A stretch of 64,000 nt of DNA, from contig CAZQZT010000001.1 in assembly GCA_964597925.1 (NCBI GenBank), positions 13,629 through 77,628 on the forward strand. The letters run 5' to 3'. Below are positions 1 through 64,000 of the stretch, piece by piece. The position numbers were made by a program, and so were the translations under genes. Source of the stretch: an uncultured Candidatus Saccharibacteria bacterium (GTDB lineage: Bacteria > Patescibacteriota > Saccharimonadia > Saccharimonadales > JBBQAJ01). Numbering within the stretch: the stretch's first letter is position 1; the number at the start of each line of letters is the position of its first letter. Under the pieces are notes generated by a model. The model was not told where the DNA came from and ran no database searches. It saw only the letters and a list, made by a program, of their open reading frames with translations.

Positions 1-362
1 TCTGCCACTCGTTTGCCTACTCCGCTGGCAGCTTGTATGAACTTGGTATCACCTGCTGCGATTGCCGTACGCACAGCATCTGCACTGCCCACACCAAGTA
101 TATTGAGTGCCATCTTAGGACCAACGCCGTTTACTTCTAGTAACTGCTCGAACAACCGTTTGCTATCTAAACTACAAAAGCCATACAGGTCGTGGCTGTT
201 TTCTCTAATATGTTCGTGCATATACATTTTTGTTTTTTCACCAACCACAAGTCCACCAAAATCATCATTAGTCACTAAAAGCCCGTAACCAACTCCGTTC
301 ACGTCTAAAACTAAAACTTCAGACAGTTTTTCGGCAACTGTGCCAGTTAGTGTTGCAATCAT
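1..362 (-). CDS. ruvA: Holliday junction branch migration protein RuvA (partial, runs off window start)
   Basis: Own minus-strand translation from ATG at 362: MIATLTGTVAEKLSEVLVLDVNGVGYGLLV...LEVNGVGPKMALNILG (OB fold then HhH motifs). It lies 8 nt downstream of the ruvC stop on the same strand. Plus-strand ORF 13..288 is antisense to it. Confidence 0.85.
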   Translation of the reverse strand, partial: MIATLTGTVAEKLSEVLVLDVNGVGYGLLVTNDDFGGLVVGEKTKMYMHEHIRENSHDLYGFCSLDSKRLFEQLLEVNGVGPKMALNILGVGSADAVRTAIAAGDTKFIQAASGVGKRVA

Positions 363-369
363 TAATCAA

Positions 370-852
370 TTATCTCACACTTTGTGCGCAACAGAGGGCA
401 GCCGCTAGCGCATCGGCACAATCGTCCGGCTTGGGTGCTTCTACAAGTCCTAATATGACTCGCACCATTTCTTGCATTTGCTTTTTGTCTGCCCGCCCAT
501 AACCCGTGATGGCTTGTTTAATTTGCAGTGGTGTATATTCATGCAACTCCAGTCCGTTTTGTTGCCCGACTAATAAAACTACACCCCTAGCCTGCGCCAC
601 AGTCATAGCTGTGGTGACGTTTTGAGCAAAAAAGAGCTTTTCTACGGACATAATCTGTGGCTTGGTACTTGTGACGATATCTATCAATTCTTCGTAAATG
701 GTAAGTAAACGCACTGCATCATCTTCCTTTACTGGCGTACGAATAACCCCTGCATCTACTAAATGAGCTTTATTTTTGGCATCTATCTCAATAACCCCAA
801 ACCCCAAAATCCCCGTCCCAGGATCAATGCCGAGTATCCGATTAGCTGACAA
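370..852 (-). CDS. ruvC: Crossover junction endodeoxyribonuclease RuvC
   Basis: 160 aa. N-terminus ILGIDPGTGILGFGVIE and overall RuvC-like sequence. Overlaps the yebC stop, consistent with an operon. Confidence 0.9.
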   Translation of the reverse strand: MSANRILGIDPGTGILGFGVIEIDAKNKAHLVDAGVIRTPVKEDDAVRLLTIYEELIDIVTSTKPQIMSVEKLFFAQNVTTAMTVAQARGVVLLVGQQNGLELHEYTPLQIKQAITGYGRADKKQMQEMVRVILGLVEAPKPDDCADALAAALCCAQSVR

Positions 853-1570
853 GAAGCTCCTCCGGAATGTCGAAGTTTACATGGGTGGCTGTTACGTCGT
901 CTTGGTCGTCTAGGGCATCCATGAGTCGCATGATTTTTCCTGCTGTTACGGCATCGTTAATTTCTACTGTGTTGTTTGGTACATATGTTAGTTCTGCTTC
1001 TACAATTTCAACATTTGCTGCCTGAAGTGCATCTCGAACTTTTGCTAGTTGTTTTGATTCGGTGTATATGACCGATTCTACGCCTTCTTCTTGCACATCT
1101 TCTGCGCCAGCATCGAGGGCAGTCAGTAACAAGTCATCTCCACCGCCCATAACGCGAATCATGCCTTTGTGGTCAAACTGGAAGGCCACGGCTCCCTTTT
1201 CTGCAATGTTGCCACCGTGTTTGCTAAACGCCAGTCGAACTTCTGGATATGTGCGATTTATGTTGTCCGTGGCGCACTCTACCAAAATAGCTACACCACC
1301 AGGCCCATAGCCTTCGTATATAACTTCCTGTAACTGAGCGGCACTTTTATCACTTACTCTGTCTATAGCTCGCTGTATGTTGGCTAGCGGCATATTAGCA
1401 GCTTTGGCTTTATCTATAGCCAGCCTAAGCGAAAAGTTTGTATCAGCATCGGTTCCGCCGCGAGCGGCCAGAGCTATTGCATTTCCTAGCTTAGTAAACG
1501 CTGCTCCACGAGCCGCATCTTTGGCTCCCTTCTGTCGTTTTATTGTTGACCATTTGCTATGTCCGCTCAA
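842..1570 (-). CDS. yebC: YebC/PmpR family DNA-binding transcriptional regulator
   Basis: SGHSKWSTIKRQKGAKDAARG signature and full-length YebC-like sequence. The ORF-track start at 1657 adds a non-homologous extension. TTG at 1570 directly precedes SGHSKW and gives ~243 aa. Confidence 0.85.
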   Translation of the reverse strand: MSGHSKWSTIKRQKGAKDAARGAAFTKLGNAIALAARGGTDADTNFSLRLAIDKAKAANMPLANIQRAIDRVSDKSAAQLQEVIYEGYGPGGVAILVECATDNINRTYPEVRLAFSKHGGNIAEKGAVAFQFDHKGMIRVMGGGDDLLLTALDAGAEDVQEEGVESVIYTESKQLAKVRDALQAANVEIVEAELTYVPNNTVEINDAVTAGKIMRLMDALDDQDDVTATHVNFDIPEELLVS

Positions 1571-1659
1571 GTATTTTCTCCGCTTTTTTCTGTGGCTATT
1601 GTACCATGCTTCTTCTCTGTTGCACGCCACATTAATATCACAAAAACAAATACACATGC

Positions 1660-2350
1660 TTACTGAAAAAGCATAGCATTAAGTGAAAGTTGCCTCTCAA
1701 TTAACGCATTTGGTATGCGAGACATTAACTGTACCAAATCTAGCAAATAAATTAATAGTACTTTGGCTGGAAGGGTAAAAATACCACTTAACGTGGGCAA
1801 AAGCATACCTGCTAGACCGGCAAATAGTGAAAATAACATAGCTATTGGTATAAGTGGCACAGCTAATAAATTAGCCAGATACTGCAATAATGTGAGTCAA
1901 TCCGACAATTGAAAGTGTGGCCGTAACCATGTCTGTTGAAGTGCTCCTCTGCCCAATCAATAAACCGATCTCAAAAGAAGCTTGTGGCTCTGGCAGTGCC
2001 GTTTCCATACCAGCTGCAAAATTGCGCCTCATGCTGTCTACTGGCGAGCCACTGCTTTTCAAAACCTCCATGTCGGCAAAGCTCATTCTTAGTTGCCGGC
2101 TTACCCTGGTGCTATATACCTTGCCTTCTACTTGCACTAATACGCCTTTAAAAATTATTGGTTCGCCAAAACCAGATATCAACAATCTGCCTGGAAGTTC
2201 TCCATACTCTGGAACTCTAACGTTAAGCCTGCTTGTGTCAAAAGACAGTTCTTTTCGCTCATTATAAACAGCGTCACTATCTACCTGCACGTTCGCGACT
2301 ATATGCTGACTATACAATGCCTGGATGGGTTGGAATTGTTGAAAAAACAC
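1660..2350 (-). pseudogene. comEC: ComEC/Rec2 competence channel remnant (two fragments, truncated at both ends)
   Basis: ORF 1871..2350 ends ...LSIVGLTHIIAVSG-stop (the ComEC GLxHLxAxSG motif region, preceded by an OB-fold-like part). ORF 1660..1887 (ANLLAVPLIPIAMLF...) resembles a later ComEC TM segment in another frame. An in-frame stop lies 10 codons upstream of 2350. Total ~234 aa against several hundred expected. Confidence 0.6.
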
Positions 2351-2438
2351 CTGGCCACGCCACCAACCCCTGGATAATTATTGTAGTATGTCGAAACCTG
2401 AGACTCCGCTGAAACACCTTGAAACTAGTGTAGTATAG

Positions 2439-2467
2439 ATTGACTTTTTAGGGAAAATACGGATAAT
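2439..2467 (+). promoter_or_regulatory. Sigma-70-like promoter for leader RNA plus tRNA-Lys
   Basis: TTGACT (2439-2444), 17-nt spacer, GATAAT (2462-2467). Confidence 0.5.
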
Positions 2468-2500
2468 GTAAGGAGTTAATTTCCCAATTGCCTATAGGGA

Positions 2501-2581
2501 AAAAAGCAGCTCGGCTTGGTTTGCTACGGCAAACTCGGCTTCGCCGACCGAGCAATGAGAAAAACCTTGGTTTGTCTCATT
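2501..2581 (+). ncRNA. Structured leader element, copy 1 (family of 5), ends 2 nt before tRNA-Lys
   Basis: AAAAAGCA, then P1 GCTCGG/CCGAGC enclosing hairpins GTTTGC-tacg-GCAAAC and TCGGC-ttc-GCCGA. A conserved terminal hairpin follows: AATGAGAAAAACC-tt-GGTTTGTCTCATT. Paralogs at 29287, 47118, 29667(-) and 29883(-). Confidence 0.55.
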
Positions 2582-2583
2582 AA

Positions 2584-2659
2584 GGGCCCATAGCTCAGTT
2601 GGTAGAGCAGCGGCCTTTTAAGCCGCGTGTCGCGAGTTCGAGCCTCGCTGGGCCCTCCA
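2584..2659 (+). tRNA. tRNA-Lys (anticodon UUU), CCA encoded
   Basis: Hand-folded cloverleaf: GGGCCCA / GCTC-AGTTGGTA-GAGC / GCGGC-CTTTTAA-GCCGC / GTGTC / GCGAG-TTCGAGC-CTCGC / TGGGCCC-T-CCA. Confidence 0.9.
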
Positions 2660-2673
2660 TACAGCTTATGCTT

Positions 2674-2705
2674 AAAACAGAGGTAATATGCCTCTGTTTT
2701 TATTT
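2674..2705. terminator. Bidirectional hairpin terminator (tRNA-Lys and convergent EamA gene)
   Basis: AAAACAGAGG-taatatg-CCTCTGTTTT followed by TATTT. Overlaps the stop codon of 2700..3569(-). Confidence 0.7.
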
Positions 2706-3569
2706 AGCTACGTTTAGAATGATTAATCCGACTGTACCGAGTACAGCGGCACCAATCTTAAACCAAAGCCACTCTTTTTCTTTTAAAACAAAGTAAGCAG
2801 ATAATACTACCAATACTGCCATAAAACTTGCAGATGCACCTACTAATGAAGCATTACCGCTCAATTTGAGTGCTCCTACAAAACACAAGCCTTTAAAAGC
2901 ATTAGTGATACCGTAACCCAGAATTGGCCAAAAGGTGGACTTGTCTTTCAGGATTTTAATATTGCGTCTTTCTGGCCAAGCAGCAATAGTCATCCACAGT
3001 GTCTGAGCACCCCATCCAAAAACAAGATAGGCCCCAAAATCTATACGAGTAAGCATCCAACGTTCAAACACAATTGCTAAACCCAATAAAGAAACGCTTA
3101 CCAAAGCAAAAGCTAGACCGCTAGAACTACTTGTTGAACGATGTCTTAGTCTTGGTAATGTTGCAAGGAAAGTTGAAGTTATGATAATTACTGCCCCTAG
3201 TTGCTGCTGGCTGTTTAATGTTTCATTCAATAGTATTGATGCAGCAACAATCGTGATAATTGGGGTTAAATTATTCAGTATTGTATAAAGTCCTGCGTCA
3301 ACATCCTTACTAGCTCGAAAAGCTAGTAAGTTTATCAGAGGAAAGACGCCACTTCCAATAAGCAGGATTAGCAGATTTTGCCATCCTATTGATAGATTGG
3401 GATTACTGAAAGATGCAACTATGAGACCAAGCGGATAGAGCACAACAATGAAAAAGAAGCCATTTATCAACCTATTGTGTTGCTTTAGGGTCGTAGCCAG
3501 TTTTCGTCGCAATAGATAGGCTGCAGTGCCCAGAATAAGGTATCCAGTTATTAATAATTGCCAAGTCAT
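2700..3569 (-). CDS. EamA/DMT-superfamily transporter (10 TM)
   Basis: 289 aa, strongly hydrophobic with a two-fold repeat typical of EamA domains. TGATATAGT sits 7 nt upstream of the ATG with no SD. Confidence 0.7.
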   Translation of the reverse strand: MTWQLLITGYLILGTAAYLLRRKLATTLKQHNRLINGFFFIVVLYPLGLIVASFSNPNLSIGWQNLLILLIGSGVFPLINLLAFRASKDVDAGLYTILNNLTPIITIVAASILLNETLNSQQQLGAVIIITSTFLATLPRLRHRSTSSSSGLAFALVSVSLLGLAIVFERWMLTRIDFGAYLVFGWGAQTLWMTIAAWPERRNIKILKDKSTFWPILGYGITNAFKGLCFVGALKLSGNASLVGASASFMAVLVVLSAYFVLKEKEWLWFKIGAAVLGTVGLIILNVAK

Positions 3570-3614
3570 TCATTAAACTATATCAGTAATTGTGAGTGAT
3601 GATGTTTGCTTTAT

Positions 3615-3658
3615 TTTAGTTGCAACAGCAATACATACGTCCCTCCAATAAGCTTATG
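3615..3658 (+). repeat. Cassette junction repeat a (tRNA-Lys 3'-end-like)
   Basis: TTTAGTTGCAACAGCAATACATACGTCCCTCCAATAAGCTTATG. It shares CCCTCCA plus AGCTTATG with the tRNA-Lys end and flank. Confidence 0.85.
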
Positions 3659-3666
3659 TCTAAAAT

Positions 3667-3689
3667 ACTCCACACCTGGAGTCTTTTTG
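3667..3689 (+). terminator. Hairpin plus T-run inside junction a
   Basis: ACTCCA-cacc-TGGAGT then CTTTTTG. Confidence 0.5.
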
Positions 3690-3746
3690 TTGTTATTAGT
3701 TGTATATGCCCTAAAGCGAGCATCGTGTGAGAAAATAAAACAGTTA

Positions 3747-3787
3747 GTTCCTAGTACCTGGTGTACTAGGAACTTTTGTGCTATACT
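3747..3787 (+). promoter_or_regulatory. Perfect 11-bp inverted repeat (operator or terminator-like) abutting an extended -10 box
   Basis: GTTCCTAGTAC-ctggt-GTACTAGGAAC (3747-3773), TTTTG, then TGCTATACT (3779-3787). ATG at 3794 is 6 nt after the -10 box. Confidence 0.5.
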
Positions 3788-3793
3788 GGTCAT

Positions 3794-4780
3794 ATGAATA
3801 CATCGCAGAAAATTGTTCAATACATACAAGAACATGGCCAGGTAGCAGGGTCTGAGCTAGTAGATTATCTGACTATAACAGATCGTGCAGTGCGTAAACA
3901 ATTAAAGACTCTACTGGATAACGGTACAGTTGTTAAGGCAGGAAAACCGCCAAGGGTTTACTATTCTATCAACCGGGAAACAAGTACAGCCAATAAAGGT
4001 ATGGACAGGACTAAGTCCATAGACAAAATTACTCAACAGACCATTAAAGATAAATTCTTGTATATAACTCCAAGAGGATTGATGCTTGAGGGATTGGATG
4101 GATTCAACATTTGGTGTCAGGAAAGACAAATTGACCCTGTGAAGACTGCGTCCACTTACCAAAAAACTATGAATAAATATCTGAAATACAGAGAGCAAGA
4201 CCTTATTGATGGCATGTATAAGATGAAGTCAAGTTTCGAGGCAATAGCTCTAGATGAGGTTTTTTATATTGATTTCTATGCTATCGAGATTTTTGGCAAA
4301 ACAAAACTTGGACAGCTCCTATTGGTTGCCAAACAGAGCCAGAATAGGAAACTAATCAACGAGATAGCCGATATAATCGAACCCTCTGTACTAAAGATAA
4401 TTAGAGAATATAGCATTGACGGTGTGGGCTTTATACCACCCACAGTTAAAAGAGAGCTGCAACTTATACGGCAAGTTCAAAAAAGACTAAACTTGGATAC
4501 CAGAAAACTTGTTATCAATAAAGTTAAAACTCCAGTAGCTGTGCCACAAAAGACCCTAAATAAGATTGAGGATAGAATTACGAATGCCATGGAGACAATT
4601 GTAGTAGAGGGTAATGAAAGCTACGGCAATATTCTGCTTATAGATGATGCGGTTGGATCTGGCTCTACTCTTAACGAAACAGCTAAGAAGATCCGACAGA
4701 AGGGGCTCTGCAAGGGCAAAATTATTGGACTTGCAATTACAGGTAGTTTTAAAGGTTTTGAAGTAATAAGTGAGGTATAG
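3794..4780 (+). CDS. Winged-HTH plus phosphoribosyltransferase-domain protein (ComF/PurR-like architecture)
   Basis: The N-terminus (MNTSQKIVQYIQEHGQVAGSELVDYLTITDRAVRKQLKTLLDNGTV) looks like a wHTH. The C-terminus has NILLIDDAVGSGSTLNETAKKIR, a PRTase PRPP-binding loop. ORF track starts at 3776; ATG 3794 is preferred because of the -10 box spacing. Confidence 0.55.
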   Translation: MNTSQKIVQYIQEHGQVAGSELVDYLTITDRAVRKQLKTLLDNGTVVKAGKPPRVYYSINRETSTANKGMDRTKSIDKITQQTIKDKFLYITPRGLMLEGLDGFNIWCQERQIDPVKTASTYQKTMNKYLKYREQDLIDGMYKMKSSFEAIALDEVFYIDFYAIEIFGKTKLGQLLLVAKQSQNRKLINEIADIIEPSVLKIIREYSIDGVGFIPPTVKRELQLIRQVQKRLNLDTRKLVINKVKTPVAVPQKTLNKIEDRITNAMETIVVEGNESYGNILLIDDAVGSGSTLNETAKKIRQKGLCKGKIIGLAITGSFKGFEVISEV

Positions 4781-4844
4781 CAGCCGATCATTTGTATAAT
4801 CTAGATGCCAATCCTATCATACAGGGTTCTCTATTTCCTTTCAG

Positions 4845-4880
4845 TTTAGTTGCAATACCGATACATACGTCCCTCCAATC
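4845..4880 (+). repeat. Cassette junction repeat b
   Basis: TTTAGTTGCAATACCGATACATACGTCCCTCCAATC. Confidence 0.85.
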
Positions 4881-4907
4881 TAGACTCTAGTAGGAATACT
4901 GCAAATA

Positions 4908-4930
4908 AACTCCCTTTCGGGAGTTTTTTG
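4908..4930 (+). terminator. Rho-independent terminator inside junction b
   Basis: AACTCCC-tttc-GGGAGTT then TTTTTG. Directly followed by TGTTATGAT (-10 box) and ATG at 4944. Confidence 0.65.
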
Positions 4931-4943
4931 TTATGATGAAGCT

Positions 4944-5498
4944 ATGAAACCGAAGCTTATTATTCTCAACGGTCCACTAGGTATCGGTAAATCAACTCTC
5001 GCCAAGAAATATGGCGAGAAGCACCCACTGACGCTACAGCTAGACATAGATGACGTATGGAGCATGATTAGCCATTGGCGTGATGAAAAAGAAACTTCCG
5101 CTCCAATTTCAAAAAAAATGGCTTTAGAAATGGCTCGGATAAACTTAGCTGCTGGCAATGACGTTATAATTCCCCAGATTATACAGACAGAAGAACTGGC
5201 AGATAGCTTTAAAGCTCTATCCAAAGAGTGCGGCGCTGATTACATAGAAGTTTTACTTTTCGTTGAAAAAGAAGAAGCTATTCGCCGTTTTATCAAGCGA
5301 GGACAAGAAGACGGTAACCCTACAGGTTTTAGACCAGGTGGCATTATTGATACGGGTGGCAGAGAAATAAAGTTGGCAGAGATGTACGACAATATGATTG
5401 AATTATCTGAGCGTAAAAATGACGTAATCAGAATTGAGCCTGTTCTGGGAGACATTGACGGAACTTACTCAGCCCTACTAGAAAAAATAAACAGTTGA
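4944..5498 (+). CDS. P-loop NTPase/kinase (AAA_33-like small-molecule kinase fold)
   Basis: Walker A LNGPLGIGKST at the N-terminus, 184 aa. Size and layout resemble zeta-toxin or chloramphenicol-phosphotransferase-like kinases. Substrate unknown. Confidence 0.55.
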   Translation: MKPKLIILNGPLGIGKSTLAKKYGEKHPLTLQLDIDDVWSMISHWRDEKETSAPISKKMALEMARINLAAGNDVIIPQIIQTEELADSFKALSKECGADYIEVLLFVEKEEAIRRFIKRGQEDGNPTGFRPGGIIDTGGREIKLAEMYDNMIELSERKNDVIRIEPVLGDIDGTYSALLEKINS

Positions 5499-5506
5499 GT
5501 AGCTAA

Positions 5507-5562
5507 TTTAGTTGCAACAGCGATACATACGTCCCTCCATACCGCTTATGCTTAAAACAGAG
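5507..5562 (+). repeat. Cassette junction repeat c (closest to the tRNA-Lys flank)
   Basis: TTTAGTTGCAACAGCGATACATACGT then CCCTCCATACCGCTTATGCTTAAAACAGAG. The second part matches 2653-2682 at 29 of 30 positions. Confidence 0.9.
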
Positions 5563-5597
5563 ATATTTTTTTCCTTTGTTTTTGTTAATATATGTTC

Positions 5598-5960
5598 ATG
5601 AATAAATTAATAAGATATTTATTCCCTATGTTACTTGGTACAGGCATTTTGTTCTATTTGATTATTGTCCACGGACTAAGCTTAAATAATCCATACTACG
5701 TTTACGATGACAGACTGGTTAATACATCTTTCTGGTTAATGATTATCGGTGTTCTGGGAAGTTTGATTATTACAGTTAAAAGGTTTGGTGTTCACAGGTT
5801 GAAAGTACTTCTAGTTATCTGGGCTGTTGCTTTTCTGTCTTTATTTTTACTCTATACAGGTGACGATTTGTCATCCTTAGGCTGGGCAATCTTGGCTTAT
5901 CCAACAGTAATCCTAGGTAGTATATTGGTCATTGTATACTCGTTTCGAAACGCAAAATAG
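5598..5960 (+). CDS. Small integral membrane protein (4 predicted TM), unknown function
   Basis: Hydrophobic 120-122 aa ORF. TGTTAATAT (5583-5591) lies 6 nt before ATG 5598; the ORF-track start 5592 is the alternative. The stop codon TAG lies inside repeat d. Confidence 0.5.
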   Translation: MNKLIRYLFPMLLGTGILFYLIIVHGLSLNNPYYVYDDRLVNTSFWLMIIGVLGSLIITVKRFGVHRLKVLLVIWAVAFLSLFLLYTGDDLSSLGWAILAYPTVILGSILVIVYSFRNAK

Positions 5961-5998
5961 TTGCAATAGTATCTACTACGGCCCTCCAATCCGGTTAT
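5958..5998 (+). repeat. Cassette junction repeat d (diverged)
   Basis: TAGTTGCAATAGTATCTACTACGGCCCTCCAATCCGGTTAT. It retains GGCCCTCCA, 9 nt of the tRNA-Lys acceptor end. Confidence 0.75.
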
Positions 5999-6050
5999 TT
6001 TTAAACTCTGCTCTTAGAACTTTCTGTTTATATAATCTCATACGTTCCTA

Positions 6051-6094
6051 TTGACATACATAGATACAATATGTACAATATTATGTACAAGGAG
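6051..6094 (+). promoter_or_regulatory. Promoter, operator and SD of the toxin-antitoxin operon
   Basis: TTGACA (6051-6056), 17 nt, TGTACAAT (extended -10, 6072-6079). ATGTACAA occurs twice (6071-6078, 6083-6090), each containing the palindrome TGTACA. SD AAGGAG at 6089-6094. Confidence 0.55.
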
Positions 6095-6102
6095 TAGTAC
6101 AA

Positions 6103-6357
6103 ATGAAAATAGCATCAATCTCAAAGTTTCGTAAAGATATAAAACGATACGTTGACGAAATCGACCAAGATCAAGAGCCGTTAGTTGTAACGCGTGGCGA
6201 CAATGTCTCTGTTGTGGTCATATCTCTTAATACCTTTAACTCTTACTCGGAAACAGAATATCTGTTACGGAGTCCGGCTAATGCTCGCCGCCTGCTAAAG
6301 TCAATGGAAAACGCCCGCTCTGGAAATGTTGAGGCTCACGAATTGATTGAGGGATAA
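6103..6357 (+). CDS. Phd/YefM family antitoxin
   Basis: 84 aa; FRKDIKRYVDEIDQDQEPLVVTRGDNVSVVVISLNTFNSYSETEYLL is typical of YefM. Overlaps the toxin gene. Confidence 0.85.
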   Translation: MKIASISKFRKDIKRYVDEIDQDQEPLVVTRGDNVSVVVISLNTFNSYSETEYLLRSPANARRLLKSMENARSGNVEAHELIEG

Positions 6358-6622
6358 CACTTTGAGTCGAAGGCTTACATTCACACCTCAAGCTTGGGAA
6401 GAATACCTTTATTGGCAAGGGCACGATAAACAGCTGTTGAAAAAGCTCAACCAACTCTTAAAAGATTGCCAGCGAGATCCACTATCAGGCATCGGCAAGC
6501 CAGAGCCCCTCAAGGGTGATCTATCGGGTGCATGGTCTCGACGAATCAATGACGAGCACCGCCTGGTCTATATTGTTGATGACAAAGAAATAAGAGTTTC
6601 ATCCTGCCGCTACCATTATTGA
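6347..6622 (+). CDS. Txe/YoeB family toxin (mRNA interferase)
   Basis: WEEYLYWQ...DPLSGIGKPEPLKGDLSGAWSRRINDEHRLVY...CRYHY, a YoeB signature. Start is uncertain (TTG 6347 or TTG 6362). Confidence 0.85.
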   Translation: MRDNTLSRRLTFTPQAWEEYLYWQGHDKQLLKKLNQLLKDCQRDPLSGIGKPEPLKGDLSGAWSRRINDEHRLVYIVDDKEIRVSSCRYHY

Positions 6623-6632
6623 AGTACGAATC

Positions 6633-6655
6633 TCAGTTGCAATAAACTTGTTACG
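6633..6655 (+). repeat. Partial junction repeat (left arm only)
   Basis: TCAGTTGCAATAAACTTGTTACG resembles the left arm TTAGTTGCAAYAGC...ACG but lacks CCCTCCA. Confidence 0.5.
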
Positions 6656-6679
6656 TGAAGGCTTTTTGTATTGGCAATT

Positions 6680-6723
6680 TTGGTTGCAACAGCGCTACAT
6701 ACGTCCCTCCAATAAGCTTACGA
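6680..6723 (+). repeat. Cassette junction repeat e
   Basis: TTGGTTGCAACAGCGCTACATACGTCCCTCCAATAAGCTTACG. Followed by an imperfect hairpin (6726-6752) and TGATATAAT (6752-6760). Confidence 0.85.
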
Positions 6724-6766
6724 TTAAACAGATATTATTTGTCTCTGTTTTTGATATAATTCAGTA

Positions 6767-7648
6767 GTGAATATTGCCATAATCGGCGCCAGTGGTTACA
6801 TTGGCCACAATTTAATTCAGAGATTACTAGCTGAAACAAATCATTCTGTGATTGCACTTTCACCTAGTGCCGAATCAATACAAGTTGATAATGAGCGTTT
6901 AACTAAGCACAATGTTGATGTTTTCGACACAGATATTCTACGTACATATCTTCTCAACTGCGATGTTACCTACTATTTAATACACATGATGGCACAGAAA
7001 AAACTTGACTTCGCTGAGGCAGAATTAATAGCAGTAGAGAGTTTCTGTGCCGCCGCAAAAGATTCAAAAATTAAGCGAGTAATATACCTTAGTGGTCTGG
7101 GTAATGATAATGAACAGCTGTCAAAGCACCTCAAGAGTCGTCATAATACAGGCAAGGTATTAAAAAATATACTTCCGCAAGTTATTGAATTCCGCGCGTC
7201 GATGGTTATCGGAAAAGGCAGTATTTCGTATGATATTGTTACGAACCTTATTCACAAATTACCCTTACTGACATTGCCAAAATGGGCTAGAACGCTCACG
7301 CAACCAATAGGGCTACATGATACTTTGTCATATCTGGTTGCAGCGCTCAATCTACAGACTACACAACATCAGATAGTCGAAATAGGTGGACCTGAGCAAC
7401 TTTCGTATGGTGATTTGATGAAAAGATATGCAGCCTGGGAAAATAAAAAGATAATTATCATAAAACTACATGTGATTCCAGTGAGAATTGCAGCATGGTG
7501 GTTAAATTTATTTACGCCAAAAACTCATGCAAAAGTAGGGAGGATAATGGTCGAGTCTTTGTCTAACCCTATGGTAGTTACAAATAACACAGCCGCCGAA
7601 CTGTTTCCTGGTATACGCCCAAAAACACTCGAAGAAGTTTTTGTATAA
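6767..7648 (+). CDS. NAD(P)H-binding NmrA/atypical-SDR family protein
   Basis: N-terminal Rossmann motif IAIIGASGYIGHNL, 293 aa. GTG start 6 nt after TATAAT (6755-6760), no SD. Confidence 0.65.
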   Translation: MNIAIIGASGYIGHNLIQRLLAETNHSVIALSPSAESIQVDNERLTKHNVDVFDTDILRTYLLNCDVTYYLIHMMAQKKLDFAEAELIAVESFCAAAKDSKIKRVIYLSGLGNDNEQLSKHLKSRHNTGKVLKNILPQVIEFRASMVIGKGSISYDIVTNLIHKLPLLTLPKWARTLTQPIGLHDTLSYLVAALNLQTTQHQIVEIGGPEQLSYGDLMKRYAAWENKKIIIIKLHVIPVRIAAWWLNLFTPKTHAKVGRIMVESLSNPMVVTNNTAAELFPGIRPKTLEEVFV

Positions 7649-7649
7649 A

Positions 7650-7680
7650 AAATAACCCGGTCTCGCAGGCCGGGTTATTT
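7650..7680. terminator. Bidirectional terminator between convergent genes
   Basis: AAATAACCCGG-tctcgcagg-CCGGGTTATTT. Confidence 0.7.
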
Positions 7681-7697
7681 GATAGTCCTAATTTCTA

Positions 7698-8282
7698 TTA
7701 ACTAGGCAGTAAAACGCCACCAATAACATGCACAACACCATTGTCTGCATTTACATCGGCTTTTTCAACGATTACTTTATTTCCCTTAGCATCAGTTAAG
7801 TAAACTTTACCGTCCATGATAGAAACAGTTAGTGTTCCACCCTGCACGGTTGTAATTACCTGACCATCCTTAAGGTCCTGTGCCAAAACTGCTCCTGACA
7901 CTACGTGATAGGTTAGTATAGATTTTAGCTGTTCAACATTTTCAGGTTTTAGCAAAGTAGCGAGCGTACCTTCAGGCAATGCCTCAAAAGCTGCATTCGT
8001 CGGAGCGAATACTGTAAATGGACCTGCTCCTTGTAGCGTATCAACTAAACTGGCTGCTTTTAGTGCAGTTACTAAAGTTGATAGACTAGGTGTTTCTGAT
8101 GCTACGACTACGATTGAACCTGCATTTTGCTGTTTCATTTGCTCTGCCATATCAGACTGGCTTGCCGTTTCTTTGCTAGCTTGATCATCATTCATATTCA
8201 TTGCCCAGAATATTCCACCACCTATAACTAAGACAGTTATGATTCCGACAATGATTCCAGTAGATTTATTATTGCTTTCCAT
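7698..8282 (-). CDS. Fasciclin (FAS1) domain protein with N-terminal membrane anchor
   Basis: TM helix GIIVGIITVLVIGGGIFWA, then GPFTVFAPTNAAFEALPEGTLATLLKPEN...LTYHVVSG and a VVHVIGGVLLP ending (FAS1 H1/H2 motifs). Confidence 0.85.
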   Translation of the reverse strand: MESNNKSTGIIVGIITVLVIGGGIFWAMNMNDDQASKETASQSDMAEQMKQQNAGSIVVVASETPSLSTLVTALKAASLVDTLQGAGPFTVFAPTNAAFEALPEGTLATLLKPENVEQLKSILTYHVVSGAVLAQDLKDGQVITTVQGGTLTVSIMDGKVYLTDAKGNKVIVEKADVNADNGVVHVIGGVLLPS

Positions 8283-8327
8283 GATTTCTCCTTAAAAATT
8301 AAATACCAACAGAACAAGATTACCCTC

Positions 8328-8915
8328 CTACTTCATTGCTACCTCCTTGTTTGCTAGACTCCGCATCAGAAACTTATGGATTGAACTGGTAACATCATCG
8401 AGTTCGCTTTTTTTGGGAGGCTCGGGGTAATACTCAAGTAAAAAACCGTTTATTGCGTGGGCTATTACCTTTGCTTCTTTGTTGATTTCGGATTTATTAA
8501 TACTAAATTCTTCATTTTTAATTCCAACTTCTAATACTTCTTCAATATGGAGATAGCCTTTTGTTGGAAGATAACCATTATCCAATTTCAAAAAATTTGA
8601 CCTAAAGTGAAGATAGTATTTCAGTAAAAACACTACGTTTTCGATATGATCAAACTGAAATTTAATCCTGCCCATGAGCATATCTGATGCAGAGTTTGTG
8701 AAGGGTAATTTTTCCCTAGCGATTCCAAGTGCCTTGTTGGTGTTATCAAATATTTCTTTTAGCAGCTCATCTTTGTCGCTAAAAAAGTGGTAGATACTAG
8801 AAATGCCTACACCACACTCTTTGGCCAGTGTGCGTATGGAAAATCCTTCATAGCCATTTGTGGCAAAATGTCTTTTGGATATTTGTAAAATTGTTGATTT
8901 TGTAGTTCCAGTCAT
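8328..8915 (-). CDS. TetR/AcrR family transcriptional regulator
   Basis: N-terminal HTH region ILQISKRHFATNGYEGFSIRTLAKECGVGISSIYHFFSDKDELL. Confidence 0.85.
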   Translation of the reverse strand: MTGTTKSTILQISKRHFATNGYEGFSIRTLAKECGVGISSIYHFFSDKDELLKEIFDNTNKALGIAREKLPFTNSASDMLMGRIKFQFDHIENVVFLLKYYLHFRSNFLKLDNGYLPTKGYLHIEEVLEVGIKNEEFSINKSEINKEAKVIAHAINGFLLEYYPEPPKKSELDDVTSSIHKFLMRSLANKEVAMK

Positions 8916-8921
8916 AATATC

Positions 8922-8959
8922 GTAACAAACGTTACATTAGTTAGTGTAACATTTGTTAC
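8922..8959. promoter_or_regulatory. Twin palindromic operator upstream of the TetR gene
   Basis: GTAACAAACGTTAC (8922-8935) and GTAACATTTGTTAC (8946-8959). Both are GTAAC-N4-GTTAC, 6-44 nt upstream of the TetR start. Confidence 0.6.
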
Positions 8960-9085
8960 ACTATTTTAGCTAGTATTTTTATTATCAATCAGTAGTTAAA
9001 GACATTTCCGGCTGAGAGTGTCGTGTAAATACAGCATCCTAAACCTCACAAATTACAGAACGAACTTTAAGCAGATTGAATTTTG

Positions 9086-9853
9086 TCACTGCACAAGAGT
9101 AGCGGAGAATATTTGCCATGCAAGTAATGACTTAGCCACGAAGCTCAGAATTATGTAGGTTTTCTCACCCCTCAAATAGTTAGCCCATTTACCTTTTGCT
9201 TTATACTGTTTGTACTGAACCAATGCAAAGCAATTAAAGAATACAAAAAGAGAGAAAACGATTCCATAAACGAACCCAGGAGCAGAAGCACCGGCAGGCC
9301 CGCCAGGTGAAAAAAGCTGGGTCACGATTATAATCCAGGGGATTATGCCCGCGATACAACCAAATATAAATGGTAGCCATTGTCCGTCCCCTGGTTGCGC
9401 GTATTTCTCTTGTAGCCAACCAAACAATATCATCGATACGTTAACACCAAAGATTGCTAGTAGGGCAGCATAGTCGCTAATACCATTAATCTGCGCGATC
9501 AGGAAAATCATGACCGACGAGCTAAGAGAGTATTCAACCCAACGAAAGATATTTCGGTTGTGCTTTAATCCTATAGCATATTTTGGGAAATACTTTTTTG
9601 AAGACACCAAAAAATGAAAGAACGCCGACAACCCAAGGAACAGTGCCACTGTATAGCTCACGTTGGTACTAAATAGTAATATCGGATTCGTAAATGTGCT
9701 ACCGGGTGGACCTGTCATATAAGTAGCAGTAACTGGTAATGCGAAATTATTTGACAAGGCAACAACTGCAATTAATGACGCCAGATGCAACATCCCAGCC
9801 GAGATATTCCACTTTCGAAGTGGTTTTATTTGTGCGTCTGTTAATTTGTTCAT
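9086..9853 (-). CDS. Heliorhodopsin (7-TM retinal protein with inverted topology)
   Basis: 255 aa with blocks I recognise from heliorhodopsins: ALPVTATYMTGPPGSTF, NIFRWVEYSLSSSVMIFLIAQI, SMILFGWLQEKY, PGFVYGIVFSLFVFFNCFALVQY, GKWANYLRGEKTYIILSFVAKSLLAWQIFS. The K in VAKS is the presumed Schiff-base lysine. Confidence 0.85.
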   Translation of the reverse strand: MNKLTDAQIKPLRKWNISAGMLHLASLIAVVALSNNFALPVTATYMTGPPGSTFTNPILLFSTNVSYTVALFLGLSAFFHFLVSSKKYFPKYAIGLKHNRNIFRWVEYSLSSSVMIFLIAQINGISDYAALLAIFGVNVSMILFGWLQEKYAQPGDGQWLPFIFGCIAGIIPWIIIVTQLFSPGGPAGASAPGFVYGIVFSLFVFFNCFALVQYKQYKAKGKWANYLRGEKTYIILSFVAKSLLAWQIFSATLVQ

Positions 9854-9959
9854 TATTTAATTATACCACTCTGTTACTTTTTGAGTAACGGTGTTTTGGC
9901 AATTGTGCCATGGTGATGCATCAAGAAATGAGCTTGCATTCTGGTATAATTTTTCAATC

Positions 9960-10040
9960 ATGGTCTACGTGTTATCTTCTGACTATAAACTGGCTATTCC
10001 CCTTATCGGATATAGCTTTTTTATACTTGTGGCAAAATGA
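9960..10040 (+). CDS. Candidate 26-aa hydrophobic micro-ORF (below the ORF-track cutoff)
   Basis: TGGTATAAT (9942-9950) 9 nt upstream. MVYVLSSDYKLAIPLIGYSFFILVAK. Its TGA abuts the next ATG (TGAATG). Confidence 0.2.
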   Translation: MVYVLSSDYKLAIPLIGYSFFILVAK

Positions 10041-10214
10041 ATGAGCGTGGAGAAAATATACCAACTGCCTGGCTCTATAGGCAAAGCTATTGTACAAGAT
10101 TCATTTAACATTAATGTTTCGGCATCACCAGTCGCCGCTCAAATAACTGAAGCCGCATCCCCTGTAACCACTCCACCTGCAACTGAAGAACCCCAAACTA
10201 CTCCAGCACAATAA
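10041..10214 (+). CDS. Candidate 57-aa small protein, Pro/Thr-rich tail
   Basis: Own translation: MSVEKIYQLPGSIGKAIVQDSFNINVSASPVAAQITEAASPVTTPPATEEPQTTPAQ. Start abuts the upstream micro-ORF stop. Confidence 0.3.
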   Translation: MSVEKIYQLPGSIGKAIVQDSFNINVSASPVAAQITEAASPVTTPPATEEPQTTPAQ

Positions 10215-10215
10215 T

Positions 10216-10704
10216 TTATTTGTGGCGCTTACCGTGTTTGCCGTGAGATTTCGGTCGCATCAAAAACATGACCAGTAAATGCATGCCTGCCACAGTCACA
10301 ATAATTATATCTTGTGATTTTCGCATTATATTACCTGCATCCGTAAGATAAATAGACCCTTGTAGGCCCGGAGTTAGTAACGGTAACAAAAAAGTTGCTA
10401 ACAACAAGCTGTCTGCGACTAGCAAAATAAACTGGAAAGGCAAAGAAGCTGCTGATAATGTTTTGCGCATTAGTATAAATGTTAGCAATACGGGAATAAG
10501 TAGTAGGAAAACGTTTGTTATCACGTCTGTATTGGACACGTTAGTAAAAGTTCCTACCAACAGCCCTGCGCTGTCACCCAAAAACTCCGCCCAAAAATAA
10601 CCAGTGACTAAGCTAACAAACAGATACAGGGGCTTTACTCTTAGCAGTATTGCCAAAAGTAACGGCAGTCCCGTAATTATAGCTAGGATAATCAGTGGTG
10701 GCAT
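10216..10704 (-). CDS. Integral membrane protein, unknown function
   Basis: 162 aa, about 5 hydrophobic helices, basic tail KSHGKHGKRHK. Last gene of the ATP-grasp gene string. Confidence 0.5.
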   Translation of the reverse strand: MPPLIILAIITGLPLLLAILLRVKPLYLFVSLVTGYFWAEFLGDSAGLLVGTFTNVSNTDVITNVFLLLIPVLLTFILMRKTLSAASLPFQFILLVADSLLLATFLLPLLTPGLQGSIYLTDAGNIMRKSQDIIIVTVAGMHLLVMFLMRPKSHGKHGKRHK

Positions 10705-10736
10705 GCCCCCATGATAGCTGGCAATTCATTAAAATG

Positions 10737-11201
10737 CTACTGCTTTTGCAGCACTAATTCATCACCCAATTTCATGTCAACCAAATTCGGATTGACTTCA
10801 ACTACATATGTTGCAAGAGCTGACGGACAAAAACTTTTTGGGTATGAGCTGGGCGCAACGTTTTGCTGTTGATATATAAGTTTTCTATCAGCATCAAACC
10901 ATAGTACGCTTAGGTTAAATTCCATATCTTTCATCCAAAAACAGGCAGACTCTGGAGTTGAAAATGCAAATAGCATACCTTTCTCATTCGGCATTTCTGT
11001 TCTGCCTGAAAGCCCTTGCTGATGTGACTCTGGGGTATCGGCAATTTCTAGTTCAAAATTGCGCTCACCAATCTTTGCAGTTATATAACTTGTCTTAAGA
11101 GCGGGGGCTTTTGCTGACTGGATAAGCCCAATAATTAACAATGAATAAAAAGAAATCAGAACTAATGCATATGTAACCGATTTACGCGCCCACACGGTCA
11201 C
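10737..11201 (-). CDS. DUF192 family protein (signal-anchor plus DUF192 fold)
   Basis: GLSGRTEMPNEKGMLFAF...FWMKDMEFNLSVLWFD...VVEV pattern typical of DUF192/COG1430. Overlaps the rimK stop by 20 nt. Confidence 0.65.
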   Translation of the reverse strand: MTVWARKSVTYALVLISFYSLLIIGLIQSAKAPALKTSYITAKIGERNFELEIADTPESHQQGLSGRTEMPNEKGMLFAFSTPESACFWMKDMEFNLSVLWFDADRKLIYQQQNVAPSSYPKSFCPSALATYVVEVNPNLVDMKLGDELVLQKQ

Positions 11202-12084
11202 GTCGACGCGCTCGTTTGGCGTTTTGTTCTATATAATCAAGTATATGGCTGGCAACATTTCTATTTGTTACCTTCTCTATACCAAAGCCGGGGCTTGAAT
11301 TGACCTCAAGCACGAGTGGACCACGCTCTGATCGCATCATATCAACACCACAGATAGCTAAGCCCATGGCTTTGGCGGCACGCTGGGCTGTTTTGCGCTC
11401 TTCTTCTGTTAGTTTTATAGAAGAACCTTCTCCACCTTGATGTAGATTTGAGCGAAAATCGTCGTTCAGACTTTGACGTTTCATACTTGCCACAACTTTT
11501 CCGTTTACCACAAACGCACGAATATCCGTACCGGCAGATTCCTTTATAAATTCCTGTACCAAAAAGTTCACCCCCTCCACGTAGAAAGCCTGCATTACAG
11601 CCTCAGTGGCCTTTTTCGTTTCGGCCAGTACGACTCCCTTGCCGTGTGTGCCACGTGCCACTTTTATAATAAGCGGTACGCCTCCAGCTTGCTCTATGAC
11701 GTCTTCTGGGTCTGCAGTTTCACGGGCAAAAACTGTTTTAGGTATGCCCACCCCCGCCTTGGCTAGGAGTTGCATACTGCGTAGTTTGTCACGTGAGCGA
11801 ACTAGGGCAATTGAGCTGGTTGTCGTAAAGACATTTTGCATTTCAAACTGACGAACAATTGACGAGCCATATTTGGTAAGACTTGATGCGATACGTGGAA
11901 TAATTACGTCTACATCACTCAAATCAGTACCTTCGTAACGAACTACGGGGTTGCTCCGTTCTAACGTGACGTAACACTTGGCATAATCAATCACTCGTAC
12001 TGAATGTCCGCGAATTTTTGCCTCTTCTTTGAGACGTTTGGTAGAGTAATTACCTGGACCTTTAGATAAAATTACGATGTTCAT
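11182..12084 (-). CDS. rimK: RimK-family alpha-L-glutamate ligase (ATP-grasp)
   Basis: 300 aa. MNIVILS...STKRLKEEAKIRGH..., IIKVARGTHGKGVVL, DIRAFVVNG, HQGG, LEVNSSPG; a RimK-like ATP-grasp with a basic C-terminal tail. Confidence 0.8.
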   Translation of the reverse strand: MNIVILSKGPGNYSTKRLKEEAKIRGHSVRVIDYAKCYVTLERSNPVVRYEGTDLSDVDVIIPRIASSLTKYGSSIVRQFEMQNVFTTTSSIALVRSRDKLRSMQLLAKAGVGIPKTVFARETADPEDVIEQAGGVPLIIKVARGTHGKGVVLAETKKATEAVMQAFYVEGVNFLVQEFIKESAGTDIRAFVVNGKVVASMKRQSLNDDFRSNLHQGGEGSSIKLTEEERKTAQRAAKAMGLAICGVDMMRSERGPLVLEVNSSPGFGIEKVTNRNVASHILDYIEQNAKRARRRDRVGA

Positions 12085-12536
12085 TCTAGGCTATCATCCT
12101 CATTCTTTTCTTCGTCTTCGATTGGGTCACCTTGGGACACATCCACAACAAAACGATTTTTCAGCAACTTACGACCTATGAGCGCAGGATACGTCTTAAC
12201 AGCCCTGTTTGCAAGTGTAAAATTGGACTTGACCAATTTGCCACCAACGCGAATGCGCAAGAAAACACTGTATCTCTGCTGTCTGTGTCCAAAAGAGTTT
12301 TCGACTTGTACTAATTTGAATATGGTCGTAGACACTTCCTTGCCAGTAAAGTAAGGAGAAGCTGGACCAAGCAGAGTGAAATAGAGCACACCGCCCTCTT
12401 CACGAATATGAGTAGCCCAGATAGACGAACGATACGCGCCTGTATCTACTTTTGCAGGTAAACCTTTTATGTTGGCATCTAGAAACTCAACTCGCTCAAC
12501 CCGTCCAATTGTTGGTTTTCTTTTGGCAATACTCAT
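12081..12536 (-). CDS. Retropepsin-like aspartic endopeptidase (RimB / PF05618 'ATP-dependent zinc protease' family)
   Basis: LPAKVDTGAYRSSIWA contains the D-T-G catalytic motif. 151 aa. 4-nt ATGA overlap with rimK, as in RimB-RimK pairs. Confidence 0.7.
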   Translation of the reverse strand: MSIAKRKPTIGRVERVEFLDANIKGLPAKVDTGAYRSSIWATHIREEGGVLYFTLLGPASPYFTGKEVSTTIFKLVQVENSFGHRQQRYSVFLRIRVGGKLVKSNFTLANRAVKTYPALIGRKLLKNRFVVDVSQGDPIEDEEKNEDDSLE

Positions 12537-13489
12537 TATTCTTCCTCTGCTAGCTCAAGGTTACGTTTTATGAAATCAGTAAAATGAATAACTTTTTTCG
12601 AAACATCATAGCCAGTAGCCAGTGCTGGCGTTGAATTAACTTCTAAAACATAGGGTTCATTAGTGTTTTTATCTACTAAAATATCCACACCGCTTATTTC
12701 ACGCTTCAGACAAGCCGCTGCTTTGCGAGCAATAATGAGATGTTCTGGTGGTACGGCTTTGACATCTAGTGCCGTTCCGGCTCCGCCCTTTGAGGTGTTG
12801 TTTAGATGAGTCTCGCCTTCTGCTTTGCGGTGAAAAATAATAGGTTCAGCGTCGGTTCCAATGAAAAGATAGCGATAGTCGCCATCATTTGGGTGATAAG
12901 TTTGTACAACAAACTGTTTATTTGCTTCAGAATCACGTACTTTACTGGCAGCATCTTCGGCATTGTGAACAAGATAGTTGTCACTGCCCTTTGAACCGTC
13001 ATCCGCTTTTAGAATAAGCGGGAAGTTGAAGCCTTCAGGAAGTGCGTCAGCGTCGAGCGTTGTCTGCAAATGCTGATGCTTTAGAAATAATGTGTCACAT
13101 ACAGGCACGTCGTCCATGGCCAGACGACAAATTTGTGAAATCTTGCCCCATGCCAGCCCAGCATCTACTTCTTCGTTTACGAATGATACGGAGTTTTTAC
13201 GTAGATAGTGAGCAATCAACGAAGCATGTTCATAATCAAACATCCAGTTTTTGAAATGAATCAGATGTACGTTTTTTAGGTCAATATCGTGTTTTGTGTC
13301 CGTAATTGTAACCTTGTTGTTCTGAACCACACACATGATGTCATCATAGGTGGTGTATAAAACTGATGTGTCTTCGAGTCGTGACTCTACAGACTCATAA
13401 AAATCACGAACGTACTGTTCGCGCTGTTTCCAGTCGATAGTCTTATCTGTACGTGCAGATGTGATAATAAGTACAATGGCTTTCTTCAT
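12536..13489 (-). CDS. ATP-grasp ligase, RimK/GshB-like paralog 2
   Basis: PLILKADDGSKGSDNYLV, DYRYLFIG, HLNNTSKGG, GVDILVD...YVLEVNSTP; the ATP-grasp motifs in order. 1-nt overlap with the downstream protease gene. Confidence 0.7.
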   Translation of the reverse strand: MKKAIVLIITSARTDKTIDWKQREQYVRDFYESVESRLEDTSVLYTTYDDIMCVVQNNKVTITDTKHDIDLKNVHLIHFKNWMFDYEHASLIAHYLRKNSVSFVNEEVDAGLAWGKISQICRLAMDDVPVCDTLFLKHQHLQTTLDADALPEGFNFPLILKADDGSKGSDNYLVHNAEDAASKVRDSEANKQFVVQTYHPNDGDYRYLFIGTDAEPIIFHRKAEGETHLNNTSKGGAGTALDVKAVPPEHLIIARKAAACLKREISGVDILVDKNTNEPYVLEVNSTPALATGYDVSKKVIHFTDFIKRNLELAEEE

Positions 13490-13555
13490 AGGCTTACTTT
13501 ACCATGATAACTACTTAGTTTACTCTGTTATTTATATCTAATTGCCGAACCTTTT

Positions 13556-14611
13556 CTAAGTATATTTTAGCATATTAGGCAGTGTTTTGTCAATAACGGT
13601 CGGTTGTTTATCGACAGCTAATCCTATGAGTTGCCGAGCAACTAGTTGTCTAGTAAGTAAACCTAGTGAAACGCGAGCTATTTTACCCTCTGCGTCTTCA
13701 CCTTCTTTGTCTTTTTTCATCTTTGGAAGTGCCGGTTCTCTAGTGTTAATTTCCATCACCCTAAACGCACCGTCAAGCCATATTATATCTATAGCGCCGT
13801 GCATATGAGGAACACCCGTATGGGCAGCAATTTTATCAAATGCCCGCCTAGCAAGTGCATACGCCTCATCTGGTACTGACTCTGGCTCGATAATCACATA
13901 ATGGTCATCTAGTAGTATGCCCACCGTCTTACTTACGCGCAATAGTGGAAGCATATCCGTTTCTCCGTCGGCAAATCTGTAACTGAACATACGAATTTCT
14001 TTGGGTACACCCTCTGTGGCTACTAAGCCTGCATAAAAATCACCAATACCTACAAGCTGTTTGGGCATTTGGGTTGTATCAACATAGGGCTGGATTATCA
14101 TTTTTTTAGCATATGATTTGTCCGCCTGTTCAAGAGTTCGAATAATCTCCACGCCCTTAGCCATGACTCCATGAACCGGCTTTACTATGTATGGTCCGTT
14201 ATCAAAATCTCTTATTTGTGTACTAAGGTTTTCACCTGCCTCCAATAAGGTTGTTGGTAGCCCATCTTCACCCAAAATATCAGATAAAACAAACTTATCA
14301 GCAGTAGCCGCACGTACCTCTGTTTCATTAAGCGTAGGTACGCCTTGACTTGGTAAGGCGCCAGTATAATCTCGGATTGCCGCAACACTATACTCAGTTT
14401 CGTCAACTTGCACATAAGTACCGGGGCTTTCAGGATCCAGCAATAGCCGTACAAGTGGAGCATCGGCTTCACCGTTTTCTGGAGCACCAAGCAATACAAC
14501 AGGCACGTTTGCTTTTTGCAACTCTTTAATTAAGACAGCAAATATTTGTGTAACTGTTTGTATTCTCTCTATGGGCGTACGGACACCTAGGCCTATAGCG
14601 TTTTGGGGCAT
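13556..14611 (-). CDS. ATP-grasp-like ligase, paralog 3 (divergent)
   Basis: YIVKPVHGVMAKGVEII (ATP-binding Lys loop), EIRMFSY, AIDIIWLDGAFRVMEINTREP. The N-terminal half is not recognisable. Confidence 0.5.
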   Translation of the reverse strand: MPQNAIGLGVRTPIERIQTVTQIFAVLIKELQKANVPVVLLGAPENGEADAPLVRLLLDPESPGTYVQVDETEYSVAAIRDYTGALPSQGVPTLNETEVRAATADKFVLSDILGEDGLPTTLLEAGENLSTQIRDFDNGPYIVKPVHGVMAKGVEIIRTLEQADKSYAKKMIIQPYVDTTQMPKQLVGIGDFYAGLVATEGVPKEIRMFSYRFADGETDMLPLLRVSKTVGILLDDHYVIIEPESVPDEAYALARRAFDKIAAHTGVPHMHGAIDIIWLDGAFRVMEINTREPALPKMKKDKEGEDAEGKIARVSLGLLTRQLVARQLIGLAVDKQPTVIDKTLPNMLKYT

Positions 14612-14650
14612 CCGTATATTTTATAACTATCCCGTAATTTTGTCAATTAC

Positions 14651-14767
14651 TTAACCGTTTGCGTTACTCACGCGCATATATACAAAAATCAAGCCAAAAA
14701 TCAGTAGTAACATAAAAAATAGCATCGTCGGTATAAACCCATCTTGTCTAGGCGTAAGCTTTTTCAT
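14651..14767 (-). CDS. Candidate 38-aa single-TM micro-protein at the head of the ATP-grasp string
   Basis: Own translation: MKKLTPRQDGFIPTMLFFMLLLIFGLIFVYMRVSNANG. No clear SD; below the ORF-track cutoff. Confidence 0.25.
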   Translation of the reverse strand: MKKLTPRQDGFIPTMLFFMLLLIFGLIFVYMRVSNANG

Positions 14768-14840
14768 CTTAGTGTTAATTATTTACCAACTAGCTGAAAA
14801 AGTACATACCCTGTTAAAAAGTGTATACTTCGATAGTCTT

Positions 14841-15602
14841 ATGTCTGCTAAACTCACTAATTTACCAACCCAGGAATCCATGCCAGAACCACCTGAATCT
14901 TCTGTAGCTAGTTCTGTGTTAAGTAAAGAAGCTTGGCATACAGCAGCCGAATCAGCGGTTGAAGAAGCTCATCGAACTGGGGGACCACTTTCTGTATTAT
15001 ATATAGACGCAAATTACTTCAGTGATGTAAACATTGAACTCGGACACGAAACTGGAGATTATGTTATTGAAGATATCCGCGGTATTGTTGCTAAGCTTTC
15101 GGACTCTTTTCGAACTAAAAACAACGAGGGCGTGGATCGTCCTCTCGATATTGTTTCTATAAACCCAATATCGGAAAAAATAAGCTCTCTGAAGATAGGT
15201 GCCGATGAATCTATGGACACTGAACTTATAGACTTGGAGGGTGGTCATATTGGTGGTGATGAGTTTGCCGTACTGGCACACACAGATGAAACTGGTGCTC
15301 AAGTCATTGCTGAACGATTTCGAAAAATATTTGCAGAATACTTAGAGGACAGCCTTCATAAAGATGCACTTTTAGAGATTGGGCTCAGTCTTGCTATAGG
15401 TGCATCAACACTAAGCGAAGATATGTCATGCAGTAAATTACTAAGAATGGCCGATAACGCAATGTATGAAGATAAACTCAATCACTTGCCAGAAATAAAC
15501 AGACGCCAGAAAGTATTGTTGCGATTATCAAAGTTCGTTTTAGAAAAAAGTGGTGTACGCCCTCGTGATGTGCCGAAACACTGGCGTCGTATGTCTAGTT
15601 AA
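14841..15602 (+). CDS. GGDEF-domain diguanylate cyclase
   Basis: YIDANYFSDVNIELGHETGDYVI...GGHIGGDEFAVL...LSLAIGAS...ADNAMYEDK. ATG 14841 is preferred over ORF-track start 14772 (TATACT box at 14824-14829). Confidence 0.75.
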   Translation: MSAKLTNLPTQESMPEPPESSVASSVLSKEAWHTAAESAVEEAHRTGGPLSVLYIDANYFSDVNIELGHETGDYVIEDIRGIVAKLSDSFRTKNNEGVDRPLDIVSINPISEKISSLKIGADESMDTELIDLEGGHIGGDEFAVLAHTDETGAQVIAERFRKIFAEYLEDSLHKDALLEIGLSLAIGASTLSEDMSCSKLLRMADNAMYEDKLNHLPEINRRQKVLLRLSKFVLEKSGVRPRDVPKHWRRMSS

Positions 15603-16705
15603 GGCCAGAATTTCTTTTTGCCATCAGTTGCTTTGAATTCTTCTAAGAGTTCTTGCTGGCGTTTGCTTAGTTTGGTTGGGGTATCTACTAGGATGGTTAC
15701 TATGTGAGCTCCTCTAGATTCACTTTTTAGATGAGTAACGCCATGACCGGATAGTTTGAAGTCCGCACCAGATTGTGTGCCTGCAGGGACCTTCATCTTG
15801 ATTGGTCCATCTACTGTGTCTACCGCTATTTCGGTACCTAGAGCAGCGTCGATCATGCCAATGTGTTCTTCGCTAAGTATTAGGTCGCCTTCACGCGTAA
15901 AGCGTTTGTGAGGTTTTACTCGTACATGTACGTACAGGTCGCCTTTTGGCCCGTTGGCTATGGCTTCACCGTGTTCACGCAAGCGTATTGTTGCACCGTC
16001 TTCGTCTATGCCGGCGGGGACTTTAAGCCGTACTTCTTGGTTTTTGGACTTGGTGCCTTTGCCACTACAGACGGTACAAGTTTTTTCTGGTATCTTGCCT
16101 GCACCACGGCATTTAGGACAAGTTTGTGCCTGCTGAATGTTACCGAAAATGGTACGTGTGGCAGTAACTATTTGACCCGATCCTTTGCACTGCTCGCAAG
16201 TAATAAGCTCGTGTCCGGGCTCTGCCGTGGTACCTTTGCAGTGTTCGCAGGTGTCTTCAAGGTTTAGTTTTAGGTCTACTTCTGTGCCAAATACTGCTTT
16301 TTCAAAGGTAACTTCTATGGTGGTTTCTACGTCTCTACCGCGGTTTCGGCGCTGTTTTTGACCGCCGGCGTTGCCGCCAAAAAAATTGCCAAATATGTCT
16401 CCAAGGCCTAAGTCTCCGAAGTCAAAGTGAACTCCTTGATCGCCTTGTCCACTAAAACCTTCGTAAGGATTCCCGCCACCCCCATTCCCACCTACACCAG
16501 CATGACCAAACTGATCATAACGCTGGCGTTTTGAAGCATCTTTGAGTACTTCATAAGCTTCGTTGATTTCTTTAAACTTAGTCTCATCTCCACCCTCTTT
16601 GTCTGGATGATGCTGTACGGCAGCCTTGCGAAAGGCCTTCTTAATCTCATCTGCGCTGGCAGACTTACCTATCCCCAGAACTTCATAGTAATCACGCTTG
16701 GTCAT
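15599..16705 (-). CDS. dnaJ: Molecular chaperone DnaJ
   Basis: J domain DYYEVLGI...HPDK, G-rich linker, four CxxCxGxG zinc-finger repeats. Confidence 0.95.
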   Translation of the reverse strand: MTKRDYYEVLGIGKSASADEIKKAFRKAAVQHHPDKEGGDETKFKEINEAYEVLKDASKRQRYDQFGHAGVGGNGGGGNPYEGFSGQGDQGVHFDFGDLGLGDIFGNFFGGNAGGQKQRRNRGRDVETTIEVTFEKAVFGTEVDLKLNLEDTCEHCKGTTAEPGHELITCEQCKGSGQIVTATRTIFGNIQQAQTCPKCRGAGKIPEKTCTVCSGKGTKSKNQEVRLKVPAGIDEDGATIRLREHGEAIANGPKGDLYVHVRVKPHKRFTREGDLILSEEHIGMIDAALGTEIAVDTVDGPIKMKVPAGTQSGADFKLSGHGVTHLKSESRGAHIVTILVDTPTKLSKRQQELLEEFKATDGKKKFWP

Positions 16706-16958
16706 TAATTATCCTATCTTCTGCGATTTCTATGGCAGCTAAAAGTTCATCGGGCTCTAACATATAGTCATCTAGAATTACTTCACAGATCGTCGAAAAC
16801 CTTGCTTGTGCAGTAATGTCATCTTTGTATATTGCTTTTAAATTAGCCACCATTCTGCAGTCTCTGGCTGCCCATTCTATATCGCCAAGCTCATTAGGCG
16901 TTTGTAAATCGTCTAAACATCTTTCCCAAACCACTTGTTCGTAACTACCTAAAGCCAT
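16692..16958 (-). CDS. Hypothetical acidic 88-aa protein between dnaK and dnaJ
   Basis: GGTGAAG SD-like sequence about 6 nt upstream. Its stop overlaps the dnaJ start by 14 nt. No recognisable domain. Confidence 0.5.
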   Translation of the reverse strand: MALGSYEQVVWERCLDDLQTPNELGDIEWAARDCRMVANLKAIYKDDITAQARFSTICEVILDDYMLEPDELLAAIEIAEDRIINDQA

Positions 16959-16984
16959 TTACTTCACCATCAATTTGGTTGGCA

Positions 16985-18919
16985 TTAATTTTCTTCCTTT
17001 TCTTGCTTGTCTTCGTTTACGACTTCGCCTTCTACTGGTTCATCTTTGTCGTCTTTCTTTGCATCGCCTTCTTCAGCTGAAGCTTCATCAGACGACTCTT
17101 CTTTGCTGGCCTGCTCATACATTTTAGCGCCAATGGGCATGATTTTGTCATTTAGTTCTTTGGTGGCTGCTTCTAGCGCTTCTTTGTCTGACGTTTCGTC
17201 TGCTACAACCTTTTTGGCTATTTCTACGGCTTCGTCCAAAGTCTTGGCATCTTCCTCAGAAATCTTGTCTTTGTTGTCTGACTTCATCTTCTCGGCTTGG
17301 TAAACCGAACTATCTAGAACGTTGCGGGCATCTATGGCTTCGCGTTTGAGTTTGTCTTCATCAGCATGCGCCTCTGCCTCTTTGGCCATTTTTTCTACTT
17401 CTGTCTTGTCTAGGTTACCACTACCACTAATGGTTATGGACTGCTCTTTACCGGAACCTTTGTCTTTAGCGGTTACATTCAAAATGCCATTGGCGTCAAT
17501 GTTAAACGTCACTTCAATCTGTGGAACACCACGTGGAGCAGATGGTATGCCATCTAGCACAAAGCGTCCAAGGGATTTGTTGTCTGCTACCATGCCACGC
17601 TCACCCTGAACTACATGAATCTCTACCTGCGGCTGATTGTCTGCAGCGGTACTAAATGTTTCACTCTTACTGGTTGGAATCGTGGTGTTGCGTTCAATCA
17701 GCTTAGTGGCTACATTGCCAAGTGTTTCAATCCCCAGAGATAGTGGTGTTACGTCTAGAAGTAGCACGTCTTTGACGTCGCCTTGAAGCACACCACCTTG
17801 AATAGCTGCACCTACGGCTACAACTTCGTCTGGGTTTACGCCCTTCATGGGGTCTTTGCCAAAGATTTTCTTTACTTGCTCTTGTACGGCTGGCATACGA
17901 GTCATACCACCCACTAGAACTACAGCGTCAATGTCGCTAGCTTTTAGGCCAGCGTCTTTGAGAGCTTTTTCACAAGGAGCAGCAGTTTTGGCTATCAGAT
18001 CACCTACTAAGTTTTCTAGATTTGCGCGAGTCAGCTTGTGTTCGAAGTGCTTAGGACCAGCTGCATCGGCGGTTAGGAACGGCAAATTGATGTTTACTTC
18101 TGTAGTGGTAGATAGTTCTATCTTGGCCTTTTCTGCTTCGTCACGCAGACGTTGCATGGCAGCCTTATCGTCCGTTACATCAACACCTTGGTCTTTTTTG
18201 AACTCGTCGCGCAAATAATTCACTATGATTCTGTCAAAGTCAGCGCCGCCTAAGTGCGTGTCGCCATTTGTAGATTTGACTTCAAACACACCGTCACCGA
18301 GCTCTAGGATAGATACGTCAAACGTACCGCCACCCAAATCGTATACAGCAATCTTTTCGTCTTTTTTGTCGCCTTTGTCTAGGCCGTAGGCCAGAGCAGC
18401 AGCAGTTGGTTCGTTTATGATACGCTTTACTTCTAGACCGGCAATTTTGCCTGCATCTTTGGTGGCTTGGCGCTGAGAATCATCAAAGTAAGCAGGTACG
18501 GTTATGACTGCTTCTGTAACCTTGTCCCCTAAGAAGCTTTCGGCGTCCGCTTTCAATTTACCCAGTACCATGGCACTGATTTCTTCTGAACTGTATTCTT
18601 TGTCGCCCATTTTAACTTTTACGCCATCTTTACTTTTGCTCATTTCATAGCCCATGAGCTTTATATCTCGCTGAACTTCTTTGTCTTCCCAGCGCCGACC
18701 GATCAAACGCTTCACTTCATAAATAGTGTTTGCGGAATTAGTAACTTGCTGTCGACGAGCTACTTGCCCCACCAGGCGTTCTCCACCTTTATTCACGGCC
18801 ACAACGGACGGCGTAGTGCGTGCACCCTCACTATTAGCAATGATCTCTGGCTTTCCAGCCTGCATCACCGCCATCGCGCTGTTAGTTGTTCCTAGATCTA
18901 TTCCGATAATTTTACCCAT
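16985..18919 (-). CDS. dnaK: Molecular chaperone DnaK (Hsp70)
   Basis: [19 protein letters not shown], full-length Hsp70 with an acidic C-terminal tail. Confidence 0.97.
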
Positions 18920-18943
18920 AATTTATAGCTCCTTATTTAATTT

Positions 18944-19177
18944 TCAATTAATCCTGTTCTCATCTATAGGCATAGCTTGCTCACCAGCCTTCGGCATTAT
19001 ATCTGCCGGATCGAATGGATATACAGAATTCGCCTCCTCAAGTGTTACGTCTCTGGCAACTAACGCGTCTCTGCGTGCTTTTTGAGCCTCTGGAGTTAGT
19101 TTTCCCTGAAGTTCAGTTGGCAATCCAAGATTTGCATCTAAATCAACTTGTCTAATTATTCCGCCTGATTCAACCAT
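18944..19177 (-). CDS. Hypothetical 77-aa protein between grpE and dnaK
   Basis: AAGGAG SD 8 nt upstream. Its ATG overlaps the grpE TAA by 1 nt (TAATG). No recognisable domain. Confidence 0.55.
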   Translation of the reverse strand: MVESGGIIRQVDLDANLGLPTELQGKLTPEAQKARRDALVARDVTLEEANSVYPFDPADIMPKAGEQAMPIDENRIN

Positions 19178-19701
19178 TATTTATTCTCCTTTTCTCCTAC
19201 TGAAATATTTGTAGCGTTCTCCATTTTAAGTTTGACCATGGCGTGACGGATAATGTCATCACCGATACGGTAGCCTGATTGAAGTTCCTCACAGACAGTT
19301 TCTACTAGTTCCGCTTCTTCCCCCTCCGCCAAGGCTTCGGAGGACTCGTCCATGCTTACTGCTTCGTGCAAAACGGGACTAAACACTTCGCCAACAGTTT
19401 TGATTCTCTCAACGCCCATTTGAGTTAACGTGTCTTCAAACTGCCTTACAACTCCTTGAACGCCTTTTACGTATTCATTTGCCTGCAAATCTTTAGGTAC
19501 GTGCTTAAGCGCCCGCTCAAAATTATCTATGACTGGCAAAAGGTCACGAACCACGCCGCTTTTGACCATGCTTTTAAGCGAAGTCATCTGCTCTTCGTGT
19601 CTGCGACGAATGTTATCTGAGTCTGCTCGCTCACGTTGCAACGCTTCAGTCAGTTCGCCAATCTGTTGCTCTAAATTAGCCAATGTTGGTTTCTTACTCA
19701 C
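19177..19701 (-). CDS. grpE: Nucleotide exchange factor GrpE
   Basis: Coiled-coil N-terminus, then DLLPVIDNFERAL and FSPVLHEAV motifs. Confidence 0.9.
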   Translation of the reverse strand: MSKKPTLANLEQQIGELTEALQRERADSDNIRRRHEEQMTSLKSMVKSGVVRDLLPVIDNFERALKHVPKDLQANEYVKGVQGVVRQFEDTLTQMGVERIKTVGEVFSPVLHEAVSMDESSEALAEGEEAELVETVCEELQSGYRIGDDIIRHAMVKLKMENATNISVGEKENK

Positions 19702-19922
19702 AATGATTCTCCTGTATCACGTACCCTGTTTTGAGCTAAATACGCTAATGCTGGAACTTCACGATCTTCTAGTACGTGTTTTTGCTGAAGATCTATCAAT
19801 GTGTCATATGGAATATGTGGATCGCCATAATTAACAAATGCAAATTCGGCTGCTTCTAAAAAAGATCCTGCTGCATGATGCGCCAAAAACGGATCTCCTT
19901 CTGGTAAAAACATACTACTCAT
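19698..19922 (-). CDS. Hypothetical 74-aa protein between hrcA and grpE
   Basis: AAGGAG SD 6 nt upstream, inside the hrcA 3' end. 4-nt overlap with the grpE start. No recognisable domain. Confidence 0.55.
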   Translation of the reverse strand: MSSMFLPEGDPFLAHHAAGSFLEAAEFAFVNYGDPHIPYDTLIDLQQKHVLEDREVPALAYLAQNRVRDTGESL

Positions 19923-20634
19923 ATAACGCTCCTTCTAGGGTGCGACCGGCATGTTCTACTAGACCCATTACGTCTCTGTAGCTCTGTCTGGTTGGGCCTA
20001 GAACTCCTATATAGCTTTCATCACTATAGGGACTGCGGAATTTACTAATTATGAGCGAGCACTGGGCGCTTCGGCCAATCGGGTTTTCGGCACCTATGTA
20101 TACACTCAGGGGCTGATTTGGAGCTGCTTCACGAAGCCATGGCTCTAGATTATCCAGCAAACTCGCAACTTGCTGGACTTGAGCACCACCTATGAACTCT
20201 GGCTGACCAAATAGATTCGCCAGTCCGCCCATATATAGCTGATCACCAATTGTCGCTAGACCAAGATTGTGAGTTAGTTCTACCAGAGTATCTACGGCGT
20301 TACGAATAGTACGTTCTGGTAGTCCGCCCCCACCTACTCGTGCAGTCAGAGCCCTTTCACCGCGACTGACTGCACTGGATTCTGTTTGCTCCGCAAGGTT
20401 ATTTACGTAAAATCGATAGCCTTTGTCTGTTGGTACCCGCCCAGCACTAGTGTGTGGCTGGTGTATAAAACCTAGTTTTTCCAGCTCTGCCATTTCAGCA
20501 CGAATGGTAGCAGATGAAACGCTAAAAACCCTTGCCATCAGCGAAGAACCAACTGGGCTGGCAACCTCGGCATATTGCTCTACAATTGCCGCTAATATCT
20601 TCTGTTGCCTATCTGTTATGGCAGTCGTTATCAT
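19915..20634 (-). CDS. hrcA: Heat-inducible repressor HrcA (short form, 239 aa)
   Basis: N-terminal wHTH RQQKILAAIVEQYAEVASPVGSSLMA...SSATIRAEMAELEKLGFIHQPHTSAGRVPTDKGYRFYV. A CIRCE element lies directly upstream. Confidence 0.85.
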   Translation of the reverse strand: MITTAITDRQQKILAAIVEQYAEVASPVGSSLMARVFSVSSATIRAEMAELEKLGFIHQPHTSAGRVPTDKGYRFYVNNLAEQTESSAVSRGERALTARVGGGGLPERTIRNAVDTLVELTHNLGLATIGDQLYMGGLANLFGQPEFIGGAQVQQVASLLDNLEPWLREAAPNQPLSVYIGAENPIGRSAQCSLIISKFRSPYSDESYIGVLGPTRQSYRDVMGLVEHAGRTLEGALYE

Positions 20635-20643
20635 ATAGTGCTA

Positions 20644-20682
20644 ATTGTACTAGAGCTGGCACTCACATGTCAAGAGTGCTAA
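20644..20682 (-). promoter_or_regulatory. hrcA promoter with embedded CIRCE operator
   Basis: Minus strand reads TTAGCACTC-TTGACATGT-GAGTGCCAG (CIRCE-like, 20656-20682). TTGACA lies in the spacer, then 18 nt, then TACAAT (20644-20649). The ATG is 9 nt after the -10 box. Confidence 0.75.
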
Positions 20683-20756
20683 TAACGTTTAAGCAATTTT
20701 TGAAACCACCCATAAGGTACCTTGCCTAAGTGATGAAATTCTGAGCATAAAATATT

Positions 20757-21590
20757 TTAACGAAGATGTTGTTTGGTGCTGGCTAGTAGTTTTTCTATCA
20801 GATGCCTTGATTCTTTTTGCGATGTTAGGTGCGTATTGTTCATAATAGCTTGTACCTGCTGAACCGCACCATCTAATGTGTCGTTAATAATAAAGTCAAA
20901 ATAATTATGCTTTAGAGCATTGTTAAAAATCTTTACAGCGGTTTTCAGTCTTCGTGTATGTTCTTCGGGGTTCATCTCACCACGGTTTAGCATGCGATTC
21001 TGCCATTCATCAAACGATGGTGGCAAAACCATAATGGCTTTTACGTCTGGTTTGGCCTGTACTATATTATGTAAACCGCCCATATCAACATCTGTTATGG
21101 CAATCCTGTTTTCTTCGTTGGCTTTTTGCAGCTCTCGAATACTAATACCAGAAACCTGCTGATCATGGATCAGCTCTGCTTCTAAAAACCTACCCTCGCG
21201 TAGGTCGGCTAAAATTTCTTGCTCGCCCCTAAACCAGTATTCAACACCATTCTGTTCGACGACATCATCATTTACACGAGTTCTGCGCGTTGTGTCTGAG
21301 ACTATGAAGTGATATGCGCCGGTTTTTACAAGTTCACGGATGACTGTATTGCGTCCACCTCCCGAAGGAGCCAGTAGTAAAACCAGTTTAGTTTTTGTTA
21401 AAATCTGTTTGCTGTTTTCGGAAATATGATAATTTGCAAGAATTTGTTTAAACTCCTCCAGGTACCTCAGTTCATTATCCATAGAATCTATACTAACAGT
21501 TTTGGGGTTGTTTTTCTTGATAAAAGAAATCTTGGTATCTAATAAAAAACTTGGTGCATTTTTGAACGCATGGGTGTAGCATAAGAGCAA
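20757..21590 (-). CDS. Guanylate kinase-like protein with an N-terminal extension and an atypical P-loop
   Basis: SDTTRRTRVNDDVVEQNGVEYWF matches the Gmk S-x-TTR...G-x-x-Y-x-F block. The P-loop reads APSGGGRNT (Arg in place of the usual Lys). An alternative start is at 21482 (MDNELRY). Confidence 0.55.
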   Translation of the reverse strand: MLLCYTHAFKNAPSFLLDTKISFIKKNNPKTVSIDSMDNELRYLEEFKQILANYHISENSKQILTKTKLVLLLAPSGGGRNTVIRELVKTGAYHFIVSDTTRRTRVNDDVVEQNGVEYWFRGEQEILADLREGRFLEAELIHDQQVSGISIRELQKANEENRIAITDVDMGGLHNIVQAKPDVKAIMVLPPSFDEWQNRMLNRGEMNPEEHTRRLKTAVKIFNNALKHNYFDFIINDTLDGAVQQVQAIMNNTHLTSQKESRHLIEKLLASTKQHLR

Positions 21591-21649
21591 ACAAATATTC
21601 GTAAAATGCCCCGTGGTATTCTCGTAATCCCATGGGGCAATTTTTATGT

Positions 21650-23467
21650 TTAATCGCGCTTAAGCATGATAGTAAACGCTTCGGCCGGTATGTCGACTTT
21701 GCCAAATCGTTTCATGCGCTTTTTGCCTTTAGCTTGTTTAGCTAGGACCTTCTTTTTCCTTGAAACATCACCACCATACAAACCAGTTGTTACGTCTTTG
21801 CGGTATGCACTAAGGTCTTCGCGAGCTATATATTTACCACCAATTGCTGCCTGAAGCGCTACCTGAAAATTCTGACGCGGTATAACATCTTTTAGTTTGC
21901 CCACAACCTCTCTGCCGAGTGCTTGTGACTCTGAACGGTGAACCATAATACTTAGCGCATCTACACGTTCTCCAGCCACATAAAAATCTAATTTTACTAA
22001 ATCTTCCGGACGGTAGTTGTCTAGGTCATAATTGAACGAACCGTAGCCACTGGTTACGCTCTTCAGCTGATCATAAAAATCGGTTAGCAAATTTGCAAGT
22101 GGCGCCTCAAAAGCAACAAGAGCTAGCTGGGCGTCTACGTAACTGAGGTTTTTTTGTAAACCACGCTTGTTTGATATTAACTGAATCACCGCGCCAACGT
22201 ATTCTTTTGGCACAACTACTTCACCCTTTATCCATGGCTCTCGTATTTCTTTTATCTTTGCTGGGTCTGGTAGATCTGTGGCTGATTTTATGTCTATTTC
22301 ATCGCCATTTAACAAAGTAATTTGATAATCAGTAGAAGGATTGGTAACTACTAGCTCTAGGTCATACTCGCGCTCTAAGCGTTCACGCACAATATCCATA
22401 TGCAGCAAGCCGAGAAAACCTACCCGGACGCCAAATCCCAGCACTGGCGAGTTTTCTGGCGTAAACTGTAGTGCCGAATCGCTTAAACTTAGTTTTTCTA
22501 TAGCATCTTTTAGCAACTGATAGCTTTCGTTGCTATCAGGGAAAAACCCGGCGTAAACAAACGGCTTAACTTCGCGATAGCCAGGCAGTGACTGCGTAGC
22601 CGTCGTATTTGCCAGAGTAACTGTGTCTCCTACCTTGGCCTCGCGAGTACTTCGCAAATTTGTTACTATGTAGCCTATTTCACCTGCCAGCAATTGCTTG
22701 GATGGTTTCATATCAGGTTTTAGGGCTCCAACTTCAAGAGCTATGCCTTCGGCCTTGGTTGCCATCATGTGTATCTGTTCATTTTTGGAAATTGCGCCAT
22801 CAACAATCCTCACATACAAAACTACCCCTCTGTAATCATCATAATAACTATCAAATATAAGACCTCTAGCAGACTCAGAACTGCTGCCTCTCGGCGACGG
22901 AACATTATTTATGACTAAGTCCAAAACTTTTTCTACCCCCTGACCTGTTTTGGCAGATATGTGGAGTATGTCTTCTTTTGCGCAACCCAGTAAACTCACA
23001 ACTTCCGCACTCACGCGCTCTACGTCAGCAGCCGGAAGATCAATTTTGTTTAGCACGGGAATGATAGCTAGCTCCGCTGCCATGGCAAGGTATACATTTG
23101 CAAGTGTTTGAGCCTGAATACCTTGGCTGGCATCCACGACTAATATTGCCCCTTCACAAGCCTCTAAACTTCTCGATACTTCATATGAAAAATCGACGTG
23201 TCCGGGCGTGTCTATCAAATTTAACTGATAGCCCTTGTACTCCATTCTTACTGGAGCTAGTTTAATGGTAATACCCTTTTCGCGCTCCAAATCCATTTTG
23301 TCTAGCATCTGTGCTTTCATGTCGCGCTTGTCCACGGTACCGGTGAGCTCCAATAGTCTGTCAGCCAAGGTGGATTTACCGTGGTCAATATGCGCAATAA
23401 TACAAAAATTCCGTATGTGGTCTTGATTCATGTTCGTATAGTGTACCATCTCTGTTAAGATTGACAT
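21650..23467 (-). CDS. lepA: Translation elongation factor 4 (LepA)
   Basis: IRNFCIIAHIDHGKSTLADRLL, DTPGHVDF, NKIDL and a LepA C-terminal domain. The true start may be the internal Met at about 23431. Confidence 0.95.
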   Translation of the reverse strand: MSILTEMVHYTNMNQDHIRNFCIIAHIDHGKSTLADRLLELTGTVDKRDMKAQMLDKMDLEREKGITIKLAPVRMEYKGYQLNLIDTPGHVDFSYEVSRSLEACEGAILVVDASQGIQAQTLANVYLAMAAELAIIPVLNKIDLPAADVERVSAEVVSLLGCAKEDILHISAKTGQGVEKVLDLVINNVPSPRGSSSESARGLIFDSYYDDYRGVVLYVRIVDGAISKNEQIHMMATKAEGIALEVGALKPDMKPSKQLLAGEIGYIVTNLRSTREAKVGDTVTLANTTATQSLPGYREVKPFVYAGFFPDSNESYQLLKDAIEKLSLSDSALQFTPENSPVLGFGVRVGFLGLLHMDIVRERLEREYDLELVVTNPSTDYQITLLNGDEIDIKSATDLPDPAKIKEIREPWIKGEVVVPKEYVGAVIQLISNKRGLQKNLSYVDAQLALVAFEAPLANLLTDFYDQLKSVTSGYGSFNYDLDNYRPEDLVKLDFYVAGERVDALSIMVHRSESQALGREVVGKLKDVIPRQNFQVALQAAIGGKYIAREDLSAYRKDVTTGLYGGDVSRKKKVLAKQAKGKKRMKRFGKVDIPAEAFTIMLKRD

Positions 23468-23528
23468 AACAAGGCTTTACATGTTTAAAATTGCTTTATA
23501 TTCGGATGTTTTCCAATAAGAACGATAG

Positions 23529-25115
23529 CTAAAACTTCGCTGGACGTAAGATAAATTGTTTGGTTTTTGAAATTACTGCACGGGCCTCTTCAAGGTCAAA
23601 TAACGAAGACACCAGAACGTGTATTGCGAAAGTACTCAGAGTAATAGTACCAAGTTTTGCGCCTAGTGTAATAAATCCTGTGTCGGCTGTATTTAGCGGC
23701 AACAGACTAATCATCGTAAAGGCAGTTATTACATCGAAGCCCGTTACTGAAAGCATTTTGGCTATACCGCCCCAGAAATACGGATCTAGTAATCTTCTAT
23801 CTCTTACAATCATGATAAGCATCAATATGACCACCTCCACTGCTGCAACAATTGACTGAGCGGCAGCCAGGCCAACTAAACCATACGCCGAAGGACGTGA
23901 AAGCAAGTAAGCAAGTGTGACGTTTAAGGCTATGGCGAATAACGAGACAATCAGTGGAGTTTTAGTATCTTTTTGTGCATAAAACCAACGCGAAACCATT
24001 GCGTACACGGATCTAAAAAATATGGCAGCAGCAAAAAATCCAAACACCACGGCAATTTCTGGTGCGCTGTTTGTAAAAATTAACCGCGCAAAGTAGCCAC
24101 GGGAAAAATACGAAACAACAACTACGGGCAAAGTAATCCAAACTATAACTCTAAGTATCTGTAAAAATTCCTTCCGAAATAAATCACTACGTCCTTGGGC
24201 TAGCCTTTGGGTTAATTTGGGATATGCAGCCGTACTAATACTAATACCAATCAAAATAATGGGGGTAGTATGGAGAATGTAGGCATTTTCGTAATAACTA
24301 ATACTGCCTACACCAAGCCTAGCGGCAAAGTTAGTTTCTGCAATACTATTTATAGAATCAATACCTTGGTCAATTGACCGCGCAGGCAACAACCGAAGAA
24401 TTTTACGAAAGTCTGCACTGCGCCATAATATACTGGGATGCCAGTGAAAATTTGCACCTATGAGCCCAAAAGATACAACAATCAACTGAAGTACAGCACC
24501 GGCCATAGCACCAATACCTAGACCTACAATCCCTATATTATCTCTGAATATAAAGACACTCAGCATGATGGCTACGTTATAAAAAATTGGACCCGTTGCG
24601 TAGAAAAAGAACCTGCCAAACGTTTGTTGAGCGCCCGCCAGAATTCCAGATATAGTAAACAGTAAAGGGTTAAAAGATATACAGCGCATGATTGTGACCG
24701 CATTGTGTAGCTGTTCTGGTGTAAAAGAAGCAGGAACTAGGAGTTTAACTAAGGGTTCAGCAAATACAAACATAACTACGCCTACAATTGCCATGATAAT
24801 GGCTAGGAAATTCAAAAGACTGCTAGTCAAATCCCATACACCTTTTTTATCACCCCGCTCCAGGTGTTCGGACAGTATGGGTATAAATGCTACTCCCAGA
24901 GCTCCGGCCGCCAATGTATAAAAAAAGAAATCTGGAATCTTGAAAGCGGCAAAATACGCATCAGTGCTTTCTGCGCCAGTGACAGGAAAGTTGGCGTTTA
25001 CGATTTTATATCTTAAAAATCCAAGTACTTGACCAATTAAAGATATACCGAGAAGCAGCGTAGCTGCACCGCTGACGCCTAGCTTATTATTGGCACGCTT
25101 AATAAATCGGTTCAT
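23529..25115 (-). CDS. murJ: Lipid II flippase MurJ (MviN family)
   Basis: 528 aa, about 14 TM, N-terminus typical of MurJ (LGFLRYKIVNANF...SDAYFAAFKIPDFFF). Confidence 0.85.
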   Translation of the reverse strand: MNRFIKRANNKLGVSGAATLLLGISLIGQVLGFLRYKIVNANFPVTGAESTDAYFAAFKIPDFFFYTLAAGALGVAFIPILSEHLERGDKKGVWDLTSSLLNFLAIIMAIVGVVMFVFAEPLVKLLVPASFTPEQLHNAVTIMRCISFNPLLFTISGILAGAQQTFGRFFFYATGPIFYNVAIMLSVFIFRDNIGIVGLGIGAMAGAVLQLIVVSFGLIGANFHWHPSILWRSADFRKILRLLPARSIDQGIDSINSIAETNFAARLGVGSISYYENAYILHTTPIILIGISISTAAYPKLTQRLAQGRSDLFRKEFLQILRVIVWITLPVVVVSYFSRGYFARLIFTNSAPEIAVVFGFFAAAIFFRSVYAMVSRWFYAQKDTKTPLIVSLFAIALNVTLAYLLSRPSAYGLVGLAAAQSIVAAVEVVILMLIMIVRDRRLLDPYFWGGIAKMLSVTGFDVITAFTMISLLPLNTADTGFITLGAKLGTITLSTFAIHVLVSSLFDLEEARAVISKTKQFILRPAKF

Positions 25116-25400
25116 TCCTAATTAGTATAGAGGAACTACACTCTAGTAACTAGGTGTTATTTAGTTTAATTTTCATATATTAAGACTTGCCATAGTTAGT
25201 GCAACGCGTTGCACTTCAGAGCTGACTTTATTCAGCGGCTGATCTATTCTAAGTTGGTCGCATATATTTTAGACAAAATTAAATATATTGAACCTCTGCC
25301 CTAGCATAACCGTCAGTTTGAGCAGCAAGGAAGCGCTGTGCTAGTCTATCTCTAGCACTTTCTGGGTTTTCGGCAAACAATCTCTGCATAGCTAAAACCT

Positions 25401-27272
25401 TTAGTAGAGGGCGGCTTCTTTGGGCATCTTGGAACCTTTTAGGATTTCCAGGACTTGCTCAGCTTCTACTGTTTCTTTTTCTAATAGAGCATCTTTGAGT
25501 TGTTTAAGTTTATTCATGTTGGCTTTCATGACCATTCTGGCACGATTTGCTGCTTCAGTTATTAGCTCTTTTACTTCATCATCTATAATTTTGGCAGTTT
25601 CGTCAGAATATTGGCGTTCATGCATAACTCGCTCTAGCATAATACCTTCTTCTACGTGAAACACTTGGTCGCGAAGCTTTTTGCCCATGCCTTGGTTTAC
25701 TATCATTTCGCGGGCTAATTCTGCAGCTTTTTGTAGGTCACTACCAGCACCTGTGGTAACTCGGTCATTACCGTAAATTACTTCTTCTGCGATACGTCCC
25801 CCAAGCATACGAGCCAAAATATCTTTGTACTCAATCACACTGTGGTAACTTTTATCTTCTGGTGGGATAAACCACGTTACTCCACCAGTACCACCGCGCG
25901 GAATTATAGTTACTTTATGTACCATGTCGCTGTCTGGCAACACATGTCCAACTATGGCGTGCCCTGCTTCGTGATAGGCAGTCAGTTCTTTTTCTTTTTC
26001 GCTCATGATTTTTGACTTTCGCTCCGGGCCAATTGCTACTTTTTCAAATGCAGCCGTTACGTCGTTTTGAGTAATTGTTTTTCTGTTACTGCGAGCGGTA
26101 ATTATGGCAGCTTCGTTAGAAATGTTTGCCAAATCAGCACCGCTACTGCCGGCAGACTTAGCGGCCAGAGCATCTAAGTCCACGCCACTATCTATGGGTT
26201 TATTGGCAAAATGAACTTTTAGAATCGCCTCACGATCTTTGCGATCAGGCAGGTCAATGTTTACTCGACGGTCGAAACGACCAGGGCGAAGCAAGGCAGG
26301 ATCTAACACATCAGAGCGGTTAGTTGCCGCTAGTACGATTACATTTGTACCTTGCTCAAAGCCGTCCATTTCAACCAATATTTGGTTGAGGGTTTGTTCA
26401 CGCTCGTCGTGTCCGCCACCCATACCAGAACCGCGACGGCGACCAACGGCATCAATTTCATCTACAAATATTATGCATGGAGCATTTTTCTTGGCTTTGG
26501 CAAACAAATCACGTACCCGCGAAGCCCCGACTCCCACAAACATTTCTACAAACTCAGACCCAGAAATACTAAAAAACGGTACCCCTGCTTCGCCAGCTAC
26601 TGCTCGAGCTAGCATGGTTTTACCAGTTCCTGGAGGACCAACAAGCATGACACCTTTGGGGATTTTGGCACCTACAGTTTCGAATTTTTTTGGAAATTTC
26701 AAAAACTCTACAATCTCCTCAAGGTCTTGTTTGGCTTCTTCAGACCCAGCGATTTCTTTAAAAGTCATTTTGTCTTTTTCGTTGCCATAAAGCCGAGCAC
26801 GGCTTTTGCCAAAACTCATTGCTTGGTTACCCTGGCCCTGGGCGCTTTTAAGCATAAAAAACAACAAAAAGCCTATGAGCAGAACTGGAAGTATTGATAT
26901 ACCCAAATTAGTCCAGGTAGCACCGCTGTTTGACTCTGGCTTAATTATTACTTGTACGTCTTTGTTTGCGAGGCCTTGTTCGTAAATGCTGGAGCCTGGT
27001 TCTTTTCTAGAAATATCTGAGGGCTCTTTGTCATCTTTGTCAGTAAATATTCGCAGTTCTTCGCCAACAACCTCAATCTTTTCAATCTCGCCGGCATTGG
27101 CCTGTTTGATAACATCATTAAAGGGAAGTTGTTGTTTGGCGGGCGGTTGAGCAAAACTAGCCCAGACAATCAAACCAAATAACGCCAAAAGCGCCACAAA
27201 ACCAAAATTTTTCAGACCACCGCGTCCATTTTTTTTACCGCCAGCGTTATTCTTGAAGGGTTTCTTGTCCAT
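25401..27272 (-). CDS. ftsH: ATP-dependent zinc metalloprotease FtsH
   Basis: Walker [12 protein letters not shown] region, HEAGHA zinc motif, two N-terminal TM helices. Confidence 0.97.
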
Positions 27273-27308
27273 GCGTAGATGTATTATACATAATCCTATA
27301 GATGAATT

Positions 27309-28196
27309 CTAGCGCTCTCTAGCTCTGAGTGCTAGCGAGTATTTATTTATTTGTAGCTGGTACTGGCTATCGACGTCAATTTTTTGTCCACCGTGTCCTG
27401 TTTTCATTGCTACAATTAATCTTTCTATAGTTTTTTTAGTTACGTCTTTCACTCCATGCTGGCGCAACCACGTATGCAAAACGTCTTTGGCAACTTCGTG
27501 TGGAAGATGAATAAACCAGGCTCTGTCTAACACGTTAGTTGCGGGCTGTGTATGCAAAAGTCCAACCATGCGATTATCCAACTCATCATTTATTGTCCTA
27601 AGTTCTTCCAGTAATATTACGAACTGGGCTCGTTGTCCATCAGAAAACTTCGGGATTACATTGGCTCGAATATAATTTCTTGCATAAGAGACATCTTGAT
27701 TGCTGCTGTCTTCTCTCCAGGGTACCGCATGATCCAGAGCATATTCGCGAATCTGTTCTTTATTGTGTCCGAGTAATGGACGAACTAAACCGTCAGTAGT
27801 TTTCAGTGACGTCAGCCCTCTGCGCCCGCTGCCACGCATTAAATTCATAACAGCTGTTTCCAGAGCGTCATCTTGATGATGTGCCGTTATGATTGCTTTT
27901 GCTCCACTAGCATTTTGCACACTTCGTAAAAACCCATAGCGTGCCGTGCGTGCCTTTGCTTCGCTTGTACCGGCTCCGAGATTACCGTTTTTGTACACAA
28001 ATATAAGGCAGTGTTTTTTGGCAAAACTCTGCACGAGTTTTCTATCTTGTATGGAGTCATTCCGAATACCGTGGTCAAAATGGGCAACAACCAATTTCAT
28101 ATCCCGCCTCTGGCGCAATATATCAAGCAACACCATAGAATCCACGCCACCACTAACAGCTACAATATAAGTTCCCGCACCCACCGAAATTCTCAT
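27309..28196 (-). CDS. tilS: tRNA(Ile)-lysidine synthase TilS
   Basis: PP-loop VAVSGGVDSMVL, HFDHGIR, 295 aa. Classic position next to ftsH. Confidence 0.9.
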   Translation of the reverse strand: MRISVGAGTYIVAVSGGVDSMVLLDILRQRRDMKLVVAHFDHGIRNDSIQDRKLVQSFAKKHCLIFVYKNGNLGAGTSEAKARTARYGFLRSVQNASGAKAIITAHHQDDALETAVMNLMRGSGRRGLTSLKTTDGLVRPLLGHNKEQIREYALDHAVPWREDSSNQDVSYARNYIRANVIPKFSDGQRAQFVILLEELRTINDELDNRMVGLLHTQPATNVLDRAWFIHLPHEVAKDVLHTWLRQHGVKDVTKKTIERLIVAMKTGHGGQKIDVDSQYQLQINKYSLALRARER

Positions 28197-28418
28197 ATAC
28201 TTATACTACTATGTACGCGTATCTAGAGCGATGTATTCTTATCAAGAAACTGATTCACGTGGCATAAAGTTGTTTTAACCTATGCATTTTAGTAGTAGCC
28301 TGACTGTTTCAGTATTTGTAAACAGCGGAATATGGTTAGCTATAGCCAATCGTGATTTGTAAACGCCGCTAAGCAACATTAATCATTGACTAGTGGTGTA
28401 GTGGATAACTATGCGGTC

Positions 28419-28443
28419 GTCAACAGATATAAAACATGGTATA
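28419..28443 (+). repeat. 25-nt direct repeat R1 (promoter-like) upstream of the TauE gene
   Basis: GTCAACAGATATAAAACATGGTATA. Matches 29233-29257 at 23 of 25 positions and contains a TGGTATATT -10-like box. Confidence 0.7.
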
Positions 28444-28474
28444 TTTATGGACATAAGCTTTATAAAATAAAAAT

Positions 28475-29233
28475 ATGCAACATTTTCTACTACTATTTAT
28501 ACCTGGCGTCATAGGCGGCATGATAAATGCCATAGCCGGAGGTGGAGGTATCATTATGTACCCTGCGCTTTTAGCATTTGGTTTGCCACCTATCATAGCA
28601 AATACCACTAGTAGTTTTATAGTCTGGCCCGGCAGTCTTACTTCTGCCTACGGATATAGAAGAGATTTGCGGAAAGTTCCCAAAAAGTTTTTGTGGATGG
28701 CTGTACCTTCTGTAACTGGGTCATTAATCGGTGCCTATATATTGATACATACTCCTACTGCAAAGTTTGAGCAGATAGTTCCTTGGCTAATTCTTTCTGC
28801 TGTAATCTTGCTTGCCACACAATCACGCATTCATCGTTTCTTAATGAAACAAACCAAAAAGCGCAAAATTCACTGGCACACTATGCCGTTAATATTGCTT
28901 GCAACGTTTCCCCTCGCTGTTTATGGGGGTTATTTTGGCGCCGGTTTTGGACTTATGATGTTGGCCCTGTTGGGATTTTCTGGATTAAAAAATATATACC
29001 AGATGAATGGCGTAAAAAATCTTGTGGGTGCAACTATGGCCATGACGGCAACCATATACTTTTGGCATAACGGCATGGTTGATTGGTCTGCTGGTCTTAC
29101 TATGGCTTTTGGTACAGCAATTGGTGGTTTTACCGGTGCCCGTCTAACCAAAAAAATCTCTGCACATTTGGTACATGATTTGACAGTAGCAATCGGTCTA
29201 ATAATTGCCATCGTATTGTTGGTGAATTCCTAG
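28475..29233 (+). CDS. TauE/SafE (TSUP) family anion exporter
   Basis: 252 aa, 7-8 TM, GGGGIIMYPALLAFGLPP and GAGFGLMMLALL motifs. TAAAAT box ends 6 nt before the ATG. Confidence 0.75.
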   Translation: MQHFLLLFIPGVIGGMINAIAGGGGIIMYPALLAFGLPPIIANTTSSFIVWPGSLTSAYGYRRDLRKVPKKFLWMAVPSVTGSLIGAYILIHTPTAKFEQIVPWLILSAVILLATQSRIHRFLMKQTKKRKIHWHTMPLILLATFPLAVYGGYFGAGFGLMMLALLGFSGLKNIYQMNGVKNLVGATMAMTATIYFWHNGMVDWSAGLTMAFGTAIGGFTGARLTKKISAHLVHDLTVAIGLIIAIVLLVNS

Positions 29234-29259
29234 TCAACAGATACAAAACATGGTACAAT
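29233..29259 (+). promoter_or_regulatory. Direct repeat R2 / extended -10 promoter for leader RNA plus tRNA
   Basis: GTCAACAGATACAAAACATGGTACAAT with TGGTACAAT at 29251-29259. Starts within the TauE stop codon. Confidence 0.55.
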
Positions 29260-29286
29260 CACCCCTGTCTTCGACCTTCATTTAGG

Positions 29287-29368
29287 AAAAAGAATAGCTC
29301 GGTATGGTCTGCTAAGCAGACTCGGCTTTGCCGACCGAGCGATGATAAAAACCTTTGGTTTGTCTCAT
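29287..29368 (+). ncRNA. Structured leader element, copy 2, ends 5 nt before the tRNA
   Basis: AAAAAGAATA, then GCTCGG...CCGAGC enclosing GTCTGC-taa-GCAGAC and TCGGC-ttt-GCCGA, then GATGATAAAAACC-ttt-GGTTTGTCTCAT. The P2 stem shows a U-A to C-G swap relative to copy 1. Confidence 0.55.
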
Positions 29369-29373
29369 ACCAA

Positions 29374-29450
29374 GGCGGCATAGCTCAGATGGTTAGAGCG
29401 CAGGACTCATAAGCCTGAGGTCACTGGTTCGATCCCAGTTGCCGCTACCA
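29374..29450 (+). tRNA. tRNA with CAU anticodon (elongator Met or Ile2), CCA encoded
   Basis: GGCGGCA / GCTC-AGATGGTTA-GAGC / CAGGA-CTCATAA-GCCTG / AGGTC / ACTGG-TTCGATC-CCAGT / TGCCGCT-A-CCA. G1-U72 wobble and an A31-G39 mismatch. Confidence 0.85.
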
Positions 29451-29459
29451 AAATAAACG

Positions 29460-29485
29460 CCCATCGCAAGATGGGTTTTTGTTTT
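29460..29485 (+). terminator. Rho-independent terminator after the tRNA
   Basis: CCCATC-gcaa-GATGGG then TTTTTGTTTT. Confidence 0.75.
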
Positions 29486-29503
29486 ACTTTGAGCAGTCTG
29501 CAT

Positions 29504-29540
29504 AAAGAGAGTCCCGATTTGCACCGGGACTCTCTTGTTT
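29504..29540. terminator. Strong 12-bp hairpin, probable bidirectional terminator
   Basis: AAGAGAGTCCCG-atttgcac-CGGGACTCTCTT followed by GTTTTC. On the minus strand it follows the micro-ORF ending at 29542. Confidence 0.55.
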
Positions 29541-29541
29541 T

Positions 29542-29640
29542 CTAGGCGCTAATCAAAATCAAGCGTCTTGATTTGACACGACGTAGTTTCAGGTGTTTTC
29601 CACTTGATTTGTTGTACGGTGTGATGTCTTGTATTAACAC
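29542..29640 (-). CDS. Candidate 32-aa basic micro-ORF downstream of leader copy A
   Basis: Minus strand AGGAGG, 10 nt, GTG. Translation MLIQDITPYNKSSGKHLKLRRVKSRRLILISA. Below the ORF-track cutoff. Confidence 0.3.
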   Translation of the reverse strand: MLIQDITPYNKSSGKHLKLRRVKSRRLILISA

Positions 29641-29666
29641 GCTATATTTCCCTCCTTTTTTGGGAA

Positions 29667-29737
29667 GTGAGACAAACTTATGGTTTATCTCATTGCTCAG
29701 AGGAAAATGAAATACATTTGTTCTCTGGCTTCTTTTT
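29667..29737 (-). ncRNA. Structured leader element, copy A (minus strand, short subtype)
   Basis: The reverse complement reads AAAAAGAAGC, then CAGAG-aac-AAATG-tattt-CATTT-tc-CTCTG-AGC, then AATGAGATAAACC-ataa-GTTTGTCTCAC. A U-G wobble replaces the A-G mismatch of the terminal hairpin. Confidence 0.5.
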
Positions 29738-29766
29738 CCCTTTTAGTTTTATGTGTCTATTACGAA

Positions 29767-29862
29767 TTAGTCATTTAGCATGGCATCTATTTGTAATAGT
29801 TGTTCGTCGGTTGTGGGTATTAATTCATACGCCAGTCCCCCATTAAGTGACAATACACTCAC
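29767..29862 (-). CDS. Candidate 31-aa acidic micro-ORF downstream of leader copy B
   Basis: Minus strand AAAGGA, 6 nt, GTG. Translation MSVLSLNGGLAYELIPTTDEQLLQIDAMLND. Confidence 0.3.
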   Translation of the reverse strand: MSVLSLNGGLAYELIPTTDEQLLQIDAMLND

Positions 29863-29882
29863 TAGATTTCCTTTCTACTAAG

Positions 29883-29954
29883 CACGAGACAAACCTTACG
29901 GTTTTTCTCATCGCGCCGGCAAAATGGAATACATTTTGGCGTGCTGCTCTTTTA
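29883..29954 (-). ncRNA. Structured leader element, copy B (minus strand, short subtype)
   Basis: The reverse complement reads AAAAGAGCAGCA, then CGCC-AAAATG-tattc-CATTTT-gcc-GGCG, then ATGAGAAAAACC-gtaa-GGTTTGTCTCGT (GUAA tetraloop). Confidence 0.5.
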
Positions 29955-30021
29955 CCTTATTTATATTTTATGTTTGTTTAGATGAGAAGCGAGACATCCT
30001 TTGCGAGCTGGATTTCTCTAT

Positions 30022-30043
30022 ATAATCTGGTTAACCAGATTAT
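30022..30043. promoter_or_regulatory. Perfect 22-bp palindrome overlapping a TATAAT box
   Basis: ATAATCTGGTTAACCAGATTAT equals its own reverse complement. TATAAT lies at 30021-30026. Confidence 0.5.
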
Positions 30044-30306
30044 TGCTTCCTATCAGAACGAATGTTTGTGTTAAAGCTTCAACACTACGTATTATACATG
30101 ATGTTGCTTGTTTGTCAATATAGTTATACTTACTGCTTACACAAACTTGTTGCTTATGCACCTCTATTGTGCTTAAATACGCATGCAGGTTCCTTATCTG
30201 TTAGGTAACAGTTCGATATGTTCCTTGGTACATGGTGATCAGGCGTTCGATAGTTCGTTAGCAATAAGTGGTCGTACCTGATCATTAATAATAAAGGAAT
30301 ATATAC

Positions 30307-30612
30307 ATGTACAAATTATTTGTAGGTGGTTTACCTTTCAGCACAACCGATGATGAGCTAGCCCAAGTTTTTGGCGCTCACGGTACTGTAGCTAGCGCCA
30401 AAGTCATCACTGACCGCGACACTGGCCGTAGTAAAGGTTTCGGCTTTGTCGAATTCGAAAACGACGAAGAAGGCAAAACAGCTGAAAAGGAACTCAATGG
30501 AAGCGACATGGGTGGCCGTAGCATTACAGTCAACGAAGCGCGTCCAAAAGAGGATCGTCCTCGACGTGACTTCGGTGGCGGCGGTGGCGGCGGTGGAAAC
30601 CGTAGCTGGTAA
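30307..30612 (+). CDS. RRM-type RNA-binding protein with Gly-rich tail
   Basis: RNP2 KLFVGGLPF and RNP1 KGFGFVEF, C-terminal GGGGGGGGNRSW, 101 aa. Confidence 0.9.
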   Translation: MYKLFVGGLPFSTTDDELAQVFGAHGTVASAKVITDRDTGRSKGFGFVEFENDEEGKTAEKELNGSDMGGRSITVNEARPKEDRPRRDFGGGGGGGGNRSW

Positions 30613-30631
30613 TTAATTACCAAACCTAGAA

Positions 30632-30658
30632 AGACTCCCTTTTAGGGAGTCTTTTTTA
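30632..30658 (+). terminator. Rho-independent terminator of the RRM gene
   Basis: AGACTCCC-tttta-GGGAGTCT then TTTTTAT. Confidence 0.8.
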
Positions 30659-30660
30659 TA

Positions 30661-30673
30661 TTAAGCATAAGCT
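30661..30673 (-). repeat. Inverted exact copy of the tRNA-Lys junction core
   Basis: TTAAGCATAAGCT is the reverse complement of AGCTTATGCTTAA at 2663-2675 (13 of 13). Confidence 0.7.
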
Positions 30674-30677
30674 AATG

Positions 30678-30706
30678 TTGACATATATTTGCACAAAAGG
30701 TAAACT
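30678..30706 (+). promoter_or_regulatory. Promoter of the rpf-like gene (about 165-nt leader follows)
   Basis: TTGACA (30678-30683), 17 nt, TAAACT (30701-30706). Confidence 0.55.
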
Positions 30707-30861
30707 AGATTTTCGTGTCTTTTTTGCCTACGCGGGCGCAAAGACATGGACACCTACCTGGACTAACGTCCAACCAAAATAGAATCTAATAACAGTTAAA
30801 CTTACATGCACTCGCTAGCGCGAAGGTATGTAAACCGTTGTGGCTTTTCAGGGGGTTTTAG

Positions 30862-31542
<681 letters not shown>

Positions 31543-31549
31543 CCTAACA

Positions 31550-31578
31550 TTGACAGTTCCACCTCTGTTTGCTAATAT
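31550..31578 (+). promoter_or_regulatory. Promoter of the initiator-like tRNA
   Basis: TTGACA (31550-31555), 17 nt, TAATAT (31573-31578). Confidence 0.6.
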
Positions 31579-31603
31579 GTAGATTCGCTTTTAGCGAACC
31601 TAC

Positions 31604-31678
31604 CGCGGGGTAGAGCAGTGGCAGCTCGTGTGGCTCATAACCACAAGGTCGCAGGTTCGAGTCCTGCCCCCGCTACCA
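31604..31678 (+). tRNA. Initiator-like tRNA-fMet (CAU), CCA encoded
   Basis: CGCGGGG...CCCCGCT-A-CCA gives a 1:72 mismatch (C1/U72) and an A11:U24 pair. Close overall to the E. coli initiator as I recall it. The anticodon stem TGTGG/CCACA has only two G-C pairs next to the loop. Confidence 0.75.
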
Positions 31679-31679
31679 A

Positions 31680-32184
31680 GTGAGAGTTTTTGACCGCTAC
31701 GGCGGTCTTTTTCTTTGGTGCGTATCTGTAAAGCTCGCTTATTTCCGAGGTTCCAAACTGATGGTTAGTTGAGTCATAGACCACACCCCTTGGGAACAAC
31801 ATGCTTTGGAACCTATATTGATTATCCAGGTCGGATGACTTCCACTGTTTGTGTACTTTATGCATAACATTAATAGCCAGCTCTATGTCACTCTCTCGAA
31901 TTTGCTGTTGCTGTTCTAGGCTTTCAAGCTCTGCCGACCTATCTATTTTTTGCTCATCAAGGCTGGCTAAGTATTCGTCTTTCTCACTTTCTGTAATGGT
32001 TCCCTCTATGAATTTATTGACAGCCTTACTTCGTTTTTCAGAAACATCATCCAAGGCTTTTCTAGCTCTCGATATTCGTATGTTCAGATTATCCAACGAT
32101 GCATTAGCCTCTTTTATGAGTACCTGCAACTCCTCAATAAGTATGTTCCAATTCGAATGAACGGTGTTCAAAATTAAGTCATTA
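31680..32184 (-). pseudogene. Large serine recombinase remnant (C-terminal coiled-coil region only)
   Basis: HSNWNILIEELQ...KFIEGTITESEKDEYLASLDEQKIDRSAELESLE...KQWKSSDLDNQYRFQSMLFPRGVVYD resembles the C-terminal third of large serine recombinases. The catalytic N-terminus is absent. ORF 31635..32321 reads through into the tRNA and overlaps the next gene. Confidence 0.55.
31692..31712 (+). terminator. Rho-independent terminator after the tRNA
   Basis: GACCGC-tacg-GCGGTC then TTTTTC. Confidence 0.75.
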
Positions 32185-32187
32185 CTA

Positions 32188-32598
32188 TTAATAGGCTTTT
32201 TGTTGTAGGGGATGGCAATTGATATATAAATCTGACTTTTGATACTCGGCAATTTCTGTTTTTGATGCAAAGTTTTGTAACTTTGGCGTAGATGGATAGG
32301 TATACTTCTCGACGCAAGCATCGTACTTCCACTGATAGTAGTTCTGGCTAGCCCAGCCCCATATGCCTGCTGTTATTGGCAATATAACAAAAGGTATAAG
32401 TATGATAAATACTGCTATCCCGATTTGCTTTTTGCCTCTAGCGTCGCTTATTAAGAATTTTCTTAGTGTTTTGTAAGCTAGAAAAATCATCAGTGCCCAG
32501 AAAGCCAAATACACTATTAATCCTAATACAATGATTAGCGTTGCCTCAGGCGATAGGTTTTCAAATTCCCAATTAGAGCCAGCAAAAATTTTAAACAT
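32188..32598 (-). CDS. Small membrane protein (3 TM), unknown function
   Basis: 136 aa with three hydrophobic helices. Flanked by two copies of a 34-nt recombinase-derived repeat (32128-32161, 32646-32679; 30 of 34 identical). Confidence 0.5.
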   Translation of the reverse strand: MFKIFAGSNWEFENLSPEATLIIVLGLIVYLAFWALMIFLAYKTLRKFLISDARGKKQIGIAVFIILIPFVILPITAGIWGWASQNYYQWKYDACVEKYTYPSTPKLQNFASKTEIAEYQKSDLYINCHPLQQKAY

Positions 32599-32684
32599 TA
32601 GTATGATTGTATCAAAATGCCGACCGAATACCTTTCCACCTAGCTAACTCATCAAGCAGTACGTTCCAATTCGAATGAATCAGG

Positions 32685-32700
32685 GCTACCAAGCATAAGC
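32685..32700 (+). repeat. att-like repeat of the tRNA-fMet 3' end plus inverted junction core
   Basis: GCTACCAAG (32685-32693) equals the last nt of the tRNA plus flank (31671-31679). It overlaps AAGCATAAGC, the reverse complement of GCTTATGCTT from the tRNA-Lys junction. Confidence 0.45.
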
Positions 32701-32754
32701 AGTATGGCTCTCAGAAATGGGAGTCTTTTTTGTTCCCTTTGTTATGATTAGTAG

Positions 32755-33162
32755 ATGAAGAACGATAAATATTTCTTAACGGTCGCTATTGAAGAAGCTA
32801 AGAAAAGTAAATCCCCGCATAAATTTGGAGCGGTAGTTGTTAAAGATGGTGAAATTATTGCTCAAGACTGCAACCACGTACGTGAGATAAATGACCCCTC
32901 AGCCCATGCAGAAATTTCAACAATACGGAAAGCATCGAATATATTGGACAACTACAACATTGATGGATGTGTTCTATATGCAAGTCATGAGCCGTGCTTA
33001 ATGTGCTTTAGTTGTGCGGCTTGGGCAAACATCTCAAGAATTGTATATGCACATCCTGCGTCAGACAGTTCCGAAGATAGTTACGAATTTAAGGGCGTAA
33101 GCTTAAAAGAATTGGCTAAAAAACTAGTAAAGCCTATGGAAGTTGAATTGATACAGGTATAA
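32755..33162 (+). CDS. CMP/dCMP-type zinc deaminase (TadA or guanine-deaminase-like)
   Basis: HAE...PCLMC zinc motifs (SAHAEISTI, SHEPCLMCFSCAAW), 135 aa. TGTTATGAT ends 6 nt before the ATG. Confidence 0.75.
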   Translation: MKNDKYFLTVAIEEAKKSKSPHKFGAVVVKDGEIIAQDCNHVREINDPSAHAEISTIRKASNILDNYNIDGCVLYASHEPCLMCFSCAAWANISRIVYAHPASDSSEDSYEFKGVSLKELAKKLVKPMEVELIQV

Positions 33163-33187
33163 GTTCTAGTCTGCTGTGGTAGAGTAA

Positions 33188-33673
33188 CTTACTACTGATA
33201 CGCCTCCGCCATTAACGAATATTAAATTTAATCCAACTGCAGACGCATATATCAGCCAAGGCTCTATCACCAGCAATTACGGCAGAAACACTACCTTACG
33301 TATTCGTGATGATTCATCAACAGACTACCGCTCATACCTACAATTTAACTTAAGCGGCTTAACCGCAGCACCTAGGTCTGCAAAAATACGACTATACGTC
33401 ACGGACGCCAGTCCAAGCGGAGGAAATATATATCTGACTGGAAATAGTTGGACGGAAGAAGCAATAACTTGGAGTAATGCTCCGTTAGTTGGCGGAACAC
33501 CACTATCAAGCCTTCAGTCAGTTTCTATTGGTTCTTGGGTTGAGTTTGACCTCAAAAATTCAATTACGGGCAACGGCACCTTTAGCTATGCAATATTAAG
33601 TAGCAGTACTAATAGCGCATTGTTTATGAGTAGGGAAGGTCTTTACAAGCCTGAATTGGTCGTAGTTCCATAA
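33188..33673 (+). pseudogene. 5'-truncated DNRLRE (CBM96-like) domain fragment without a start codon
   Basis: Own translation of an open frame with no usable start: ...ADAYISQGSITSNYGRNTTLRIRDDSSTDYRSYLQFNLSGLTAAPRSAKIRLYVTDASPSGGNIYLTGNSWTEEAITWSNAP... Not in the ORF track. Confidence 0.5.
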
Positions 33674-33836
33674 AAACTAAATAATATACTTGATATTACA
33701 GCCTGTTAATACATATTGTTAGTCAGTTTTTTAAATAGTTATGTAGGTTGGGCTACCAAAAACAAAAACTATTGATACTAGTATTTGCTAGATAATAATC
33801 CTATACTTTAAAGCATAACTAAAAAGGTATAGCAAC

Positions 33837-34436
33837 ATGAAAAAACAACAGTCAGGATTTACAGCAGTTGAAATCATAATAGCAGTAGTGGTCATAGGTG
33901 TTCTGGGTATAGTCGGTTGGACAGTTATGGGTCGCAAAAGCACTGAAAGCAAAAATAATGATAAGCCCACTACTGTAATTACCGAAGAATCCGGTGCATG
34001 CTTTGGAGTATCCAAAACAACCGTCAAATCGTTACTAGGAGAACCGGCAAATAACCTGCAAGGTCCAAGTGACACGGGAATAGTAGATATCGGCAAGGGA
34101 GACAAGGCTCAGACATGTGTATATCCATTTGCAGCAGGGGCAACGGCTACCAATAGTTTCACCATAGACCTAGGAACATACGCCAATCAGGCCAATCTGG
34201 ATGCTTCACAAAAATACGTTATCAACGATGGCGGATCTGTAGCGGGGCTGGGCGACAGCGCTAGTTACACAGCCAAAGACGCAGCTATATCAAATAGCAG
34301 AGATTTTGTATTATCTGTTAGACAGGGCCTAAAAATATATACATTCGGTATTAGTCAGCCGACGAATGCGTTGACATACAATGACGCATCAGCACAGCAA
34401 GTACTCATACAAATAGCCCAAGCTGCAACTCTTTAG
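33837..34436 (+). CDS. Type IV pilin / pseudopilin (prepilin N-terminal methylation motif)
   Basis: MKKQQSGFTAVEIIIAVVVIGVLGIVGW: the G/FT-x-E cleavage-methylation site followed by a hydrophobic helix. Confidence 0.85.
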   Translation: MKKQQSGFTAVEIIIAVVVIGVLGIVGWTVMGRKSTESKNNDKPTTVITEESGACFGVSKTTVKSLLGEPANNLQGPSDTGIVDIGKGDKAQTCVYPFAAGATATNSFTIDLGTYANQANLDASQKYVINDGGSVAGLGDSASYTAKDAAISNSRDFVLSVRQGLKIYTFGISQPTNALTYNDASAQQVLIQIAQAATL

Positions 34437-34531
34437 TATTGCTTATCCGCTTCTACTCGTTTATTTCGTTCTTCAAGAAGTTTGATCCTCTTGTTTAAAT
34501 CATCGTTCATTACCTAATGATACAATTTGTT

Positions 34532-34981
34532 CTAGCCTTGACGATGAAAGATAAAGTCCATCCATTCCGAGAAGTTTTTTTGGTAACTCGGCCTATCATC
34601 AGGTAGTGAAGTTTGGGGTTTTACCGTGGTTTCTGGAATTTCTTTGGCATAGACTAGGGCGATGCTTTTGGGAACTAGAAGTAGTGTTTCTCCGGGTGCA
34701 CCCTTCCCCAGCTGCTTTCGTGCGGTCAGCTCTAGAAATGTGTCGCTCTTGTAGTATTCGTTCCGTAAGCTTAGGTTACTGTTCGTAAGCTCCTGGAGTT
34801 TATTTTGCTGATCTAATTGAGCAATCTGTTTTTGTAGCTCATAGTTGGTTTCTATAACGGCCACGCCACTCCAGGTAGCCAGTATAACCATAACGCCAAA
34901 CACTACGAACCCCAGAACGCGAACATCACGCAGATTGTGCCAGGCTGGGTTTTTTGATAGCGTTTTGATTTTATTGAACAT
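34532..34981 (-). CDS. Septum formation initiator FtsB/DivIC family protein
   Basis: N-terminal TM, then coiled coil YELQKQIAQLDQQNKLQELTNSNLSLRNEYYKSDTFLELTARKQLG. Confidence 0.75.
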   Translation of the reverse strand: MFNKIKTLSKNPAWHNLRDVRVLGFVVFGVMVILATWSGVAVIETNYELQKQIAQLDQQNKLQELTNSNLSLRNEYYKSDTFLELTARKQLGKGAPGETLLLVPKSIALVYAKEIPETTVKPQTSLPDDRPSYQKNFSEWMDFIFHRQG

Positions 34982-35147
34982 TTACAAATCTATTATAGCA
35001 AGTCAGCACAAGTATGGTGGCAGTGTGGAAATATAGCGCCTGCGCTCATACAGTTCGGTTCTAGCCAGAACCAAAAAAATAAGAATCCCGCCTTGCGATG
35101 AGACTTTGATTTTGGTGGACTTGGATGGAACGTTTTGAAATCAAGTA

Positions 35148-35223
35148 TGGTGGGGGTGGTAGGAATCGAACCTACTACCAAGTGGTTATGAGCCGCCTGC
35201 TCTAACCGATGAGCTACACCCCC
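35148..35223 (-). tRNA. tRNA with CAU anticodon (Ile2-like or elongator Met), CCA encoded
   Basis: The reverse complement reads GGGGGTG / GCTC-ATCGGTTA-GAGC / GGCGG-CTCATAA-CCACT / TGGTA / GTAGG-TTCGATT-CCTAC / CACCCCC-A-CCA. The anticodon arm resembles E. coli tRNA-Ile2 as I recall it. ORF 34993..35274 is an artefact over it. Confidence 0.85.
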
Positions 35224-35293
35224 GTCGTTGAAACCTACAACACTGCCTTGTTTTGGCTTAGCTGCAGTTAGCAAGCTAACAGATGTGAGTATA

Positions 35294-35806
35294 TCAGATT
35301 AGCGACAACATGACAGTAGCCATGACAAACATTAGGAGATCTTCCACAAAACTAATTTTAGATAGCGGCAGACGAATCACAGTACCCAAGCAAGCACACA
35401 TGATATCTGACCTGCTACGCAGCTCTTTAATGACGCCTACACTAGCAACACCTGTAACTAATACAGTAACGACGTGTAAACCCACTGTTTCTGAAATCAA
35501 CAGATAGGCGAAGCCTAAGCCCAGTTCAACAAAAGGAAATATGTATCCCCAAACTGGGAACTTTTTTGTAATGATGTCATAGCCCTTGTACGTAATTGCA
35601 AAAGTTTGGAGATTTACCAATTTAAAAACCGCAAAGGTTATAAAAAATAGACCCATAAAATCACTCATGAACTGGTTGAGACCCCAGCCACTCCACAGAG
35701 TCAATGCCGTACTTGCGACTATAATTGTACTGATTACTAAACCGAATTTTAGATACTCACGGGCTGATTCCTGCGGACGTATGTGCGAGCTGTGGTCATG
35801 TTGCAT
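35294..35806 (-). CDS. MauE/DoxX-like membrane protein
   Basis: 170 aa, 4-5 TM, with a CACLG motif resembling the CxCFG of MauE-type proteins. Weak assignment. Confidence 0.4.
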   Translation of the reverse strand: MQHDHSSHIRPQESAREYLKFGLVISTIIVASTALTLWSGWGLNQFMSDFMGLFFITFAVFKLVNLQTFAITYKGYDIITKKFPVWGYIFPFVELGLGFAYLLISETVGLHVVTVLVTGVASVGVIKELRSRSDIMCACLGTVIRLPLSKISFVEDLLMFVMATVMLSLI

Positions 35807-35815
35807 GCAACTATT

Positions 35816-36805
35816 CTACAACTCTGCAAGAAAATAAAGCAATTTATCGGTGCTATCGGCAGACATAAGTTTTTCTCGGAGTTTTACTGCGCCGTCGAAG
35901 CCCTGAATGTAGATTTTGCAGAATTTATTTAGGGTTATTACTTTTCGTTCGTTGTTTTGCCAAGTCTTTTCGAACAACTCAACGTGCTGGCGATATAGGT
36001 CAGTCTTTTGCTCTGGAGTGTAGTCTGCCCATGGCGAGTCCTTGGCAAACACAAATGGGTCATCAAACACACCTCTGCCAATCATGATTCCATCCAATGA
36101 ATACTGAGCGGCTAGTTTTAAGCCATGATCATGAGTAGCGACATCACCGTTGCCAATTATTTTAGTAGTCGGAGAGAGCTTATCTCTCAGCTCTCTAATT
36201 TCACCTATTTTATTCCAGTCGGCTGGGACTTTGCTCATTTGAGATTTGGTTCGACCATGAATAGTTAACGCACTAAGATTTTGCTGTAGCAAAAGTTCAT
36301 GCCAAGTCAGGTCTACCGTACTATAGCCTAGACGGGTTTTTACAGAAACGGGGAGGGAGGGAGCGCCTTCTTTGCAGGCCTGAATCATTGCTACTGCCCT
36401 GCCCCTGTTTTCTGGCAATATAAGTGCCGAACACGTGCCGTTTTGAACTTCAGATTTGGCCGGACAGCCCATGTTTAGATCGATACCTGCAAAGTTTATG
36501 CCCTCAGGTAAGCCAAGTTCTTTTGCCAAAGACCCGTCAGCAATTTGCCGCGCCACGTCATAGAAACTTTCTGGATTTTTACCCCACACCTGAGCTATGA
36601 GTGGTCTCTCTATATCTGTAAATACCAGTTTGGGCAAAGTTTTTGGCCTGCCGGCACTTTGCAGTGCCTCTACATTTACAAACTCAGTAAAAAACAGGTC
36701 TGGTGCAGCCGTACTGGCAATAATCTGTCTAAACACAGTGTCAGTAACGTCATCCATAGGCGCCAATACAAAAAAAGGCTCCGGTAACTTATCCCAAATA
36801 TTCAT
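35816..36805 (-). CDS. dus: tRNA-dihydrouridine synthase
   Basis: FFVLAPMDDVTDTVFRQI, NMGCP, HGRT; a Dus family TIM barrel. Confidence 0.9.
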   Translation of the reverse strand: MNIWDKLPEPFFVLAPMDDVTDTVFRQIIASTAAPDLFFTEFVNVEALQSAGRPKTLPKLVFTDIERPLIAQVWGKNPESFYDVARQIADGSLAKELGLPEGINFAGIDLNMGCPAKSEVQNGTCSALILPENRGRAVAMIQACKEGAPSLPVSVKTRLGYSTVDLTWHELLLQQNLSALTIHGRTKSQMSKVPADWNKIGEIRELRDKLSPTTKIIGNGDVATHDHGLKLAAQYSLDGIMIGRGVFDDPFVFAKDSPWADYTPEQKTDLYRQHVELFEKTWQNNERKVITLNKFCKIYIQGFDGAVKLREKLMSADSTDKLLYFLAEL

Positions 36806-36833
36806 CTAGACTATTCTACACCATTTGACAGTC

Positions 36834-37532
36834 TTAAATTTTGCCTAGACCGTCATGTGCAATCGCTGCAAGATTTTTTGGTGAATGTTTGGTAATTTCT
36901 TCTAATCTTGGCCTCCAAAATAAAAATCTTTTTTTTGTGTCTTCTTGGGCAAGTCCTAGTTTACGCTTTACTTGTCCAACTCTCCAGCTTGACTCGCCCA
37001 TTTCAAGATGAGCAACTATGCCTGGGTTATCTTCTGTATATTTAACTTTCTGTGGGTCATAACCAACAGTTTCAACTTTTCCAGTGGATCTTAAGGTAGC
37101 CAGATCAAAAAATCGCATAAATTTCAAAAGTCCAATCCTGCCTATATCGTTTCTTAAATCAGGCTCTGCAAGCGATAGCTCTGGGTTTATGTCTGCTAAT
37201 TGAACTCTTAATTCCTCTAGTTCCCTGCCAGTTTGCTGTGCTTCCAAAGCCCAGTCTACGTAGAGTCTCGTGATTTTTCGTGCAGCCCTTTCTGGGTCGG
37301 TACTATTTGCAGTATTTTGACCCCGACGAACTTCTGCCAAGTGACGCGACACACCCCAGGATTTGCCAATTACATCAAGTAGTCCAATAACTTCTACCTG
37401 TTCTGGTTTTGAGACAGGCAGAAAGCCTTGTGGATCTAACCCCAGTACTTCAAGACGCTGAAATCTATCTAGTTCAGGAATCTTATGCTCATAAAATGGT
37501 AAAGTTGGCTCGTGCATGCCTTTAGTTGACAT
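36834..37532 (-). CDS. Hypothetical protein
   Basis: ORF 36834..37637. The internal Met (MSTKGMHEP, 37532) is preferred because it removes the 95-nt overlap with the upstream ORF. No recognisable domain. Confidence 0.45.
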   Translation of the reverse strand: MSTKGMHEPTLPFYEHKIPELDRFQRLEVLGLDPQGFLPVSKPEQVEVIGLLDVIGKSWGVSRHLAEVRRGQNTANSTDPERAARKITRLYVDWALEAQQTGRELEELRVQLADINPELSLAEPDLRNDIGRIGLLKFMRFFDLATLRSTGKVETVGYDPQKVKYTEDNPGIVAHLEMGESSWRVGQVKRKLGLAQEDTKKRFLFWRPRLEEITKHSPKNLAAIAHDGLGKI

Positions 37533-37542
37533 AAAAACTAGC

Positions 37543-37917
37543 TTAGATATTACCGGTTCTATATTGGTGGACAGCTGTTTTGCGTGTGTTTGGTGGTCTA
37601 GGAGTTGCTGGGGGTAGATTGGCACGCGTAGCATCAATTATTCCTCGTACATCTTTGGGAATTTCAGGTACTGTAGAACCCACTACAAACAAACCAACCC
37701 CTGCTGTAGGTTTATTTTTGTCTTCTTCAGTTTCAGCGTATGGCGCATCATCTGGTGATAGCTTATCGCGGTTTCGAAAAGGCTCAAAACGGGCTGCATT
37801 GGGGTCATTTGGATCAATGTCATGTAATCCAACAGGATCTGGTGGCAATATTTCACCATCTACTTCTTCATGTGTTTTTTGTCCTGCGGGAGTAATCATG
37901 TAGGTATTATACCACAC
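37543..37917 (-). CDS. Hypothetical acidic/Pro-rich protein
   Basis: 124-aa ORF, no recognisable domain. Co-directional and near-contiguous with its neighbours. Confidence 0.4.
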   Translation of the reverse strand: MWYNTYMITPAGQKTHEEVDGEILPPDPVGLHDIDPNDPNAARFEPFRNRDKLSPDDAPYAETEEDKNKPTAGVGLFVVGSTVPEIPKDVRGIIDATRANLPPATPRPPNTRKTAVHQYRTGNI

Positions 37918-37920
37918 TTG

Positions 37921-38562
37921 TTAAGATTTGACAATATCTGTAGCTGGTTTGTGGTTTTTTAGCTTTTTGCTATAGATGTAGGCTAGTGAAACTATAAGAG
38001 TTAGGGCATAAAAATACCAGACTGTGAGGTACCAGCCTGACCTTAGCTGACTACCTAGTTTTAGTGAATGCAAAACTATTAGTAAAATTGCCAGGTCGCT
38101 GGCGTATTGGACAAATTTCCACCATGACTTTTGGTCAAATATTCGCCGAAGTTCATATGCCAAAAACACCGTAAGGCTAACCATACCTATAACTATGCTG
38201 GCTTTCATATTTGGCCCAAGATAGTTGAGCTCACTGGCTGGCGGTAAACCTAAACCATCTCGCCATAACTGCCAAGCTAGCAGTGCAGGATGTAGCAAAA
38301 CTGCCACCAGCACAGCCAAGCTAGTAACCTCAAAGTAAGACTTCAATACTGCCTTTTCTATACCAAAATGTAACCGTAGTGCAGCCATAACGTAATGCAC
38401 CCACATTAGGCTAAATGCCAGCAGCCCGAACAGAGGGAAAAGCTGATATGTGCTGATTCCACTAAGCTGCCAACTATTTCCCTGCCCCCATGCCAGCACC
38501 GCCAAAACAACTGCCCCAACACTCACTCCCCACGCCACCATTTGCAGTTGCTTATCTTTCAT
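37921..38562 (-). CDS. Integral membrane protein (6 TM; possibly ferric-reductase/YedZ-like)
   Basis: 213 aa with conserved-looking His residues in TM helices (WVHYV, LLHPALL, VLHSLKLG). Assignment is speculative. Confidence 0.4.
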   Translation of the reverse strand: MKDKQLQMVAWGVSVGAVVLAVLAWGQGNSWQLSGISTYQLFPLFGLLAFSLMWVHYVMAALRLHFGIEKAVLKSYFEVTSLAVLVAVLLHPALLAWQLWRDGLGLPPASELNYLGPNMKASIVIGMVSLTVFLAYELRRIFDQKSWWKFVQYASDLAILLIVLHSLKLGSQLRSGWYLTVWYFYALTLIVSLAYIYSKKLKNHKPATDIVKS

Positions 38563-38693
38563 CCTAACATCATACCAAATTACTCACCCGAACAAGCGGA
38601 TCGTTTTCACCCTAGCCACTTTTGCCAAGGGCAGTATGTAATATTCCATGCTTGTCCATACGGACCGGGGGCTCGGGTGAAAATGATGAGCGC

Positions 38694-39800
38694 CTACTCC
38701 CATCGGAAAACGCGGAAAGCTATAATGTAGATTACTACTGTCCAGACGCCAATTATAGCTAATTGCGGACCGAGTTCAAATATAGTCTTACCCTCCGTTA
38801 CAACCAGTCTTATACCCTCAACAACTGGCGTGAGAGGTATGTATCTAGAAACCGCCTGCAACCACACTGGCATAAGAAACGTAGGAAAAAATACCCCGCT
38901 TAGAAATAACATAGGCAGGGTCACTAGCTGTGCTAGCGGAGCAGCTTGATTTTCGTTTTTTGCCCAACCACCCAGCGCCAGTCCTATTCCAAACAACATG
39001 GTAACGCCGGCTACTACTATGGCAATAAGGCTTATGTAGTCTCCTTTCATGTTAAGATTAAATACAACTACAGCAAATACAAACATCAGTCCGGCTGCTA
39101 GGATACCCGTGATACCGTTTGAGATAACATTTCCCGTAAAGTACTGCCACACTTTTAGTGTCGTGGTGTGATAGCGACGCAATACCCCCCGCTGTTTTAG
39201 CCTTGGGAACACTGTAGTTGGTCCAAATATGCCCAGTGAAAGTAGCGTAAAGCCCATAAGGCCAGCAAAAGTGTAGTCAAACCTGGTTGAACCTTTGGTG
39301 TCGGTAGTCTCGGTTTTTACCGTAAATGGCGTGTCGGCTTTTACTAAATCTGCATTTATACCTTTGAAAACGCCTTCCATAACTGTGCTAAGCGTTTGAC
39401 CGGCCGATTCGTTGTTTTTATTGTAAACAATCTGTAGCTCGCCCGAGGGATATTGGCTGTTTTGAACCTGCCCAAAATCTTCTGGCAATATGATAGTGGC
39501 ATCTAGCTGACTACGACTCATTTTTTCGTTAGCTTGTTCTCTGGTTTTTATGCCTTCGTCGATTTTAATAACTGTGCTTTTTTGCAAATCGTCTACGAAT
39601 TTCTTTGAAAAATCGCCACTTGAGTTGTTTATTAGTGCGACTTTGAAGGAAACCTGATTGTCGCTACTAAAAATTGAACCAAAAATAATCAAGAAGATTA
39701 TAGGAAAAAGAAAAACAAAGAAGATAGCAGTTTTGTCACGAAAAAGGCGCCGTACATCTATGCGTACAAATGTTGTTATGGGTAAAAGTGCCTTGCGCAT
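38694..39800 (-). CDS. ABC-2 type transporter permease
   Basis: 368 aa with an N-terminal TM, a large extracytoplasmic loop and 5 C-terminal TM helices. Immediately downstream of the ATPase gene. Confidence 0.8.
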   Translation of the reverse strand: MRKALLPITTFVRIDVRRLFRDKTAIFFVFLFPIIFLIIFGSIFSSDNQVSFKVALINNSSGDFSKKFVDDLQKSTVIKIDEGIKTREQANEKMSRSQLDATIILPEDFGQVQNSQYPSGELQIVYNKNNESAGQTLSTVMEGVFKGINADLVKADTPFTVKTETTDTKGSTRFDYTFAGLMGFTLLSLGIFGPTTVFPRLKQRGVLRRYHTTTLKVWQYFTGNVISNGITGILAAGLMFVFAVVVFNLNMKGDYISLIAIVVAGVTMLFGIGLALGGWAKNENQAAPLAQLVTLPMLFLSGVFFPTFLMPVWLQAVSRYIPLTPVVEGIRLVVTEGKTIFELGPQLAIIGVWTVVIYIIAFRVFRWE

Positions 39801-39801
39801 A

Positions 39802-40560
39802 CTACTCCCTAAGCGCCTTTCCCGTCATGTCTATAAATACATCTTCCAGATTTGCCTGTTGAACGGTTGCGGATTTTTTGAATCCTTTTTTTAGTAGCGC
39901 ATTTACTAAGTTTTTAGGAGTATCTAGGGCGATAATCCTACCGTTATCCATTACAGCTACTCTGTCACACAGAAGTTCTGCTTCATCCATATAGTGTGTG
40001 GTCATAATAACCGTAACCCCGCGGTCTTTGACTTGTTTTATAAGTTCCCATAAATTACGACGGGCTTGTGGGTCTAGCCCAGTTGTTGGTTCATCTAGAA
40101 AGAACACCTTTGGTCCATGTACAAGTGCCGCAGCTATACTAAACCGTTGGCATTGCCCTCCAGAAAGCTGTTCTACGTAGCTGTTTGCTTTGTCTTCTAA
40201 CTGAAGGTCTTTGAGAAATTTCCTAGGATCGACTTTTTCACCGTAAGTAGATGCAAAAAACTCTATGAGTTCTGTTAGCTTGGTTTTTTCTTCAAACGAT
40301 GGAGTCTGCGGCTGAACACCAATTAGTGATTTGATTTGGTCTGGGTTTTTAGTGATGTCTATGCCGTCTAGTGTGGCGCTACCGCCGTCAATAGGACGTA
40401 ATGTCTCAAGCATCTCAAGAGTTGTGGTTTTTCCCGCACCATTTGGTCCCAAGATACCAAAAATCTCACCTTTATTTACTTCGAAGCTAATACCTTTTAC
40501 CACAGTTTTTTTGCCGTACATTTTAGTAAGTCTAGAAACTGAAACAATCACTTCTGCCAT
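39802..40560 (-). CDS. ABC transporter ATP-binding protein
   Basis: Walker A GPNGAGKTT, signature LSGGQCQR, Walker B VFFLDEPT. Confidence 0.95.
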   Translation of the reverse strand: MAEVIVSVSRLTKMYGKKTVVKGISFEVNKGEIFGILGPNGAGKTTTLEMLETLRPIDGGSATLDGIDITKNPDQIKSLIGVQPQTPSFEEKTKLTELIEFFASTYGEKVDPRKFLKDLQLEDKANSYVEQLSGGQCQRFSIAAALVHGPKVFFLDEPTTGLDPQARRNLWELIKQVKDRGVTVIMTTHYMDEAELLCDRVAVMDNGRIIALDTPKNLVNALLKKGFKKSATVQQANLEDVFIDMTGKALRE

Positions 40561-40623
40561 ATAACCCTATTTTATCATGCCAATAGTTAACACGTTAAGC
40601 AAAATTTCTTTTACGATTTTTAC

Positions 40624-40652
40624 ACAATAAAAATCCGGATTTACTCCGGATT
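40624..40652 (-). terminator. Rho-independent terminator of the 40729..40926 gene
   Basis: Minus strand AATCCGGA-gtaaa-TCCGGATT then TTTATT. Confidence 0.6.
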
Positions 40653-40728
40653 CTTTGTTTCCTTGTTTAGGAAGAGTAGTCTGCTGCGACTATACGATGA
40701 GAGACCCGCATGGGGTCTCTCATTATGA

Positions 40729-40926
40729 TTACTTGCGCTTTACGGTCAAAAAGCCGTTGCGTGGGTTTTCATTGACCATCATACCTTCTGGTACTGCGTC
40801 AATTGCTTCTGCTCGCTGATCTTTGCTGAAGTAGTAAATTCGCTGTTCTTTGCCGCCGCGTAAAACGACTAGCTTTGAGTTCAAGAAGTATGTTACTCCT
40901 TTAGAGTTTGTGTGCTTGTAAGCCAT
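40729..40926 (-). CDS. Small conserved-looking hypothetical protein (65 aa)
   Basis: MAYKHTNSKGVTYFLNSKLVVLRGGKEQRIYYFSKD... No domain I can name. Confidence 0.5.
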   Translation of the reverse strand: MAYKHTNSKGVTYFLNSKLVVLRGGKEQRIYYFSKDQRAEAIDAVPEGMMVNENPRNGFLTVKRK

Positions 40927-41242
40927 TGTGTAGCTCTCCCTCTCTTACGTTACTGTTGGTACTAATTACCATACGCCCTCTAGTTTTTACTTGTCAACCC
41001 CGTTGACTACTTTTTCGACTCTTAACAGGGGCAAGTAAATAAACTTACAGAGTAAAACACAACAAAAAGCACAGATCACAAACTAGTAAATCATTTCAGA
41101 TGAGATTTATCTCAAATACTATGTTGGATTGTGCGGATCTAACATTTCCACAAACTTTCATTAGACAAGTCTTGCATGATAAACCGCTTATGCAGTACAC
41201 TGGCTTAGTATTACGAAATCTAAATAAAGGTGGTTTACTTCA

Positions 41243-41809
41243 ATGGAATGGAATCGTGGCGGCAGCCCAACACAACCAGCAGGCCAACCCGTTAATCATA
41301 CAGGCGGCTCACGCAAGAGAAAAATTTCATTATTAAGCATGAGTACTGCAAGTGTCGTGCTTGTTATTTGCATTGCCATCTTGATCTCAGCTGTCGCTGG
41401 TTCTATAGCCTTTGTTCGTGGACCTGCTTCTCAGAGCAAATACGTAGAAAGCAACAATATGCAAGCGGTTTTCTTACAGGGTGGTCAGGTTTATTTTGGT
41501 AAAATTACCACACTAAATGATAAATTCATGCGTGTTACTGAAATCTACTACTTGCGAGTAAATCAGATTGTACAGCCTGATGGCAGCGCAGCTACAAACA
41601 ACCAAGATATATCACTAGTAAAGCTTGGCTGTGAACTGCATGGTCCACAAGACAGCATGGTGATTAACCAAGAACAGGTTATCTTCTGGGAAAACCTAAA
41701 AACCGACGGTCAGGTTGCCAAAGCAGTTGCCGACTACCAAAAACAGAATCCAAATGGTCAGAAGTGTGAAACCAAGACTAACACTAATTCTGGCACAAAC
41801 AATCCTTAG
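41243..41809 (+). CDS. Membrane-anchored hypothetical protein
   Basis: SD AAAGGTGG 9 nt upstream. Single TM VVLVICIAILISAVAGSIAF followed by a soluble domain. Confidence 0.5.
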   Translation: MEWNRGGSPTQPAGQPVNHTGGSRKRKISLLSMSTASVVLVICIAILISAVAGSIAFVRGPASQSKYVESNNMQAVFLQGGQVYFGKITTLNDKFMRVTEIYYLRVNQIVQPDGSAATNNQDISLVKLGCELHGPQDSMVINQEQVIFWENLKTDGQVAKAVADYQKQNPNGQKCETKTNTNSGTNNP

Positions 41810-41911
41810 TATGGTCTAAGTTAGCAGTAAAAAGTCCGGGGCAATCCGGGCTTTTTATATGGAGCACTTTCAAATACCCGTCGGCTTATTTAGCTTTATA
41901 GAACAATGCAA

Positions 41912-42541
41912 TTATAAATGGCGCTTGAACTGGTGGCGCAGCCAAAGCTCTAGACCATATCGCACTACAAACATAAAGCCAAAAAATACTGCCAAAACAA
42001 TACTCCAGCCCGCTAAATCAGATGACCAAACTGGACTGGCAAAATTGTACTTGTACAAGCTGTCGGGTATGGTCTGTTCTTTTTCTAGGGGCGGGGCTGC
42101 ACGTGTATCCAGGTAGTTTTGTATGCACGGTAAGCGGCCAGCACCGTAGAAACTTTGTGGAACGGTTTGTTCACAGTATTTCTGGGCATCATTATACAAA
42201 TTGCTTGACGCATTTGCCTTGTCCACTCGCACTTGTTCGGCAGCAACTAAGCGTTCATAGCGGTATTTTAGCTGTATTGGTGGATAAACTGATGTAGCGG
42301 AAGCAAGGTCGGTATTCATGTGGGCATATACGTACTGGCGTAGTTCTTTGAGCGCTGTTTCCGTATCGCCATTTTCTTCATCTACTCTCAGCACTTCGTC
42401 ACGAAGCTTTATGACTGTAAGATTGTTTTGGCGCAAGGCAAAAACTGCAACAACGGTAAAAAAAATAGCCGCTATCAAAAAATACCAGTAGCTCACTCTT
42501 CTGAGCTGAATCAGCATATGATGCAGTTTTCTTTTATTCAT
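41912..42541 (-). CDS. Hypothetical membrane protein (N- and C-terminal TM)
   Basis: ORF 41912..42604. Start at the internal Met (MNKRKLHH, 42541) is preferred because it avoids overlap with the divergent murC-like start. Confidence 0.5.
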   Translation of the reverse strand: MNKRKLHHMLIQLRRVSYWYFLIAAIFFTVVAVFALRQNNLTVIKLRDEVLRVDEENGDTETALKELRQYVYAHMNTDLASATSVYPPIQLKYRYERLVAAEQVRVDKANASSNLYNDAQKYCEQTVPQSFYGAGRLPCIQNYLDTRAAPPLEKEQTIPDSLYKYNFASPVWSSDLAGWSIVLAVFFGFMFVVRYGLELWLRHQFKRHL

Positions 42542-42555
42542 TACGCTTATTGTAA

Positions 42556-42584
42556 CGACTATTCGACCATTCGACCATTCGACT
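42556..42584. repeat. 8-nt tandem repeat (about 3.6 copies) in a divergent promoter region
   Basis: CGACT ATTCGACC ATTCGACC ATTCGACT, immediately upstream of TGCTAGACT (-10 box) and ATG 42599. Confidence 0.8.
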
Positions 42585-42598
42585 GCTAGACTTAAAAG

Positions 42599-43870
42599 AT
42601 GCATATCTTTTTCTCTGGCATAGGCGGGACCGCTATAGGCCCACTAGCTATGATTGCTCAACAGGCAGGATACACAGTGTCTGGTTCTGATAAACAAGAT
42701 AGCCAGTACATACAATATTTGCGTTCTCGCGGAATAGAAAATATCCATATTGGTCAGTCAAACGAGCAGATTACTCAGACCCATAGCCATAACCCGATTG
42801 ATTGGTACGTATACTCTTCTGCAGTAGCAATCGAAAACCCAGATGCACCAGAACTATTGTTTTGCCAAGAAAACAACATAAAAACCAGCAAAAGAGACGA
42901 ACTACTAAAACAAATCATTGCCGACAAAAAACTCAAACTAATAGCCATAGCCGGCACGCATGGCAAAACTACCACCACAGCTATGATTATATGGCTGTTC
43001 AAACAGCTCGACATCCCCGTCAGCTATTCGGTTGGCGCCAAAATTTCTTTTGGAGAGATGGGTCAATATTTAGAAGGGTCAGAGTATTTTGTCTACGAAG
43101 CCGACGAATTTGACCGTAACTTCCTACAGTTTTATCCATTTTTTACAATTATCTCTGGAATTGCTTATGACCATCCTGACATTTATCCAACTGAAACAGA
43201 TTATAATAAAGCTTTTAATGACTTTGTCTGTCAGAGCCAAAACATAGTTGCTCATCCAAATGACTTGGAAAAAATTGGGCTAACTGCAGAACCGTCAGAA
43301 TATCTGGAAATTTTATCCGAGTTAACACTGAGGGGTCAGGTCAACCGCGAGAACGCAAGACTGGCAATTGAAACTATAGCCAAACTAACAAAAGAGTCTG
43401 TTGCTGATTTGATAGCCTCTATGAATCGTTTTCCGGGCATTTCAAGGCGTTTTGAGAAGATTATACCAAACGTATACAGTGACTACGCACATACACCAGA
43501 AAAGATACTAGGAGCCTTGCAAATGGCTCATGAAGTGGCTGGCAACAATGTTGTAGTGGTGTACGAAGGCTTGCACAACACGCGCCAACATTTTATCAAG
43601 AATGAGCTAGCAAATTTGTTCGATTCTGTAAAAAAACTATACATAGTACCTTCGTATCGAGCACGTGAAGATGAAAAACTTGAAGACCTGACTCCAGAAA
43701 AGCTTGTTGGCTTGGTATCTCAGCCAGAAAAAGCCGAGCCAATGACCCTAAATAACAGATTGAAAGTCGCCATACAAAGCCATACGAACGCCGGAGACTT
43801 GGTGCTATGTTTGAGCGCTGGTGGAGGTGGCTCTTTAGACGAATGGTTGAGGGTCCAATTTACCAGCTAG
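42599..43870 (+). CDS. Mur ligase family protein (MurC/Mpl-like)
   Basis: N-terminus FFSGIGGTAIGPLAMIAQQAGYTVSGSD and ATP-site AIAGTHGKTTTTAM, 423 aa. No SD; the -10 box ends 6 nt before the ATG. Confidence 0.75.
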   Translation: MHIFFSGIGGTAIGPLAMIAQQAGYTVSGSDKQDSQYIQYLRSRGIENIHIGQSNEQITQTHSHNPIDWYVYSSAVAIENPDAPELLFCQENNIKTSKRDELLKQIIADKKLKLIAIAGTHGKTTTTAMIIWLFKQLDIPVSYSVGAKISFGEMGQYLEGSEYFVYEADEFDRNFLQFYPFFTIISGIAYDHPDIYPTETDYNKAFNDFVCQSQNIVAHPNDLEKIGLTAEPSEYLEILSELTLRGQVNRENARLAIETIAKLTKESVADLIASMNRFPGISRRFEKIIPNVYSDYAHTPEKILGALQMAHEVAGNNVVVVYEGLHNTRQHFIKNELANLFDSVKKLYIVPSYRAREDEKLEDLTPEKLVGLVSQPEKAEPMTLNNRLKVAIQSHTNAGDLVLCLSAGGGGSLDEWLRVQFTS

Positions 43871-44211
43871 CGGTTATCTCCGCTACCACTTAGCTTTCCG
43901 CGTACACTACGACTTTTTAGTTTGGCAATGTTTTTGGTGGCAATTTCGTCAAGCGGAACATCTAGATAGTGGCCTAGTAGCGCTATGTACCACAGCACGT
44001 CCCCTAGTTCTTTAGTTAGTTCTTGCCTGTCTTCATCTGTTATTTGAGCATCTTTGTCTCTTAGAATCTTTTTAAATTTTTCTGCTATTTCTCCGCTTTC
44101 ACCCAGCAATCCTAGTACCTTGTCCATGAAAGCTATACTCAGCACATCACTACCTTTGCCAGCACTTAAATCAGTAGTAACAGCCTGTTTTTGATACTCA
44201 TCAAAGTTCAT
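43867..44211 (-). CDS. MazG-like nucleotide pyrophosphohydrolase
   Basis: GLLGESGEIAEKFKK...ELGDVLWYIALL, the MazG EExxE/D motif pattern. 114 aa. Confidence 0.8.
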   Translation of the reverse strand: MNFDEYQKQAVTTDLSAGKGSDVLSIAFMDKVLGLLGESGEIAEKFKKILRDKDAQITDEDRQELTKELGDVLWYIALLGHYLDVPLDEIATKNIAKLKSRSVRGKLSGSGDNR

Positions 44212-44801
44212 AATATTTTCCCTGTTTCTTCATCTATCTTAACAGCACCGTCTCTTAGAATCTCTACCGCATCATCTACTATCCGAATAAGCGTGGAGGG
44301 CGCACGGCCAGACAAATCTCCACCGTCTACATAGAAATCAACAGAATCACCGAAGTAATTTCGCGCATCCGCTACAGTCCCTGCCGGCTCCTCGCCTGGC
44401 ATATTGGCACTACTTGTTAGTAGCGGTCCAGTTATGCTTAACAAGTTAAGCAATTCTACCGGTCGTTCGACCACCCGAAAGGCCTGTCGCCCTGTTGATT
44501 GGCTTAAATACTCTACCTGATGTGGAATTTCTACACTAATGGCGTTTGGCCAAAACCGTTCTATAGCTTTAAGATATCTAGCCTTTATACCTATTTCTAT
44601 CAACTGCTCTATGCTAGATGCGATGATGGTACCTGGTTTATTTTCACGAAACTTTAACTGATACAGACGTTTTACTGCGAGTTCGTCAGAAGCTCTGCAT
44701 ACTAAACCGTACACAGTATCAGTAGGCATAACTCCAACACTTCCTGATTGCAATAAGTCGATAAGTTTATGGTCGCTTAACGCGTTAAGTAATATGCTCA
44801 T
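44208..44801 (-). CDS. tsaC: L-threonylcarbamoyladenylate synthase (TsaC/YrdC family)
   Basis: VGVMPTDTVYGLVCRA, LTSSANMPGEEP, STLIR motifs. Confidence 0.85.
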   Translation of the reverse strand: MSILLNALSDHKLIDLLQSGSVGVMPTDTVYGLVCRASDELAVKRLYQLKFRENKPGTIIASSIEQLIEIGIKARYLKAIERFWPNAISVEIPHQVEYLSQSTGRQAFRVVERPVELLNLLSITGPLLTSSANMPGEEPAGTVADARNYFGDSVDFYVDGGDLSGRAPSTLIRIVDDAVEILRDGAVKIDEETGKIL

Positions 44802-44804
44802 AGA

Positions 44805-45362
44805 TTATTTTGATTCTTGAGTTATTTGTTTAATTATCGGCAGGGTTTTCATCTGATGAATCTGATCTTTGCACCACCAAGACCAGGAGTTTGATCTATC
44901 AGCCAGTGCTTGATTGCAGAAATCCTGCCACATCATCCATTTATAAGCTTCGACTTCATCTGTATTTGGTAACACGGGGTTAGTAGACCGAGACACATAG
45001 ACTGGGCAAAATTCATGTTCAATAATTCCATTAAACGGTGGTGTTTTGTATGTATAATTTGGTAAAGCCACCATAAAATCAGTCACTTCCATGCCTAATT
45101 CAAACTTCAAACGACGTTTGATTGCGTTTTTAATTTCTTCACCATCACCCGGGTGACCGCAGAGGCTGTTTGTCCATACACCTGGATAAACTTTTTTGGT
45201 CAAAGCTCTCTGCGTAACTAGCAGTTTTCCGTCACTGTTAAAAACGTAGCAAGAAAATGCCAAATGCAGCCTTGTTGCTGAATTGTGGGCTTGTAGTTTT
45301 TCGGCTGTTTCTCCGGTTGGCGTACCATCAGCCTCACAATAGACGACTAGTTCCTCAGGCAT
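44805..45362 (-). CDS. idi: Isopentenyl-diphosphate delta-isomerase, type 1 (Nudix fold)
   Basis: RLHLAFSCYVFNSDGKLLVTQRALTKKVYPGVWTNSLCGHP...EHEFCPVY matches type-1 IDI motifs. Confidence 0.8.
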   Translation of the reverse strand: MPEELVVYCEADGTPTGETAEKLQAHNSATRLHLAFSCYVFNSDGKLLVTQRALTKKVYPGVWTNSLCGHPGDGEEIKNAIKRRLKFELGMEVTDFMVALPNYTYKTPPFNGIIEHEFCPVYVSRSTNPVLPNTDEVEAYKWMMWQDFCNQALADRSNSWSWWCKDQIHQMKTLPIIKQITQESK

Positions 45363-45444
45363 TACAGATTATTATAGCTTGTTTGATAGCTACTACTTAA
45401 ATCATGTACAGGATTAAATAAATAATAACCGTTTACAATAATGT

Positions 45445-46119
45445 CTAGAGACCAAGGCTAGTGTCGCTAAGTTCTTCTGGTGGGAAATCTTTTTCGTCAT
45501 TTGTTCCGGTAACGCTGGCGTCAATTTCTTTGATGGTAATGTCTACATCTTCTGAGCTGGCTTGTAGTTTTTCGACACTTGTGGTGGAGTCTTCGCGATT
45601 TATTTCGCCATCATTGTTTGTCTTCATGTAAGTATATATAACCAAACCAGCAATACCTACAGCAACAATTACTGCAATTACTAGGGCTATTACAGGCATG
45701 CCTTTTTTATGATGCGGATGTAGCGGTGTAGTGACTGGATGACTATCTCCAGCGGGCGTCTGTTCGTGCGCAGATTCTGGTGAGGAGGAATTCGTTTCAA
45801 CTGAAGATGCATCTGAGTTCGTAACATTTATGCTGGTTGTCTCGGGTTCTGGAGCTGGCGCTTGAGCCATTATAGGATCCGTATTCAAGACATCGGGAGT
45901 TGAATTACTTTCTAATGAAGGAGGTTCAAAATTATTTGTTTGAACATTGTCGCCTGACATTTGTGAAGCATCTCCTGAATCTGCTGAAGAATCATTTACA
46001 TCCCAGCTGTTTGTGGGTGGTACTCCAGTGCTTTTTTCTGGCTGTGTTGGTGCCGTTACGTCCATAACATTACCATTACTAGGAATTGGCTCATTATCTG
46101 GTTTATTCTGTTGATCCAT
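45445..46119 (-). CDS. Low-complexity membrane-anchored hypothetical protein
   Basis: Ser/Thr/Pro/Asn-rich N-terminal half, one TM (VIALVIAVIVAVGIAGLVIY), acidic C-terminus. Confidence 0.5.
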   Translation of the reverse strand: MDQQNKPDNEPIPSNGNVMDVTAPTQPEKSTGVPPTNSWDVNDSSADSGDASQMSGDNVQTNNFEPPSLESNSTPDVLNTDPIMAQAPAPEPETTSINVTNSDASSVETNSSSPESAHEQTPAGDSHPVTTPLHPHHKKGMPVIALVIAVIVAVGIAGLVIYTYMKTNNDGEINREDSTTSVEKLQASSEDVDITIKEIDASVTGTNDEKDFPPEELSDTSLGL

Positions 46120-46121
46120 AG

Positions 46122-46787
46122 CTATTGATCCTCCTCTGGAGTATTAGATTCAAGTTGAGCGCGAATGGTTTTGAGTAATGGTTTTATGGTGTCTTGTACG
46201 TGACTGCGTATAGCTTTGACGTCTTGGCTGACTTTTTCGCGAGCAGTACGAGCAGCTTCGAGCGCTGCCTTGAAACCATCTGGATCTGTTTTGCAATCCA
46301 TTGCCGCCAAATCCGACACTGCTAGCTTATAGGTTGCCAAATCTGTATTGAACAAAGTAATTTTGGATTCCAAATCTGCAATTGCAGTATTAAGTTCATC
46401 TGTATTTACGCCCTTGTTTTTAAGTTTTTCCGACAAACCCGTTAGGCGACTGACAATGTTTTTATGTACTTGAGTACGGCTTGTCTCTATGCCCTTAACT
46501 CTTCCGCTAATTGAACTTACAAGACCTTGAGATGCTTTGCACTTTGTTTGTATGCGTACTTTTTGTGCCGCGGTAAGTTTAGTCTTAAGCTCTGCCTTTT
46601 TTGCAGCTACTCGATCGGCAATTGCTTTGAGTTCTGCTGGAGTTTTTGGGATTTCTGTCTCTGCTTTTTCTGTTGTTTGAGTAGTTGTTGTTTGATTTGT
46701 TTGACTACCTTCTACTGCAAAAACCACAGCTGAAGACGACGGTAAGGCTAATACCGTCAGGAGCCCAAGTGCTAGTAAGCGTTTCAT
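46122..46787 (-). CDS. Secreted coiled-coil hypothetical protein
   Basis: Signal peptide MKRLLALGLLTVLALPSSSAVVFA, then helical repeats. Confidence 0.5.
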   Translation of the reverse strand: MKRLLALGLLTVLALPSSSAVVFAVEGSQTNQTTTTQTTEKAETEIPKTPAELKAIADRVAAKKAELKTKLTAAQKVRIQTKCKASQGLVSSISGRVKGIETSRTQVHKNIVSRLTGLSEKLKNKGVNTDELNTAIADLESKITLFNTDLATYKLAVSDLAAMDCKTDPDGFKAALEAARTAREKVSQDVKAIRSHVQDTIKPLLKTIRAQLESNTPEEDQ

Positions 46788-46853
46788 GTGTCTTTAGTTC
46801 CTTTTTAATTCTTTTCATATTCTACCATAAGCTCTTTAATATAAGTGTACTAG

Positions 46854-47102
46854 TTAGGATTTTTTAGAAGCTATCCAAGTCATAACTACCGCGGCAGCAA
46901 TCCACTGCGGAAAAATACCATACAAAGTATCACTCACTGAGTGCGAGTTACGATCCACCACTATAAAAACCGTTATCAAATAAGCAACGAATGGTATGTA
47001 TAGCAACCAGCCTTGCCAACTATTTGGTAAATAACTACCCCTTACTTTCACAAACCACTTATTAGATTTACGCTTTGTCATTAAGCTAAGTATACTCGCC
47101 AT
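46854..47102 (-). CDS. Small membrane protein (2 TM)
   Basis: 82 aa with two hydrophobic helices. Confidence 0.45.
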   Translation of the reverse strand: MASILSLMTKRKSNKWFVKVRGSYLPNSWQGWLLYIPFVAYLITVFIVVDRNSHSVSDTLYGIFPQWIAAAVVMTWIASKKS

Positions 47103-47117
47103 GTTTTATGTCTTACA

Positions 47118-47206
47118 GAAAGATCAGCTTGGCTTAGTCTGCGCCGTAGACTTGGCTTTGCTGACCGAGCGACTAGGAACCCACTTGGGTTTTCTCATGA
47201 CCTAGT
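47118..47206 (+). ncRNA. Structured element, copy 3 (orphan, between two minus-strand genes)
   Basis: GCTTGG...CCGAGC (U-G wobble), AGTCT-gcgccgt-AGACT, TTGGC-ttt-GCTGA (two wobble pairs). The terminal hairpin is remodelled: ACTAGG-GAACCC-actt-GGGTTTTC-tcatga-CCTAGT. Confidence 0.45.
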
Positions 47207-49352
47207 AGTAGTACCAGCGGTCAATTCCTCTAGAATTAGTAACGTCCCTAATTTTTACCGGTTCACCACCGTCAATACTTATGGCATAATCAGCTGTTTC
47301 TTGGTCAGATTTCACTCTGTATACCAAAACACTGTCACTCAACCAGCTAAGCGGGTAGCCCAATCCACTTTGACTGCGCAAGTTCACGTCTTTTTTGTCT
47401 GTTAGTTCATATTTTAGTAACACGCCTTTGCCATCGCGGCTATCTACCCATGCACTATATTTGTTTGCTGGATTGTTGATATAAACTCTAGATGTTTGAT
47501 TGGCTGGAGCGCTGTTGAGCTTGGTTGGCACTTTGGCACCGAGTTGGTAGTCATACCATAGCTGTTGAACTGACAGCGCAAAATGGTCAAAGCTTGTTCT
47601 GAATATATTCCATACTTCTTGGTCAAAAATAGTCTGCTTGTTGCTGCCGTCTGCACGAATTTTATAAAAACCGCCTTTTTCCGTTTGGTAGGCGCTAGAC
47701 GTAGCGTAATAAATAGACCCGTCGGCAGCAATTACATCGTTAAAATAGTTGCTACTAGCAAGCTCTGTATTTTTGGAATCTTTGTAGTTGTAGCTCATCA
47801 GACGATAGCGTTTTGGACTATTGGCGCTACTACCTGCTGCAATCTGCACATAAACTAAATTATCATCAATCCAGTCCACTATTTGAATACGCTCTGAAGC
47901 CACAATATTTGTGGTGCTGGAATCTTCTGGATGTATTAGTATCAGGTTGCTCATTACAAAGCCGTCGCTGTTTTGCAAGCCGGCTCGAGTAGAAACATAT
48001 GCTACCAAGTCTTCTTTGGGATGAGCGACCAGCACCATATCGTCTTTTTCTTTTCCGCTTCCAGCAAGCAAAAGTTTTTCTTCTTTGCCGTCAATATATA
48101 CATTATATATGTCATATTTGCCAGAGCGTTTTGATACAAAAACTTGCTTGCGTGCTGGTACTAACTTTACGTCATGATTCGATTTGTCATCAGGATCTAT
48201 GGTTACTATTTCTGTTCTATAGCCTTGGCCCTTTATGCTGACGTCAAATTTCTGATCATTTAAAGCATCTATGGTTAGTTTTATATTGCCTTTGTCGTCT
48301 GAGATTGCATTGGCTACGTCACTACTGGCTTCAACCTTTGTAAGTGGTTTGCCAGACAGAAATTCTGTAATAGTAAAGCTGTATTGTGTACCTGTTGGTG
48401 TAAGACTAAATTCACCTAGCGGATTGCTTCCCAGGCCAACTACTACGGCTTGACTAATTTGTGCAAAAGCTCTCTTTTCTATTATAAGTTCGCTTGAACC
48501 TAGTTTTATTTTTTTCAACTGCACTTTGCCTTCTTCGTCAGTGACACTTTTTACATTGCCTATAGTGACATTTACGTTTTTTAGGGGCTGGTTTGTGCTT
48601 TGGTCTAGCACTACAGCTGAACTGCTAGCTCGCACCCCCGCTGTATTTAGTAAAAAGTACCGAGAGGTGGGCATTACTGCAGCTACAATAGCGCTTACTA
48701 GAAATAATAAGATTACTGCCCATCTATGTGCAGGTTTTACCCACCAAGCTTTCAGAGTTTTAAGTAAACTTTTTCTAGGTTTTTTTTCTGGTTTTACTGG
48801 TTCGTCCGTATCACGTACGGCATCTTCTACTTCTAGGAGTTCATCGCCCTCGGCAGCAATAATTTCTTCTACCGCCTTGTCGGTACTCGGGTCTGCCAAA
48901 ATAGCTGGATCTTCTAGGGCAATATCATTTGCGACTGGCTCTATAGGTTCAATCTCTTCTTTGGTTTCGTTTTTTGGTTTTTCTAATGGCTGTTCCAGGG
49001 GTACATTGGCAGCCTTCTTGTCTAAGTCGGCTGTAGCTTCGTCATGATGTGAAATAGGTATTATAACTTTTTGGGAATTTTTGGATTCTGCTGACTTGAC
49101 ATCATTTTTTTTAGATGGAAGTTCTGGAGCAGAAGGTAGCAGATCTGTCTTTGATTTCAGGTGAACTTTAGCTTCATCTTCAGTGGGAGCTGAAACGGAC
49201 TGGATTTCAATGTTTGTTTTAGCTGTGGCAGATTTGGCTACTGGGGACGTTACTGGTTCTTCAGGAACAGCCGGATCTAGCAGGCGCTTTACCCGCACTT
49301 CAATATCATCGCTTCGGGGATTTAGGTCCTCAGTACGCTCGTCATGACTCAT
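47202..49352 (-). CDS. Large surface protein: disordered N-terminus, TM, Ig/carboxypeptidase-regulatory-like repeats and a beta-propeller-like C-terminus
   Basis: 716 aa. TM WAVILLFLVSAIVAAV. The C-terminal half has repeated DG-x-x-I-x-Y/F strands reminiscent of TolB/PD40 propellers. Function unknown. Confidence 0.55.
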   Translation of the reverse strand: MSHDERTEDLNPRSDDIEVRVKRLLDPAVPEEPVTSPVAKSATAKTNIEIQSVSAPTEDEAKVHLKSKTDLLPSAPELPSKKNDVKSAESKNSQKVIIPISHHDEATADLDKKAANVPLEQPLEKPKNETKEEIEPIEPVANDIALEDPAILADPSTDKAVEEIIAAEGDELLEVEDAVRDTDEPVKPEKKPRKSLLKTLKAWWVKPAHRWAVILLFLVSAIVAAVMPTSRYFLLNTAGVRASSSAVVLDQSTNQPLKNVNVTIGNVKSVTDEEGKVQLKKIKLGSSELIIEKRAFAQISQAVVVGLGSNPLGEFSLTPTGTQYSFTITEFLSGKPLTKVEASSDVANAISDDKGNIKLTIDALNDQKFDVSIKGQGYRTEIVTIDPDDKSNHDVKLVPARKQVFVSKRSGKYDIYNVYIDGKEEKLLLAGSGKEKDDMVLVAHPKEDLVAYVSTRAGLQNSDGFVMSNLILIHPEDSSTTNIVASERIQIVDWIDDNLVYVQIAAGSSANSPKRYRLMSYNYKDSKNTELASSNYFNDVIAADGSIYYATSSAYQTEKGGFYKIRADGSNKQTIFDQEVWNIFRTSFDHFALSVQQLWYDYQLGAKVPTKLNSAPANQTSRVYINNPANKYSAWVDSRDGKGVLLKYELTDKKDVNLRSQSGLGYPLSWLSDSVLVYRVKSDQETADYAISIDGGEPVKIRDVTNSRGIDRWYYY

Positions 49353-49405
49353 AAATATTTATGCTTATCCTTCGTTGAAAGTGTAGCAAAAACGTCGGTG
49401 GGTTA

Positions 49406-49945
49406 CTATTTTCTTTTTTTAGTGTTTATCTTTTTCTTTTTAGGCTTTTTCTTTTTAGGCTTTTTCTTTGGCTGAGACTTTGATGGTTCTGGAGCAACTA
49501 CTAGTTTTGGTTCTTCGGTCTTTTCTTGTTCTAGTTTGTCCGCTGGTTTTGCAAACTTTAAAATCAAAATAAGTACAGCTAAAACAACAGCAATAGCCAC
49601 AAAAAACAGCGTCATTGCGCTGATTCCCCGAGAATTAGAAGTAGAATCTGATTTTTGCCAAGAAGCCTGTAGGGTCGTGCCGGTAGATTCAACCTGGAGT
49701 GAGCTCGTTTTTGGAAAGGCTTGCGGGTTAACGCCAGGCTGGTTGAAGGCATTGCTACTACTAGATGAAGTTATTGGCTGTAGAAAGGCAGAATTTGGCT
49801 GCAAACCACCTCCTACATTCCCTTGCGGATTGCGAGTAGGTGGTTGAATATCTGTGGAAGTACTTCCGCCGGGTATTGTAGAAGCCATGATTGCCATAAC
49901 AGTATATCTAACTAAACCGAAATGTCCGCCCATAAAACAACTCAT
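49406..49945 (-). CDS. Hypothetical membrane protein with a poly-Lys tail
   Basis: TM MTLFFVAIAVVLAVLILIL and a C-terminal KKKPKKKKPKKKKINTKKRK. Confidence 0.45.
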   Translation of the reverse strand: MSCFMGGHFGLVRYTVMAIMASTIPGGSTSTDIQPPTRNPQGNVGGGLQPNSAFLQPITSSSSSNAFNQPGVNPQAFPKTSSLQVESTGTTLQASWQKSDSTSNSRGISAMTLFFVAIAVVLAVLILILKFAKPADKLEQEKTEEPKLVVAPEPSKSQPKKKPKKKKPKKKKINTKKRK

Positions 49946-49949
49946 GGTC

Positions 49950-50395
49950 TCTAGTTGTTGTCATTGATGACTAGTGACTGGTTATCCTTCAAATACATAA
50001 CCCTGTCATTGTCTTTATAAATTTTTTTCATGTGGTTTATATACTCTAGGAATTCTGGGTTATCGGCGTGTGGTGCAATAATTCTCTCTGTTAGGCCCAA
50101 TCCTTTCCATATGATTTGAGCCGTCTAGGTCGGTTTTTACCACATCTATTTTGCCTGTTTGCTTAGACAAGAAATATATTTTACCTGCAGGAGTTAGCAC
50201 AAACTCGTTTTCTTTTACCGCCTGCTGATTAACCGTTATATCAACTTTTTCTTCGTCAAATTCAGGTTTATTAGGAATTTCTAATAGTTCACTTTCAGGC
50301 TGTTCTGGTTCTATTTCAAATGACGTTTCTTCAACGATTTAGTCGCTGGGTTTTGATTTATCTGCCACGATACTACTCTGTTACATAAGCTATAT
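49950..50395 (-). pseudogene. Decayed gene (at least 2 frame disruptions), beta-propeller/DUF5050-like fragment
   Basis: Own minus-strand translation gives three pieces in different frames: VADKSKPSD-stop; IVEETSFEIEPEQ...LTPAGKIYFLSKQTGKIDVVKTDLDGSNHMERIG...; ERIIAPHADNPEFLEYINHMKKIYKDNDRVMYLKDNQSLVINDNN-stop. No intact ORF in the track. Confidence 0.5.
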
Positions 50396-50420
50396 GCTGA
50401 GCACAAGAAGTTTCCAATAT

Positions 50421-52217
50421 TTAAGTCGCACTTAAAAGTTTTTGCAAGCGCGCCCAAACATCTTCTTGCTGGCGTCCTAGTTTTGCACAGACTCGTTCTA
50501 GCGGTTGCTGTTGACGAACAAGCTGTTTTAGAAGCGTGTCTTCTTGTGCAGTCCAGTTTGAACTATCTTGCAGGGCAACAGGTTTGCCGGTGTGTTTGGC
50601 TACGATTTCTAGAATATCTTGGCCATACTGTTCTACTTTGCGTCCTCCAAAACCCTTTATGCCCAGCAGGGTCCGTGAAGAGTCGGGCTGCTTAGATGCC
50701 ACTGTTTCTAGCACGCTGTCATGCGCAATTACATAGGCTGGCACACTGTCCGTACTGGCGCGTTTGAGCCGCCATGCCTTTAATTCTGTTAGTAGTTTTT
50801 TGTTTACTTTTGGCTCTTCTGGTTCGCTAAGATCTTCTTCCTCAATATCGGGAGTAATTTCTGCAAGTCCTGCAGAAGTTTTGCGAAGTTCTCGGTCAAA
50901 TTCGTAAATTTGCGGGTGCATTTGCAGTGCCATGGCATTGATGCCAGAAAGATACAGCCCATCTATGCTGCGAATGCGAGACAGTGCCACATAACCCATG
51001 CCCGGCGTAAAAGATTTGCTTAGGTCAATCTCAGCTGCATCCAAGCTCATGCCTTGGCTCTTATGGATTGTAATTGCCCAGGCAAGCCTGAGTGGCAATT
51101 GCGCAACTTCTGCCCTAACTTTATCATCTTCTTCTAGCTTCCAGCTATGCTGGCCGACCTTTATATTTCGCCCATTGGCAAGCCGTACAATTGGCTGTTC
51201 ATCACGAAAATCCACTACTTGACCACGAGTACCATTTACAAATCCGCCAGACGGGCTATTGGCTACAAACATGACTTCTGCGCCTTTTTTGAGTTCTAGT
51301 TTTTCTGGCGCCAGCACGCTTCTGCGCAATTGCTCAACCTTTGCTGCCGAACCTTTGGTTGCCATTTTATACTCATAAACTTCTTGGTCTAGCGCATCAA
51401 GGTGCCGCTGGTTTACGGTGTCTATGTCTACGTTATGTGCATACAGGCGAGTGACGGGCTGGAGGGCGGAAGGGCGCTGACCTAGCCGTTCACTCAGCAA
51501 TTCTTGATGAAACTCTTCCAAGTCTCCGCTACGCATGGCTTCTAGCAGTTCTAGTAAACCATCCCGTTCTTGGCGATGTTGTTCGGTTATGTAGCAAATT
51601 TGCGGGCTTAGTTCCTCCCACGCAGCTGATTCGTGCACAAAGTCCGCTGTTTCACTGCCCCGCGTTACCGGCGGAAGCTGAAACAGGTCTCCTACTAAAA
51701 TAACTTGCAGCCCCCCAAACGGGTCAGTGTTTTTACGCAGCAATTTGCAGGCTTCGTTTACCATGTCCAGCCGGTGGCCATGCAACATAGAAACTTCGTC
51801 TATAACCAACACATCCGTTGCGTTGTAGCGTTTTACTAGTTTGGCATTGCCAGCTAGCTGTTGTTTATCACGGTGACCTAGCGAATCGCGAATACCAAGT
51901 CCAGACCAAGAATGAATGGTGGTACCGCCTATATGCGTGGCCGCTATACCCGTGCTTGCTGTTACCGCAACCGTTTTGCCAGAACGGGTTGCGCGCTTTA
52001 CGAACGCGTTCAGTACATAAGTCTTACCAGCCCCTGGAGGCCCAGTCAAAAACAGCGGCGCACCCGACAACATTACAGTAAGCGCTTGGGCTTGTTTCAT
52101 GTAGCTCATTGTAGCAGGGAGAGCATGCAAGAAGCCGTCGACTATCTGTTCAGACACGACCCCGGTCTTGGTCGCATCGATTGCTGCAGCCGTTGGCTTC
52201 CTCGTGTGGCGGCTCAT
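50421..52217 (-). CDS. PIF1/RecD-family ATP-dependent DNA helicase with a C-terminal HRDC domain
   Basis: Walker A GPPGAGKTY, VLVIDEVSM, LVGDLFQLPPV, ITIHKSQGMS. HRDC-like LKAWRLKRA...PAYVIAHDSVLETVA...LLGIKGFGGRKVEQYG. Confidence 0.85.
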   Translation of the reverse strand: MSRHTRKPTAAAIDATKTGVVSEQIVDGFLHALPATMSYMKQAQALTVMLSGAPLFLTGPPGAGKTYVLNAFVKRATRSGKTVAVTASTGIAATHIGGTTIHSWSGLGIRDSLGHRDKQQLAGNAKLVKRYNATDVLVIDEVSMLHGHRLDMVNEACKLLRKNTDPFGGLQVILVGDLFQLPPVTRGSETADFVHESAAWEELSPQICYITEQHRQERDGLLELLEAMRSGDLEEFHQELLSERLGQRPSALQPVTRLYAHNVDIDTVNQRHLDALDQEVYEYKMATKGSAAKVEQLRRSVLAPEKLELKKGAEVMFVANSPSGGFVNGTRGQVVDFRDEQPIVRLANGRNIKVGQHSWKLEEDDKVRAEVAQLPLRLAWAITIHKSQGMSLDAAEIDLSKSFTPGMGYVALSRIRSIDGLYLSGINAMALQMHPQIYEFDRELRKTSAGLAEITPDIEEEDLSEPEEPKVNKKLLTELKAWRLKRASTDSVPAYVIAHDSVLETVASKQPDSSRTLLGIKGFGGRKVEQYGQDILEIVAKHTGKPVALQDSSNWTAQEDTLLKQLVRQQQPLERVCAKLGRQQEDVWARLQKLLSAT

Positions 52218-52235
52218 AAGGAGGGAAGAACACCC

Positions 52236-52361
52236 GTGCTCGATGTCTTAGCGCTGAACAGCGACGCCATCCGCCTGTTACTCGATAATGGGTTCTCGAT
52301 CATCGACCACACCGACCATTGGGGCGCACCGCTCGTAGTCATGGCACTACCATTTCAATGA
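52236..52361 (+). CDS. Candidate 41-aa ankyrin-repeat-like fragment ORF
   Basis: AAGGAGGG SD (52219-52226) 9 nt before GTG 52236. VLDVLALNSDAIRLLLDNGFSIIDHTDHWGAPLVVMALPFQ resembles one ankyrin repeat. About 55 percent GC by hand count over 52261-52320. Confidence 0.3.
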   Translation: MLDVLALNSDAIRLLLDNGFSIIDHTDHWGAPLVVMALPFQ

Positions 52362-52390
52362 GCGCCGTCTACTTGGCCGCCACTAACCTT

Positions 52391-53704
52391 TTAGGGAGCC
52401 AGGCGGTTGATGTCGCGAGGGAAGAGCGTGACTTCTTTTACGCTGTGAAGTCCTACGATCTTTTGCGTTAGACGTTCTAGTCCCATGCCAAAACCGCCGT
52501 GAGGGGGCATGCCGGCCTTCATGGCCATTAGAAAATATTTAAAACCTGGGTCTTCAGGGTTCCCGCCAGCCATTTCTTTGAGCTGCTTTACTACAACCGC
52601 GTAGTCGTTTTCACGCATAGAACCGGTAACAATTTCTACTCCACGGAAAAGCAAGTCTACGCGGTCAGCTAGTTCAGGATTGCCTATTTGGGCTTTATGA
52701 TAAAACTTCATTTCACTAGCTGGCCAATCAGTTACAAACACAGCCTCACTCCCTAAATTCTTTTTGGCATAGTCGCAAATCCAGCGCTCTTCGTCAGGAC
52801 GAAGGTCTTTTTCTCCAATCGTGCTCTCGCTGTTGACTTTGCTGTAGCGTTCATGGATTTCCGCCATTGAGATTGAAGGAATTTCCTTGGTCAGTGTCGG
52901 CTTAGTGGCATTCCAGCGCTTCAGGTCTTGTTCATGCTCTTCCCAAACATAATTCACTGTATGATTTAGCTGTCCGCTTAACAAAGATTTTATGTCTTCT
53001 ATATCGGCAAATCCCATTTCTGCATCTACGGATATGTATTCGGTCATATGGCGAGTAGTAGCGCTAGGTTCTGCTCTGTAGGCCGGCGCTATTTCAAATA
53101 ATCGTTCAAATACTCCTACTAGCATTTGTTTGTAAAATTGCGGGCTCTGTGCCAGGGTTGCTTCTTGACCAAAGTAGTCTAGTTTAAAAACTTCCGCTCC
53201 GCCTTCTGTGGCAGCTGCAAGCAGTTTAGGGGTTTGCACTTCTGTAAAATCTTGTTGGTAGAAATAATCGCGAAGCGCCTTAGTTATAGTTGAGCGAATT
53301 CTAAACAGAGCCGTTTCGTTCAGGTTGCGTAAACTAACAGGACGATTATCAAACAGCGTATCCTGGTTTTCTGGCTTATGGTCAATTGGCTTGTCTATTT
53401 CTATTGGTGGCTCTTCGGTTACCGGCACCAATACTTCAATTTTAGGCTTATGGAGTTCTGCACCACCTGGAGCGCGCTCTTCTTCTACTGCTTTGCCCGT
53501 TACCTTGAGCACAGTGCCTATATGCAAACCACGAAGTTTTTCTACCTCTGATTTGTCTTCTATAACCATTTGGATTAAACCACTACGATCTCGCAAGCTA
53601 ATAAAGTTTAGTCCTCCGAGTAGGCGCTTTTTGTGCACCCAGCCTTGGATTTCTACTTCTTTGCCAATATGTTTGGCGATGTCTCTGCTTAAAACTCTAG
53701 TCAT
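52391..53704 (-). CDS. aspS: Aspartate--tRNA ligase, archaeal/type-2 form (AsnRS not excluded)
   Basis: 437 aa. N-terminal OB fold (VEIQGWVHKKRLLGGLNFISLRDRSG), class II motifs YRAEPSATTRHMTEY and GGFGMGLERL, FPRDINRLAP ending. Confidence 0.8.
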   Translation of the reverse strand: MTRVLSRDIAKHIGKEVEIQGWVHKKRLLGGLNFISLRDRSGLIQMVIEDKSEVEKLRGLHIGTVLKVTGKAVEEERAPGGAELHKPKIEVLVPVTEEPPIEIDKPIDHKPENQDTLFDNRPVSLRNLNETALFRIRSTITKALRDYFYQQDFTEVQTPKLLAAATEGGAEVFKLDYFGQEATLAQSPQFYKQMLVGVFERLFEIAPAYRAEPSATTRHMTEYISVDAEMGFADIEDIKSLLSGQLNHTVNYVWEEHEQDLKRWNATKPTLTKEIPSISMAEIHERYSKVNSESTIGEKDLRPDEERWICDYAKKNLGSEAVFVTDWPASEMKFYHKAQIGNPELADRVDLLFRGVEIVTGSMRENDYAVVVKQLKEMAGGNPEDPGFKYFLMAMKAGMPPHGGFGMGLERLTQKIVGLHSVKEVTLFPRDINRLAP

Positions 53705-53711
53705 ATAGAAG

Positions 53712-54776
53712 CTATTCTACCACCTCTGTTGATTCTTCGGTAGGCTTTTCTGGTTCGGCTTCAGCCACGGCGTGTTCTTGATGCTCCTTTTTAGCGGCGC
53801 GCGCAGCCACGGCGCGCAAGTCGTCATACTGATCAAATTCATCTATGATGGGCGAGCCAATCACTGCCTCTAGCACGTCTTCTATGGTGATAATACCGAC
53901 GTATTCTTCAAAGCTGTTTACCACCGTAAACAACTGGCGATGCGTACGCAAAATTGCCTGCAAAGCGTCATGTAATGATTGGTCTTCGTGAATGTATGAA
54001 ACATCCGGCTTCATAAGCTTACGGACTGTTCCGCTGTGTTTTTCCCGCACTAGATCACGCAAATACAACGTGCCTACCATATTGTCTGGCTTGCCCGCGT
54101 ATACCGGAAACCGTGAATGACCAGAACCGTGCAGCTCATCCATAATTATTGGACCGAGTGGTTCATCTGCTTTTATGGCTTTAACAATTCTGCGCGGAGT
54201 CATGTGCTGAGCTACTGTATCGTCACCAAATGTCAGGGCATGAAGGGCGATTTCTAGTTCGGCTTTTTCAATCCTGTTGTCTGGCTGAACTTGTTGCCTC
54301 TCTAGCAATTCTATTAGGTCATGCCTGTCATACATGCCAGTGTGAATATGAAGTGGGCGATGTCGTCGTACAAACCGTACAAGCCAATCTATTAGCGGAT
54401 GAAGTAAAGATACAACTTTTGCCAGCGCTGGTGCACACCAAGCCGCTAGTCGCTCCCCAATGTATGACACTCTGGCTGCCGGCATAAATACAAATCCCAC
54501 CCAAATAAGCAAGCCACTGGCAACCAATGCAAACCAAACAGGCGCGCTAGACGACACGGTTACAAAAAATCCAGCAGATGTAATACCAATCAAAAACCAC
54601 AAAACAGCTCGTAAAGAATGACCGTAGCCAACCGCTTTGAGCAAAGTGCTAGATAGTTCATCGCCATGACGACTTCTACGTTTGAGTTCTTTTATAGGCA
54701 CACGGTAATATGTGCGCTGTAAACTGACGGCTAACAGTGTCAAGCAAGCTAAAAATACCGTAAGCATTGTCTGCAT
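53712..54776 (-). CDS. CNNM/DUF21 transmembrane domain plus CBS-pair protein (CorC/HlyC-family transporter without the CorC_HlyC domain)
   Basis: Four N-terminal TM helices, then a CBS pair (MTPRRIVKAI... and IGIITIEDVLEAVIG). Confidence 0.75.
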   Translation of the reverse strand: MQTMLTVFLACLTLLAVSLQRTYYRVPIKELKRRSRHGDELSSTLLKAVGYGHSLRAVLWFLIGITSAGFFVTVSSSAPVWFALVASGLLIWVGFVFMPAARVSYIGERLAAWCAPALAKVVSLLHPLIDWLVRFVRRHRPLHIHTGMYDRHDLIELLERQQVQPDNRIEKAELEIALHALTFGDDTVAQHMTPRRIVKAIKADEPLGPIIMDELHGSGHSRFPVYAGKPDNMVGTLYLRDLVREKHSGTVRKLMKPDVSYIHEDQSLHDALQAILRTHRQLFTVVNSFEEYVGIITIEDVLEAVIGSPIIDEFDQYDDLRAVAARAAKKEHQEHAVAEAEPEKPTEESTEVVE

Positions 54777-54977
54777 ACAGATATGGTATCACGCCTTGTG
54801 TGCTTAGCCTTCGGGGGTCAGATTGCATTTGAGTGAGCGAAAGCCTTCATCGCAACCGAATCATAACTGTAGTTATGGTGAGAGCGAAATGAAAGCTTGT
54901 AGCCGGACAAATGTGGGCTGAGACGGGGGAAAGTATGCGATGCGTGTTAATATAAATAGCGATAATAAGGGAGATTT

Positions 54978-55625
54978 GTGAATAACCGATTTTTTATAAC
55001 TTTATTAGTGATCATTGCTTTGATAGCCGGCATTTTTGTTTTTAGCAAAAATAACAATTCATCCACCGAAACTTCTAACAGAAACGTTCAGCCTACAAGC
55101 CATACTAAGGGTAGTGATTCTAGTGGTGTGTCACTTATAGAGTACGGCGATTTCCAATGTCCTGCCTGCGCGCAATACTACCCAATACTCAAGCAAGTAT
55201 ACGAAAAATATAAAGACCAGGTTACTTTTCAATTCCGCCACTTTCCACTAGTGCAGATTCACAAAAATGCTTTTGTTGCCTCGCGTGCTGCCGAAGCAGC
55301 CGGCAATCAAGGCAAATTCTGGGAAATGCACGATGCACTATATGAAAACCAGCAGTCGTGGGCCGAGGCGAATAATCCCAACACTTACTTTGACAGCTAT
55401 GCCAAAGAGCTTAATCTGGACATAACAAAATTTCAGCAAGATATGGCGTCACAAGCAACCAATGATAAAATAAACGCCGATTTAGCTGAAGCCAAGAAAA
55501 CTGGAGCAAGCTCTACGCCGACCTTCGTACTAAACGGCAAAAAGCTAGATCAAAACCCCGATAGCATCGAAGAATTGTACAAACTAATAGACGACGCAAT
55601 AGCAGCAAAAAAGACTACTCAGTAG
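54978..55625 (+). CDS. DsbA-family thiol:disulfide oxidoreductase (membrane-anchored)
   Basis: N-terminal TM. YGDFQCPACAQYYP CxxC motif. SD GGGAG 4 nt before GTG. Confidence 0.85.
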   Translation: MNNRFFITLLVIIALIAGIFVFSKNNNSSTETSNRNVQPTSHTKGSDSSGVSLIEYGDFQCPACAQYYPILKQVYEKYKDQVTFQFRHFPLVQIHKNAFVASRAAEAAGNQGKFWEMHDALYENQQSWAEANNPNTYFDSYAKELNLDITKFQQDMASQATNDKINADLAEAKKTGASSTPTFVLNGKKLDQNPDSIEELYKLIDDAIAAKKTTQ

Positions 55626-55786
55626 TAGCCTTTACTTAATTCTGAATACTAAACTTCTAGAACTAGAACTTAGTAATGCAGAAACTGCTGCCATTTTGGG
55701 CGGCTGACTTTAACTTCCACGTAGGATACCCCTCTGTTTTGTTTTACTTTAATTTTGACCGGCATAAGCCGAACTCCTCCCTAAGC

Positions 55787-55816
55787 AGACCCCTCACAGG
55801 TCTTTCGATTTTTTTT
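55787..55816 (+). terminator. Weak hairpin plus long T-run
   Basis: AGACC-cctcaca-GGTCT, TTCGA, then TTTTTTTT. Lies 160 nt downstream of the dsbA-like stop. Confidence 0.35.
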
Positions 55817-55919
55817 AATTTGAACGTTTTTGTCTTCTGTTGTTACAGGCAAAATACCCGCAATTCACGAAGTACTTATATCTTTACATAACGCTTATGC
55901 AAATGCAAGCAAAATACTG

Positions 55920-56444
55920 TTATTTTTCGTCTTTGTTATTGTGATTACTTAACGGGTTAAACTTATTTAACATGTCTTCGGCGCCTTTTAGGCTCATGCG
56001 ACGTTTATGTTCAGCTGCAATTTTGGTATGCAGCTTGTGCAGGTTAGTGCTGGCTATTTGTTTGTCATGTAGATCGCGAAACTCTTGGTCAAGTGCCCCT
56101 AGTTCGTCGTCAGTCATGTCTTCTAGATCCATAAATGAATCTCTGGCAGCAGTAGTCCTGATTATCTCATCTAGCTTTAACTGCATGGCTTTACCGTCCC
56201 GATTCTGAGTGTTTTGAATCAAAAAAACCATTAGAAATGTCACAATCGTTGTGCCGGTGTTTATAACAAGTTGCCAAGTAGATGAAAAGTCAAACGACGG
56301 ACCAGTGAGCGCCCAAACAGCCACTACACTAAAAGCTAGTAAAAAAGCCCAAGCACTGCCCGTCCAGGTTGATATTTTATTGGCAATTCGGCGAAAGAGA
56401 TCTTTCATATTTTGATGCTTATCCTTATTTGCTGTAGAATACAA
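55920..56444 (-). CDS. Low-affinity iron permease family protein (PF04120-like)
   Basis: WAFLLAFSVVAVWALTGP...WQLVINTGTTIVTFLMVFLIQNTQNRDGKAMQLKLDEIIR matches that family as I know it. Confidence 0.7.
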   Translation of the reverse strand: MYSTANKDKHQNMKDLFRRIANKISTWTGSAWAFLLAFSVVAVWALTGPSFDFSSTWQLVINTGTTIVTFLMVFLIQNTQNRDGKAMQLKLDEIIRTTAARDSFMDLEDMTDDELGALDQEFRDLHDKQIASTNLHKLHTKIAAEHKRRMSLKGAEDMLNKFNPLSNHNNKDEK

Positions 56445-56502
56445 GCATAAAGAGTAAAACGCAAATGAACACTAATTTAAAATTAACGATTAGGAACAGT
56501 TA

Positions 56503-58200
56503 GTGCAAGGCGCATTCGCTGAACTCAGTGTAGTAATAGTTATTGCCACAGCTGTCTCTCTGTTTATGAAGTTTATTCGCCAGCCCTTGATATTGGGCTA
56601 TATATTGGCAGGTTTGTTAGTTGGACCATCGGGCCTCGGGCTCATACACAATACTGAAACATTTGAAGCGTTTTCCAAACTTGGCATAGCGCTTCTACTT
56701 TTCATTATTGGTTTAGGTATGAACATCTCGGAACTTCGAAGACTTGGAAGGGTAGTATTTCTTATCACGTCCGCCTCTCTTGTGACCGTAGGTACTCTGG
56801 GCTTTACGGTCGGTTCTTTACTTGGTTTTGACAAGACAGAAGCTGTGATAGTTGGTTTGGCGCTGTTTTTCAGTAGTACCATTATCATTGTTAAAATTTT
56901 GTCTGACAAAAAAGAACAAAACCGTCTGCATGGCCAGATTGCCATAGGTGTAATTCTGGTGGAAGACTTAGTGGCCACATTTGCACTGCTGTTTGTCGTG
57001 GCAGGCGAAGGAAATGGCTTAGAACTTGGGGAGCTAGGAATATTACTGGGCAAAGGATTGCTACTAATAGCTCTTCTGGGCTTTTGCCGTACTAGAATAC
57101 TGCCACCAATCTCAAGATACATGGCAAGTTCACAGGAACTATTGTTTTTGTTTGCAATTGCGTGGGGATTTGGCATAGCCAGCTTGTTTCAATGGGCTGG
57201 TTTTTCTATAGAAGTTGGTGCCTTATTTGGAGGTGTAGCATTAGCTTCATCACCCTACGCCCAAGAGATTGCATCTAGACTTAAGCCTCTGCGAGATTTC
57301 TTTATAGTTTTGTTTTTCATCACGCTTGGAGGCAGTCTAAATACTACTAATTTATCTACTGGATTTGGTGCGGCTTTGATACTTTCTGCCATAGTAATAT
57401 TGGTTAAACCCTTTACCATTACCTTGGTATCCGGCGTGCTTGGTTACACAAAACGCGTTAGCTTTAAGGCTGGTGTAAATTTGTCTCAAATAAGTGAATT
57501 TTCGATTGTGTTAGTAGTACTGGCCAACGAAGCAGGTTTAGTGCGCGAAGAAATTAGCGCCATAATTACACTAGTAGCCATAATTACCATCGCTACTTCT
57601 ACCTATCTCATGCAGTACGACGACAAGCTTTTTACAGTGTTTGATCGTATAAAACTCCACATGTTTGAAAAAGAAGTGGTATACAAAGAAAAACGTCGCA
57701 AGCCTGGCTACCCACTTGTTTTGTTTGGTTATCATCGAGGTGGACATGAATTCGTAAAAACATTTAGACAAATTGGTAAACCATTTTTGGTCATCGACTA
57801 TGACCCATCGGTAATTGAGGCGCTGGAAAGGCAAAGTATTCCCTACATTTACGGTGACGCTACTGACACGGAACTATTAGACGAAATAAATATTGACTCT
57901 ACTAAGCTTTGTATTAGTACTTTTTCTGACTACGGAGTTACTCAGCAACTTGTTAGAAATATTCACAGAATAAACCCTGGAGCTGTAATAATTTGTCATG
58001 CCGTAAGACGCGACGAAGCACTACAACTATACGAAGATGGTGCCACCTATGTGATGATTCCACATTTTATCGGCAGTGAAAAAATCAGTTCCTTTATACG
58101 TAAAAGCGGACTCAAAAAGAGCGAGTTCAATCATTTCAGAGACAAACACCTGGCAGAACTTCAGCAGTCGCGTCAAAATGATGATTATTCTGCCGCGTAG
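56503..58200 (+). CDS. Kef-type cation:proton antiporter with a C-terminal RCK/TrkA-N domain
   Basis: About 12 TM Na+/H+-exchanger-like core, then VLFGYHRGGHEFVKTF...VIDYD (Rossmann-like RCK). GTG start. Confidence 0.8.
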   Translation: MQGAFAELSVVIVIATAVSLFMKFIRQPLILGYILAGLLVGPSGLGLIHNTETFEAFSKLGIALLLFIIGLGMNISELRRLGRVVFLITSASLVTVGTLGFTVGSLLGFDKTEAVIVGLALFFSSTIIIVKILSDKKEQNRLHGQIAIGVILVEDLVATFALLFVVAGEGNGLELGELGILLGKGLLLIALLGFCRTRILPPISRYMASSQELLFLFAIAWGFGIASLFQWAGFSIEVGALFGGVALASSPYAQEIASRLKPLRDFFIVLFFITLGGSLNTTNLSTGFGAALILSAIVILVKPFTITLVSGVLGYTKRVSFKAGVNLSQISEFSIVLVVLANEAGLVREEISAIITLVAIITIATSTYLMQYDDKLFTVFDRIKLHMFEKEVVYKEKRRKPGYPLVLFGYHRGGHEFVKTFRQIGKPFLVIDYDPSVIEALERQSIPYIYGDATDTELLDEINIDSTKLCISTFSDYGVTQQLVRNIHRINPGAVIICHAVRRDEALQLYEDGATYVMIPHFIGSEKISSFIRKSGLKKSEFNHFRDKHLAELQQSRQNDDYSAA

Positions 58201-58796
58201 AGTTTGTTTTTGGTTATATATGCTGAGACTTCCGTCATTAGTCCGCTAACTTGTTTACCGTGTCGTATGCCCAGCCGTATTTTTGAGCTTGTGACTTCCT
58301 CTTTACCCGGTTGAACTATTTGATATTCAAAAGATAAGTTACGAGTTATTTGCAGGTTTTGTATCGTAGCTTTTAGGCCGCTAATATCTTGGTGGCGACT
58401 GGCGATCATAAGCTCTGCATCCTTTACTAAAGAATCTACGTGTGGCCAACTAGCCATGTGTGACACAACGTCGTCACCAAACAACATTACAAGCTTATAG
58501 CTGGCAAAACGAGCCTGTAGCACTGGCAGTGTTTGATGTGGCGTAAAACGAGCCTGCTCCAGAACAATTGTACCAAAGCGAGGTTCGTCTGCCACTGCTA
58601 GCTGGACCATAGCTATGCGGTGTTCTAGCGCCCTTACGCCCTGCTTTCTCCTAGGCCTTGGTTCTGGTAGAAACATAACTTTTTCTAACCCTTTTTCAAG
58701 TGCAGCATATGCAAACGCAATATGTCCATCATGTATAGGGTCAAACGTCCCAGCAAAAATTCCAATTTTCTTAGACATCTTGAGGCATTCCTTCAC
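58185..58796 (-). CDS. nadD: Nicotinate-nucleotide adenylyltransferase
   Basis: IGIFAGTFDPIHDGHI (HxGH nucleotidyltransferase motif) and SSKIR near the C-terminus. Confidence 0.85.
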   Translation of the reverse strand: MKECLKMSKKIGIFAGTFDPIHDGHIAFAYAALEKGLEKVMFLPEPRPRRKQGVRALEHRIAMVQLAVADEPRFGTIVLEQARFTPHQTLPVLQARFASYKLVMLFGDDVVSHMASWPHVDSLVKDAELMIASRHQDISGLKATIQNLQITRNLSFEYQIVQPGKEEVTSSKIRLGIRHGKQVSGLMTEVSAYITKNKLYAAE

Positions 58797-58941
58797 AACA
58801 TTTTGTAGGCATGTGGCACTGTGGGCACATAAAATGTCCGTGGATCGGTTCTATCGGGTAATGCCCACAATTATCGCAAAAGAGTGCTGGGGATTTTTCT
58901 TTCACCAGTTCCTGATATGGGTCAAAATCTACATCATTCAT
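58771..58941 (-). CDS. Small zinc-ribbon protein
   Basis: CDNCGH...CPQCH, two CxxC pairs. ORF track starts at 58980; ATG 58941 lies 4 nt after the upstream stop. Overlaps the nadD start. Confidence 0.5.
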   Translation of the reverse strand: MNDVDFDPYQELVKEKSPALFCDNCGHYPIEPIHGHFMCPQCHMPTKCCEGMPQDV

Positions 58942-58945
58942 GACA

Positions 58946-60550
58946 TTAGTATACGATTGTAAGCGTCTTTTCCCGCTCAACTAGTTCATCAAATTCTCTT
59001 GCTAACTGCTTATTTTCAGCCTCGGCTGCTTCCCGGGCTTTCACTTCAAAAAGTGCTGGTTGTTTTGCTTCAGCTGTTGTCTGAATACTATCAACTACGT
59101 CTTTTGTTGGGTCTTCGCCTTTGTCAAATTTTGTTTGGCAGTTTCTACATACACTACATGGACCAACTTCAGTCTCGCCCGGTCGAGTAAAACATGACCT
59201 AACCTGACAAACTCCTTTTTTCCACTTCCAGTTACTTTTATTTTCGGCATTCGAAAAATTATTTCTTTCATCTGTACTATTATTTCTGTCTTGTTCAGAT
59301 CCAAAATTTGAGTCATTAACCCCCGCACAGCCACCGCCAACACGAACATTTTCACCAGCTACCAATTTGTTGTTTTGGGCCTCTAGAAATACTGTTTGAT
59401 TTCCGTTTTGCCAAGCCATCTGCAATAACATCTCATTGCTATGAATTCTGTCTGAAGCGCCTAAGTCAAGCTGGCTGAGCACATCTGGATTATTGGTAAT
59501 TACAGCAGCTGGCACCCATAGCATATTTCTTTTAGCATTTTCGAGCACCACAGCCAATTGTCGAGTCATTTTAATGTCTGTGTTTGACAGCTGATGTTGC
59601 TGAATAATTTCTAGATCGTCATTGCTCCAATGTCCTTGCAAACCGAAAATAAAACTTCTTATCTCAAGATTTGCATAACCCATTTTCATGCCTTCAGCCA
59701 GATCAATTTCAAAACTTAACCAGCGCTCGGCAATGCTTTCAGCTTTGCGTCGCATGTCTTCTTGATCGTCATGATAACGCTCCAGCTGATAAGAAACACT
59801 CTCAGCCAACTTTTCGTCAGCTATATATGGCAAAACCGCTTCTATCAAGCTTACCGGCCCCTTCGGCAGCACCTCAAGTGGTACCTCGAGTTCACGGTGA
59901 ACCTCCATAACCCCAAGTGCTGATTCGGGATTTGCTACTTTAATTGATTTACCGAAGATATTGTCAGAATCTTCGAGCATTGCTACCCACGCCGTTAGCG
60001 GAATGTCGCGTGCAAGCAAAGACTGCAAGATTCGTTTATCAGCCCTACTACCTTCTTCACGCTCTATCCAGCTGACCCTGACTGAATCATCGTCACCTAA
60101 ATGTTCTTGTTTGGCTATTTCGTAAGGGGCATCTGCTTCGCTAATCCTCGGAGAGATGAAAACTTTCACTACACCTGGCCTTAAGTCTGTTTCTGCGTGC
60201 CTCGCTTCATCAACCTCGACGTCAACGCGACTTCTAGCTACTTCGTGAATATGAAAATCATAGCCGGACATAGCAGCTTCTACGGCAGTTTTACCTAGCC
60301 ACATGAAAGTTCGTTTTTGGGTTTCCGGATCTATTGATAACGTGTGCTCAGTTCTTGAAACAGCAAATGGCATTGCAGCTTCTTGGACAGCGGTCGTAAG
60401 ATTCAACAGCAAGTCATCAAGCACATAATCTTCAAATGAACCATCTGGTAAACGATTCGCATTTAGATGGTCGACTTCTGTTAAGACTCGTTCATCAATT
60501 GGGATCGGTTGTCTGTTTGCACTTTCAACTGTTCCGGCTGCTTCGGCCAT
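58946..60550 (-). CDS. Large hypothetical protein with a C-terminal zinc ribbon
   Basis: ORF 58946..60715. Start at Met-56 (60550) is preferred (GAGGG SD 7 nt upstream). C-terminus has CQVRSCFTRPGETEVGPCSVCRNCQ. No domain I can name. Confidence 0.5.
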   Translation of the reverse strand: MAEAAGTVESANRQPIPIDERVLTEVDHLNANRLPDGSFEDYVLDDLLLNLTTAVQEAAMPFAVSRTEHTLSIDPETQKRTFMWLGKTAVEAAMSGYDFHIHEVARSRVDVEVDEARHAETDLRPGVVKVFISPRISEADAPYEIAKQEHLGDDDSVRVSWIEREEGSRADKRILQSLLARDIPLTAWVAMLEDSDNIFGKSIKVANPESALGVMEVHRELEVPLEVLPKGPVSLIEAVLPYIADEKLAESVSYQLERYHDDQEDMRRKAESIAERWLSFEIDLAEGMKMGYANLEIRSFIFGLQGHWSNDDLEIIQQHQLSNTDIKMTRQLAVVLENAKRNMLWVPAAVITNNPDVLSQLDLGASDRIHSNEMLLQMAWQNGNQTVFLEAQNNKLVAGENVRVGGGCAGVNDSNFGSEQDRNNSTDERNNFSNAENKSNWKWKKGVCQVRSCFTRPGETEVGPCSVCRNCQTKFDKGEDPTKDVVDSIQTTAEAKQPALFEVKAREAAEAENKQLAREFDELVEREKTLTIVY

Positions 60551-60806
60551 ATAAAAACCCTCGCTCTCCGGGAGCAAGGGTATGAATGTCTTCATTGCTC
60601 CTGCTCGGGAGACTTTACCTGCTGTATCGGGCTTTAACCGTTGCGGCACAGCGCGAGAATTACACTCACTTCCAGCATTTTTTATTAAAAAGAACTTATT
60701 TAGAGTGTACCACAACCCTGGCTACGCTATATGTAGTATTTTTAGAAGATATTTTTATACTATGTGTGCTTTTTACCATATATCGACTCTTATCATAAAG
60801 TTTCTG

Positions 60807-61604
60807 CTAATACAGAGCAACCGCTGCCAAAATGCATACCCCTAATACTATTCGATAGTACGCAAAGATCGTTAAATCATGCTTGCTAAGATAGCGAATC
60901 AAAAACCGAATAGCAAACAAACCGCTCACTAGCGCAGACAATATGCCGGCCAGAAAGATACTAGGCTGTTGGCTTAGCGCTTGGCCGCCGCCATCTGACA
61001 TTATTTTCACTATCGCACCTAGGGTGATTGGAATTGCTAGCAAAAATGAAAATCGCGTAGCTGATACCCTATCTAGACCGGCAAATACCCCTGCAGTTAT
61101 AGTTATGCCGGATCTTGAAACTCCTGGTACAAGCGCCACTGCTTGAGCAACACCTATTACGGCTGCTTGAGATACTTTCGTTTGCAGTAGAGTAGTCTTA
61201 TTTTCATAATGACGCCTGGCATAGCCTTCAGCTGCCAACATAAAAAATGCTACTAAAATAAGGTTAACTGCAACTAGAGCTGCTGATCGAAAACTAGTTT
61301 CAGCAACGTCTTGCAATAGCACACCCATAAACACAGCTGGAATAGTTGCCCCCACTAGCAACCAAGCTAGGCCCTTATGATCATTGCGGCCGAGTATGCC
61401 TTTTGCCAGCAACAACAAATCCTTATAAAAGAAAATGGCAAGCGCTGTTAGCGTTCCTATATGTAGTGCCACGTCGAACGCTAGGCCATTTTCTTCTATA
61501 CCAAAAAGTGCATGAAAAATCACAAGATGTCCACTGCTAGATACAGGTATAAACTCAGTGAGACCCTGTACTATCCCTAAAATTATCGCTTCAAATATCG
61601 TCAT
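60807..61604 (-). CDS. uppP: Undecaprenyl-diphosphate phosphatase
   Basis: GIVQGLTEFIPVSSSGHL and PGVSRSGITI motifs, 8 TM. Confidence 0.95.
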   Translation of the reverse strand: MTIFEAIILGIVQGLTEFIPVSSSGHLVIFHALFGIEENGLAFDVALHIGTLTALAIFFYKDLLLLAKGILGRNDHKGLAWLLVGATIPAVFMGVLLQDVAETSFRSAALVAVNLILVAFFMLAAEGYARRHYENKTTLLQTKVSQAAVIGVAQAVALVPGVSRSGITITAGVFAGLDRVSATRFSFLLAIPITLGAIVKIMSDGGGQALSQQPSIFLAGILSALVSGLFAIRFLIRYLSKHDLTIFAYYRIVLGVCILAAVALY

Positions 61605-61630
61605 CTATATCTAGTATAGCCTAGGGATTC

Positions 61631-62083
61631 CTACTTTGAAGTTCGGTTTTTAAGCTCGCTGAGCCTAGGAATGAAGCTTTGGGCCGCTCCGTCTAGCCCC
61701 AATACTTTTAGGGCACCAATTAGCACATATAGTTCGTCTAGTTCTGAATTTTGTATACCGGGCAGGCTCTCGGCTTGACTAAAACGATACTCAACTTTTT
61801 CTACCAGCCATTTTTCGTCTGCTGGTTTTATTTCGTTGGTCTGAAGTTTGGCCGTTTCGGCTGACTGTACTACTTCCAATGAGCGGGCGGAATGGTCTCT
61901 TTTGTGCAATTGCCCACGCTTTATTAGGTTATTTACGTGCAATGCCACAGTTGCCACAGAGTTATAGTTCAACCCGGCCATAATTTCCCTGTAACTGGGA
62001 CTATAGCCATGCTCGGCTATAAACTCAGCTATAAAGTCTAACAGCTCGCGCTGCTTCTTGGTTGGGCGAATGGTTTCTGGCAC
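61631..62083 (-). CDS. LexA-like wHTH repressor lacking the S24 peptidase domain
   Basis: LTKKQRELLDFIAEFIAEHGYSPSYREIMAGLNYNSVATVALHVNNLIKRGQL matches the LexA DNA-binding domain. The C-terminal 70 aa has no Ser/Lys dyad region. Confidence 0.7.
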   Translation of the reverse strand: MPETIRPTKKQRELLDFIAEFIAEHGYSPSYREIMAGLNYNSVATVALHVNNLIKRGQLHKRDHSARSLEVVQSAETAKLQTNEIKPADEKWLVEKVEYRFSQAESLPGIQNSELDELYVLIGALKVLGLDGAAQSFIPRLSELKNRTSK

Positions 62084-62526
62084 TACTTTTTACCTTTTTT
62101 AGTTTTTTGAGGATACTTATCTGGGAATACCCAGTATTTGTACCAGGCGTAGTTCCAAAAAGTGAAAAAGCCAGATGCAATAAACTGGCCAATGTACGGC
62201 GTAATGCCGATTTGCTTGAGTCCCCAGACTATCAAAAAGTCTAATACAAAATTTACTAATGTTATGGTGATATATCGGTTAGTAACTTCGGTCTGGTGTT
62301 TTTTTAGTTTTGGATTATTAAATACCCAGTAGCGCTGCAAAAGATAATTTACCGTCCAGCCCACTAGGGTAGCAATTGACTTTGCCCAGAAAAAGCTCCC
62401 GCCTAAAATCTTATCAATTACAAAAAAAGTGGCGTAGCCTGACCAGAAATAAGCCCCCCCGCTGATCATGTATTCGGTGAAGCGCTTTATTTCTCGTTGC
62501 TGCTTTTTTTTAATTCGAAATTTCAT
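62083..62526 (-). CDS. GtrA-family membrane protein
   Basis: 147 aa, 4 TM, with YLLQRYWVFNN and FWNYAWYKYWVF motifs. Confidence 0.75.
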   Translation of the reverse strand: MKFRIKKKQQREIKRFTEYMISGGAYFWSGYATFFVIDKILGGSFFWAKSIATLVGWTVNYLLQRYWVFNNPKLKKHQTEVTNRYITITLVNFVLDFLIVWGLKQIGITPYIGQFIASGFFTFWNYAWYKYWVFPDKYPQKTKKGKK

Positions 62527-62592
62527 ACTGCTTCTGCTTGGTTTTCAGTATAACAGTTGTCTGCTTGAGAAGTGTTACAATGATGTCAGTTT

Positions 62593-64000
62593 ATGAAGAA
62601 TAACGCTTCTCTAGTCTATGCCTTTTTGCTAATTATTGGTGACTTTATCGCCTTGCTGGCTGCTTTTAGTGCTGCCTACATACTGCGTGTAAAAATTGAT
62701 CCGCGTCCGCTTATAGAACAAATTCCAGCCGCTACATATTTCTCTGCTGTCGCCACAGTGCTACCGCTTTGGATTTTAGTAAATGCCTTTATAGGACTGT
62801 ATAACCAGAGTATCTACGAACGCCGATTCGCAGAACTAGGCCGATTATTAGTAGGATCGATTCTGGGAATTCTGGTGGTTATAGGCTATGACTTTGTGGC
62901 TCAAAAAGGCATATTTCCAGCCCGACTCGTACCTGTATATGGGCTGGCACTTGGTTTTAGCTTTTTGGTACTGTTTAGAGCTTTTGCCCGCATTTTACGT
63001 AGATGGTTGTATCACTACGGTATTGGGGTTAGCAATGTCTTAATTATTGGCGACACACCGGCTACCAAACAGATTGCTGAAGGCCTGAGCAACACCAGAC
63101 AAACTGGCATGAAAGTACTGGCCCTAGTAGCTAGTAAATACGAAGGATTTAATACCTACGACTCGTTTGCCTCGGCCGTCACAGAACTAAAGCAGCCCAT
63201 TCATAGCATCATCCAGACCGAACTGTACCGTGATCAGGACAAAAACAACACTATTTTACTCTACGCACAGCAAAACCATGTGGCCTATCGGTTCGTTCCC
63301 GGAAACACTGATTTGTTCGTCGGTAACATCACCGTTGAACTATTTGGTGGCTTGCCCATGATAGCCGTTCACCAAACTGCTTTGACGGGTTGGGGTCGAA
63401 TTGCCAAACGACTATTCGACATATTTCTTAGCGGTCTAATGTTGGTAATTTTGTCACCTGTATTCGTTATTATTGCAATCTTAGAGTTTCTGAGTGGCGG
63501 CAAACCGCTGTTTCGCCAGACTCGCCTGACTCGATTTAACATTAAATTTACCTGCTATAAATTTCGCACCGTCAAACATAAATACAATGGTTTACTGCCT
63601 GAAGAAGGCTTTGAGCTCATGGGCAAACCAGAACTTGCCATAAAGTACCGAAAAAACGGCGATTTTCTTAAAAATGATCCACGCCTAACCCGCCTCGGTC
63701 TTTTTCTGCGCAAAAGTAGCCTAGATGAACTGCCCCAGCTATTCAACGTGCTAAAGGGCGACCTCAGCCTCGTAGGACCTAGAGCACTTGTACCAAGAGA
63801 GTTAGACAATTATTCCAAAAAGCACGCTATTTTGAGTGTAAAGTCAGGGATAACTGGACTAGCTCAGATCTCTGGACGTAAAAACATCAGTTTTGAAGAA
63901 CGGCGTACACTAGACATGTACTACGTACAGAACTGGAGTTTTTGGAATGACATAGTCATTTTGCTTAAAACTCTACGTGCCGTATTTAGTGGAATCGGAG
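62593..64000 (+). CDS. Polyprenyl glycosylphosphotransferase (bacterial sugar transferase, WbaP-like), partial at window end
   Basis: Own translation from ATG 62593: [18 protein letters not shown]... with C-terminal [35 protein letters not shown]. Not in the ORF track because no stop occurs before 64000. Confidence 0.85.

Follow-up and report, generated by a model that had tools for sequence, protein, structure and literature searches.

An apparently undescribed family of sense-oriented structured RNA modules in Saccharibacteria

Introduction

What is the folded RNA that ends two nucleotides before a tRNA-Lys gene of a Saccharibacterium, and why does it stand there? Saccharibacteria are a major, mostly uncultured and epibiotic lineage with very small genomes. 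An earlier note on a 64 kb stretch of Saccharibacterial DNA (64,000 nucleotides; referred to here as the window) had described a structured element fused to the 5′ ends of two different tRNA genes. We find that the window elements belong to a large, Saccharibacteria-wide and apparently undescribed family of RNA modules. In genomes this small, a deeply conserved module with tens of copies per genome is unexpected baggage, and its placement 5′ of tRNAs, rRNAs and ribosomal-protein genes heightens the surprise.

Materials and methods

Two covariance models were used. Model R1 was built from four sequences of the three-way-junction type (three from the window and one from locus L009) and model R2 from 95 homologues. 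A metagenome scan with the pattern of the terminal hairpin (P2) returned at least 120 loci, nearly all of which are true members, and a scan of a genome collection with the core pattern returned three true members (L003, L009 and L010). The census of genomic contexts covers the 143 copies listed, with contexts assigned by simple rules.

Results and discussion

The element at the tRNA-Lys and tRNA-Met genes

Both fusions described in the earlier note are borne out by the annotation: the P2 hairpin of copy 1 closes at 2581 and tRNA-Lys begins at 2584, and the terminal TCTCAT of copy 2 ends at 29368, ahead of the CAU tRNA, a tRNA-Met that begins at 29374 (Table 1). The two copies are 88% identical. 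RNAfold returns for both the common architecture that had been proposed, namely an outer helix (GCUCGG/CCGAGC) enclosing two inner hairpins and followed by a terminal hairpin with an A·G mismatch; in copy 1 the outer helix joins residues 2509–2514 to 2548–2553 and the inner hairpins span residues 2519–2534 and 2535–2547. The difference in the first inner hairpin (GUUUGC/GCAAAC versus GUCUGC/GCAGAC) is indeed a double, pair-preserving change and thus compensatory. The folds have z-scores of −4.4 for copy 1 and −3.9 for copy 2, with none of 200 shuffled sequences equally stable (RNAfold), and a core 20-mer has three matches in the window against 0.00 expected. Conservation sets in sharply at position −4 relative to the GGAAAAG of the tail, and nothing is conserved further upstream. 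Near the other two tRNAs that the earlier note had set apart (at 31604 and 35223), the pattern and covariance-model searches of the window found no copy.

Table 1
Features of the window that bear on the element
Feature	Position	Strand	Details
Predicted σ70-like promoter, copy 1/tRNA-Lys unit	2440..2467	+	TTGACT-16-GATAAT; 10/12 match
Copy 1, 5′ tail AGGGAAAAAAGCAGC	2496..2510	+	Invariant purine motif of the family; mostly single-stranded
Copy 1, P1 domain	2509..2553	+	Three-way-junction variant; RNAfold fold
Copy 1, P2 hairpin	2554..2581	+	AAUGAGAAAAACC-UU-GGUUUGUCUCAUU with A·G mismatch
tRNA-Lys(UUU)	2584..2659	+	2 nt 3′ of copy 1
Promoter-like site, copy 2/tRNA-Met unit	29231..29259	+	TAGTCA-17-TACAAT with TG extension; 9/12 match
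Copy 2	29283..29370	+	Three-way-junction P1 variant; 104 bits with R1, 42 bits with R2
tRNA-Met(CAU)	29374..29450	+	5 nt 3′ of copy 2
Copy 5	29665..29743	−	In tandem with copy 4; 55 bits with R2
Copy 4	29882..29958	−	Majority type; P1 is the hairpin AAAAUGUAUUCCAUUUU; 78.6 bits with R2
Perfect promoter, about 130 nt 5′ of copy 4	30091..30118	−	TTGACA-16-TATAAT; 12/12 match
Copy 6	40667..40725	+	Short form; 24 bits with R2
Promoter-like site 5′ of copy 3	47067-47096		
Copy 3	47112..47200	+	No tRNA downstream

The plausible promoters that had been placed upstream of copies 1 and 2 correspond to the sites of Table 1, that of copy 2 being TG-extended. The promoter sequence of copy 1, GATAATGTAAGRAGTTATTTYCC, is common to the orthologous tRNA-Lys leaders in four further loci (L046, L025, L049 and L125), and among the copies listed a TAnAAT box lies 15–45 nt upstream of 18 of 39 tRNA-class copies versus two of 32 intercistronic copies. 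The sequence itself indicates that copies 1 and 2 are each transcribed from their own predicted promoter of the σ70 type within the 5′ leader of the tRNA precursor; each would be discarded once RNase P makes the tRNA 5′ end, as the universal pre-tRNA pathway implies.

Four further copies in the window

The count of two elements given in the earlier note has to be raised to six on the basis of a pattern search and both covariance models (Table 1). None of copies 3–6 adjoins a tRNA. Copy 3 ends 3 nt from the stop codon of a convergent 716-aa ORF (47202–49352, minus strand), and where it departs from copies 1 and 2, C has become U, which produces G·U pairs on the plus strand. Copy 4 is followed by a 31-aa ORF with a Shine–Dalgarno sequence and copy 5 by a 32-aa ORF with AAGGAGG; the tail of copy 5 pairs with the 3′ flank UUCCC. 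In copy 6, P1 has shrunk to UAGUC/GACUA, P2 pairs perfectly, and a convergent 65-aa ORF has its stop codon 3 nt from the 3′ end of the copy. All six copies possess the purine tail and the terminal hairpin, and the middle domain varies from copy to copy.

Units that consist of a promoter and an element with no downstream gene (copy 3, L003 and L009) are what a trans-acting small RNA or protein sponge would look like, freed in proportion to stable-RNA synthesis (by RNase P at the tRNA copies) and exposing the tail as its binding surface. The tail, with 14–16 invariant and unpaired nucleotides, and the presence of several promoter-driven copies per genome are consistent with such a role. We nevertheless consider it quite improbable: sequence checks revealed no complementary target, many copies are either intercistronic and translated through or embedded in 23S rRNA, and no partner protein is linked to the family, since the one candidate, an RRM protein gene, adjoins copies 4 and 5 and no other copy. 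The tail has no complementarity to the anti-Shine–Dalgarno sequence. A general P0 helix, in which upstream pyrimidines would pair with the tail or GCUC with GAGC, was likewise rejected, as such pairings are not enriched over shuffles; P0-type pairing is present in the tRNA-Lys leaders and in a few other copies.

A covarying RNA family

The family consensus is about 77 nt long and has three parts: the tail AAGGGAAAAGAGCAGC, a variable P1 domain of 28–45 nt and a hairpin, GCGAUGAGAAAAACC-GUAG-GGUUUGUCUCAU, the conserved 12-bp stem of which (AUGAGAAAAACC/GGUUUGUCUCAU) constitutes P2. Among the loci listed, 137 matches score above 40 bits. The proposal that this is a genuine structured RNA family is upheld by the 95 homologues, in which the pairing pattern is kept (96.4% of cells paired) with a covariation score of 0.36, compared with 0.11 for shuffled controls (reached by 0 of 500) and at most 0.075 with slid partners. 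P1 covaries heavily; an example pair is CG in 44 cases, AU in 32, UA in 11 and GC in five. The three-way junction of copies 1–3, which the earlier note had described for copies 1 and 2, turns out to be a minority variant of P1 found in 12 of the 143 copies listed. Nearly invariant positions amount to about 45 nt, across loci of 35–58% GC.

In the pattern-selected set P2 hardly varies, and its conservation is overstated in the metagenome set because that set was selected via the P2 sequence pattern. Copies found by the model only carry compensatory variants of P2 (UUGAGA/UCUCAA, ACGAGA/UCUCGU, AAACCCC/GGGGUGU and GAAGGAAAACC/GGUUGUCCUUC), and in some of them the A·G mismatch is replaced by a G–C pair. 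Among the copies listed, all major contexts contain every P1 subtype, and the orthologous tRNA-Lys leaders combine a common promoter with different P1 subtypes.

The imbalance between G·U cells (31) and A·C cells (six) identifies the RNA strand as the strand that carries the tRNA, and the element is a covariation-supported RNA module on that strand. The same imbalance argues against the opposite strand as the functional one, with the reverse complement acting as a 3′UTR or terminator element for convergent genes. This arrangement is suggested by the 13 of 143 copies listed that directly adjoin a convergent ORF at its stop codon, and by the reverse complement itself, which ends in a GC-rich stem followed by UGCUCUUUUCCCUU. 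A terminator scan, however, flags the reverse complement of no window copy, and copies 1 and 2 have no minus-strand gene to terminate; a function on the opposite strand is thus most improbable.

As to the hosts, LepA of the window shares 84–87% identity with proteins named Candidatus Saccharimonadales or Saccharibacteria. The label of L003 and L009 is likewise Saccharibacteria or Saccharimonadales. L010 bears the label Binatia, yet it has 47% GC and holds an element and tRNA-Met(CAU) unit equivalent to the copy 2 arrangement, and is therefore probably mis-binned. In an element-bearing locus of 56% GC, YchF is closest to Candidatus Saccharimonas proteins.

Comparison with known RNA classes

The claim that the element belongs to no named RNA family stands against Rfam 15, which gives no match to it either at gathering thresholds or at E ≤ 10; on the examined sequence Rfam 15 finds only tRNA, rRNA and an AdoCbl-II riboswitch, none of them on the element. 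The motif sequences were not found in the literature searched. Inspection excluded a box C/D-like motif and an internal promoter, neither of which fits. No boxA-like sequence (UGCUCUUU...) is present on the transcribed strand; the reverse complement of the tail, GCUGCUCUUUUCCC, is alone in resembling boxA. ARAGORN and RF00005 call real tRNAs only and detect no cloverleaf among the elements. One copy, residues 3553–3628 of L024, does fold as a cloverleaf together with its flanks. A small protein gene was rejected on two grounds: the P1 lengths (30, 31, 33 and 41 nt) and P2 loops (4 and 5 nt) break the frame across the family, and the tRNA-leader copies cannot encode protein. Carriage by phage was rejected as well, a scan of viral contigs with the P2 pattern having given five chance matches in coding regions and nothing else.

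A conserved core with a variable peripheral stem is the typical architecture of small ribozymes, and the many copies, the diverse contexts and the position beside mature 5′ ends would suit a new self-cleaving ribozyme that cuts at its own boundary and frees the downstream RNA. The Rfam ribozyme models, however, have no match to the element at E ≤ 10, and hammerhead-type core motifs are absent, as the hammerhead-like GCGAUGAG lacks the stem II/GAAA arrangement after it. Covariation backs no pseudoknot and the operon copies are translated, all of which makes a ribozyme very unlikely.

The position of the element in 5′ leaders and 5′UTRs, together with alternative pairings that exist in its sequence, could also indicate a riboswitch or attenuator. 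The candidate switches are the duplicated CUCGG of copies 1 and 2 and, family-wide, the 3′ arm of P2 (UUUGUCUC), with which either the tail (GGGAAAAG) or the 5′ arm could pair. The CTCGG duplication had been singled out in the earlier note, and the alternative pairing is present in copies 1 and 2 as stated, but it belongs to the minority P1 variant, and the majority type lacks it. As the alternative pairings engage invariant positions, covariation lends them no support. Since the tRNA starts 2–5 nt after the element there is no room for an expression platform, and neither a platform nor a terminator follows P2 of copies 1 and 2. Regulation of this type has, in our estimate, hardly any probability.

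Genomic contexts

A same-strand tRNA lies 1–15 nt downstream of 43 of the 143 copies listed. These tRNAs represent 18 anticodons and 43 of the 76 tRNAs in the loci listed, and among the copies listed upstream of a tRNA, 43 are on the same strand versus two on the opposite strand. Six of the 143 copies precede the 5′ end of 23S rRNA by 3–11 nt, five precede 5S rRNA by 2–14 nt and at least 13 are situated inside 23S genes. BLAST against E. coli rRNA places the internal sites at E. coli positions of about 270–370, 543–553, 1162–1220, 1704–1769 and 2200–2223, the last four of which we take to be helices H25, H45, H63 and H79. These four helices are known intervening-sequence or variable sites of 23S rRNA.

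About 34 of the 143 copies stand before sense ORFs, mostly ribosomal-protein genes. From their N-termini, the downstream ORFs are presumably S10, L4, L23, L2, S3, S17, L14, L11, L10, L7/L12, S4 and S13, and further ones presumably encode EF-Ts, SSB and, in a relative of the window genome, HrcA. Contrary to the framing of the earlier note, the module is therefore not specific to tRNAs: it also occurs before 5S and 23S rRNA, within 23S helices, between ribosomal-protein cistrons, in a heat-shock 5′UTR and alone beside convergent genes.

The contexts would also fit a cis-acting 'punctuation' signal of the host for the processing or stability of the downstream RNA, placed at its 5′ end. The tail and P2 might be recognized by a nuclease of the RNase III, Mini-III or RNase Y type, or the fold might block a 5′-to-3′ exonuclease; both would yield a defined or protected 5′ end on the tRNA, rRNA or ribosomal-protein mRNA that follows. 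The element always stands 1–15 nt 5′ of mature tRNA, 5S or 23S ends and 10–30 nt 5′ of ribosomal-protein start codons, its sequence conservation is extreme and it is retained in orthologous tRNA-Lys leaders. Flanking sequences close stems around all five copies before 5S rRNA and around copies inside 23S rRNA, with a flank duplex of about 30 bp in L077. A flanking stem around every copy was rejected, however, since such stems are confined to rRNA contexts, with no enrichment in the tRNA and ORF classes. Further points against a punctuation signal are that tRNAs are already served by RNase P, that the tRNA spacing is variable, that a given junction is occupied patchily between species, that operon copies are translated through and that the orphan copies (3, 6, L003 and L009) have no downstream RNA to process. 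Punctuation is superior to insertion in accounting for the extreme conservation and for the placement at mature 5′ ends, and inferior in accounting for the patchiness, the read-through ORFs and the orphans; overall, it is the main and a serious rival of insertion, which we regard as possible but somewhat unlikely.

Insertion-like behaviour

The element is multi-copy, sense-oriented and patchily distributed, with junction duplications in some copies. In the S10/spc operon, the occupied junctions vary by locus (L3–L4, L23–L2, L22–S3, S17–L14, L29–S17, before L23 and before S10), and the genes at an element-bearing junction are contiguous or overlapping in other loci. At occupied operon junctions, the Shine–Dalgarno...TAATG junction is duplicated on either side of the element. 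In 16 of 25 operon copies (among the copies listed), an ORF of 33–41 aa bridges the element: it starts at the old ATG, passes through the element and stops on the true start codon. As the bridging ORF ends on the start codon of the next gene, translational coupling is preserved. Flanking direct repeats of 12–35 nt are found at about 12 of the 142 copies listed (about 10%), far above shuffled controls.

The window carries six copies in 64 kb, and the distribution differs between related genomes. Three close relatives, with LepA 86–89% identical to that of the window, have zero, zero and three copies per approximately 20 kb. One of these three copies separates the CIRCE operator from hrcA, a site that is empty in the window. 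The tauE–tRNA-Met arrangement is not conserved in the relatives, so that there is no orthologue of copy 2 to compare at that site.

Three features speak for an element of the insertion type, a reading that was absent from the earlier note: its patchy occurrence, the duplications that flank some copies and the ORFs that bridge it in operons. We put at about an even chance the explanation that the family is a structured RNA passenger of the insertion type, oriented in the sense direction and carried in the discarded parts of highly expressed transcripts. The module would occupy those segments of the most highly expressed transcripts which the cell discards or which tolerate extra sequence, which may be the reason for its persistence: the leaders of tRNA, 5S and 23S rRNA, the apical portions of variable helices of 23S rRNA, the stop/start junctions of ribosomal-protein operons and 5′UTRs. 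At operon junctions, insertion would duplicate the Shine–Dalgarno sequence and the stop/start junction, and the short read-through ORF would keep the coupling. The tail, P1 and P2 are under selection at the RNA level, and this conservation may serve propagation of the element, its harmless removal or both, with any benefit to the host, for example as processing punctuation, being secondary.

Several observations count against insertion. The copy upstream of tRNA-Lys is retained in at least five species, and this retention and the near-invariance of about 45 nt are no less compatible with a role for the host than with a selfish one. The duplications accompany only about 10% of the copies, the others showing none, vary in length and leave filler between themselves and the element, and no short target-site duplication of fixed length was found. 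Terminal inverted repeats are absent, the ends AAGGGAAAAGAGCAGC and GGUUUGUCUCAU having no mutual complementarity in the alignment. A SINE-like retroposon would have an A-rich tail at its 3′ end, whereas the element has its purine-rich tract at the opposite, 5′ end. The enrichment at genes of the translation apparatus could reflect function rather than tolerance. It is rather unlikely that the module is a non-autonomous mobile RNA element of a new kind, entering abundant transcripts or the most transcribed DNA in the sense orientation in a SINE-like or reverse-splicing-like manner, or else a new catalytic or nuclease-guiding 'punctuation' RNA that cuts out stable RNAs and ribosomal-protein mRNAs.

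Should the module be selfish, it would represent a new style of insertion element, with no inverted repeats, a sense-only orientation, long variable duplications and read-through ORFs. Should it be functional, it would constitute a lineage-specific layer of stable-RNA processing or of expression control. In either case the covariance model is of use for RNA family databases and for annotation, as its read-through ORFs and 23S insertions will otherwise probably be annotated wrongly.

Relationship to known systems

The module resembles ERIC/IRU, Correia (NEMIS), REP/BIME and RPE repeats in being short, multi-copy, non-coding and operon-transcribed, with RNA secondary structure and a patchy distribution. 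Like RPE, it is tolerated inside expressed genes, in its case via in-frame read-through of the bridging ORF. Unlike these dispersed repeats, it has neither terminal inverted repeats nor a short fixed target-site duplication, it is almost exclusively in the sense orientation and prefers the 5′ side of stable-RNA and ribosomal-protein genes, and it combines covariation-supported helices with an invariant unpaired motif.

With the RNase III sites of T7 and with mitochondrial tRNA punctuation, the module has in common the repetition of conserved structures between functional RNAs or cistrons. It differs from processing punctuation in that it is redundant beside real tRNAs, is translated through in operons and varies between species. 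Like the small RNAs that derive from tRNA precursors (3′ETS of leuZ in E. coli), it would be freed by tRNA-processing nucleases, but it is a 5′ leader rather than a 3′ trailer, is multi-copy and is not bound to tRNAs.

Intervening sequences (IVS) of bacterial 23S rRNA are known in Salmonella, Leptospira, Coxiella and others. Members of the family share with them the location at variable positions of 23S rRNA, the closing stems formed by the flanks and the patchy distribution. Of the 66 Saccharibacterial insertions in a 2024 survey of rRNA genes from the candidate phyla radiation, 64 were noted as short and uncharacterised (PMC11270868), and the module, if selfish, would account for such 'short uncharacterised insertions' of Saccharibacterial rRNA genes. 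In contrast to IVS, which are a long duplex only, the module joins a conserved hairpin to a single-stranded tail that does not vary. It also occurs in the leaders of tRNA, 5S and 23S rRNA, at ribosomal-protein junctions and in 5′UTRs, and all six copies in the window are located outside rRNA.

Association with tRNA and rRNA genes

The three tRNA(CAU) genes of the window lie within 6 kb of one another and presumably encode the initiator, elongator methionine and Ile2 species; the element is present at only one of the three, that at 29374. A true element followed by tRNA-Met, forming a unit of Saccharibacterial type, was also found on a contig (DATKKU010000037.1; GC content 47%) labeled as Candidatus Binatia, which is probably mis-binned. 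At a further locus (L046, 137–330) the element is followed by a 5′ fragment of tRNA-Lys (GGGTCCATAGCTCAGCTGG), about 100 nt and then a complete tRNA-Lys, an arrangement that may reflect duplication or insertion within a tRNA gene.

At locus L024 a copy (3530–3650, minus strand) resides in the 16S–23S spacer. Together with its flanks it folds into a four-arm cloverleaf in which one stem resembles an acceptor stem and one arm (GCUC/GAGC, loop AGGAAAAA) a D arm; this predicted fold hints at a tRNA-like origin. The 23S rRNA gene of this locus contains an additional 145-nt insertion at E. coli position ∼293, which is distinct from the element.

Association with protein-coding genes

At two loci (L031 and L056) the terminal UCUUAUG of P2, the conserved hairpin of the element, provides the AUG for the gene that follows; the two genes encode an Ndh-like protein and DnaB. 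GGAGG or GUAGG, in the loop or the 3′ arm of P2, is placed at Shine–Dalgarno distance from this AUG. A different intercistronic repeat of ∼115 nt, unrelated to the element, occupies the L23–L2 and S17–L14 junctions of one genome (L028, ∼410–527 and 4407–4521), with copies that are ∼90% identical.

The tandem minus-strand copies 4 and 5 of the window are each followed directly by a small ORF with a Shine–Dalgarno sequence, and the 32-aa product is very basic; neither ORF has a match in Pfam. The gene for an RNA-binding protein with an RRM domain is divergent from the promoter of these copies, and no RRM gene was found near the element at the other loci. CIRCE-like inverted repeats overlap the hrcA promoter in the window and in a relative of the window genome (L144), and the relative carries an inserted copy of the element that separates CIRCE from the hrcA start codon.

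Features in the window and at locus L144
Feature	Position	Strand	Details
RRM-domain RNA-binding protein	30307–30612	+	101 aa, glycine-rich tail
Small ORF	29767–29862	−	31 aa, 3′ of copy 4
Small ORF	29542–29640	−	32 aa, 3′ of copy 5
CIRCE-like repeats, window	20640–20700	−	TTAGCACTC-N9-GAGTGCTAA
CIRCE-like repeats, L144	18620–18680		TTAGCACTC-N9-GAGTGCTAA
tRNA(CAU)	29374	+	
tRNA(CAU)	31604	+	
tRNA(CAU)	35223	−	
AdoCbl-II riboswitch aptamer	60614–60689	−	Cobalamin

Cobalamin riboswitch

The window also contains an AdoCbl-II riboswitch aptamer, an unusual feature for a reduced Saccharibacterial genome. Its score of 41.7 bits exceeds the gathering score of 36.5.

Follow-up and report, generated by a model that had tools for sequence, protein, structure and literature searches.

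Immediately downstream of its tRNA-Lys(UUU) gene, the genome analysed here carries a direct array of discrete modules that extend from core to core, share a stereotyped architecture, are confined to tRNA-Lys and have no linked recombinase. The best explanation, to which we give a probability of roughly two thirds, is that they are small non-autonomous gene cassettes which a site-specific recombination event has placed at the extreme 3' end of tRNA-Lys. In this reading the cassettes are integron-like in function but do not qualify as integron cassettes. The analysis supports the first-pass annotation, which had described a tRNA-anchored, integron-like mini-cassette array and had named two tests of it, for a generic intergenic repeat and for an invariant gene order, both of which came out in its favour. 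The array looks like an integron-like gene-swapping platform, and similar arrays occur in about a hundred environmental Saccharibacteria sequences; no description of this array type was found in the literature searched.

Junctions and units downstream of tRNA-Lys

The window (the whole stretch of DNA analysed, 64,000 nucleotides or 64 kb) comes from a Saccharibacteria bacterium with a tiny genome. Behind the tRNA-Lys(UUU) gene stand five directly repeated copies of a ~37-nt junction, composed of a 30-nt left arm and the core CCCTCCA, with the geometry T-AGTTGCAAYAGC-N-CCCTCCA (also written as A-N3-TAGTTGCAAYAGC-N-TGG before the core). A repeat search groups them into one 52-nt direct-repeat family, whose copies have their starts at 3613, 4843, 5505, 5954 and 6677, and confirms exactly the positions at which the first-pass annotation had placed the five recurring cores (Table 1). 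In the same search, a family that joins copy c with the tRNA end and its flank reaches 94% over 33 nt; counted by eye, 29 of 30 positions agree. Copy d has 9 nt, GGCCCTCCA, in common with the tRNA acceptor end. Both matches had been reported earlier. With a weight matrix built from 154 junctions, all from other organisms, the five window copies score 37.7-49.6 bits and nothing in the rest of the 64 kb exceeds 8 bits on either strand, the maximum for shuffles being 1.9 bits. A 29-nt consensus has 4 matches in the window against 0 expected, and Rfam holds no match to the junction. The GC content of the array region is 39.0%, against 41-45% around it.

Table 1. Features of the tRNA-Lys array and its surroundings (window positions)
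Feature	Position	Strand	Remarks
tRNA-Lys(UUU)	2584-2659	+	ARAGORN; Rfam tRNA 70.7 bits
Shared core CCCTCCA, attachment point of the array	2653-2659		last 7 nt of tRNA-Lys(UUU)
Cassette 1 (gene inverted)	2660-3647	+ (array strand)	type-i right arm TACAGCTTATGCTTAAAA; bidirectional hairpin ~2675-2701
EamA	2700-3569	-	Pfam
TGATATAGT box	3577-3585	-	7 nt, then EamA ATG
Left arm a; core	3611-3640; 3641-3647		junction a, 44.2 bits
Cassette 2	3648-4877	+	hairpins 3667-3682, 3746-3774
TGCTATACT box	3779-3787	+	6 nt, then ATG 3794
HTH-PRTase ORF	3794-4780	+	Pfam HTH_11 and weak PRTase match
Left arm b; core	4841-4870; 4871-4877		junction b, 37.7 bits
Cassette 3	4878-5539	+	right arm ATCTAGACTCTAGTAGGAATACTG; hairpin 4907-4926
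TGTTATGAT box	4929-4937	+	6 nt, then ATG 4944
AAA_33 P-loop kinase	4944-5498	+	Pfam
Left arm c; core	5503-5532; 5533-5539		junction c, 41.9 bits
Cassette 4	5540-5988	+	type-i right arm (29/30 vs tRNA end + flank); weak hairpin
TGTTAATAT box	5583-5591	+	6 nt, then ATG 5598
120-aa membrane protein	5598-5960	+	no Pfam match
Left arm d; core	5952-5981; 5982-5988		junction d, 49.6 bits
Cassette 5	5989-6711	+	sigma-70 promoter 6051-6079 with palindromic operator
yefM	6103-6357	+	Pfam YefM
yoeB	6347 (or 6362)-6622	+	Pfam YoeB
Degenerate core-less left arm	6633-6655	+	<8 bits
Left arm e; core	6675-6704; 6705-6711		junction e, 39.4 bits
Terminal unit	6712-7680	+	type-i right arm; hairpin ~6726-6752; strong terminator 7650-7680
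TGATATAAT box	6752-6760	+	6 nt, then GTG 6767
NAD(P)-binding NmrA-like gene	6767-7648	+	Pfam NAD_binding_10/NmrA
Junction-less variable segment between array and conserved flank	7681-10215	-	fasciclin 7698-8282, TetR 8328-8915, heliorhodopsin 9086-9853, 57-aa ORF
162-aa membrane protein, start of conserved flank	10216-10704		

Six single-gene or toxin-antitoxin units had originally been counted between repeats. Five of them are bounded, but the NAD(P)-binding gene combines a cassette-type 5' end with the lack of a distal junction; its 77% homologue in locus L127 likewise stands behind the final junction of an array at tRNA-Lys(UUU), and it is probably a fixed distal gene and not a bounded cassette. 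Similarly, the half repeat behind yoeB is indeed a core-less left arm, but at its low score the emptied slot once seen there is a guess. Regarding the cargo, the HTH-PRTase matches in PADLOC the C-terminal half of PsyrT (4e-18), the retron III-A PRTase and ShosT. The membrane protein of cassette 4 ends with the TAG of its own left arm and has a distant homologue that is a cassette in L137, and YefM/YoeB homologues are found downstream of tRNA-Lys in L030 and L150.

Beyond the terminal unit, the variable segment contains no junction remnant above 8 bits; L156 and L120 have homologues of its heliorhodopsin on the distal side of their arrays. The flank is conserved in 80 relatives, which have the 162-aa membrane protein, DUF192 and ComEC at this locus. 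The only window cargo found there is the kinase and the toxin-antitoxin pair; homologues of EamA and the HTH-PRTase, of the cassette-4 membrane protein and the NAD-binding gene, and of fasciclin, TetR and heliorhodopsin were not found.

Expression, distribution and movement of the cassettes

The TGnTAnnnT box reported 6-7 nt before the start codon of every unit except the toxin-antitoxin operon can be read in the sequence in all five cases, and a box ending 6 nt before the start implies a leaderless mRNA. The toxin-antitoxin operon alone has, as also claimed earlier, a conventional promoter (TTGACA-17-TACAAT, matching at 11/12 positions) and a Shine-Dalgarno sequence (AAGGAG). A terminator-like hairpin comes after each of junctions a and b; by eye, one also stands behind the tRNA, junction c and junction e. 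Among 85 small co-oriented units from the arrays, 61 have a hairpin followed by TGnTAnnnT, and in 48 of these 6 nt separate the box from the start codon, in line with the self-contained expression signals of the first-pass annotation; the same promoter type is used by 10 of 56 ordinary genes of the window's genome. The start codon lies ~59 nt past the core, and in 20/89 cases the left arm supplies the stop codon. The order within a cassette is a variable right arm of ~15-20 nt, a terminator hairpin with T-run, TGnTAnnnT as an extended -10 box, the coding part (in most cases a single ORF or toxin-antitoxin pair), a conserved left arm of ~30 nt and CCCTCCA.

A corrected junction pattern is found on 98 metagenome contigs (166 junctions, arrays of up to 7) and in 10 of the 80 loci from related Saccharimonadales species. 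Across 159 junctions the left arm and core are conserved, which is partly built in for the metagenome contigs, picked with a pattern holding the core and part of the arm, whereas the right side of the crossover is almost without information. Junctions elsewhere always form direct arrays, and tRNA-Lys (UUU or CUU), when on the contig, is upstream. This gene precedes the array on the same strand at 43 loci, the metagenome contigs among them contributing 20 CUU and 15 UUU, and ends in CCCTCCA in 43 of 43. Among the loci examined, no tRNA other than tRNA-Lys lies directly at an array head; in L175 a tRNA-Gln is located ~1.1 kb upstream of the first junction. Junction orientation with respect to the tRNA is constant regardless of gene orientation (cassette 1 of the window; L111/L159), and in relatives the array adjoins comEC. 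The median length over 118 units is 727 nt, a single ORF occupies 83 of the 114 units shorter than 3 kb, and 136 ORFs run in the direction of the array and 29 against it. The 150 cassette proteins represent 102 Pfam families, e.g. kinases, phosphatases, PIN/ParE/YafQ/YoeB toxins, NUDIX proteins and methyltransferases.

Near-identical cassettes are found in different arrays, with homology limits that coincide exactly with the CCCTCCA cores. The window kinase unit aligns core to core with a unit of L039 (86% amino-acid identity) that occupies another array position, next to another left neighbour and with unrelated sequence outside the cores. One 99%-identical cassette stands right after tRNA-Lys(UUU) in L127 and within a tRNA-Lys(CUU) array in L178, the left contexts having just 9 nt, GGCCCTCCA, in common, and the core-bounded pattern is also seen in L124/L159, L111/L159/L152/L150 and L114/L175. 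A contig from a near-identical strain, L187, lacks cassettes 4 and 5; the crossover of its chimeric junction falls within GTTGCAACAGCG, left of the core, as homologous recombination between repeats, and not exchange at the core, would be expected to give. Gene order is hence not invariant, given cargo absent in relatives, two units missing in L187 and a kinase unit at another array position in L039. Among 12-13 independent assemblies from one population the array shows no difference, so turnover is not fast. A 17-nt terminal overlap in L179 may represent a circle or, equally, a tandem duplication.

In the mechanism that we propose, each insertion would rebuild the tRNA, since the core equals the last 7 nt of both tRNA-Lys isoacceptors, and would leave a new core behind the cassette, and successive insertions would yield a direct array of P-core-P' junctions. 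The recombinase, encoded neither in the cassettes nor beside the array, would have to act in trans from elsewhere in the genome, and homologous recombination between junction repeats would in addition delete units. Tandem accretion that leaves attP-like junctions, as initially suggested, fits the array; the enzymatic recombination step, a circular intermediate and the insertion order we infer.

Recombinase search and alternative explanations

Searches with phmmer for XerD (a validated probe), IntI1, gamma-delta resolvase and the local large serine recombinase found nothing beside arrays in 1.86 Mb, 889 ORFs contain no recurring recombinase family, and integrase fragments are absent from the arrays. 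The lack of an adjacent integrase thus extends over the window, 10 kb past each of its ends, where no recombinase was found, and ~190 related loci. The broader statement of the first-pass annotation, no recombinase in sight, holds for intact genes, but a decayed large-serine-recombinase fragment adjoins tRNA-Met 25 kb from the array. Of the right arms of the 159 junctions, 44 are of type i, 16 of type ii and 99 of neither type; canonical tyrosine or serine recombinases that work on duplex DNA do not usually have so uninformative a right side.

It is conceivable, if unlikely, that no dedicated recombinase is involved and that natural transformation and RecA-type homologous recombination shuffle the cassettes, with tRNA-Lys and the ~37-nt junctions as portable homology, in the manner of the "minimal mobile elements" of Neisseria. 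Natural competence is known in Saccharibacteria (PMC10633639), comEC lies next to the array in relatives, the sole intra-population variant (L187) crosses over in the left arm, as repeats c x e predict, and cassettes otherwise 98-99% identical have a slight excess of mismatches in the 12 nt that precede the core. However, every first cassette begins exactly after the tRNA CCA, the overlap between tRNA and left arm (7-12 nt) is too short for RecA-dependent exchange, and the cassette shared by L127 and L178 switched between tRNA-adjacent and internal positions with only 9 nt of common left context. RecA alone would also leave unexplained a specific 30-nt arm conserved over many species and the restriction of arrays to two tRNA-Lys genes.

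A comparably small chance is given to the borrowing of the host's housekeeping Xer-type recombinase, as by IMEX elements and Acinetobacter pdif modules, with the tRNA-Lys end and a type-i right arm forming a dif-like 11-6-11 pseudo-site; being a sub-hypothesis on the enzyme, it is compatible with insertion of cassettes at the tRNA end. Type-i junctions read nnGnCCCTCCA / 6 nt / TTATGCTTAAA, with the 6-nt spacing in 28 of 37 scored, and their TTATGnTTAAA resembles the XerD half-site TTATGTTAAAT. Exchange boundaries lie exactly at the border of arm and central region, where XerC would cut, and the arrays lack a linked recombinase, as do IMEX elements (PMC5357621). On the other hand, the type-i arm is present in just ~30% of junctions, the left half ends in CTCCA and not in the CATAA that would mirror TTATG, GC skew does not switch at the locus, which is hence not the chromosomal dif site, and sites are all direct here where pdif sites alternate in orientation.

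Less probable still is the tandem accretion at tRNA-Lys of ordinary integrase-bearing islands, each decayed to one cargo gene, the junctions being leftover attL/attR scars. The units are tiny and stereotyped, from their median length to the start position after the core and the arm TAG that often serves as stop, they contain no pieces of integrase, identical single-gene units sit intact in different arrays, and the left arm (AGTTGCAAYAGC...) is unlike the P arm (GATTAACGTGCRTTGTCCCACTG) of the 4.6-kb large-serine-recombinase element (L045, L072) which, in favour of this reading, also targets tRNA-Lys in the clade. Short remnants with 13-17-nt tRNA-end duplications in L034, L066 and L039 point the same way, and such accretion is known from Prochlorococcus islands (10.1101/2020.12.28.424599).

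A generic regulatory or structural module clustered by chance (REP/BIME-like, terminator module or 3'-UTR RNA motif), to which intergenic junctions beside terminator hairpins and an arm that provides stop codons might point, is effectively refuted by confinement (only five sites in 64 kb and, over the 1.35 Mb that the loci of 80 related species make up, none except at the tRNA-Lys / comEC-yebC position), by one orientation to the tRNA whatever that of the genes, by junctions that mark homology breakpoints, and by the lack of both an Rfam match and a consistent fold. Equally implausible is an integron cassette array minus its integrase (CALIN), despite direct arrays of single-ORF units that have the recombination site at their 3' end and include toxin-antitoxin pairs: an IntI-like protein was not found, R''/L''-L'/R' boxes are absent, the cassettes bring their own promoters, the anchor is a tRNA 3' end and not attI, and 4/5 junctions show no significant folding relative to shuffled sequence, whichever strand is taken (z-scores -3.8 to +1.4), in line with the earlier denial of an attC-type structure.

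Comparison with known systems

CALINs are clusters of attC sites without an integrase (PMC4889954). With integrons and CALINs, the present arrays share direct order, compact and mostly co-oriented single-ORF cassettes, a recombination site at the cassette 3' end with crossover at its extreme edge, a very diverse cargo including toxin-antitoxin pairs, and the absence of an integrase near some arrays. Unlike integrons, they have neither IntI nor a folded attC, the site being ~37 nt of conserved primary sequence; the tRNA-Lys 3' end replaces attI as anchor, and each cassette has its own terminator and leaderless-type promoter instead of depending on Pc.

Prochlorococcus tycheposons are multi-kb elements with their own tyrosine recombinase and replication genes (10.1101/2020.12.28.424599). 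As in such tandem tRNA islands, integration at the tRNA 3' end would restore the tRNA, partial tRNA ends mark the joints and older elements would be pushed distally by successive insertions. CIMEs of streptococci are integrase-less cis-mobilizable elements, and it is a further likeness to both that integrase-less derivatives can persist between att sites. Unlike tycheposons, the units here measure 0.3-1.7 kb, carry no mobility genes, and have only 7-12 nt in common with the tRNA, next to a conserved arm of non-tRNA sequence.

IMEX elements and Acinetobacter pdif modules exploit Xer (PMC5357621, PMC6449649). Here too the recombinase is not encoded, and small modules with short conserved sites stand in tandem at one chromosomal site; the 11-6-11 layout of type-i junctions, with its putative XerD-like half-site, adds to the likeness. 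They differ in that the target is a tRNA end and not dif, with no GC-skew switch, and that, unlike the alternating pdif sites, all sites are direct and most junctions lack a dif-like right half.

Finally, no large-serine-recombinase element was found in or beside the cassette arrays, and a decayed relative abuts tRNA-Met in the window. The crossover of the L045 and L072 elements lies, as here, within the last <=8 nt of the same tRNA-Lys; unlike the cassettes, those elements are autonomous and 4.6 kb long, differ in the P arm and repeat 18 nt of the tRNA end.

Junctions of the array and their tRNA-Lys anchor

The repeat search of the window returned one family of 52-nt direct repeats with five members (copies a to e), and a second family that ties the end of tRNA-Lys(UUU) and its flank to copies a, c and e; a motif search bore out the positions that the first-pass annotation had given for the five CCCTCCA cores. 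The tRNA gene is intact and the core equals its end. The 29-nt consensus has four matches in the window against none expected, and a weight matrix made solely from 154 junctions of other organisms, run over both strands of the 64 kb, gives the five copies 37.7-49.6 bits, with no match above 8 bits on either strand of the remaining window and a maximum of 1.9 bits in shuffled sequence. The earlier description of exactly one gene, or one toxin-antitoxin pair, between consecutive repeats holds for the five units closed on both sides but not for the NAD(P)-binding gene, which has no distal junction. The half repeat beside copy e is present as a core-less degenerate left arm, and its reading as an emptied slot stays a guess. 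An assembly artefact can be discounted, since the same array is present in each of 12-13 independent Logan assemblies from a single sample series.

The array region has a GC content of 39.0%, the minimum of the window (41-45% elsewhere), and its GC skew is positive, whereas the surrounding sequence is skewed the other way; this fits a foreign origin and the opposite gene orientation. Among Logan contigs of other samples, L192 ends exactly at window position 2659, the last base of the tRNA, and L002/L186 end at 2600; the former break hints at population heterogeneity in the sequence after the tRNA.

Coordinates of features in the window and in comparison contigs or loci from related genomes and metagenomes (L-numbers)
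Feature	Sequence	Position	Strand	Basis
comEC, fragmented	window	1660-2412	-	
tRNA-Lys(UUU)	window	2584-2659	+	ARAGORN; Rfam 70.7 bits
tRNA-Lys end and flank, second repeat family	window	2653-2685		repeat search
Starts of 52-nt repeats a to e	window	3613, 4843, 5505, 5954, 6677		repeat search
CCCTCCA cores a to e	window	3641, 4871, 5533, 5982, 6705		motif search
HTH-PRTase gene	window	3794-4780	+	defence-system models
Array region of minimum GC	window	4001-8000		
Degenerate left arm (half repeat)	window	6633-6655		
Heliorhodopsin gene	window	9086-9853	-	Pfam, E = 1.2e-91
Ordinary genes with TGnTAnnnT, examples	window	12538-13498, 32754-33159, 37923-38583, 42595-43867		box position
CAT-anticodon tRNA	window	29374-29450		
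CAT-anticodon tRNA (tRNA-Met)	window	31604-31678	+	
ORF matching the L045 recombinase	window	31635-32321 (best match 31704-32078)	-	L045-protein probe
CAT-anticodon tRNA	window	35148-35223		
Serine-recombinase element	L045	449-5121		Resolvase, E = 7.6e-13
Second serine-recombinase element match	L072	7900-9660		L045-protein probe
Two tRNA-Lys genes with cassettes	L124	186-4646		
Junction and second tRNA-Lys(CUU)	L150	1475-6365		
Heliorhodopsin homologue	L156	6034-6798		
Heliorhodopsin homologue	L120	58-714		
Contig with terminal repeat (Ga0075530_1028623)	L179	1-2061		

GTDB species genomes were sampled via yebC-anchored loci only; this search gave 80 loci with YebC identities of 57-84%, almost all of which bear the label Saccharibacteria or Saccharimonadales. 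In most of them tRNA-Lys(UUU), in either orientation and 0.3-7 kb from yebC, has a conserved membrane-protein/RimK block on one side and comEC-yebC-ruvCAB on the other. Scanned with a relaxed regular expression, 10 of the 80 contain the junction, each in one or two copies. The consensus is indeed not a generic module, since its matches in the window are the five of the array, and those in 1.35 Mb of related loci all fall at the tRNA-Lys position and nowhere else. Gene order varies among relatives: by tblastn, the flanking genes are found in many of them, whereas EamA, HTH-PRTase, the membrane protein, the NAD-binding gene, fasciclin, TetR and heliorhodopsin occur in none of the 80 loci. Flanks kept without the cargo make the locus a hypervariable hotspot. 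The comEC gene of the window, which in relatives encodes an intact ComEC of ~485 aa at the corresponding place, is broken into two fragments (159 and 75 aa) and a 59-aa ORF, and may be a pseudogene; Saccharibacteria are naturally competent (PMC10633639).

A pattern scan of metagenomes yielded 98 contigs with a total of 166 junctions, as many as seven of them in one direct array; viral contigs gave 0 matches, hence no phage or plasmid carrier was seen there. Wherever upstream sequence suffices the array starts at a same-strand tRNA-Lys, and 43 arrays begin directly after it (in metagenome contigs, 20 CUU and 15 UUU). CCCTCCA is the 3' end of both tRNA-Lys types, and a frequent left-arm ending, ...ACGGTGGCCCTCCA, has 10-12 nt in common with tRNA-Lys(CUU). 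Across 159 distinct junctions the conserved part, from -34 to 0, reads A-N3-TAGTTGCAAYAGC-T--AC--TGG-CCCTCCA, and to the right of the core there is hardly any information overall: 44 right arms are of the GCTTATGCTTAAA type (type i), 16 of the CATAAGC type and 99 of other kinds. Flanks of tRNA-Lys in cassette-free genomes are plain terminator hairpins. The A at -34 is conserved in 150 of the 159 junctions, often within TGA or TAA, and stands six bases before the TAG of TAGTTGCAA; the left-arm start (-36 to -28 relative to the core end) thus offers two in-frame stop codons, and the arm's own TAG is the stop codon of 20 of 89 cassette ORFs. In contig L124, tRNA-Lys(UUU), 1 nt different from that of the window, and tRNA-Lys(CUU) lie 4.3 kb apart with cassettes after each, and in L150 a second, non-identical tRNA-Lys(CUU) is preceded by a junction at a distance of 37 nt.

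Cassette cargo and expression signals

The 118 units, or cassettes, have a median length of 727 nt, and 83 of the 114 units below 3 kb hold one ORF. ORFs are mostly co-oriented with the array (136 versus 29 inverted), and the start codon lies at a median of 59 nt after the core. Pfam places 150 cassette proteins in 102 families, with toxin-antitoxin pairs, kinases, phosphatases and NUDIX proteins; in the window it recognises the inverted EamA, an HTH with a weak PRTase match, an AAA_33 kinase, YefM, YoeB and an NmrA-like NAD(P)-binding protein, and has no match for the small membrane protein. Concerning the HTH-PRTase protein, defence-system models match it to the C-terminal half of PsyrT (4e-18), to retron type III-A PRTase effectors and to ShosT; its cassette contains no partner gene.

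The TGnTAnnnT boxes reported for the window lie exactly 6 nt before the start codons (7 nt for EamA), and the classical promoter assigned to the toxin-antitoxin pair matches at 11 of 12 positions; as the first-pass annotation had it, every unit is predicted from sequence to have its own promoter. In 61 of 85 small co-oriented cassettes a T-run hairpin is followed by TGnTAnnnT 6-8 nt before the start codon, the box ending 6 nt before ATG in 48 of these 61. This spacing is the geometry predicted for a leaderless transcript from an extended -10 promoter. A box ending 6-8 nt before the start codon is also found in 10 of 56 non-array genes of the window, and this genome seems to use leaderless transcription from such promoters regularly. 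With the same arrangement in ordinary host genes, the cassettes follow the host's promoter grammar and are insulated from one another.

Proposed exchange of units and candidate enzymes

The kinase unit of the window has a counterpart in the comparison locus L039 with 86% protein identity, against 44-55% for the chromosomal flanks. The two align from left core to right core and are unrelated beyond; to the left stands a pseudo-tRNA end in L039 and the arm of another cassette in the window. A pair of 99%-identical cassettes, one directly after tRNA-Lys(UUU) in L127 and the other behind another cassette in a tRNA-Lys(CUU) array in L178, have 9 nt of left context in common, and the same core-bounded behaviour recurs in L124/L159, L111/L159/L152/L150 and L114/L175. 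In all these comparisons a left arm stays with the cassette upstream of it, and a right arm with the cassette downstream of it.

Presence and absence of individual units, expected from the earlier description, appears in the ENA contig L187, whose kinase unit has ~99.7% identity to that of the window: there the kinase is joined directly to junction e and the NAD-binding gene, without the membrane-protein and YefM-YoeB units in between. The junction of L187 is chimeric, c-type up to GTTGCAACAGCG and e-type afterwards, which points to a deletion by recombination between repeats. L187 is the sole differing contig, exact-protein look-ups among Logan samples giving no further intra-population variant. 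As for the circular units also expected, one ambiguous case was found, L179, a complete contig of 2061 nt with a 17-nt terminal direct repeat. Circularised, it measures 2044 nt and has two junctions and two cassettes, with a 334-aa pilin-like ORF spanning the join. Either an excised circle of two cassettes or a tandem duplication that has been collapsed could explain this contig. The terminal position of the NAD-binding gene is mirrored in L127. Heliorhodopsin lies in the junction-less variable segment beyond the window array, and in the metagenome contigs L156 and L120 a homologue (44% identity) follows just beyond a tRNA-Lys(CUU) array.

We consider the units to be site-specifically mobilised cassettes, with a probability of about 0.68. 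Circular, non-autonomous cassettes would integrate site-specifically at the 3' end of tRNA-Lys, and internal joints would have the form P-core-P' (left arm, core, right arm). Such integration predicts the exact core-to-core boundaries, insertion right after CCA with 7-12 nt of identity to the tRNA, the use of both tRNA-Lys genes, the strict direct orientation and the conserved cassette-borne arm. More tentatively, at somewhat under even odds, the arrays may represent an unrecognised platform in which promoter-bearing single-gene cassettes use a one-sided 37-nt duplex site and the CCA end of either tRNA-Lys, served by an unlinked enzyme that would be a co-opted housekeeping recombinase or a type needing sequence on one side of the crossover only.

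Concerning that enzyme, all ORFs of at least 80 aa from the window and 187 loci (1.86 Mb) were searched by phmmer with E. coli XerD, IntI1 and gamma-delta resolvase, the XerD probe being 99.7% identical to the real protein and giving >5000 plasmid hits. No match was found beside the arrays, in agreement with the proposed lack of an adjacent integrase. A regular expression for recombinase motifs found nothing, the 10 kb beyond either window end contain no recombinase, and Pfam finds no recombinase domain in the larger units; clustering of 889 ORFs brings out recurrent housekeeping flanks only and no recurrent recombinase family. A host Xer-type enzyme acting on the joints is a lead: type-i joints (44 of 159) fit the 11-6-11 geometry of the 28-bp dif-like site (XerC arm, 6-nt centre, XerD arm) that marks each joint of IMEX elements, with a XerD-like half-site, TTATGCTTAAA. 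However, the other joints do not fit, the right half being absent from most, the left half carries no mirrored CATAA, and the locus is not at a GC-skew switch.

The gamma-delta probe missed the genuine large serine recombinase of L045, and the search was rerun with that protein, which matches solely L045, L072 and a C-terminal remnant in the window. The L045 element, 4.6 kb long, lies at tRNA-Lys with its recombinase reading into the tRNA, and its 18-nt repeat of the tRNA end contains a single mismatch, by which the crossover maps to the final 8 nt of the tRNA. Such an element is unlikely to mobilise the cassettes: the attachment point is common to both, but the cassette arm is unlike the P arm of the element, and no array has such an element with it. 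In L034, L066 and L039, remnants of ~150 nt end in 13-17-nt duplications of the tRNA 3' end, ~141-169 nt after tRNA-Lys. The window remnant matches the C-terminal ~130 aa of the L045 recombinase only (27% identity, E = 4e-5), has no catalytic domain and lies in an ORF that abuts and overlaps the 3' end of tRNA-Met; it looks like what is left of a serine-integrase element at that tRNA, downstream of which no repeat of the tRNA-Met end was found. Three CAT-anticodon tRNAs, presumably initiator, elongator and tRNA-Ile2, lie here within 6 kb, and between them are small variable-looking genes, an RRM protein, a deaminase and a pilin-like protein.

What argues against HUH, DDE and DEDD enzymes is solely the lack of a recurrent non-housekeeping family together with the Pfam census. 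By itself, homologous recombination is unable to form the tRNA-proximal joints; it very likely adds deletions, as in L187, and may favour junction loss around genes worth keeping, which would account for the junction-less distal segment.

Significance and comparison with known systems

Saccharibacteria and other CPR/Patescibacteria have tiny (~1-Mb) genomes and were regarded as poor in mobile elements. If the reading as an unrecognised platform is true, the arrays would be a functional analogue of integrons that evolved independently in such a phylum, and would show that integron-like organisation is possible without IntI or attC. The compact, widespread tRNA-Lys platform would then be a main route to strain-specific accessory genes, its cargo including toxin-antitoxin pairs, the PsyrT/retron-like PRTase, kinases, phosphatases and NUDIX proteins, with heliorhodopsin just beyond some arrays. 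The 37-nt tag is directly searchable in metagenomes for harvesting cassettes, and co-occurrence profiling across genomes could point to the enzyme. For engineering the few transformable Saccharibacteria, the system would offer leaderless promoters that are portable, a short donor site and, at the 3' end of tRNA-Lys, a defined landing site.

No description of cassette arrays at tRNA-Lys in Saccharibacteria or Patescibacteria was found in the full texts searched, which lie largely outside the subscription journals. In kind, the arrays are best placed among site-specific gene-cassette arrays, with a substantial chance of forming a distinct class once the enzyme is known. REP/BIME modules are dispersed over the genome in many intergenic copies, whereas the junction has five in 64 kb, all in the array, and in 1.35 Mb of related loci lies at the tRNA-Lys locus only. 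IS200/IS605 elements, single-strand transposons that insert site-specifically 3' of a short target, have subterminal hairpins at both ends and TnpA (or, if non-autonomous and PATE-like, both hairpins); the conserved 3' end of the cassettes has no stable hairpin, and the 5' hairpins resemble ordinary terminators in their variable sequence. IMEX and pdif modules (PMC5357621, PMC6449649) likewise encode no recombinase, but IMEX insert at chromosomal dif near the terminus, whereas the site here is a tRNA-Lys 3' end with negative GC skew on both sides, and pdif modules have alternating (inverted) Xer sites on plasmids, whereas the junctions are all direct and chromosomal. With tRNA islands and tycheposons the arrays have in common an intact tRNA, an insertion at its 3' end and a duplicated crossover segment; tycheposons, however, carry integrase and replication modules, both lacking in arrays whose units are ten times smaller.

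Integrons are defined by an IntI tyrosine recombinase by the array, attC hairpins (R''-L''/L'-R') and promoterless cassettes under a common Pc. Like them, the arrays consist of mostly single-ORF cassettes in direct succession with the site at the 3' end. IntI, expected near the array, was found at none of them in the window and 187 loci. The suggestion that attC-type structure is lacking was confirmed by single-stranded folding of the five junctions on both strands (z -3.8 to +1.4; four of five no better than shuffles), on which an attC-like or other single-strand fold was rejected; the junctions have no common structure and match no RNA family in Rfam. CALINs, at least two attC sites without integrase, resemble the array in the missing enzyme, but the sites, judged by folding, are not attC. 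Integrons and CALINs (PMC4889954) are hence alike in granularity, cargo and site placement and differ in IntI, attC and Pc. The promoters that the cassettes carry after a terminator hairpin, in place of dependence on Pc, are the sharpest functional difference from integron cassettes.

Follow-up and report, generated by a model that had tools for sequence, protein, structure and literature searches.

Why should the structured RNA that stands in front of tRNA genes also stand in front of two micro-ORFs? The question arises in an 856-nt ORF-free gap between an elongator tRNA-Met gene (29374–29450, plus strand) and an RRM gene (30307–30612, plus strand), lying in what we call the window, the whole 64,000-nucleotide stretch of DNA analysed here. 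Saccharibacteria are the best-studied candidate-phyla-radiation (CPR) bacteria; to our knowledge, their RNA biology is almost wholly unknown.

A micro-ORF operon interspersed with RNA elements

The gap is organized on the minus strand, in the order promoter, copy B of the element, Shine–Dalgarno (SD) sequence and ORF-B, copy A, SD and ORF-A, and a closing 12-bp hairpin. ORF-B (29767–29862, minus strand; 31 codons plus stop, GTG at 29862) follows an AAAGGA SD (29869–29874) with a 6-nt spacer and encodes a small acidic protein that is conserved in relatives. ORF-A (29542–29640, minus strand; 32 codons plus stop, GTG at 29640) follows AGGAGG (29651–29656) with a 10-nt spacer and would encode a basic, lineage-restricted peptide. 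Every feature described in the original prediction for these two modules (leader, SD, GTG micro-ORF) was found in its place. The hairpin (29505–29536) occupies the position homologous to the terminator of locus L130, the closest relative (RRM protein 92% identical).

A sigma-70 promoter (TTGACA-16-TATAAT; 30091–30118, minus strand), matching the consensus at 12 of 12 positions, lies ~130 nt upstream of copy B. It aligns with the L130 sequence, and a homologous TTGACA-17-TGTATAAT stands 5′ of ORF-B in most related loci. This perfect promoter had been missed when the locus was first described. An extra leader segment of ~80 nt with hairpin AATAATCTGGTTAACCAGATTAT (29975–30052, minus strand, bounds approximate) is absent from L130 in pairwise alignment. 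We read 29542–30118 (minus strand) as a putative single transcription unit of conserved sigma-70 promoter, micro-ORF B, micro-ORF A and terminator hairpin; in the lineage of the window, copy B sits within its 5′ leader and copy A separates the two cistrons.

The element is ~75 nt long and takes the form GGGAAAAGAGCAG-P1-CGAUGAGAAAAACC-loop-GGUUUGUCUCAU. A purine-rich 5′ tail (GGGAAAAGAGCAG) leads into P1, whose helix is free in sequence and encloses one or two hairpins; P2 follows, a 12-bp hairpin (AUGAGAAAAACC/GGUUUGUCUCAU) with an A–G mismatch, and a GCGAAGC mini-hairpin is often present. Copy B (29882–29956, minus strand) combines tail AGGUAAAAGAGCAG with a P1 carrying inner hairpin AAAAUGUAUUCCAUUUU and a P2 of AUGAGAAAAACC/GGUUUGUCUCGU. 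Copy A (29665–29741, minus strand) has tail GGGAAAAAGAAGCC, a P1 of CAGAG/CUCUG with an inner hairpin, and a P2 with a U–G wobble (AUGAGAUAAACC/GUUUGUCUCA). The wobble is real and pairs only in minus-strand RNA, in agreement with the earlier choice of the minus strand as the functional one.

A covariance model (R1), built from 115 copies in other genomes, matches copy B (68.3 bits, E = 4.6e-15), copy A (54.5 bits, E = 1.1e-11) and two copies in the three-way-junction form: c1 (2497–2582, plus strand; 55.9 bits), just 5′ of tRNA-Lys(UUU) (2584–2659), and c2 (29285–29370, plus strand; 50.7 bits), just 5′ of the elongator tRNA-Met. The proposal that one and the same element precedes tRNAs and both micro-ORFs is borne out by these four matches. 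Copies c1 and c2 are longer than A and B, with two inner hairpins each. A weak, divergent orphan copy (40669–40725, plus strand; 23 bits, E = 5e-4) keeps its P2 pairing (AUGAGAGACCC/GGGUCUCUCAU) via compensatory changes, and the window holds 4–5 copies in all. Folding of copies A and B returns an outer helix, a single inner hairpin and a terminal hairpin, with z-scores of −3.0 to −5.7. The two remaining CAU tRNAs of the window have no element. Contigs of the source strain break near copy c2.

The original prediction had the SD behind copy A partly paired. The minimum-free-energy structure predicted for a longer stretch does contain a UUCCC/GGGAA pairing that touches this SD, as a weak 5-bp helix; the UUCCC after copy A has two competing partners, the GGGAA of the element's own 5′ tail and the GGGAA of the SD region. 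This predicted alternative pairing is the sole switch-like feature, weak and specific to copy A.

Conservation of the micro-ORFs

We collected 80 related metagenome loci via the RRM protein. By tblastn, ~28 of the 80 have ORF-B 5′ of the RRM gene and on the minus strand, and this divergent synteny is held across related loci. An alignment of 20 homologues (M..LAYELLPTTDE.ILAID.VL.E) has the ORF-B frame open in 20/20, the other two frames being broken by stops in nearly every locus, and an entropy per codon position of 1.25/0.84/1.63, a coding signature. Most homologues have a recognisable promoter and an A-rich leader. The open frames and codon signature mark ORF-B as a genuine gene, for an acidic protein of ~26–31 amino acids that is conserved in related Saccharibacteria.

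For ORF-A, the only homologue (MLIQDIITKPSKSRRKLRLRGRAITIASP) is that of L130, of the same length and at the same position before the terminator; on these two sequences ORF-A is plausible as a gene. ORF-B is monocistronic in relatives other than L130, and ORF-A is missing from most ORF-B loci. A Pfam search of the micro-ORFs gave no match, and ORF-A is basic but not hydrophobic. The suggestion of an acidic/basic toxin/antidote pair finds no footing here, with ORF-B standing alone in most relatives.

The operon without the element

The original prediction had named, as what would refute it, relatives in which the ORFs are broken and the RNA elements persist; we found the reverse, ORFs that persist and RNA elements that do not. 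The element is absent from all ORF-B leaders examined in 21 related loci, and a covariance-model search of the 80 RRM-linked loci returned four copies, all at tRNAs and none before ORF-B. Profile and covariance-model searches together place the element beside tRNA genes only, in four related loci.

L130, which carries both ORF-B and ORF-A, has no element copy, A and B being absent at the homologous places. Its alignment with the window runs from promoter to terminator except for three window-specific blocks: the ~80-nt leader segment, copy B and copy A. Several syntenic tRNA-Met genes likewise have no element, the promoter running straight into the tRNA. Across related lineages, the element occurs patchily at tRNA-Met and ORF-B sites that are orthologous.

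Because none of the relatives' leaders examined has the element before these ORFs, the simplest view of A and B is that they are insertions specific to this lineage. Insertion at A and B is read here from one close and several more distant relatives, and loss of the element in the relatives' lineages would be the alternative. Judged from these comparisons, the micro-gene operon works without the element in relatives. The earlier idea that the leader drives or regulates the micro-proteins runs counter both to the element-free leaders and to the conserved sigma-70 promoter upstream.

A class-wide family of structured RNAs

Genomes, one per species, were scanned with a pattern taken from the 3′ half of the element only, ATGAKAWAAACC N2–6 GTTTGTCTC. 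At least 119 loci were found; among the matches listed, nearly all belong to Candidatus Saccharibacteria/Saccharimonadia and ~119 of 127 are true copies. By this count the family has well over 100 copies in the Saccharimonadia and is a class-wide element, and the scan assigns the window to a Saccharibacteria (TM7) genome.

Conservation extends beyond the search pattern. The 5′ block GGGAAAAGAGCAG(C), which lies outside it, is nearly invariant among the copies in the matches listed (1.2–2 bits per column). P1 covaries at 5/5 pairs in the 115-copy alignment (55 double-change cells versus 11 expected; 0 of 500 shuffles match). Invariance of P2 is built into the search pattern; in divergent copies P2 is held by compensatory changes (window 40669–40725, L096, L107, L029 and L142, the last a tRNA-Met leader with a P2 of UUGAAGGAAAACC/GGUUGUCCUUCAA). 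Altogether ~25 invariant nucleotides cluster in the tail, the junction and P2, and the peripheral stems are free in sequence. In only about one-third of the copies can a pyrimidine run just upstream pair with the tail as a further helix, P0; the excess is nonetheless significant, with a mean upstream-to-tail complementarity of −7.2 kcal/mol versus −5.5 kcal/mol in controls (p = 5e-5).

An Rfam 15 scan of the whole window at gathering thresholds returned only four tRNAs and an AdoCbl-II riboswitch, with no match to the element. Relaxing the scan of 28500–36500 to E ≤ 10 gave only noise over the element, including Gut-1 on the opposite strand at 22 bits (gathering threshold 50). BLAST against plasmids gave no match, or tRNA matches only, and a search of full-text literature found no description of it. 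The ~75-nt structured RNA repeat is apparently undescribed.

The element precedes stable RNAs and translation genes

Among the matches listed, 44 of 127 copies lie 5–17 nt before tRNA genes, covering 20 different anticodons. Other copies end 6–22 nt before rRNA: 16S (L070), 5S (L040, L079) and 23S (L105, L096), the two 23S leaders being minimal 49-nt forms. Three loci (L065, L073 and L084) have an insertion of ~125 nt in 23S rRNA, at the tip of helix 25, with a copy as its closing part; aligned to the LSU model, the L065 insertion follows model position 583 and ends in ...GUCUCAU, after which 23S resumes. An element at a 23S break (L007) was left out (the contig may be chimeric at the repeat). 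A single 8-kb locus holds up to three copies.

The tRNA-linked copies have a TATAAT-N2-CCTCTGTT promoter upstream at variable distance, so the element would be a transcribed leader and not a promoter. We rejected the element as a promoter on the −10 boxes, 20–45 nt upstream at variable distance, and on the covarying stems.

Most remaining copies lie within operons, 10–35 nt before start codons. The cistrons that they precede are rpsG, rplD, rplB, rplN, rpsN, rplP, rpsQ, rplM, rpsI, rplK, rplJ, rplV, rpsR, ssb, tuf, tsf, rpoC and a few others, with ~25 of 36 confidently assigned mRNA-linked copies 5′ of translation or transcription genes. In 19 of 35 mRNA-linked copies, the element lies inside a small 'bridge' ORF that starts 12–22 nt upstream and stops at the downstream ATG, an arrangement that would preserve translational coupling.

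Flanking repeats and mobility

Direct repeats of host sequence flank 16 of 102 copies at a level above the 99th percentile of controls, versus 2 of 204 controls. Eleven of the 16 have exact runs of 12–50 nt (control maximum 9). The layout is repeat – x (4–28 nt) – element – y (5–19 nt) – repeat. What is duplicated is either the 3′ end of a gene (L044, L050, L035, L074) or an SD, ATG and first codons (L067, L111, L031), so both flanking genes remain intact. Operons of rp genes often carry decayed repeats, with SD...TAATG on either side. At copies A and B, flanking direct repeats are not significant.

Of the 20 copies scoring above the 95th percentile of controls, 19 are non-tRNA copies, which suggests that the element was ancestrally at home in the leaders of stable RNAs. 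In L067 and L111 the inserted unit ends with the y module AUUAGGCGAAGCCGC, which in L079 is also the exact spacer from the element to position 1 of the Rfam 5S model. Of 14 copies with such repeats, about 4 run antisense to host genes (tpiA, msrA); those without flanking repeats appear mostly sense-oriented in a crude and noisy census by long-ORF orientation. Orthologous rplJ sites in L062 and L093 share flanks and have different inner hairpins, which suggests gene conversion.

Orthologous sites that differ in presence or absence of the element, together with the repeats flanking other copies, show on comparative grounds that the family is mobile. At apparently old orthologous sites whose flanking repeats have decayed (for example, rpsG and rplD), the core is near-identical, and such invariance argues for a host-level function. 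The long duplications of variable length and the defined 3′ end resemble target-primed retroposition, but in a crude motif scan (YxDD plus [IV]PK for reverse transcriptase) of the window and 1.1 Mb of fetched loci neither a reverse transcriptase nor a transposase turned up.

Comparison with known elements

Intervening sequences (IVSs) of 23S rRNA, at helix 25 and helix 45, are excised by RNase III, for example in Salmonella, Leptospira and Coxiella, and helix 25 is a known site of such excised sequences. The ~125-nt helix-25 insertions in L065, L073 and L084 (not A or B) resemble them, as does the element in being short, sporadic among lineages and without an ORF. Unlike an IVS, the same element also occurs 5′ of tRNAs, 16S, 23S, 5S and mRNA cistrons, is not a simple long stem-loop and has a core invariant across the whole class. 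Insertions in Saccharibacteria rRNA are short (≤250 bp) in 64 of 66 cases and without introns or homing-endonuclease genes (PMC11270868).

Bacterial non-autonomous repeats (MITEs, Correia/NEMIS, REP/BIME, ERIC, RUP/BOX) are, like the element, multi-copy and non-coding and, as the element probably is, co-transcribed with their neighbours, with hairpins, insertion polymorphism and flanking duplications. The element differs from them in its bias to the sense strand and the 5′ side of genes, its class-wide core and its covarying stems. It also lacks the terminal inverted repeats of a MITE, the consensus 5′ GGGAAAAGAGCAG and 3′ GGUUUGUCUCAU not being reverse complements, and its target duplications are long and variable (the 12–50-nt exact runs) rather than short or fixed.

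Eukaryotic SINEs and processed retropseudogenes appear to share with the element a small structured RNA-derived unit, variable-length target duplications (a small set of ~11 clear cases here), a defined 3′ boundary (the AUUAGGCGAAGCCGC module) and a variable 5′ extension (4–28 nt), features that a DNA-level mechanism may also produce. The element shows no A-tail and no internal promoter, and no reverse transcriptase was found in the window and 1.1 Mb of loci; we know of no SINE-like element described in a bacterial host. None of the definitions of IVS, non-autonomous repeat or SINE fully describes the element.

The boxA/boxB/boxC and phage put/nut signals likewise occupy rRNA leaders and internal spacers and pair hairpins with a conserved single-stranded block. 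The element tail contains AAAGAGCA, which we take to be the reverse complement of the boxA core; the sense strand (GAAAAGAGCAG) carries this complement and not boxA itself (UGCUCUUUAACAA). A boxA-like GCUCUUU occurs only as the variable upstream P0 partner, in a minority of copies. The element, unlike these signals, also stands 5′ of 5S rRNA, individual tRNAs and cistrons within operons. As for a riboswitch, the element is not kept with ORF-B in orthologous loci and no U-tract follows P2.

Four further identities were set aside. A cyanobacterial origin, suggested at first by the RRM gene and GC content, or a Yfr/NsiR-type sRNA was rejected on the scan, whose listed matches are nearly all from Saccharibacteria. 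A protein-coding mini-gene as the primary constraint was rejected on the 3–6-nt P2 loop, the covariation of P1 and the tRNA and rRNA copies without a start codon. A hammerhead-like core (GAUGAG...GAAA) would need its motifs in another order, and Rfam gave no match. A purine triplex of tail GAAAAGAG with the P2 mirror image GAGAAAAA was dropped, as variant copies in the window show no mirror-sense co-variation.

Discussion

The element is probably a mobile, co-transcribed leader or spacer cassette that was set into a conserved micro-ORF operon, rather than a dedicated regulator of it. It would be at home immediately 5′ of mature 16S, 23S and 5S rRNA and of many tRNAs, in their leaders and spacers. 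Its spread from there, accompanied by target duplications of great and variable length, would have taken it to cistron junctions (mostly of translation genes), to the tips of 23S helices and to the micro-ORF operon of the window. Co-transcribed with its neighbours, it would fold on its own into a removable leader or spacer, presumably cut out as happens in pre-rRNA and pre-tRNA, or would at least have no effect on the start site that follows; it would not act as a micro-ORF switch. Sense-oriented copies would be tolerated or useful, antisense copies purged. A core that stays invariant at old sites, and a preference for translation genes, suggest a host function for the family as well, candidates being a maturation platform, a binding site for a global factor, or antitermination.

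One rival reading makes the element a regulatory or processing signal of the host, common to a regulon of rRNA, tRNA, ribosomal-protein genes and the micro-ORFs. A single trans-acting factor (an RNase, an RNA-binding protein such as the RRM neighbour, or a Nus-type transcription complex) would bind it and coordinate synthesis or 5′-end maturation of the translation apparatus, and the spread of the element would be adaptive recruitment. The predominance of translation and transcription genes (~25 of 36) fits such a signal, as do the copies before each of 16S, 23S and 5S in some locus, but its patchy presence at orthologous tRNA-Met and ORF-B sites does not. A class-wide core that is also invariant at likely orthologous old sites, and the sense orientation of most copies, would be expected; target duplications and antisense copies would not be, for a purely regulatory motif. 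P0 complementarity and the boxA-core complement in the tail speak for such a signal; against it, a consistent expression platform is missing, SD pairing being weak and limited to copy A. We regard this explanation as unlikely on balance.

Also unlikely, in our estimate, is a bacterial SINE-like retroposon, in which structured 5′ leader or spacer RNAs from rRNA and tRNA maturation would be copied back into the chromosome. If true, such copying would account for target duplications that are both long and variable, for a 3′ end set precisely where a mature RNA once began and for the variable 5′ end. Sense copies would then be kept as a common leader cassette before translation-apparatus genes, at times with a small bridging ORF by which translational coupling is preserved.

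A self-cleaving ribozyme, or an element directing its own excision, would be harmless wherever it landed, 23S rRNA included, and would free downstream RNAs from their precursors. The ~25 invariant nucleotides amid peripheral stems of free sequence are what such an RNA might look like, and copies mark the exact 5′ boundary of mature RNAs and occupy the helix-25 site, from which 23S IVSs are known to be excised; yet the distance to the mature 5′ end varies (5–22 nt), there is no likeness to any Rfam ribozyme class at E < 10, and we hold this reading to be quite improbable.

A dedicated leader, riboswitch-like or acting by SD occlusion on a toxin–antidote pair, could draw on the strong SD and ORF directly 3′ of each copy, the UUCCC pairing at copy A (with tail or SD-region GGGAA) and the conservation of ORF-B, but is largely refuted by the comparative data and in our view scarcely credible: in L130 the same ORFs follow the same promoter without the element, as does ORF-B in ~20 other loci, the absence of ORF-A from most relatives leaves no obligate pair, most family members stand 5′ of untranslated RNAs, and the micro-ORFs have no Pfam match.

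The mobile leader or spacer cassette, our preferred reading, and its main rivals have consequences beyond this locus. The family, extremely conserved, present before most ribosomal-protein cistrons and apparently still active in insertion, is either a new genome-wide leader/processing cassette or a new bacterial mobile element, and strains that are cultivable and naturally transformable make both readings testable. Identification of a conserved ~26-amino-acid protein adjoining the RRM gene is a by-product, and the covariance model provides an annotation tool for Saccharibacteria genomes. The element may explain some assembly breaks, and may lie behind some, at least, of the short rRNA insertions that have been reported from the phylum and left unexplained.

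Open reading frames across mRNA-linked copies

Copies of the element, a mobile structured RNA repeat of about 75 nt, that precede protein cistrons are commonly enclosed by a short 'bridge' ORF of some 35 codons (19 of 35 mRNA-linked copies, among them those at L063, L025, L038, L080, L087 and L124, loci from other Saccharibacteria assemblies). The bridge ORF starts 12–22 nt before the 5′ end of the copy and ends at the ATG of the downstream gene; in many cases its start lies in a TAATG overlapping the stop codon of the upstream gene. This layout suggests that translational coupling is kept across the inserted element. Copies preceding tRNA genes lie behind stable-RNA promoters, with TATAAT followed by NNCCTCTGTT (for example, L056, L069, L092 and L119, and 29254–29259 in the window). 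The shared NNCCTCTGTT is a conserved discriminator or initial transcribed region of these promoters.

Leaders of the RRM gene and ORF-B

The roughly 190 nt 5′ of the RRM gene (30120–30306, plus strand) contain blocks conserved across 16 related loci, in the order GTGCTTTAAT..CAGGTTCTTATCTGTTC..GTTCGA..CCTTGG..AGTTCG..GGGGTCGTNCCTAG. There is apparent covariation in an outer helix, with CAGGT/ACCTG in some sequences versus TAGGA/TCCTA in others, and Rfam returned no match for this upstream region. The RRM gene may be autoregulated through this 5′ leader. On the minus strand, the leader of ORF-B, the conserved acidic micro-ORF divergent from the RRM gene, carries an extra block of about 80 nt (~29975–30052) with a perfect hairpin, AATAATCTGGTTAACCAGATTAT; the closest relative, L130, does not have this block. 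Some relatives (L132, L139 and L147) have another structured insert in the ORF-B leader, distinct from the element. The L132 and L139 inserts have ..AATCTGATTGC..ACGGGGCA(G/A)G in common, and L147 has a separate GC-rich hairpin ending in ..GGGCAGGC.

Further features of the window

A fifth, degenerate copy lies at 40669–40725 on the plus strand (23 bits), with a compensated P2 hairpin. It is an orphan, having no gene 3′ of it on the same strand; 5′ of it is a hairpin, TCCGGATTTACTCCGGA, resembling the inner hairpins of other copies. Three independent assemblies of the same strain (L003–L005) are 100% identical to the window, and their contigs begin at about 29381–29401, within tRNA-Met and directly 3′ of copy c2, the copy preceding that gene; these starts may reflect an assembly break due to the repeat. 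An AdoCbl-II (cobalamin) riboswitch at 60614–60689 on the minus strand scores 41.7 bits, over the Rfam gathering score, with a large minus-strand ORF downstream.

Copies at rRNA boundaries

Many copies carry a GCGAAGC/GGCGAAGCC mini-hairpin module 3′ of P2 (for example, L079 694–708; also L067, L111 and L070). In minimal copies before 23S (L105), this mini-hairpin takes the place of P1. GCGAAGC forms an exceptionally stable mini-hairpin as DNA. At L079 the 3′ end of the module falls exactly where the 5S model begins (position 1), and at L070 a comparable module plus a few extra bases make up the 15 nt leading to position 1 of the 16S model. Antisense copies also occur at rRNA: one abuts the 23S 3′ end (L110 317–391), and a partial one accompanies a sense copy inside a 23S 5′-domain insertion (L096 265–316). 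Pairs of sense and antisense copies could give rise to long processing stems.
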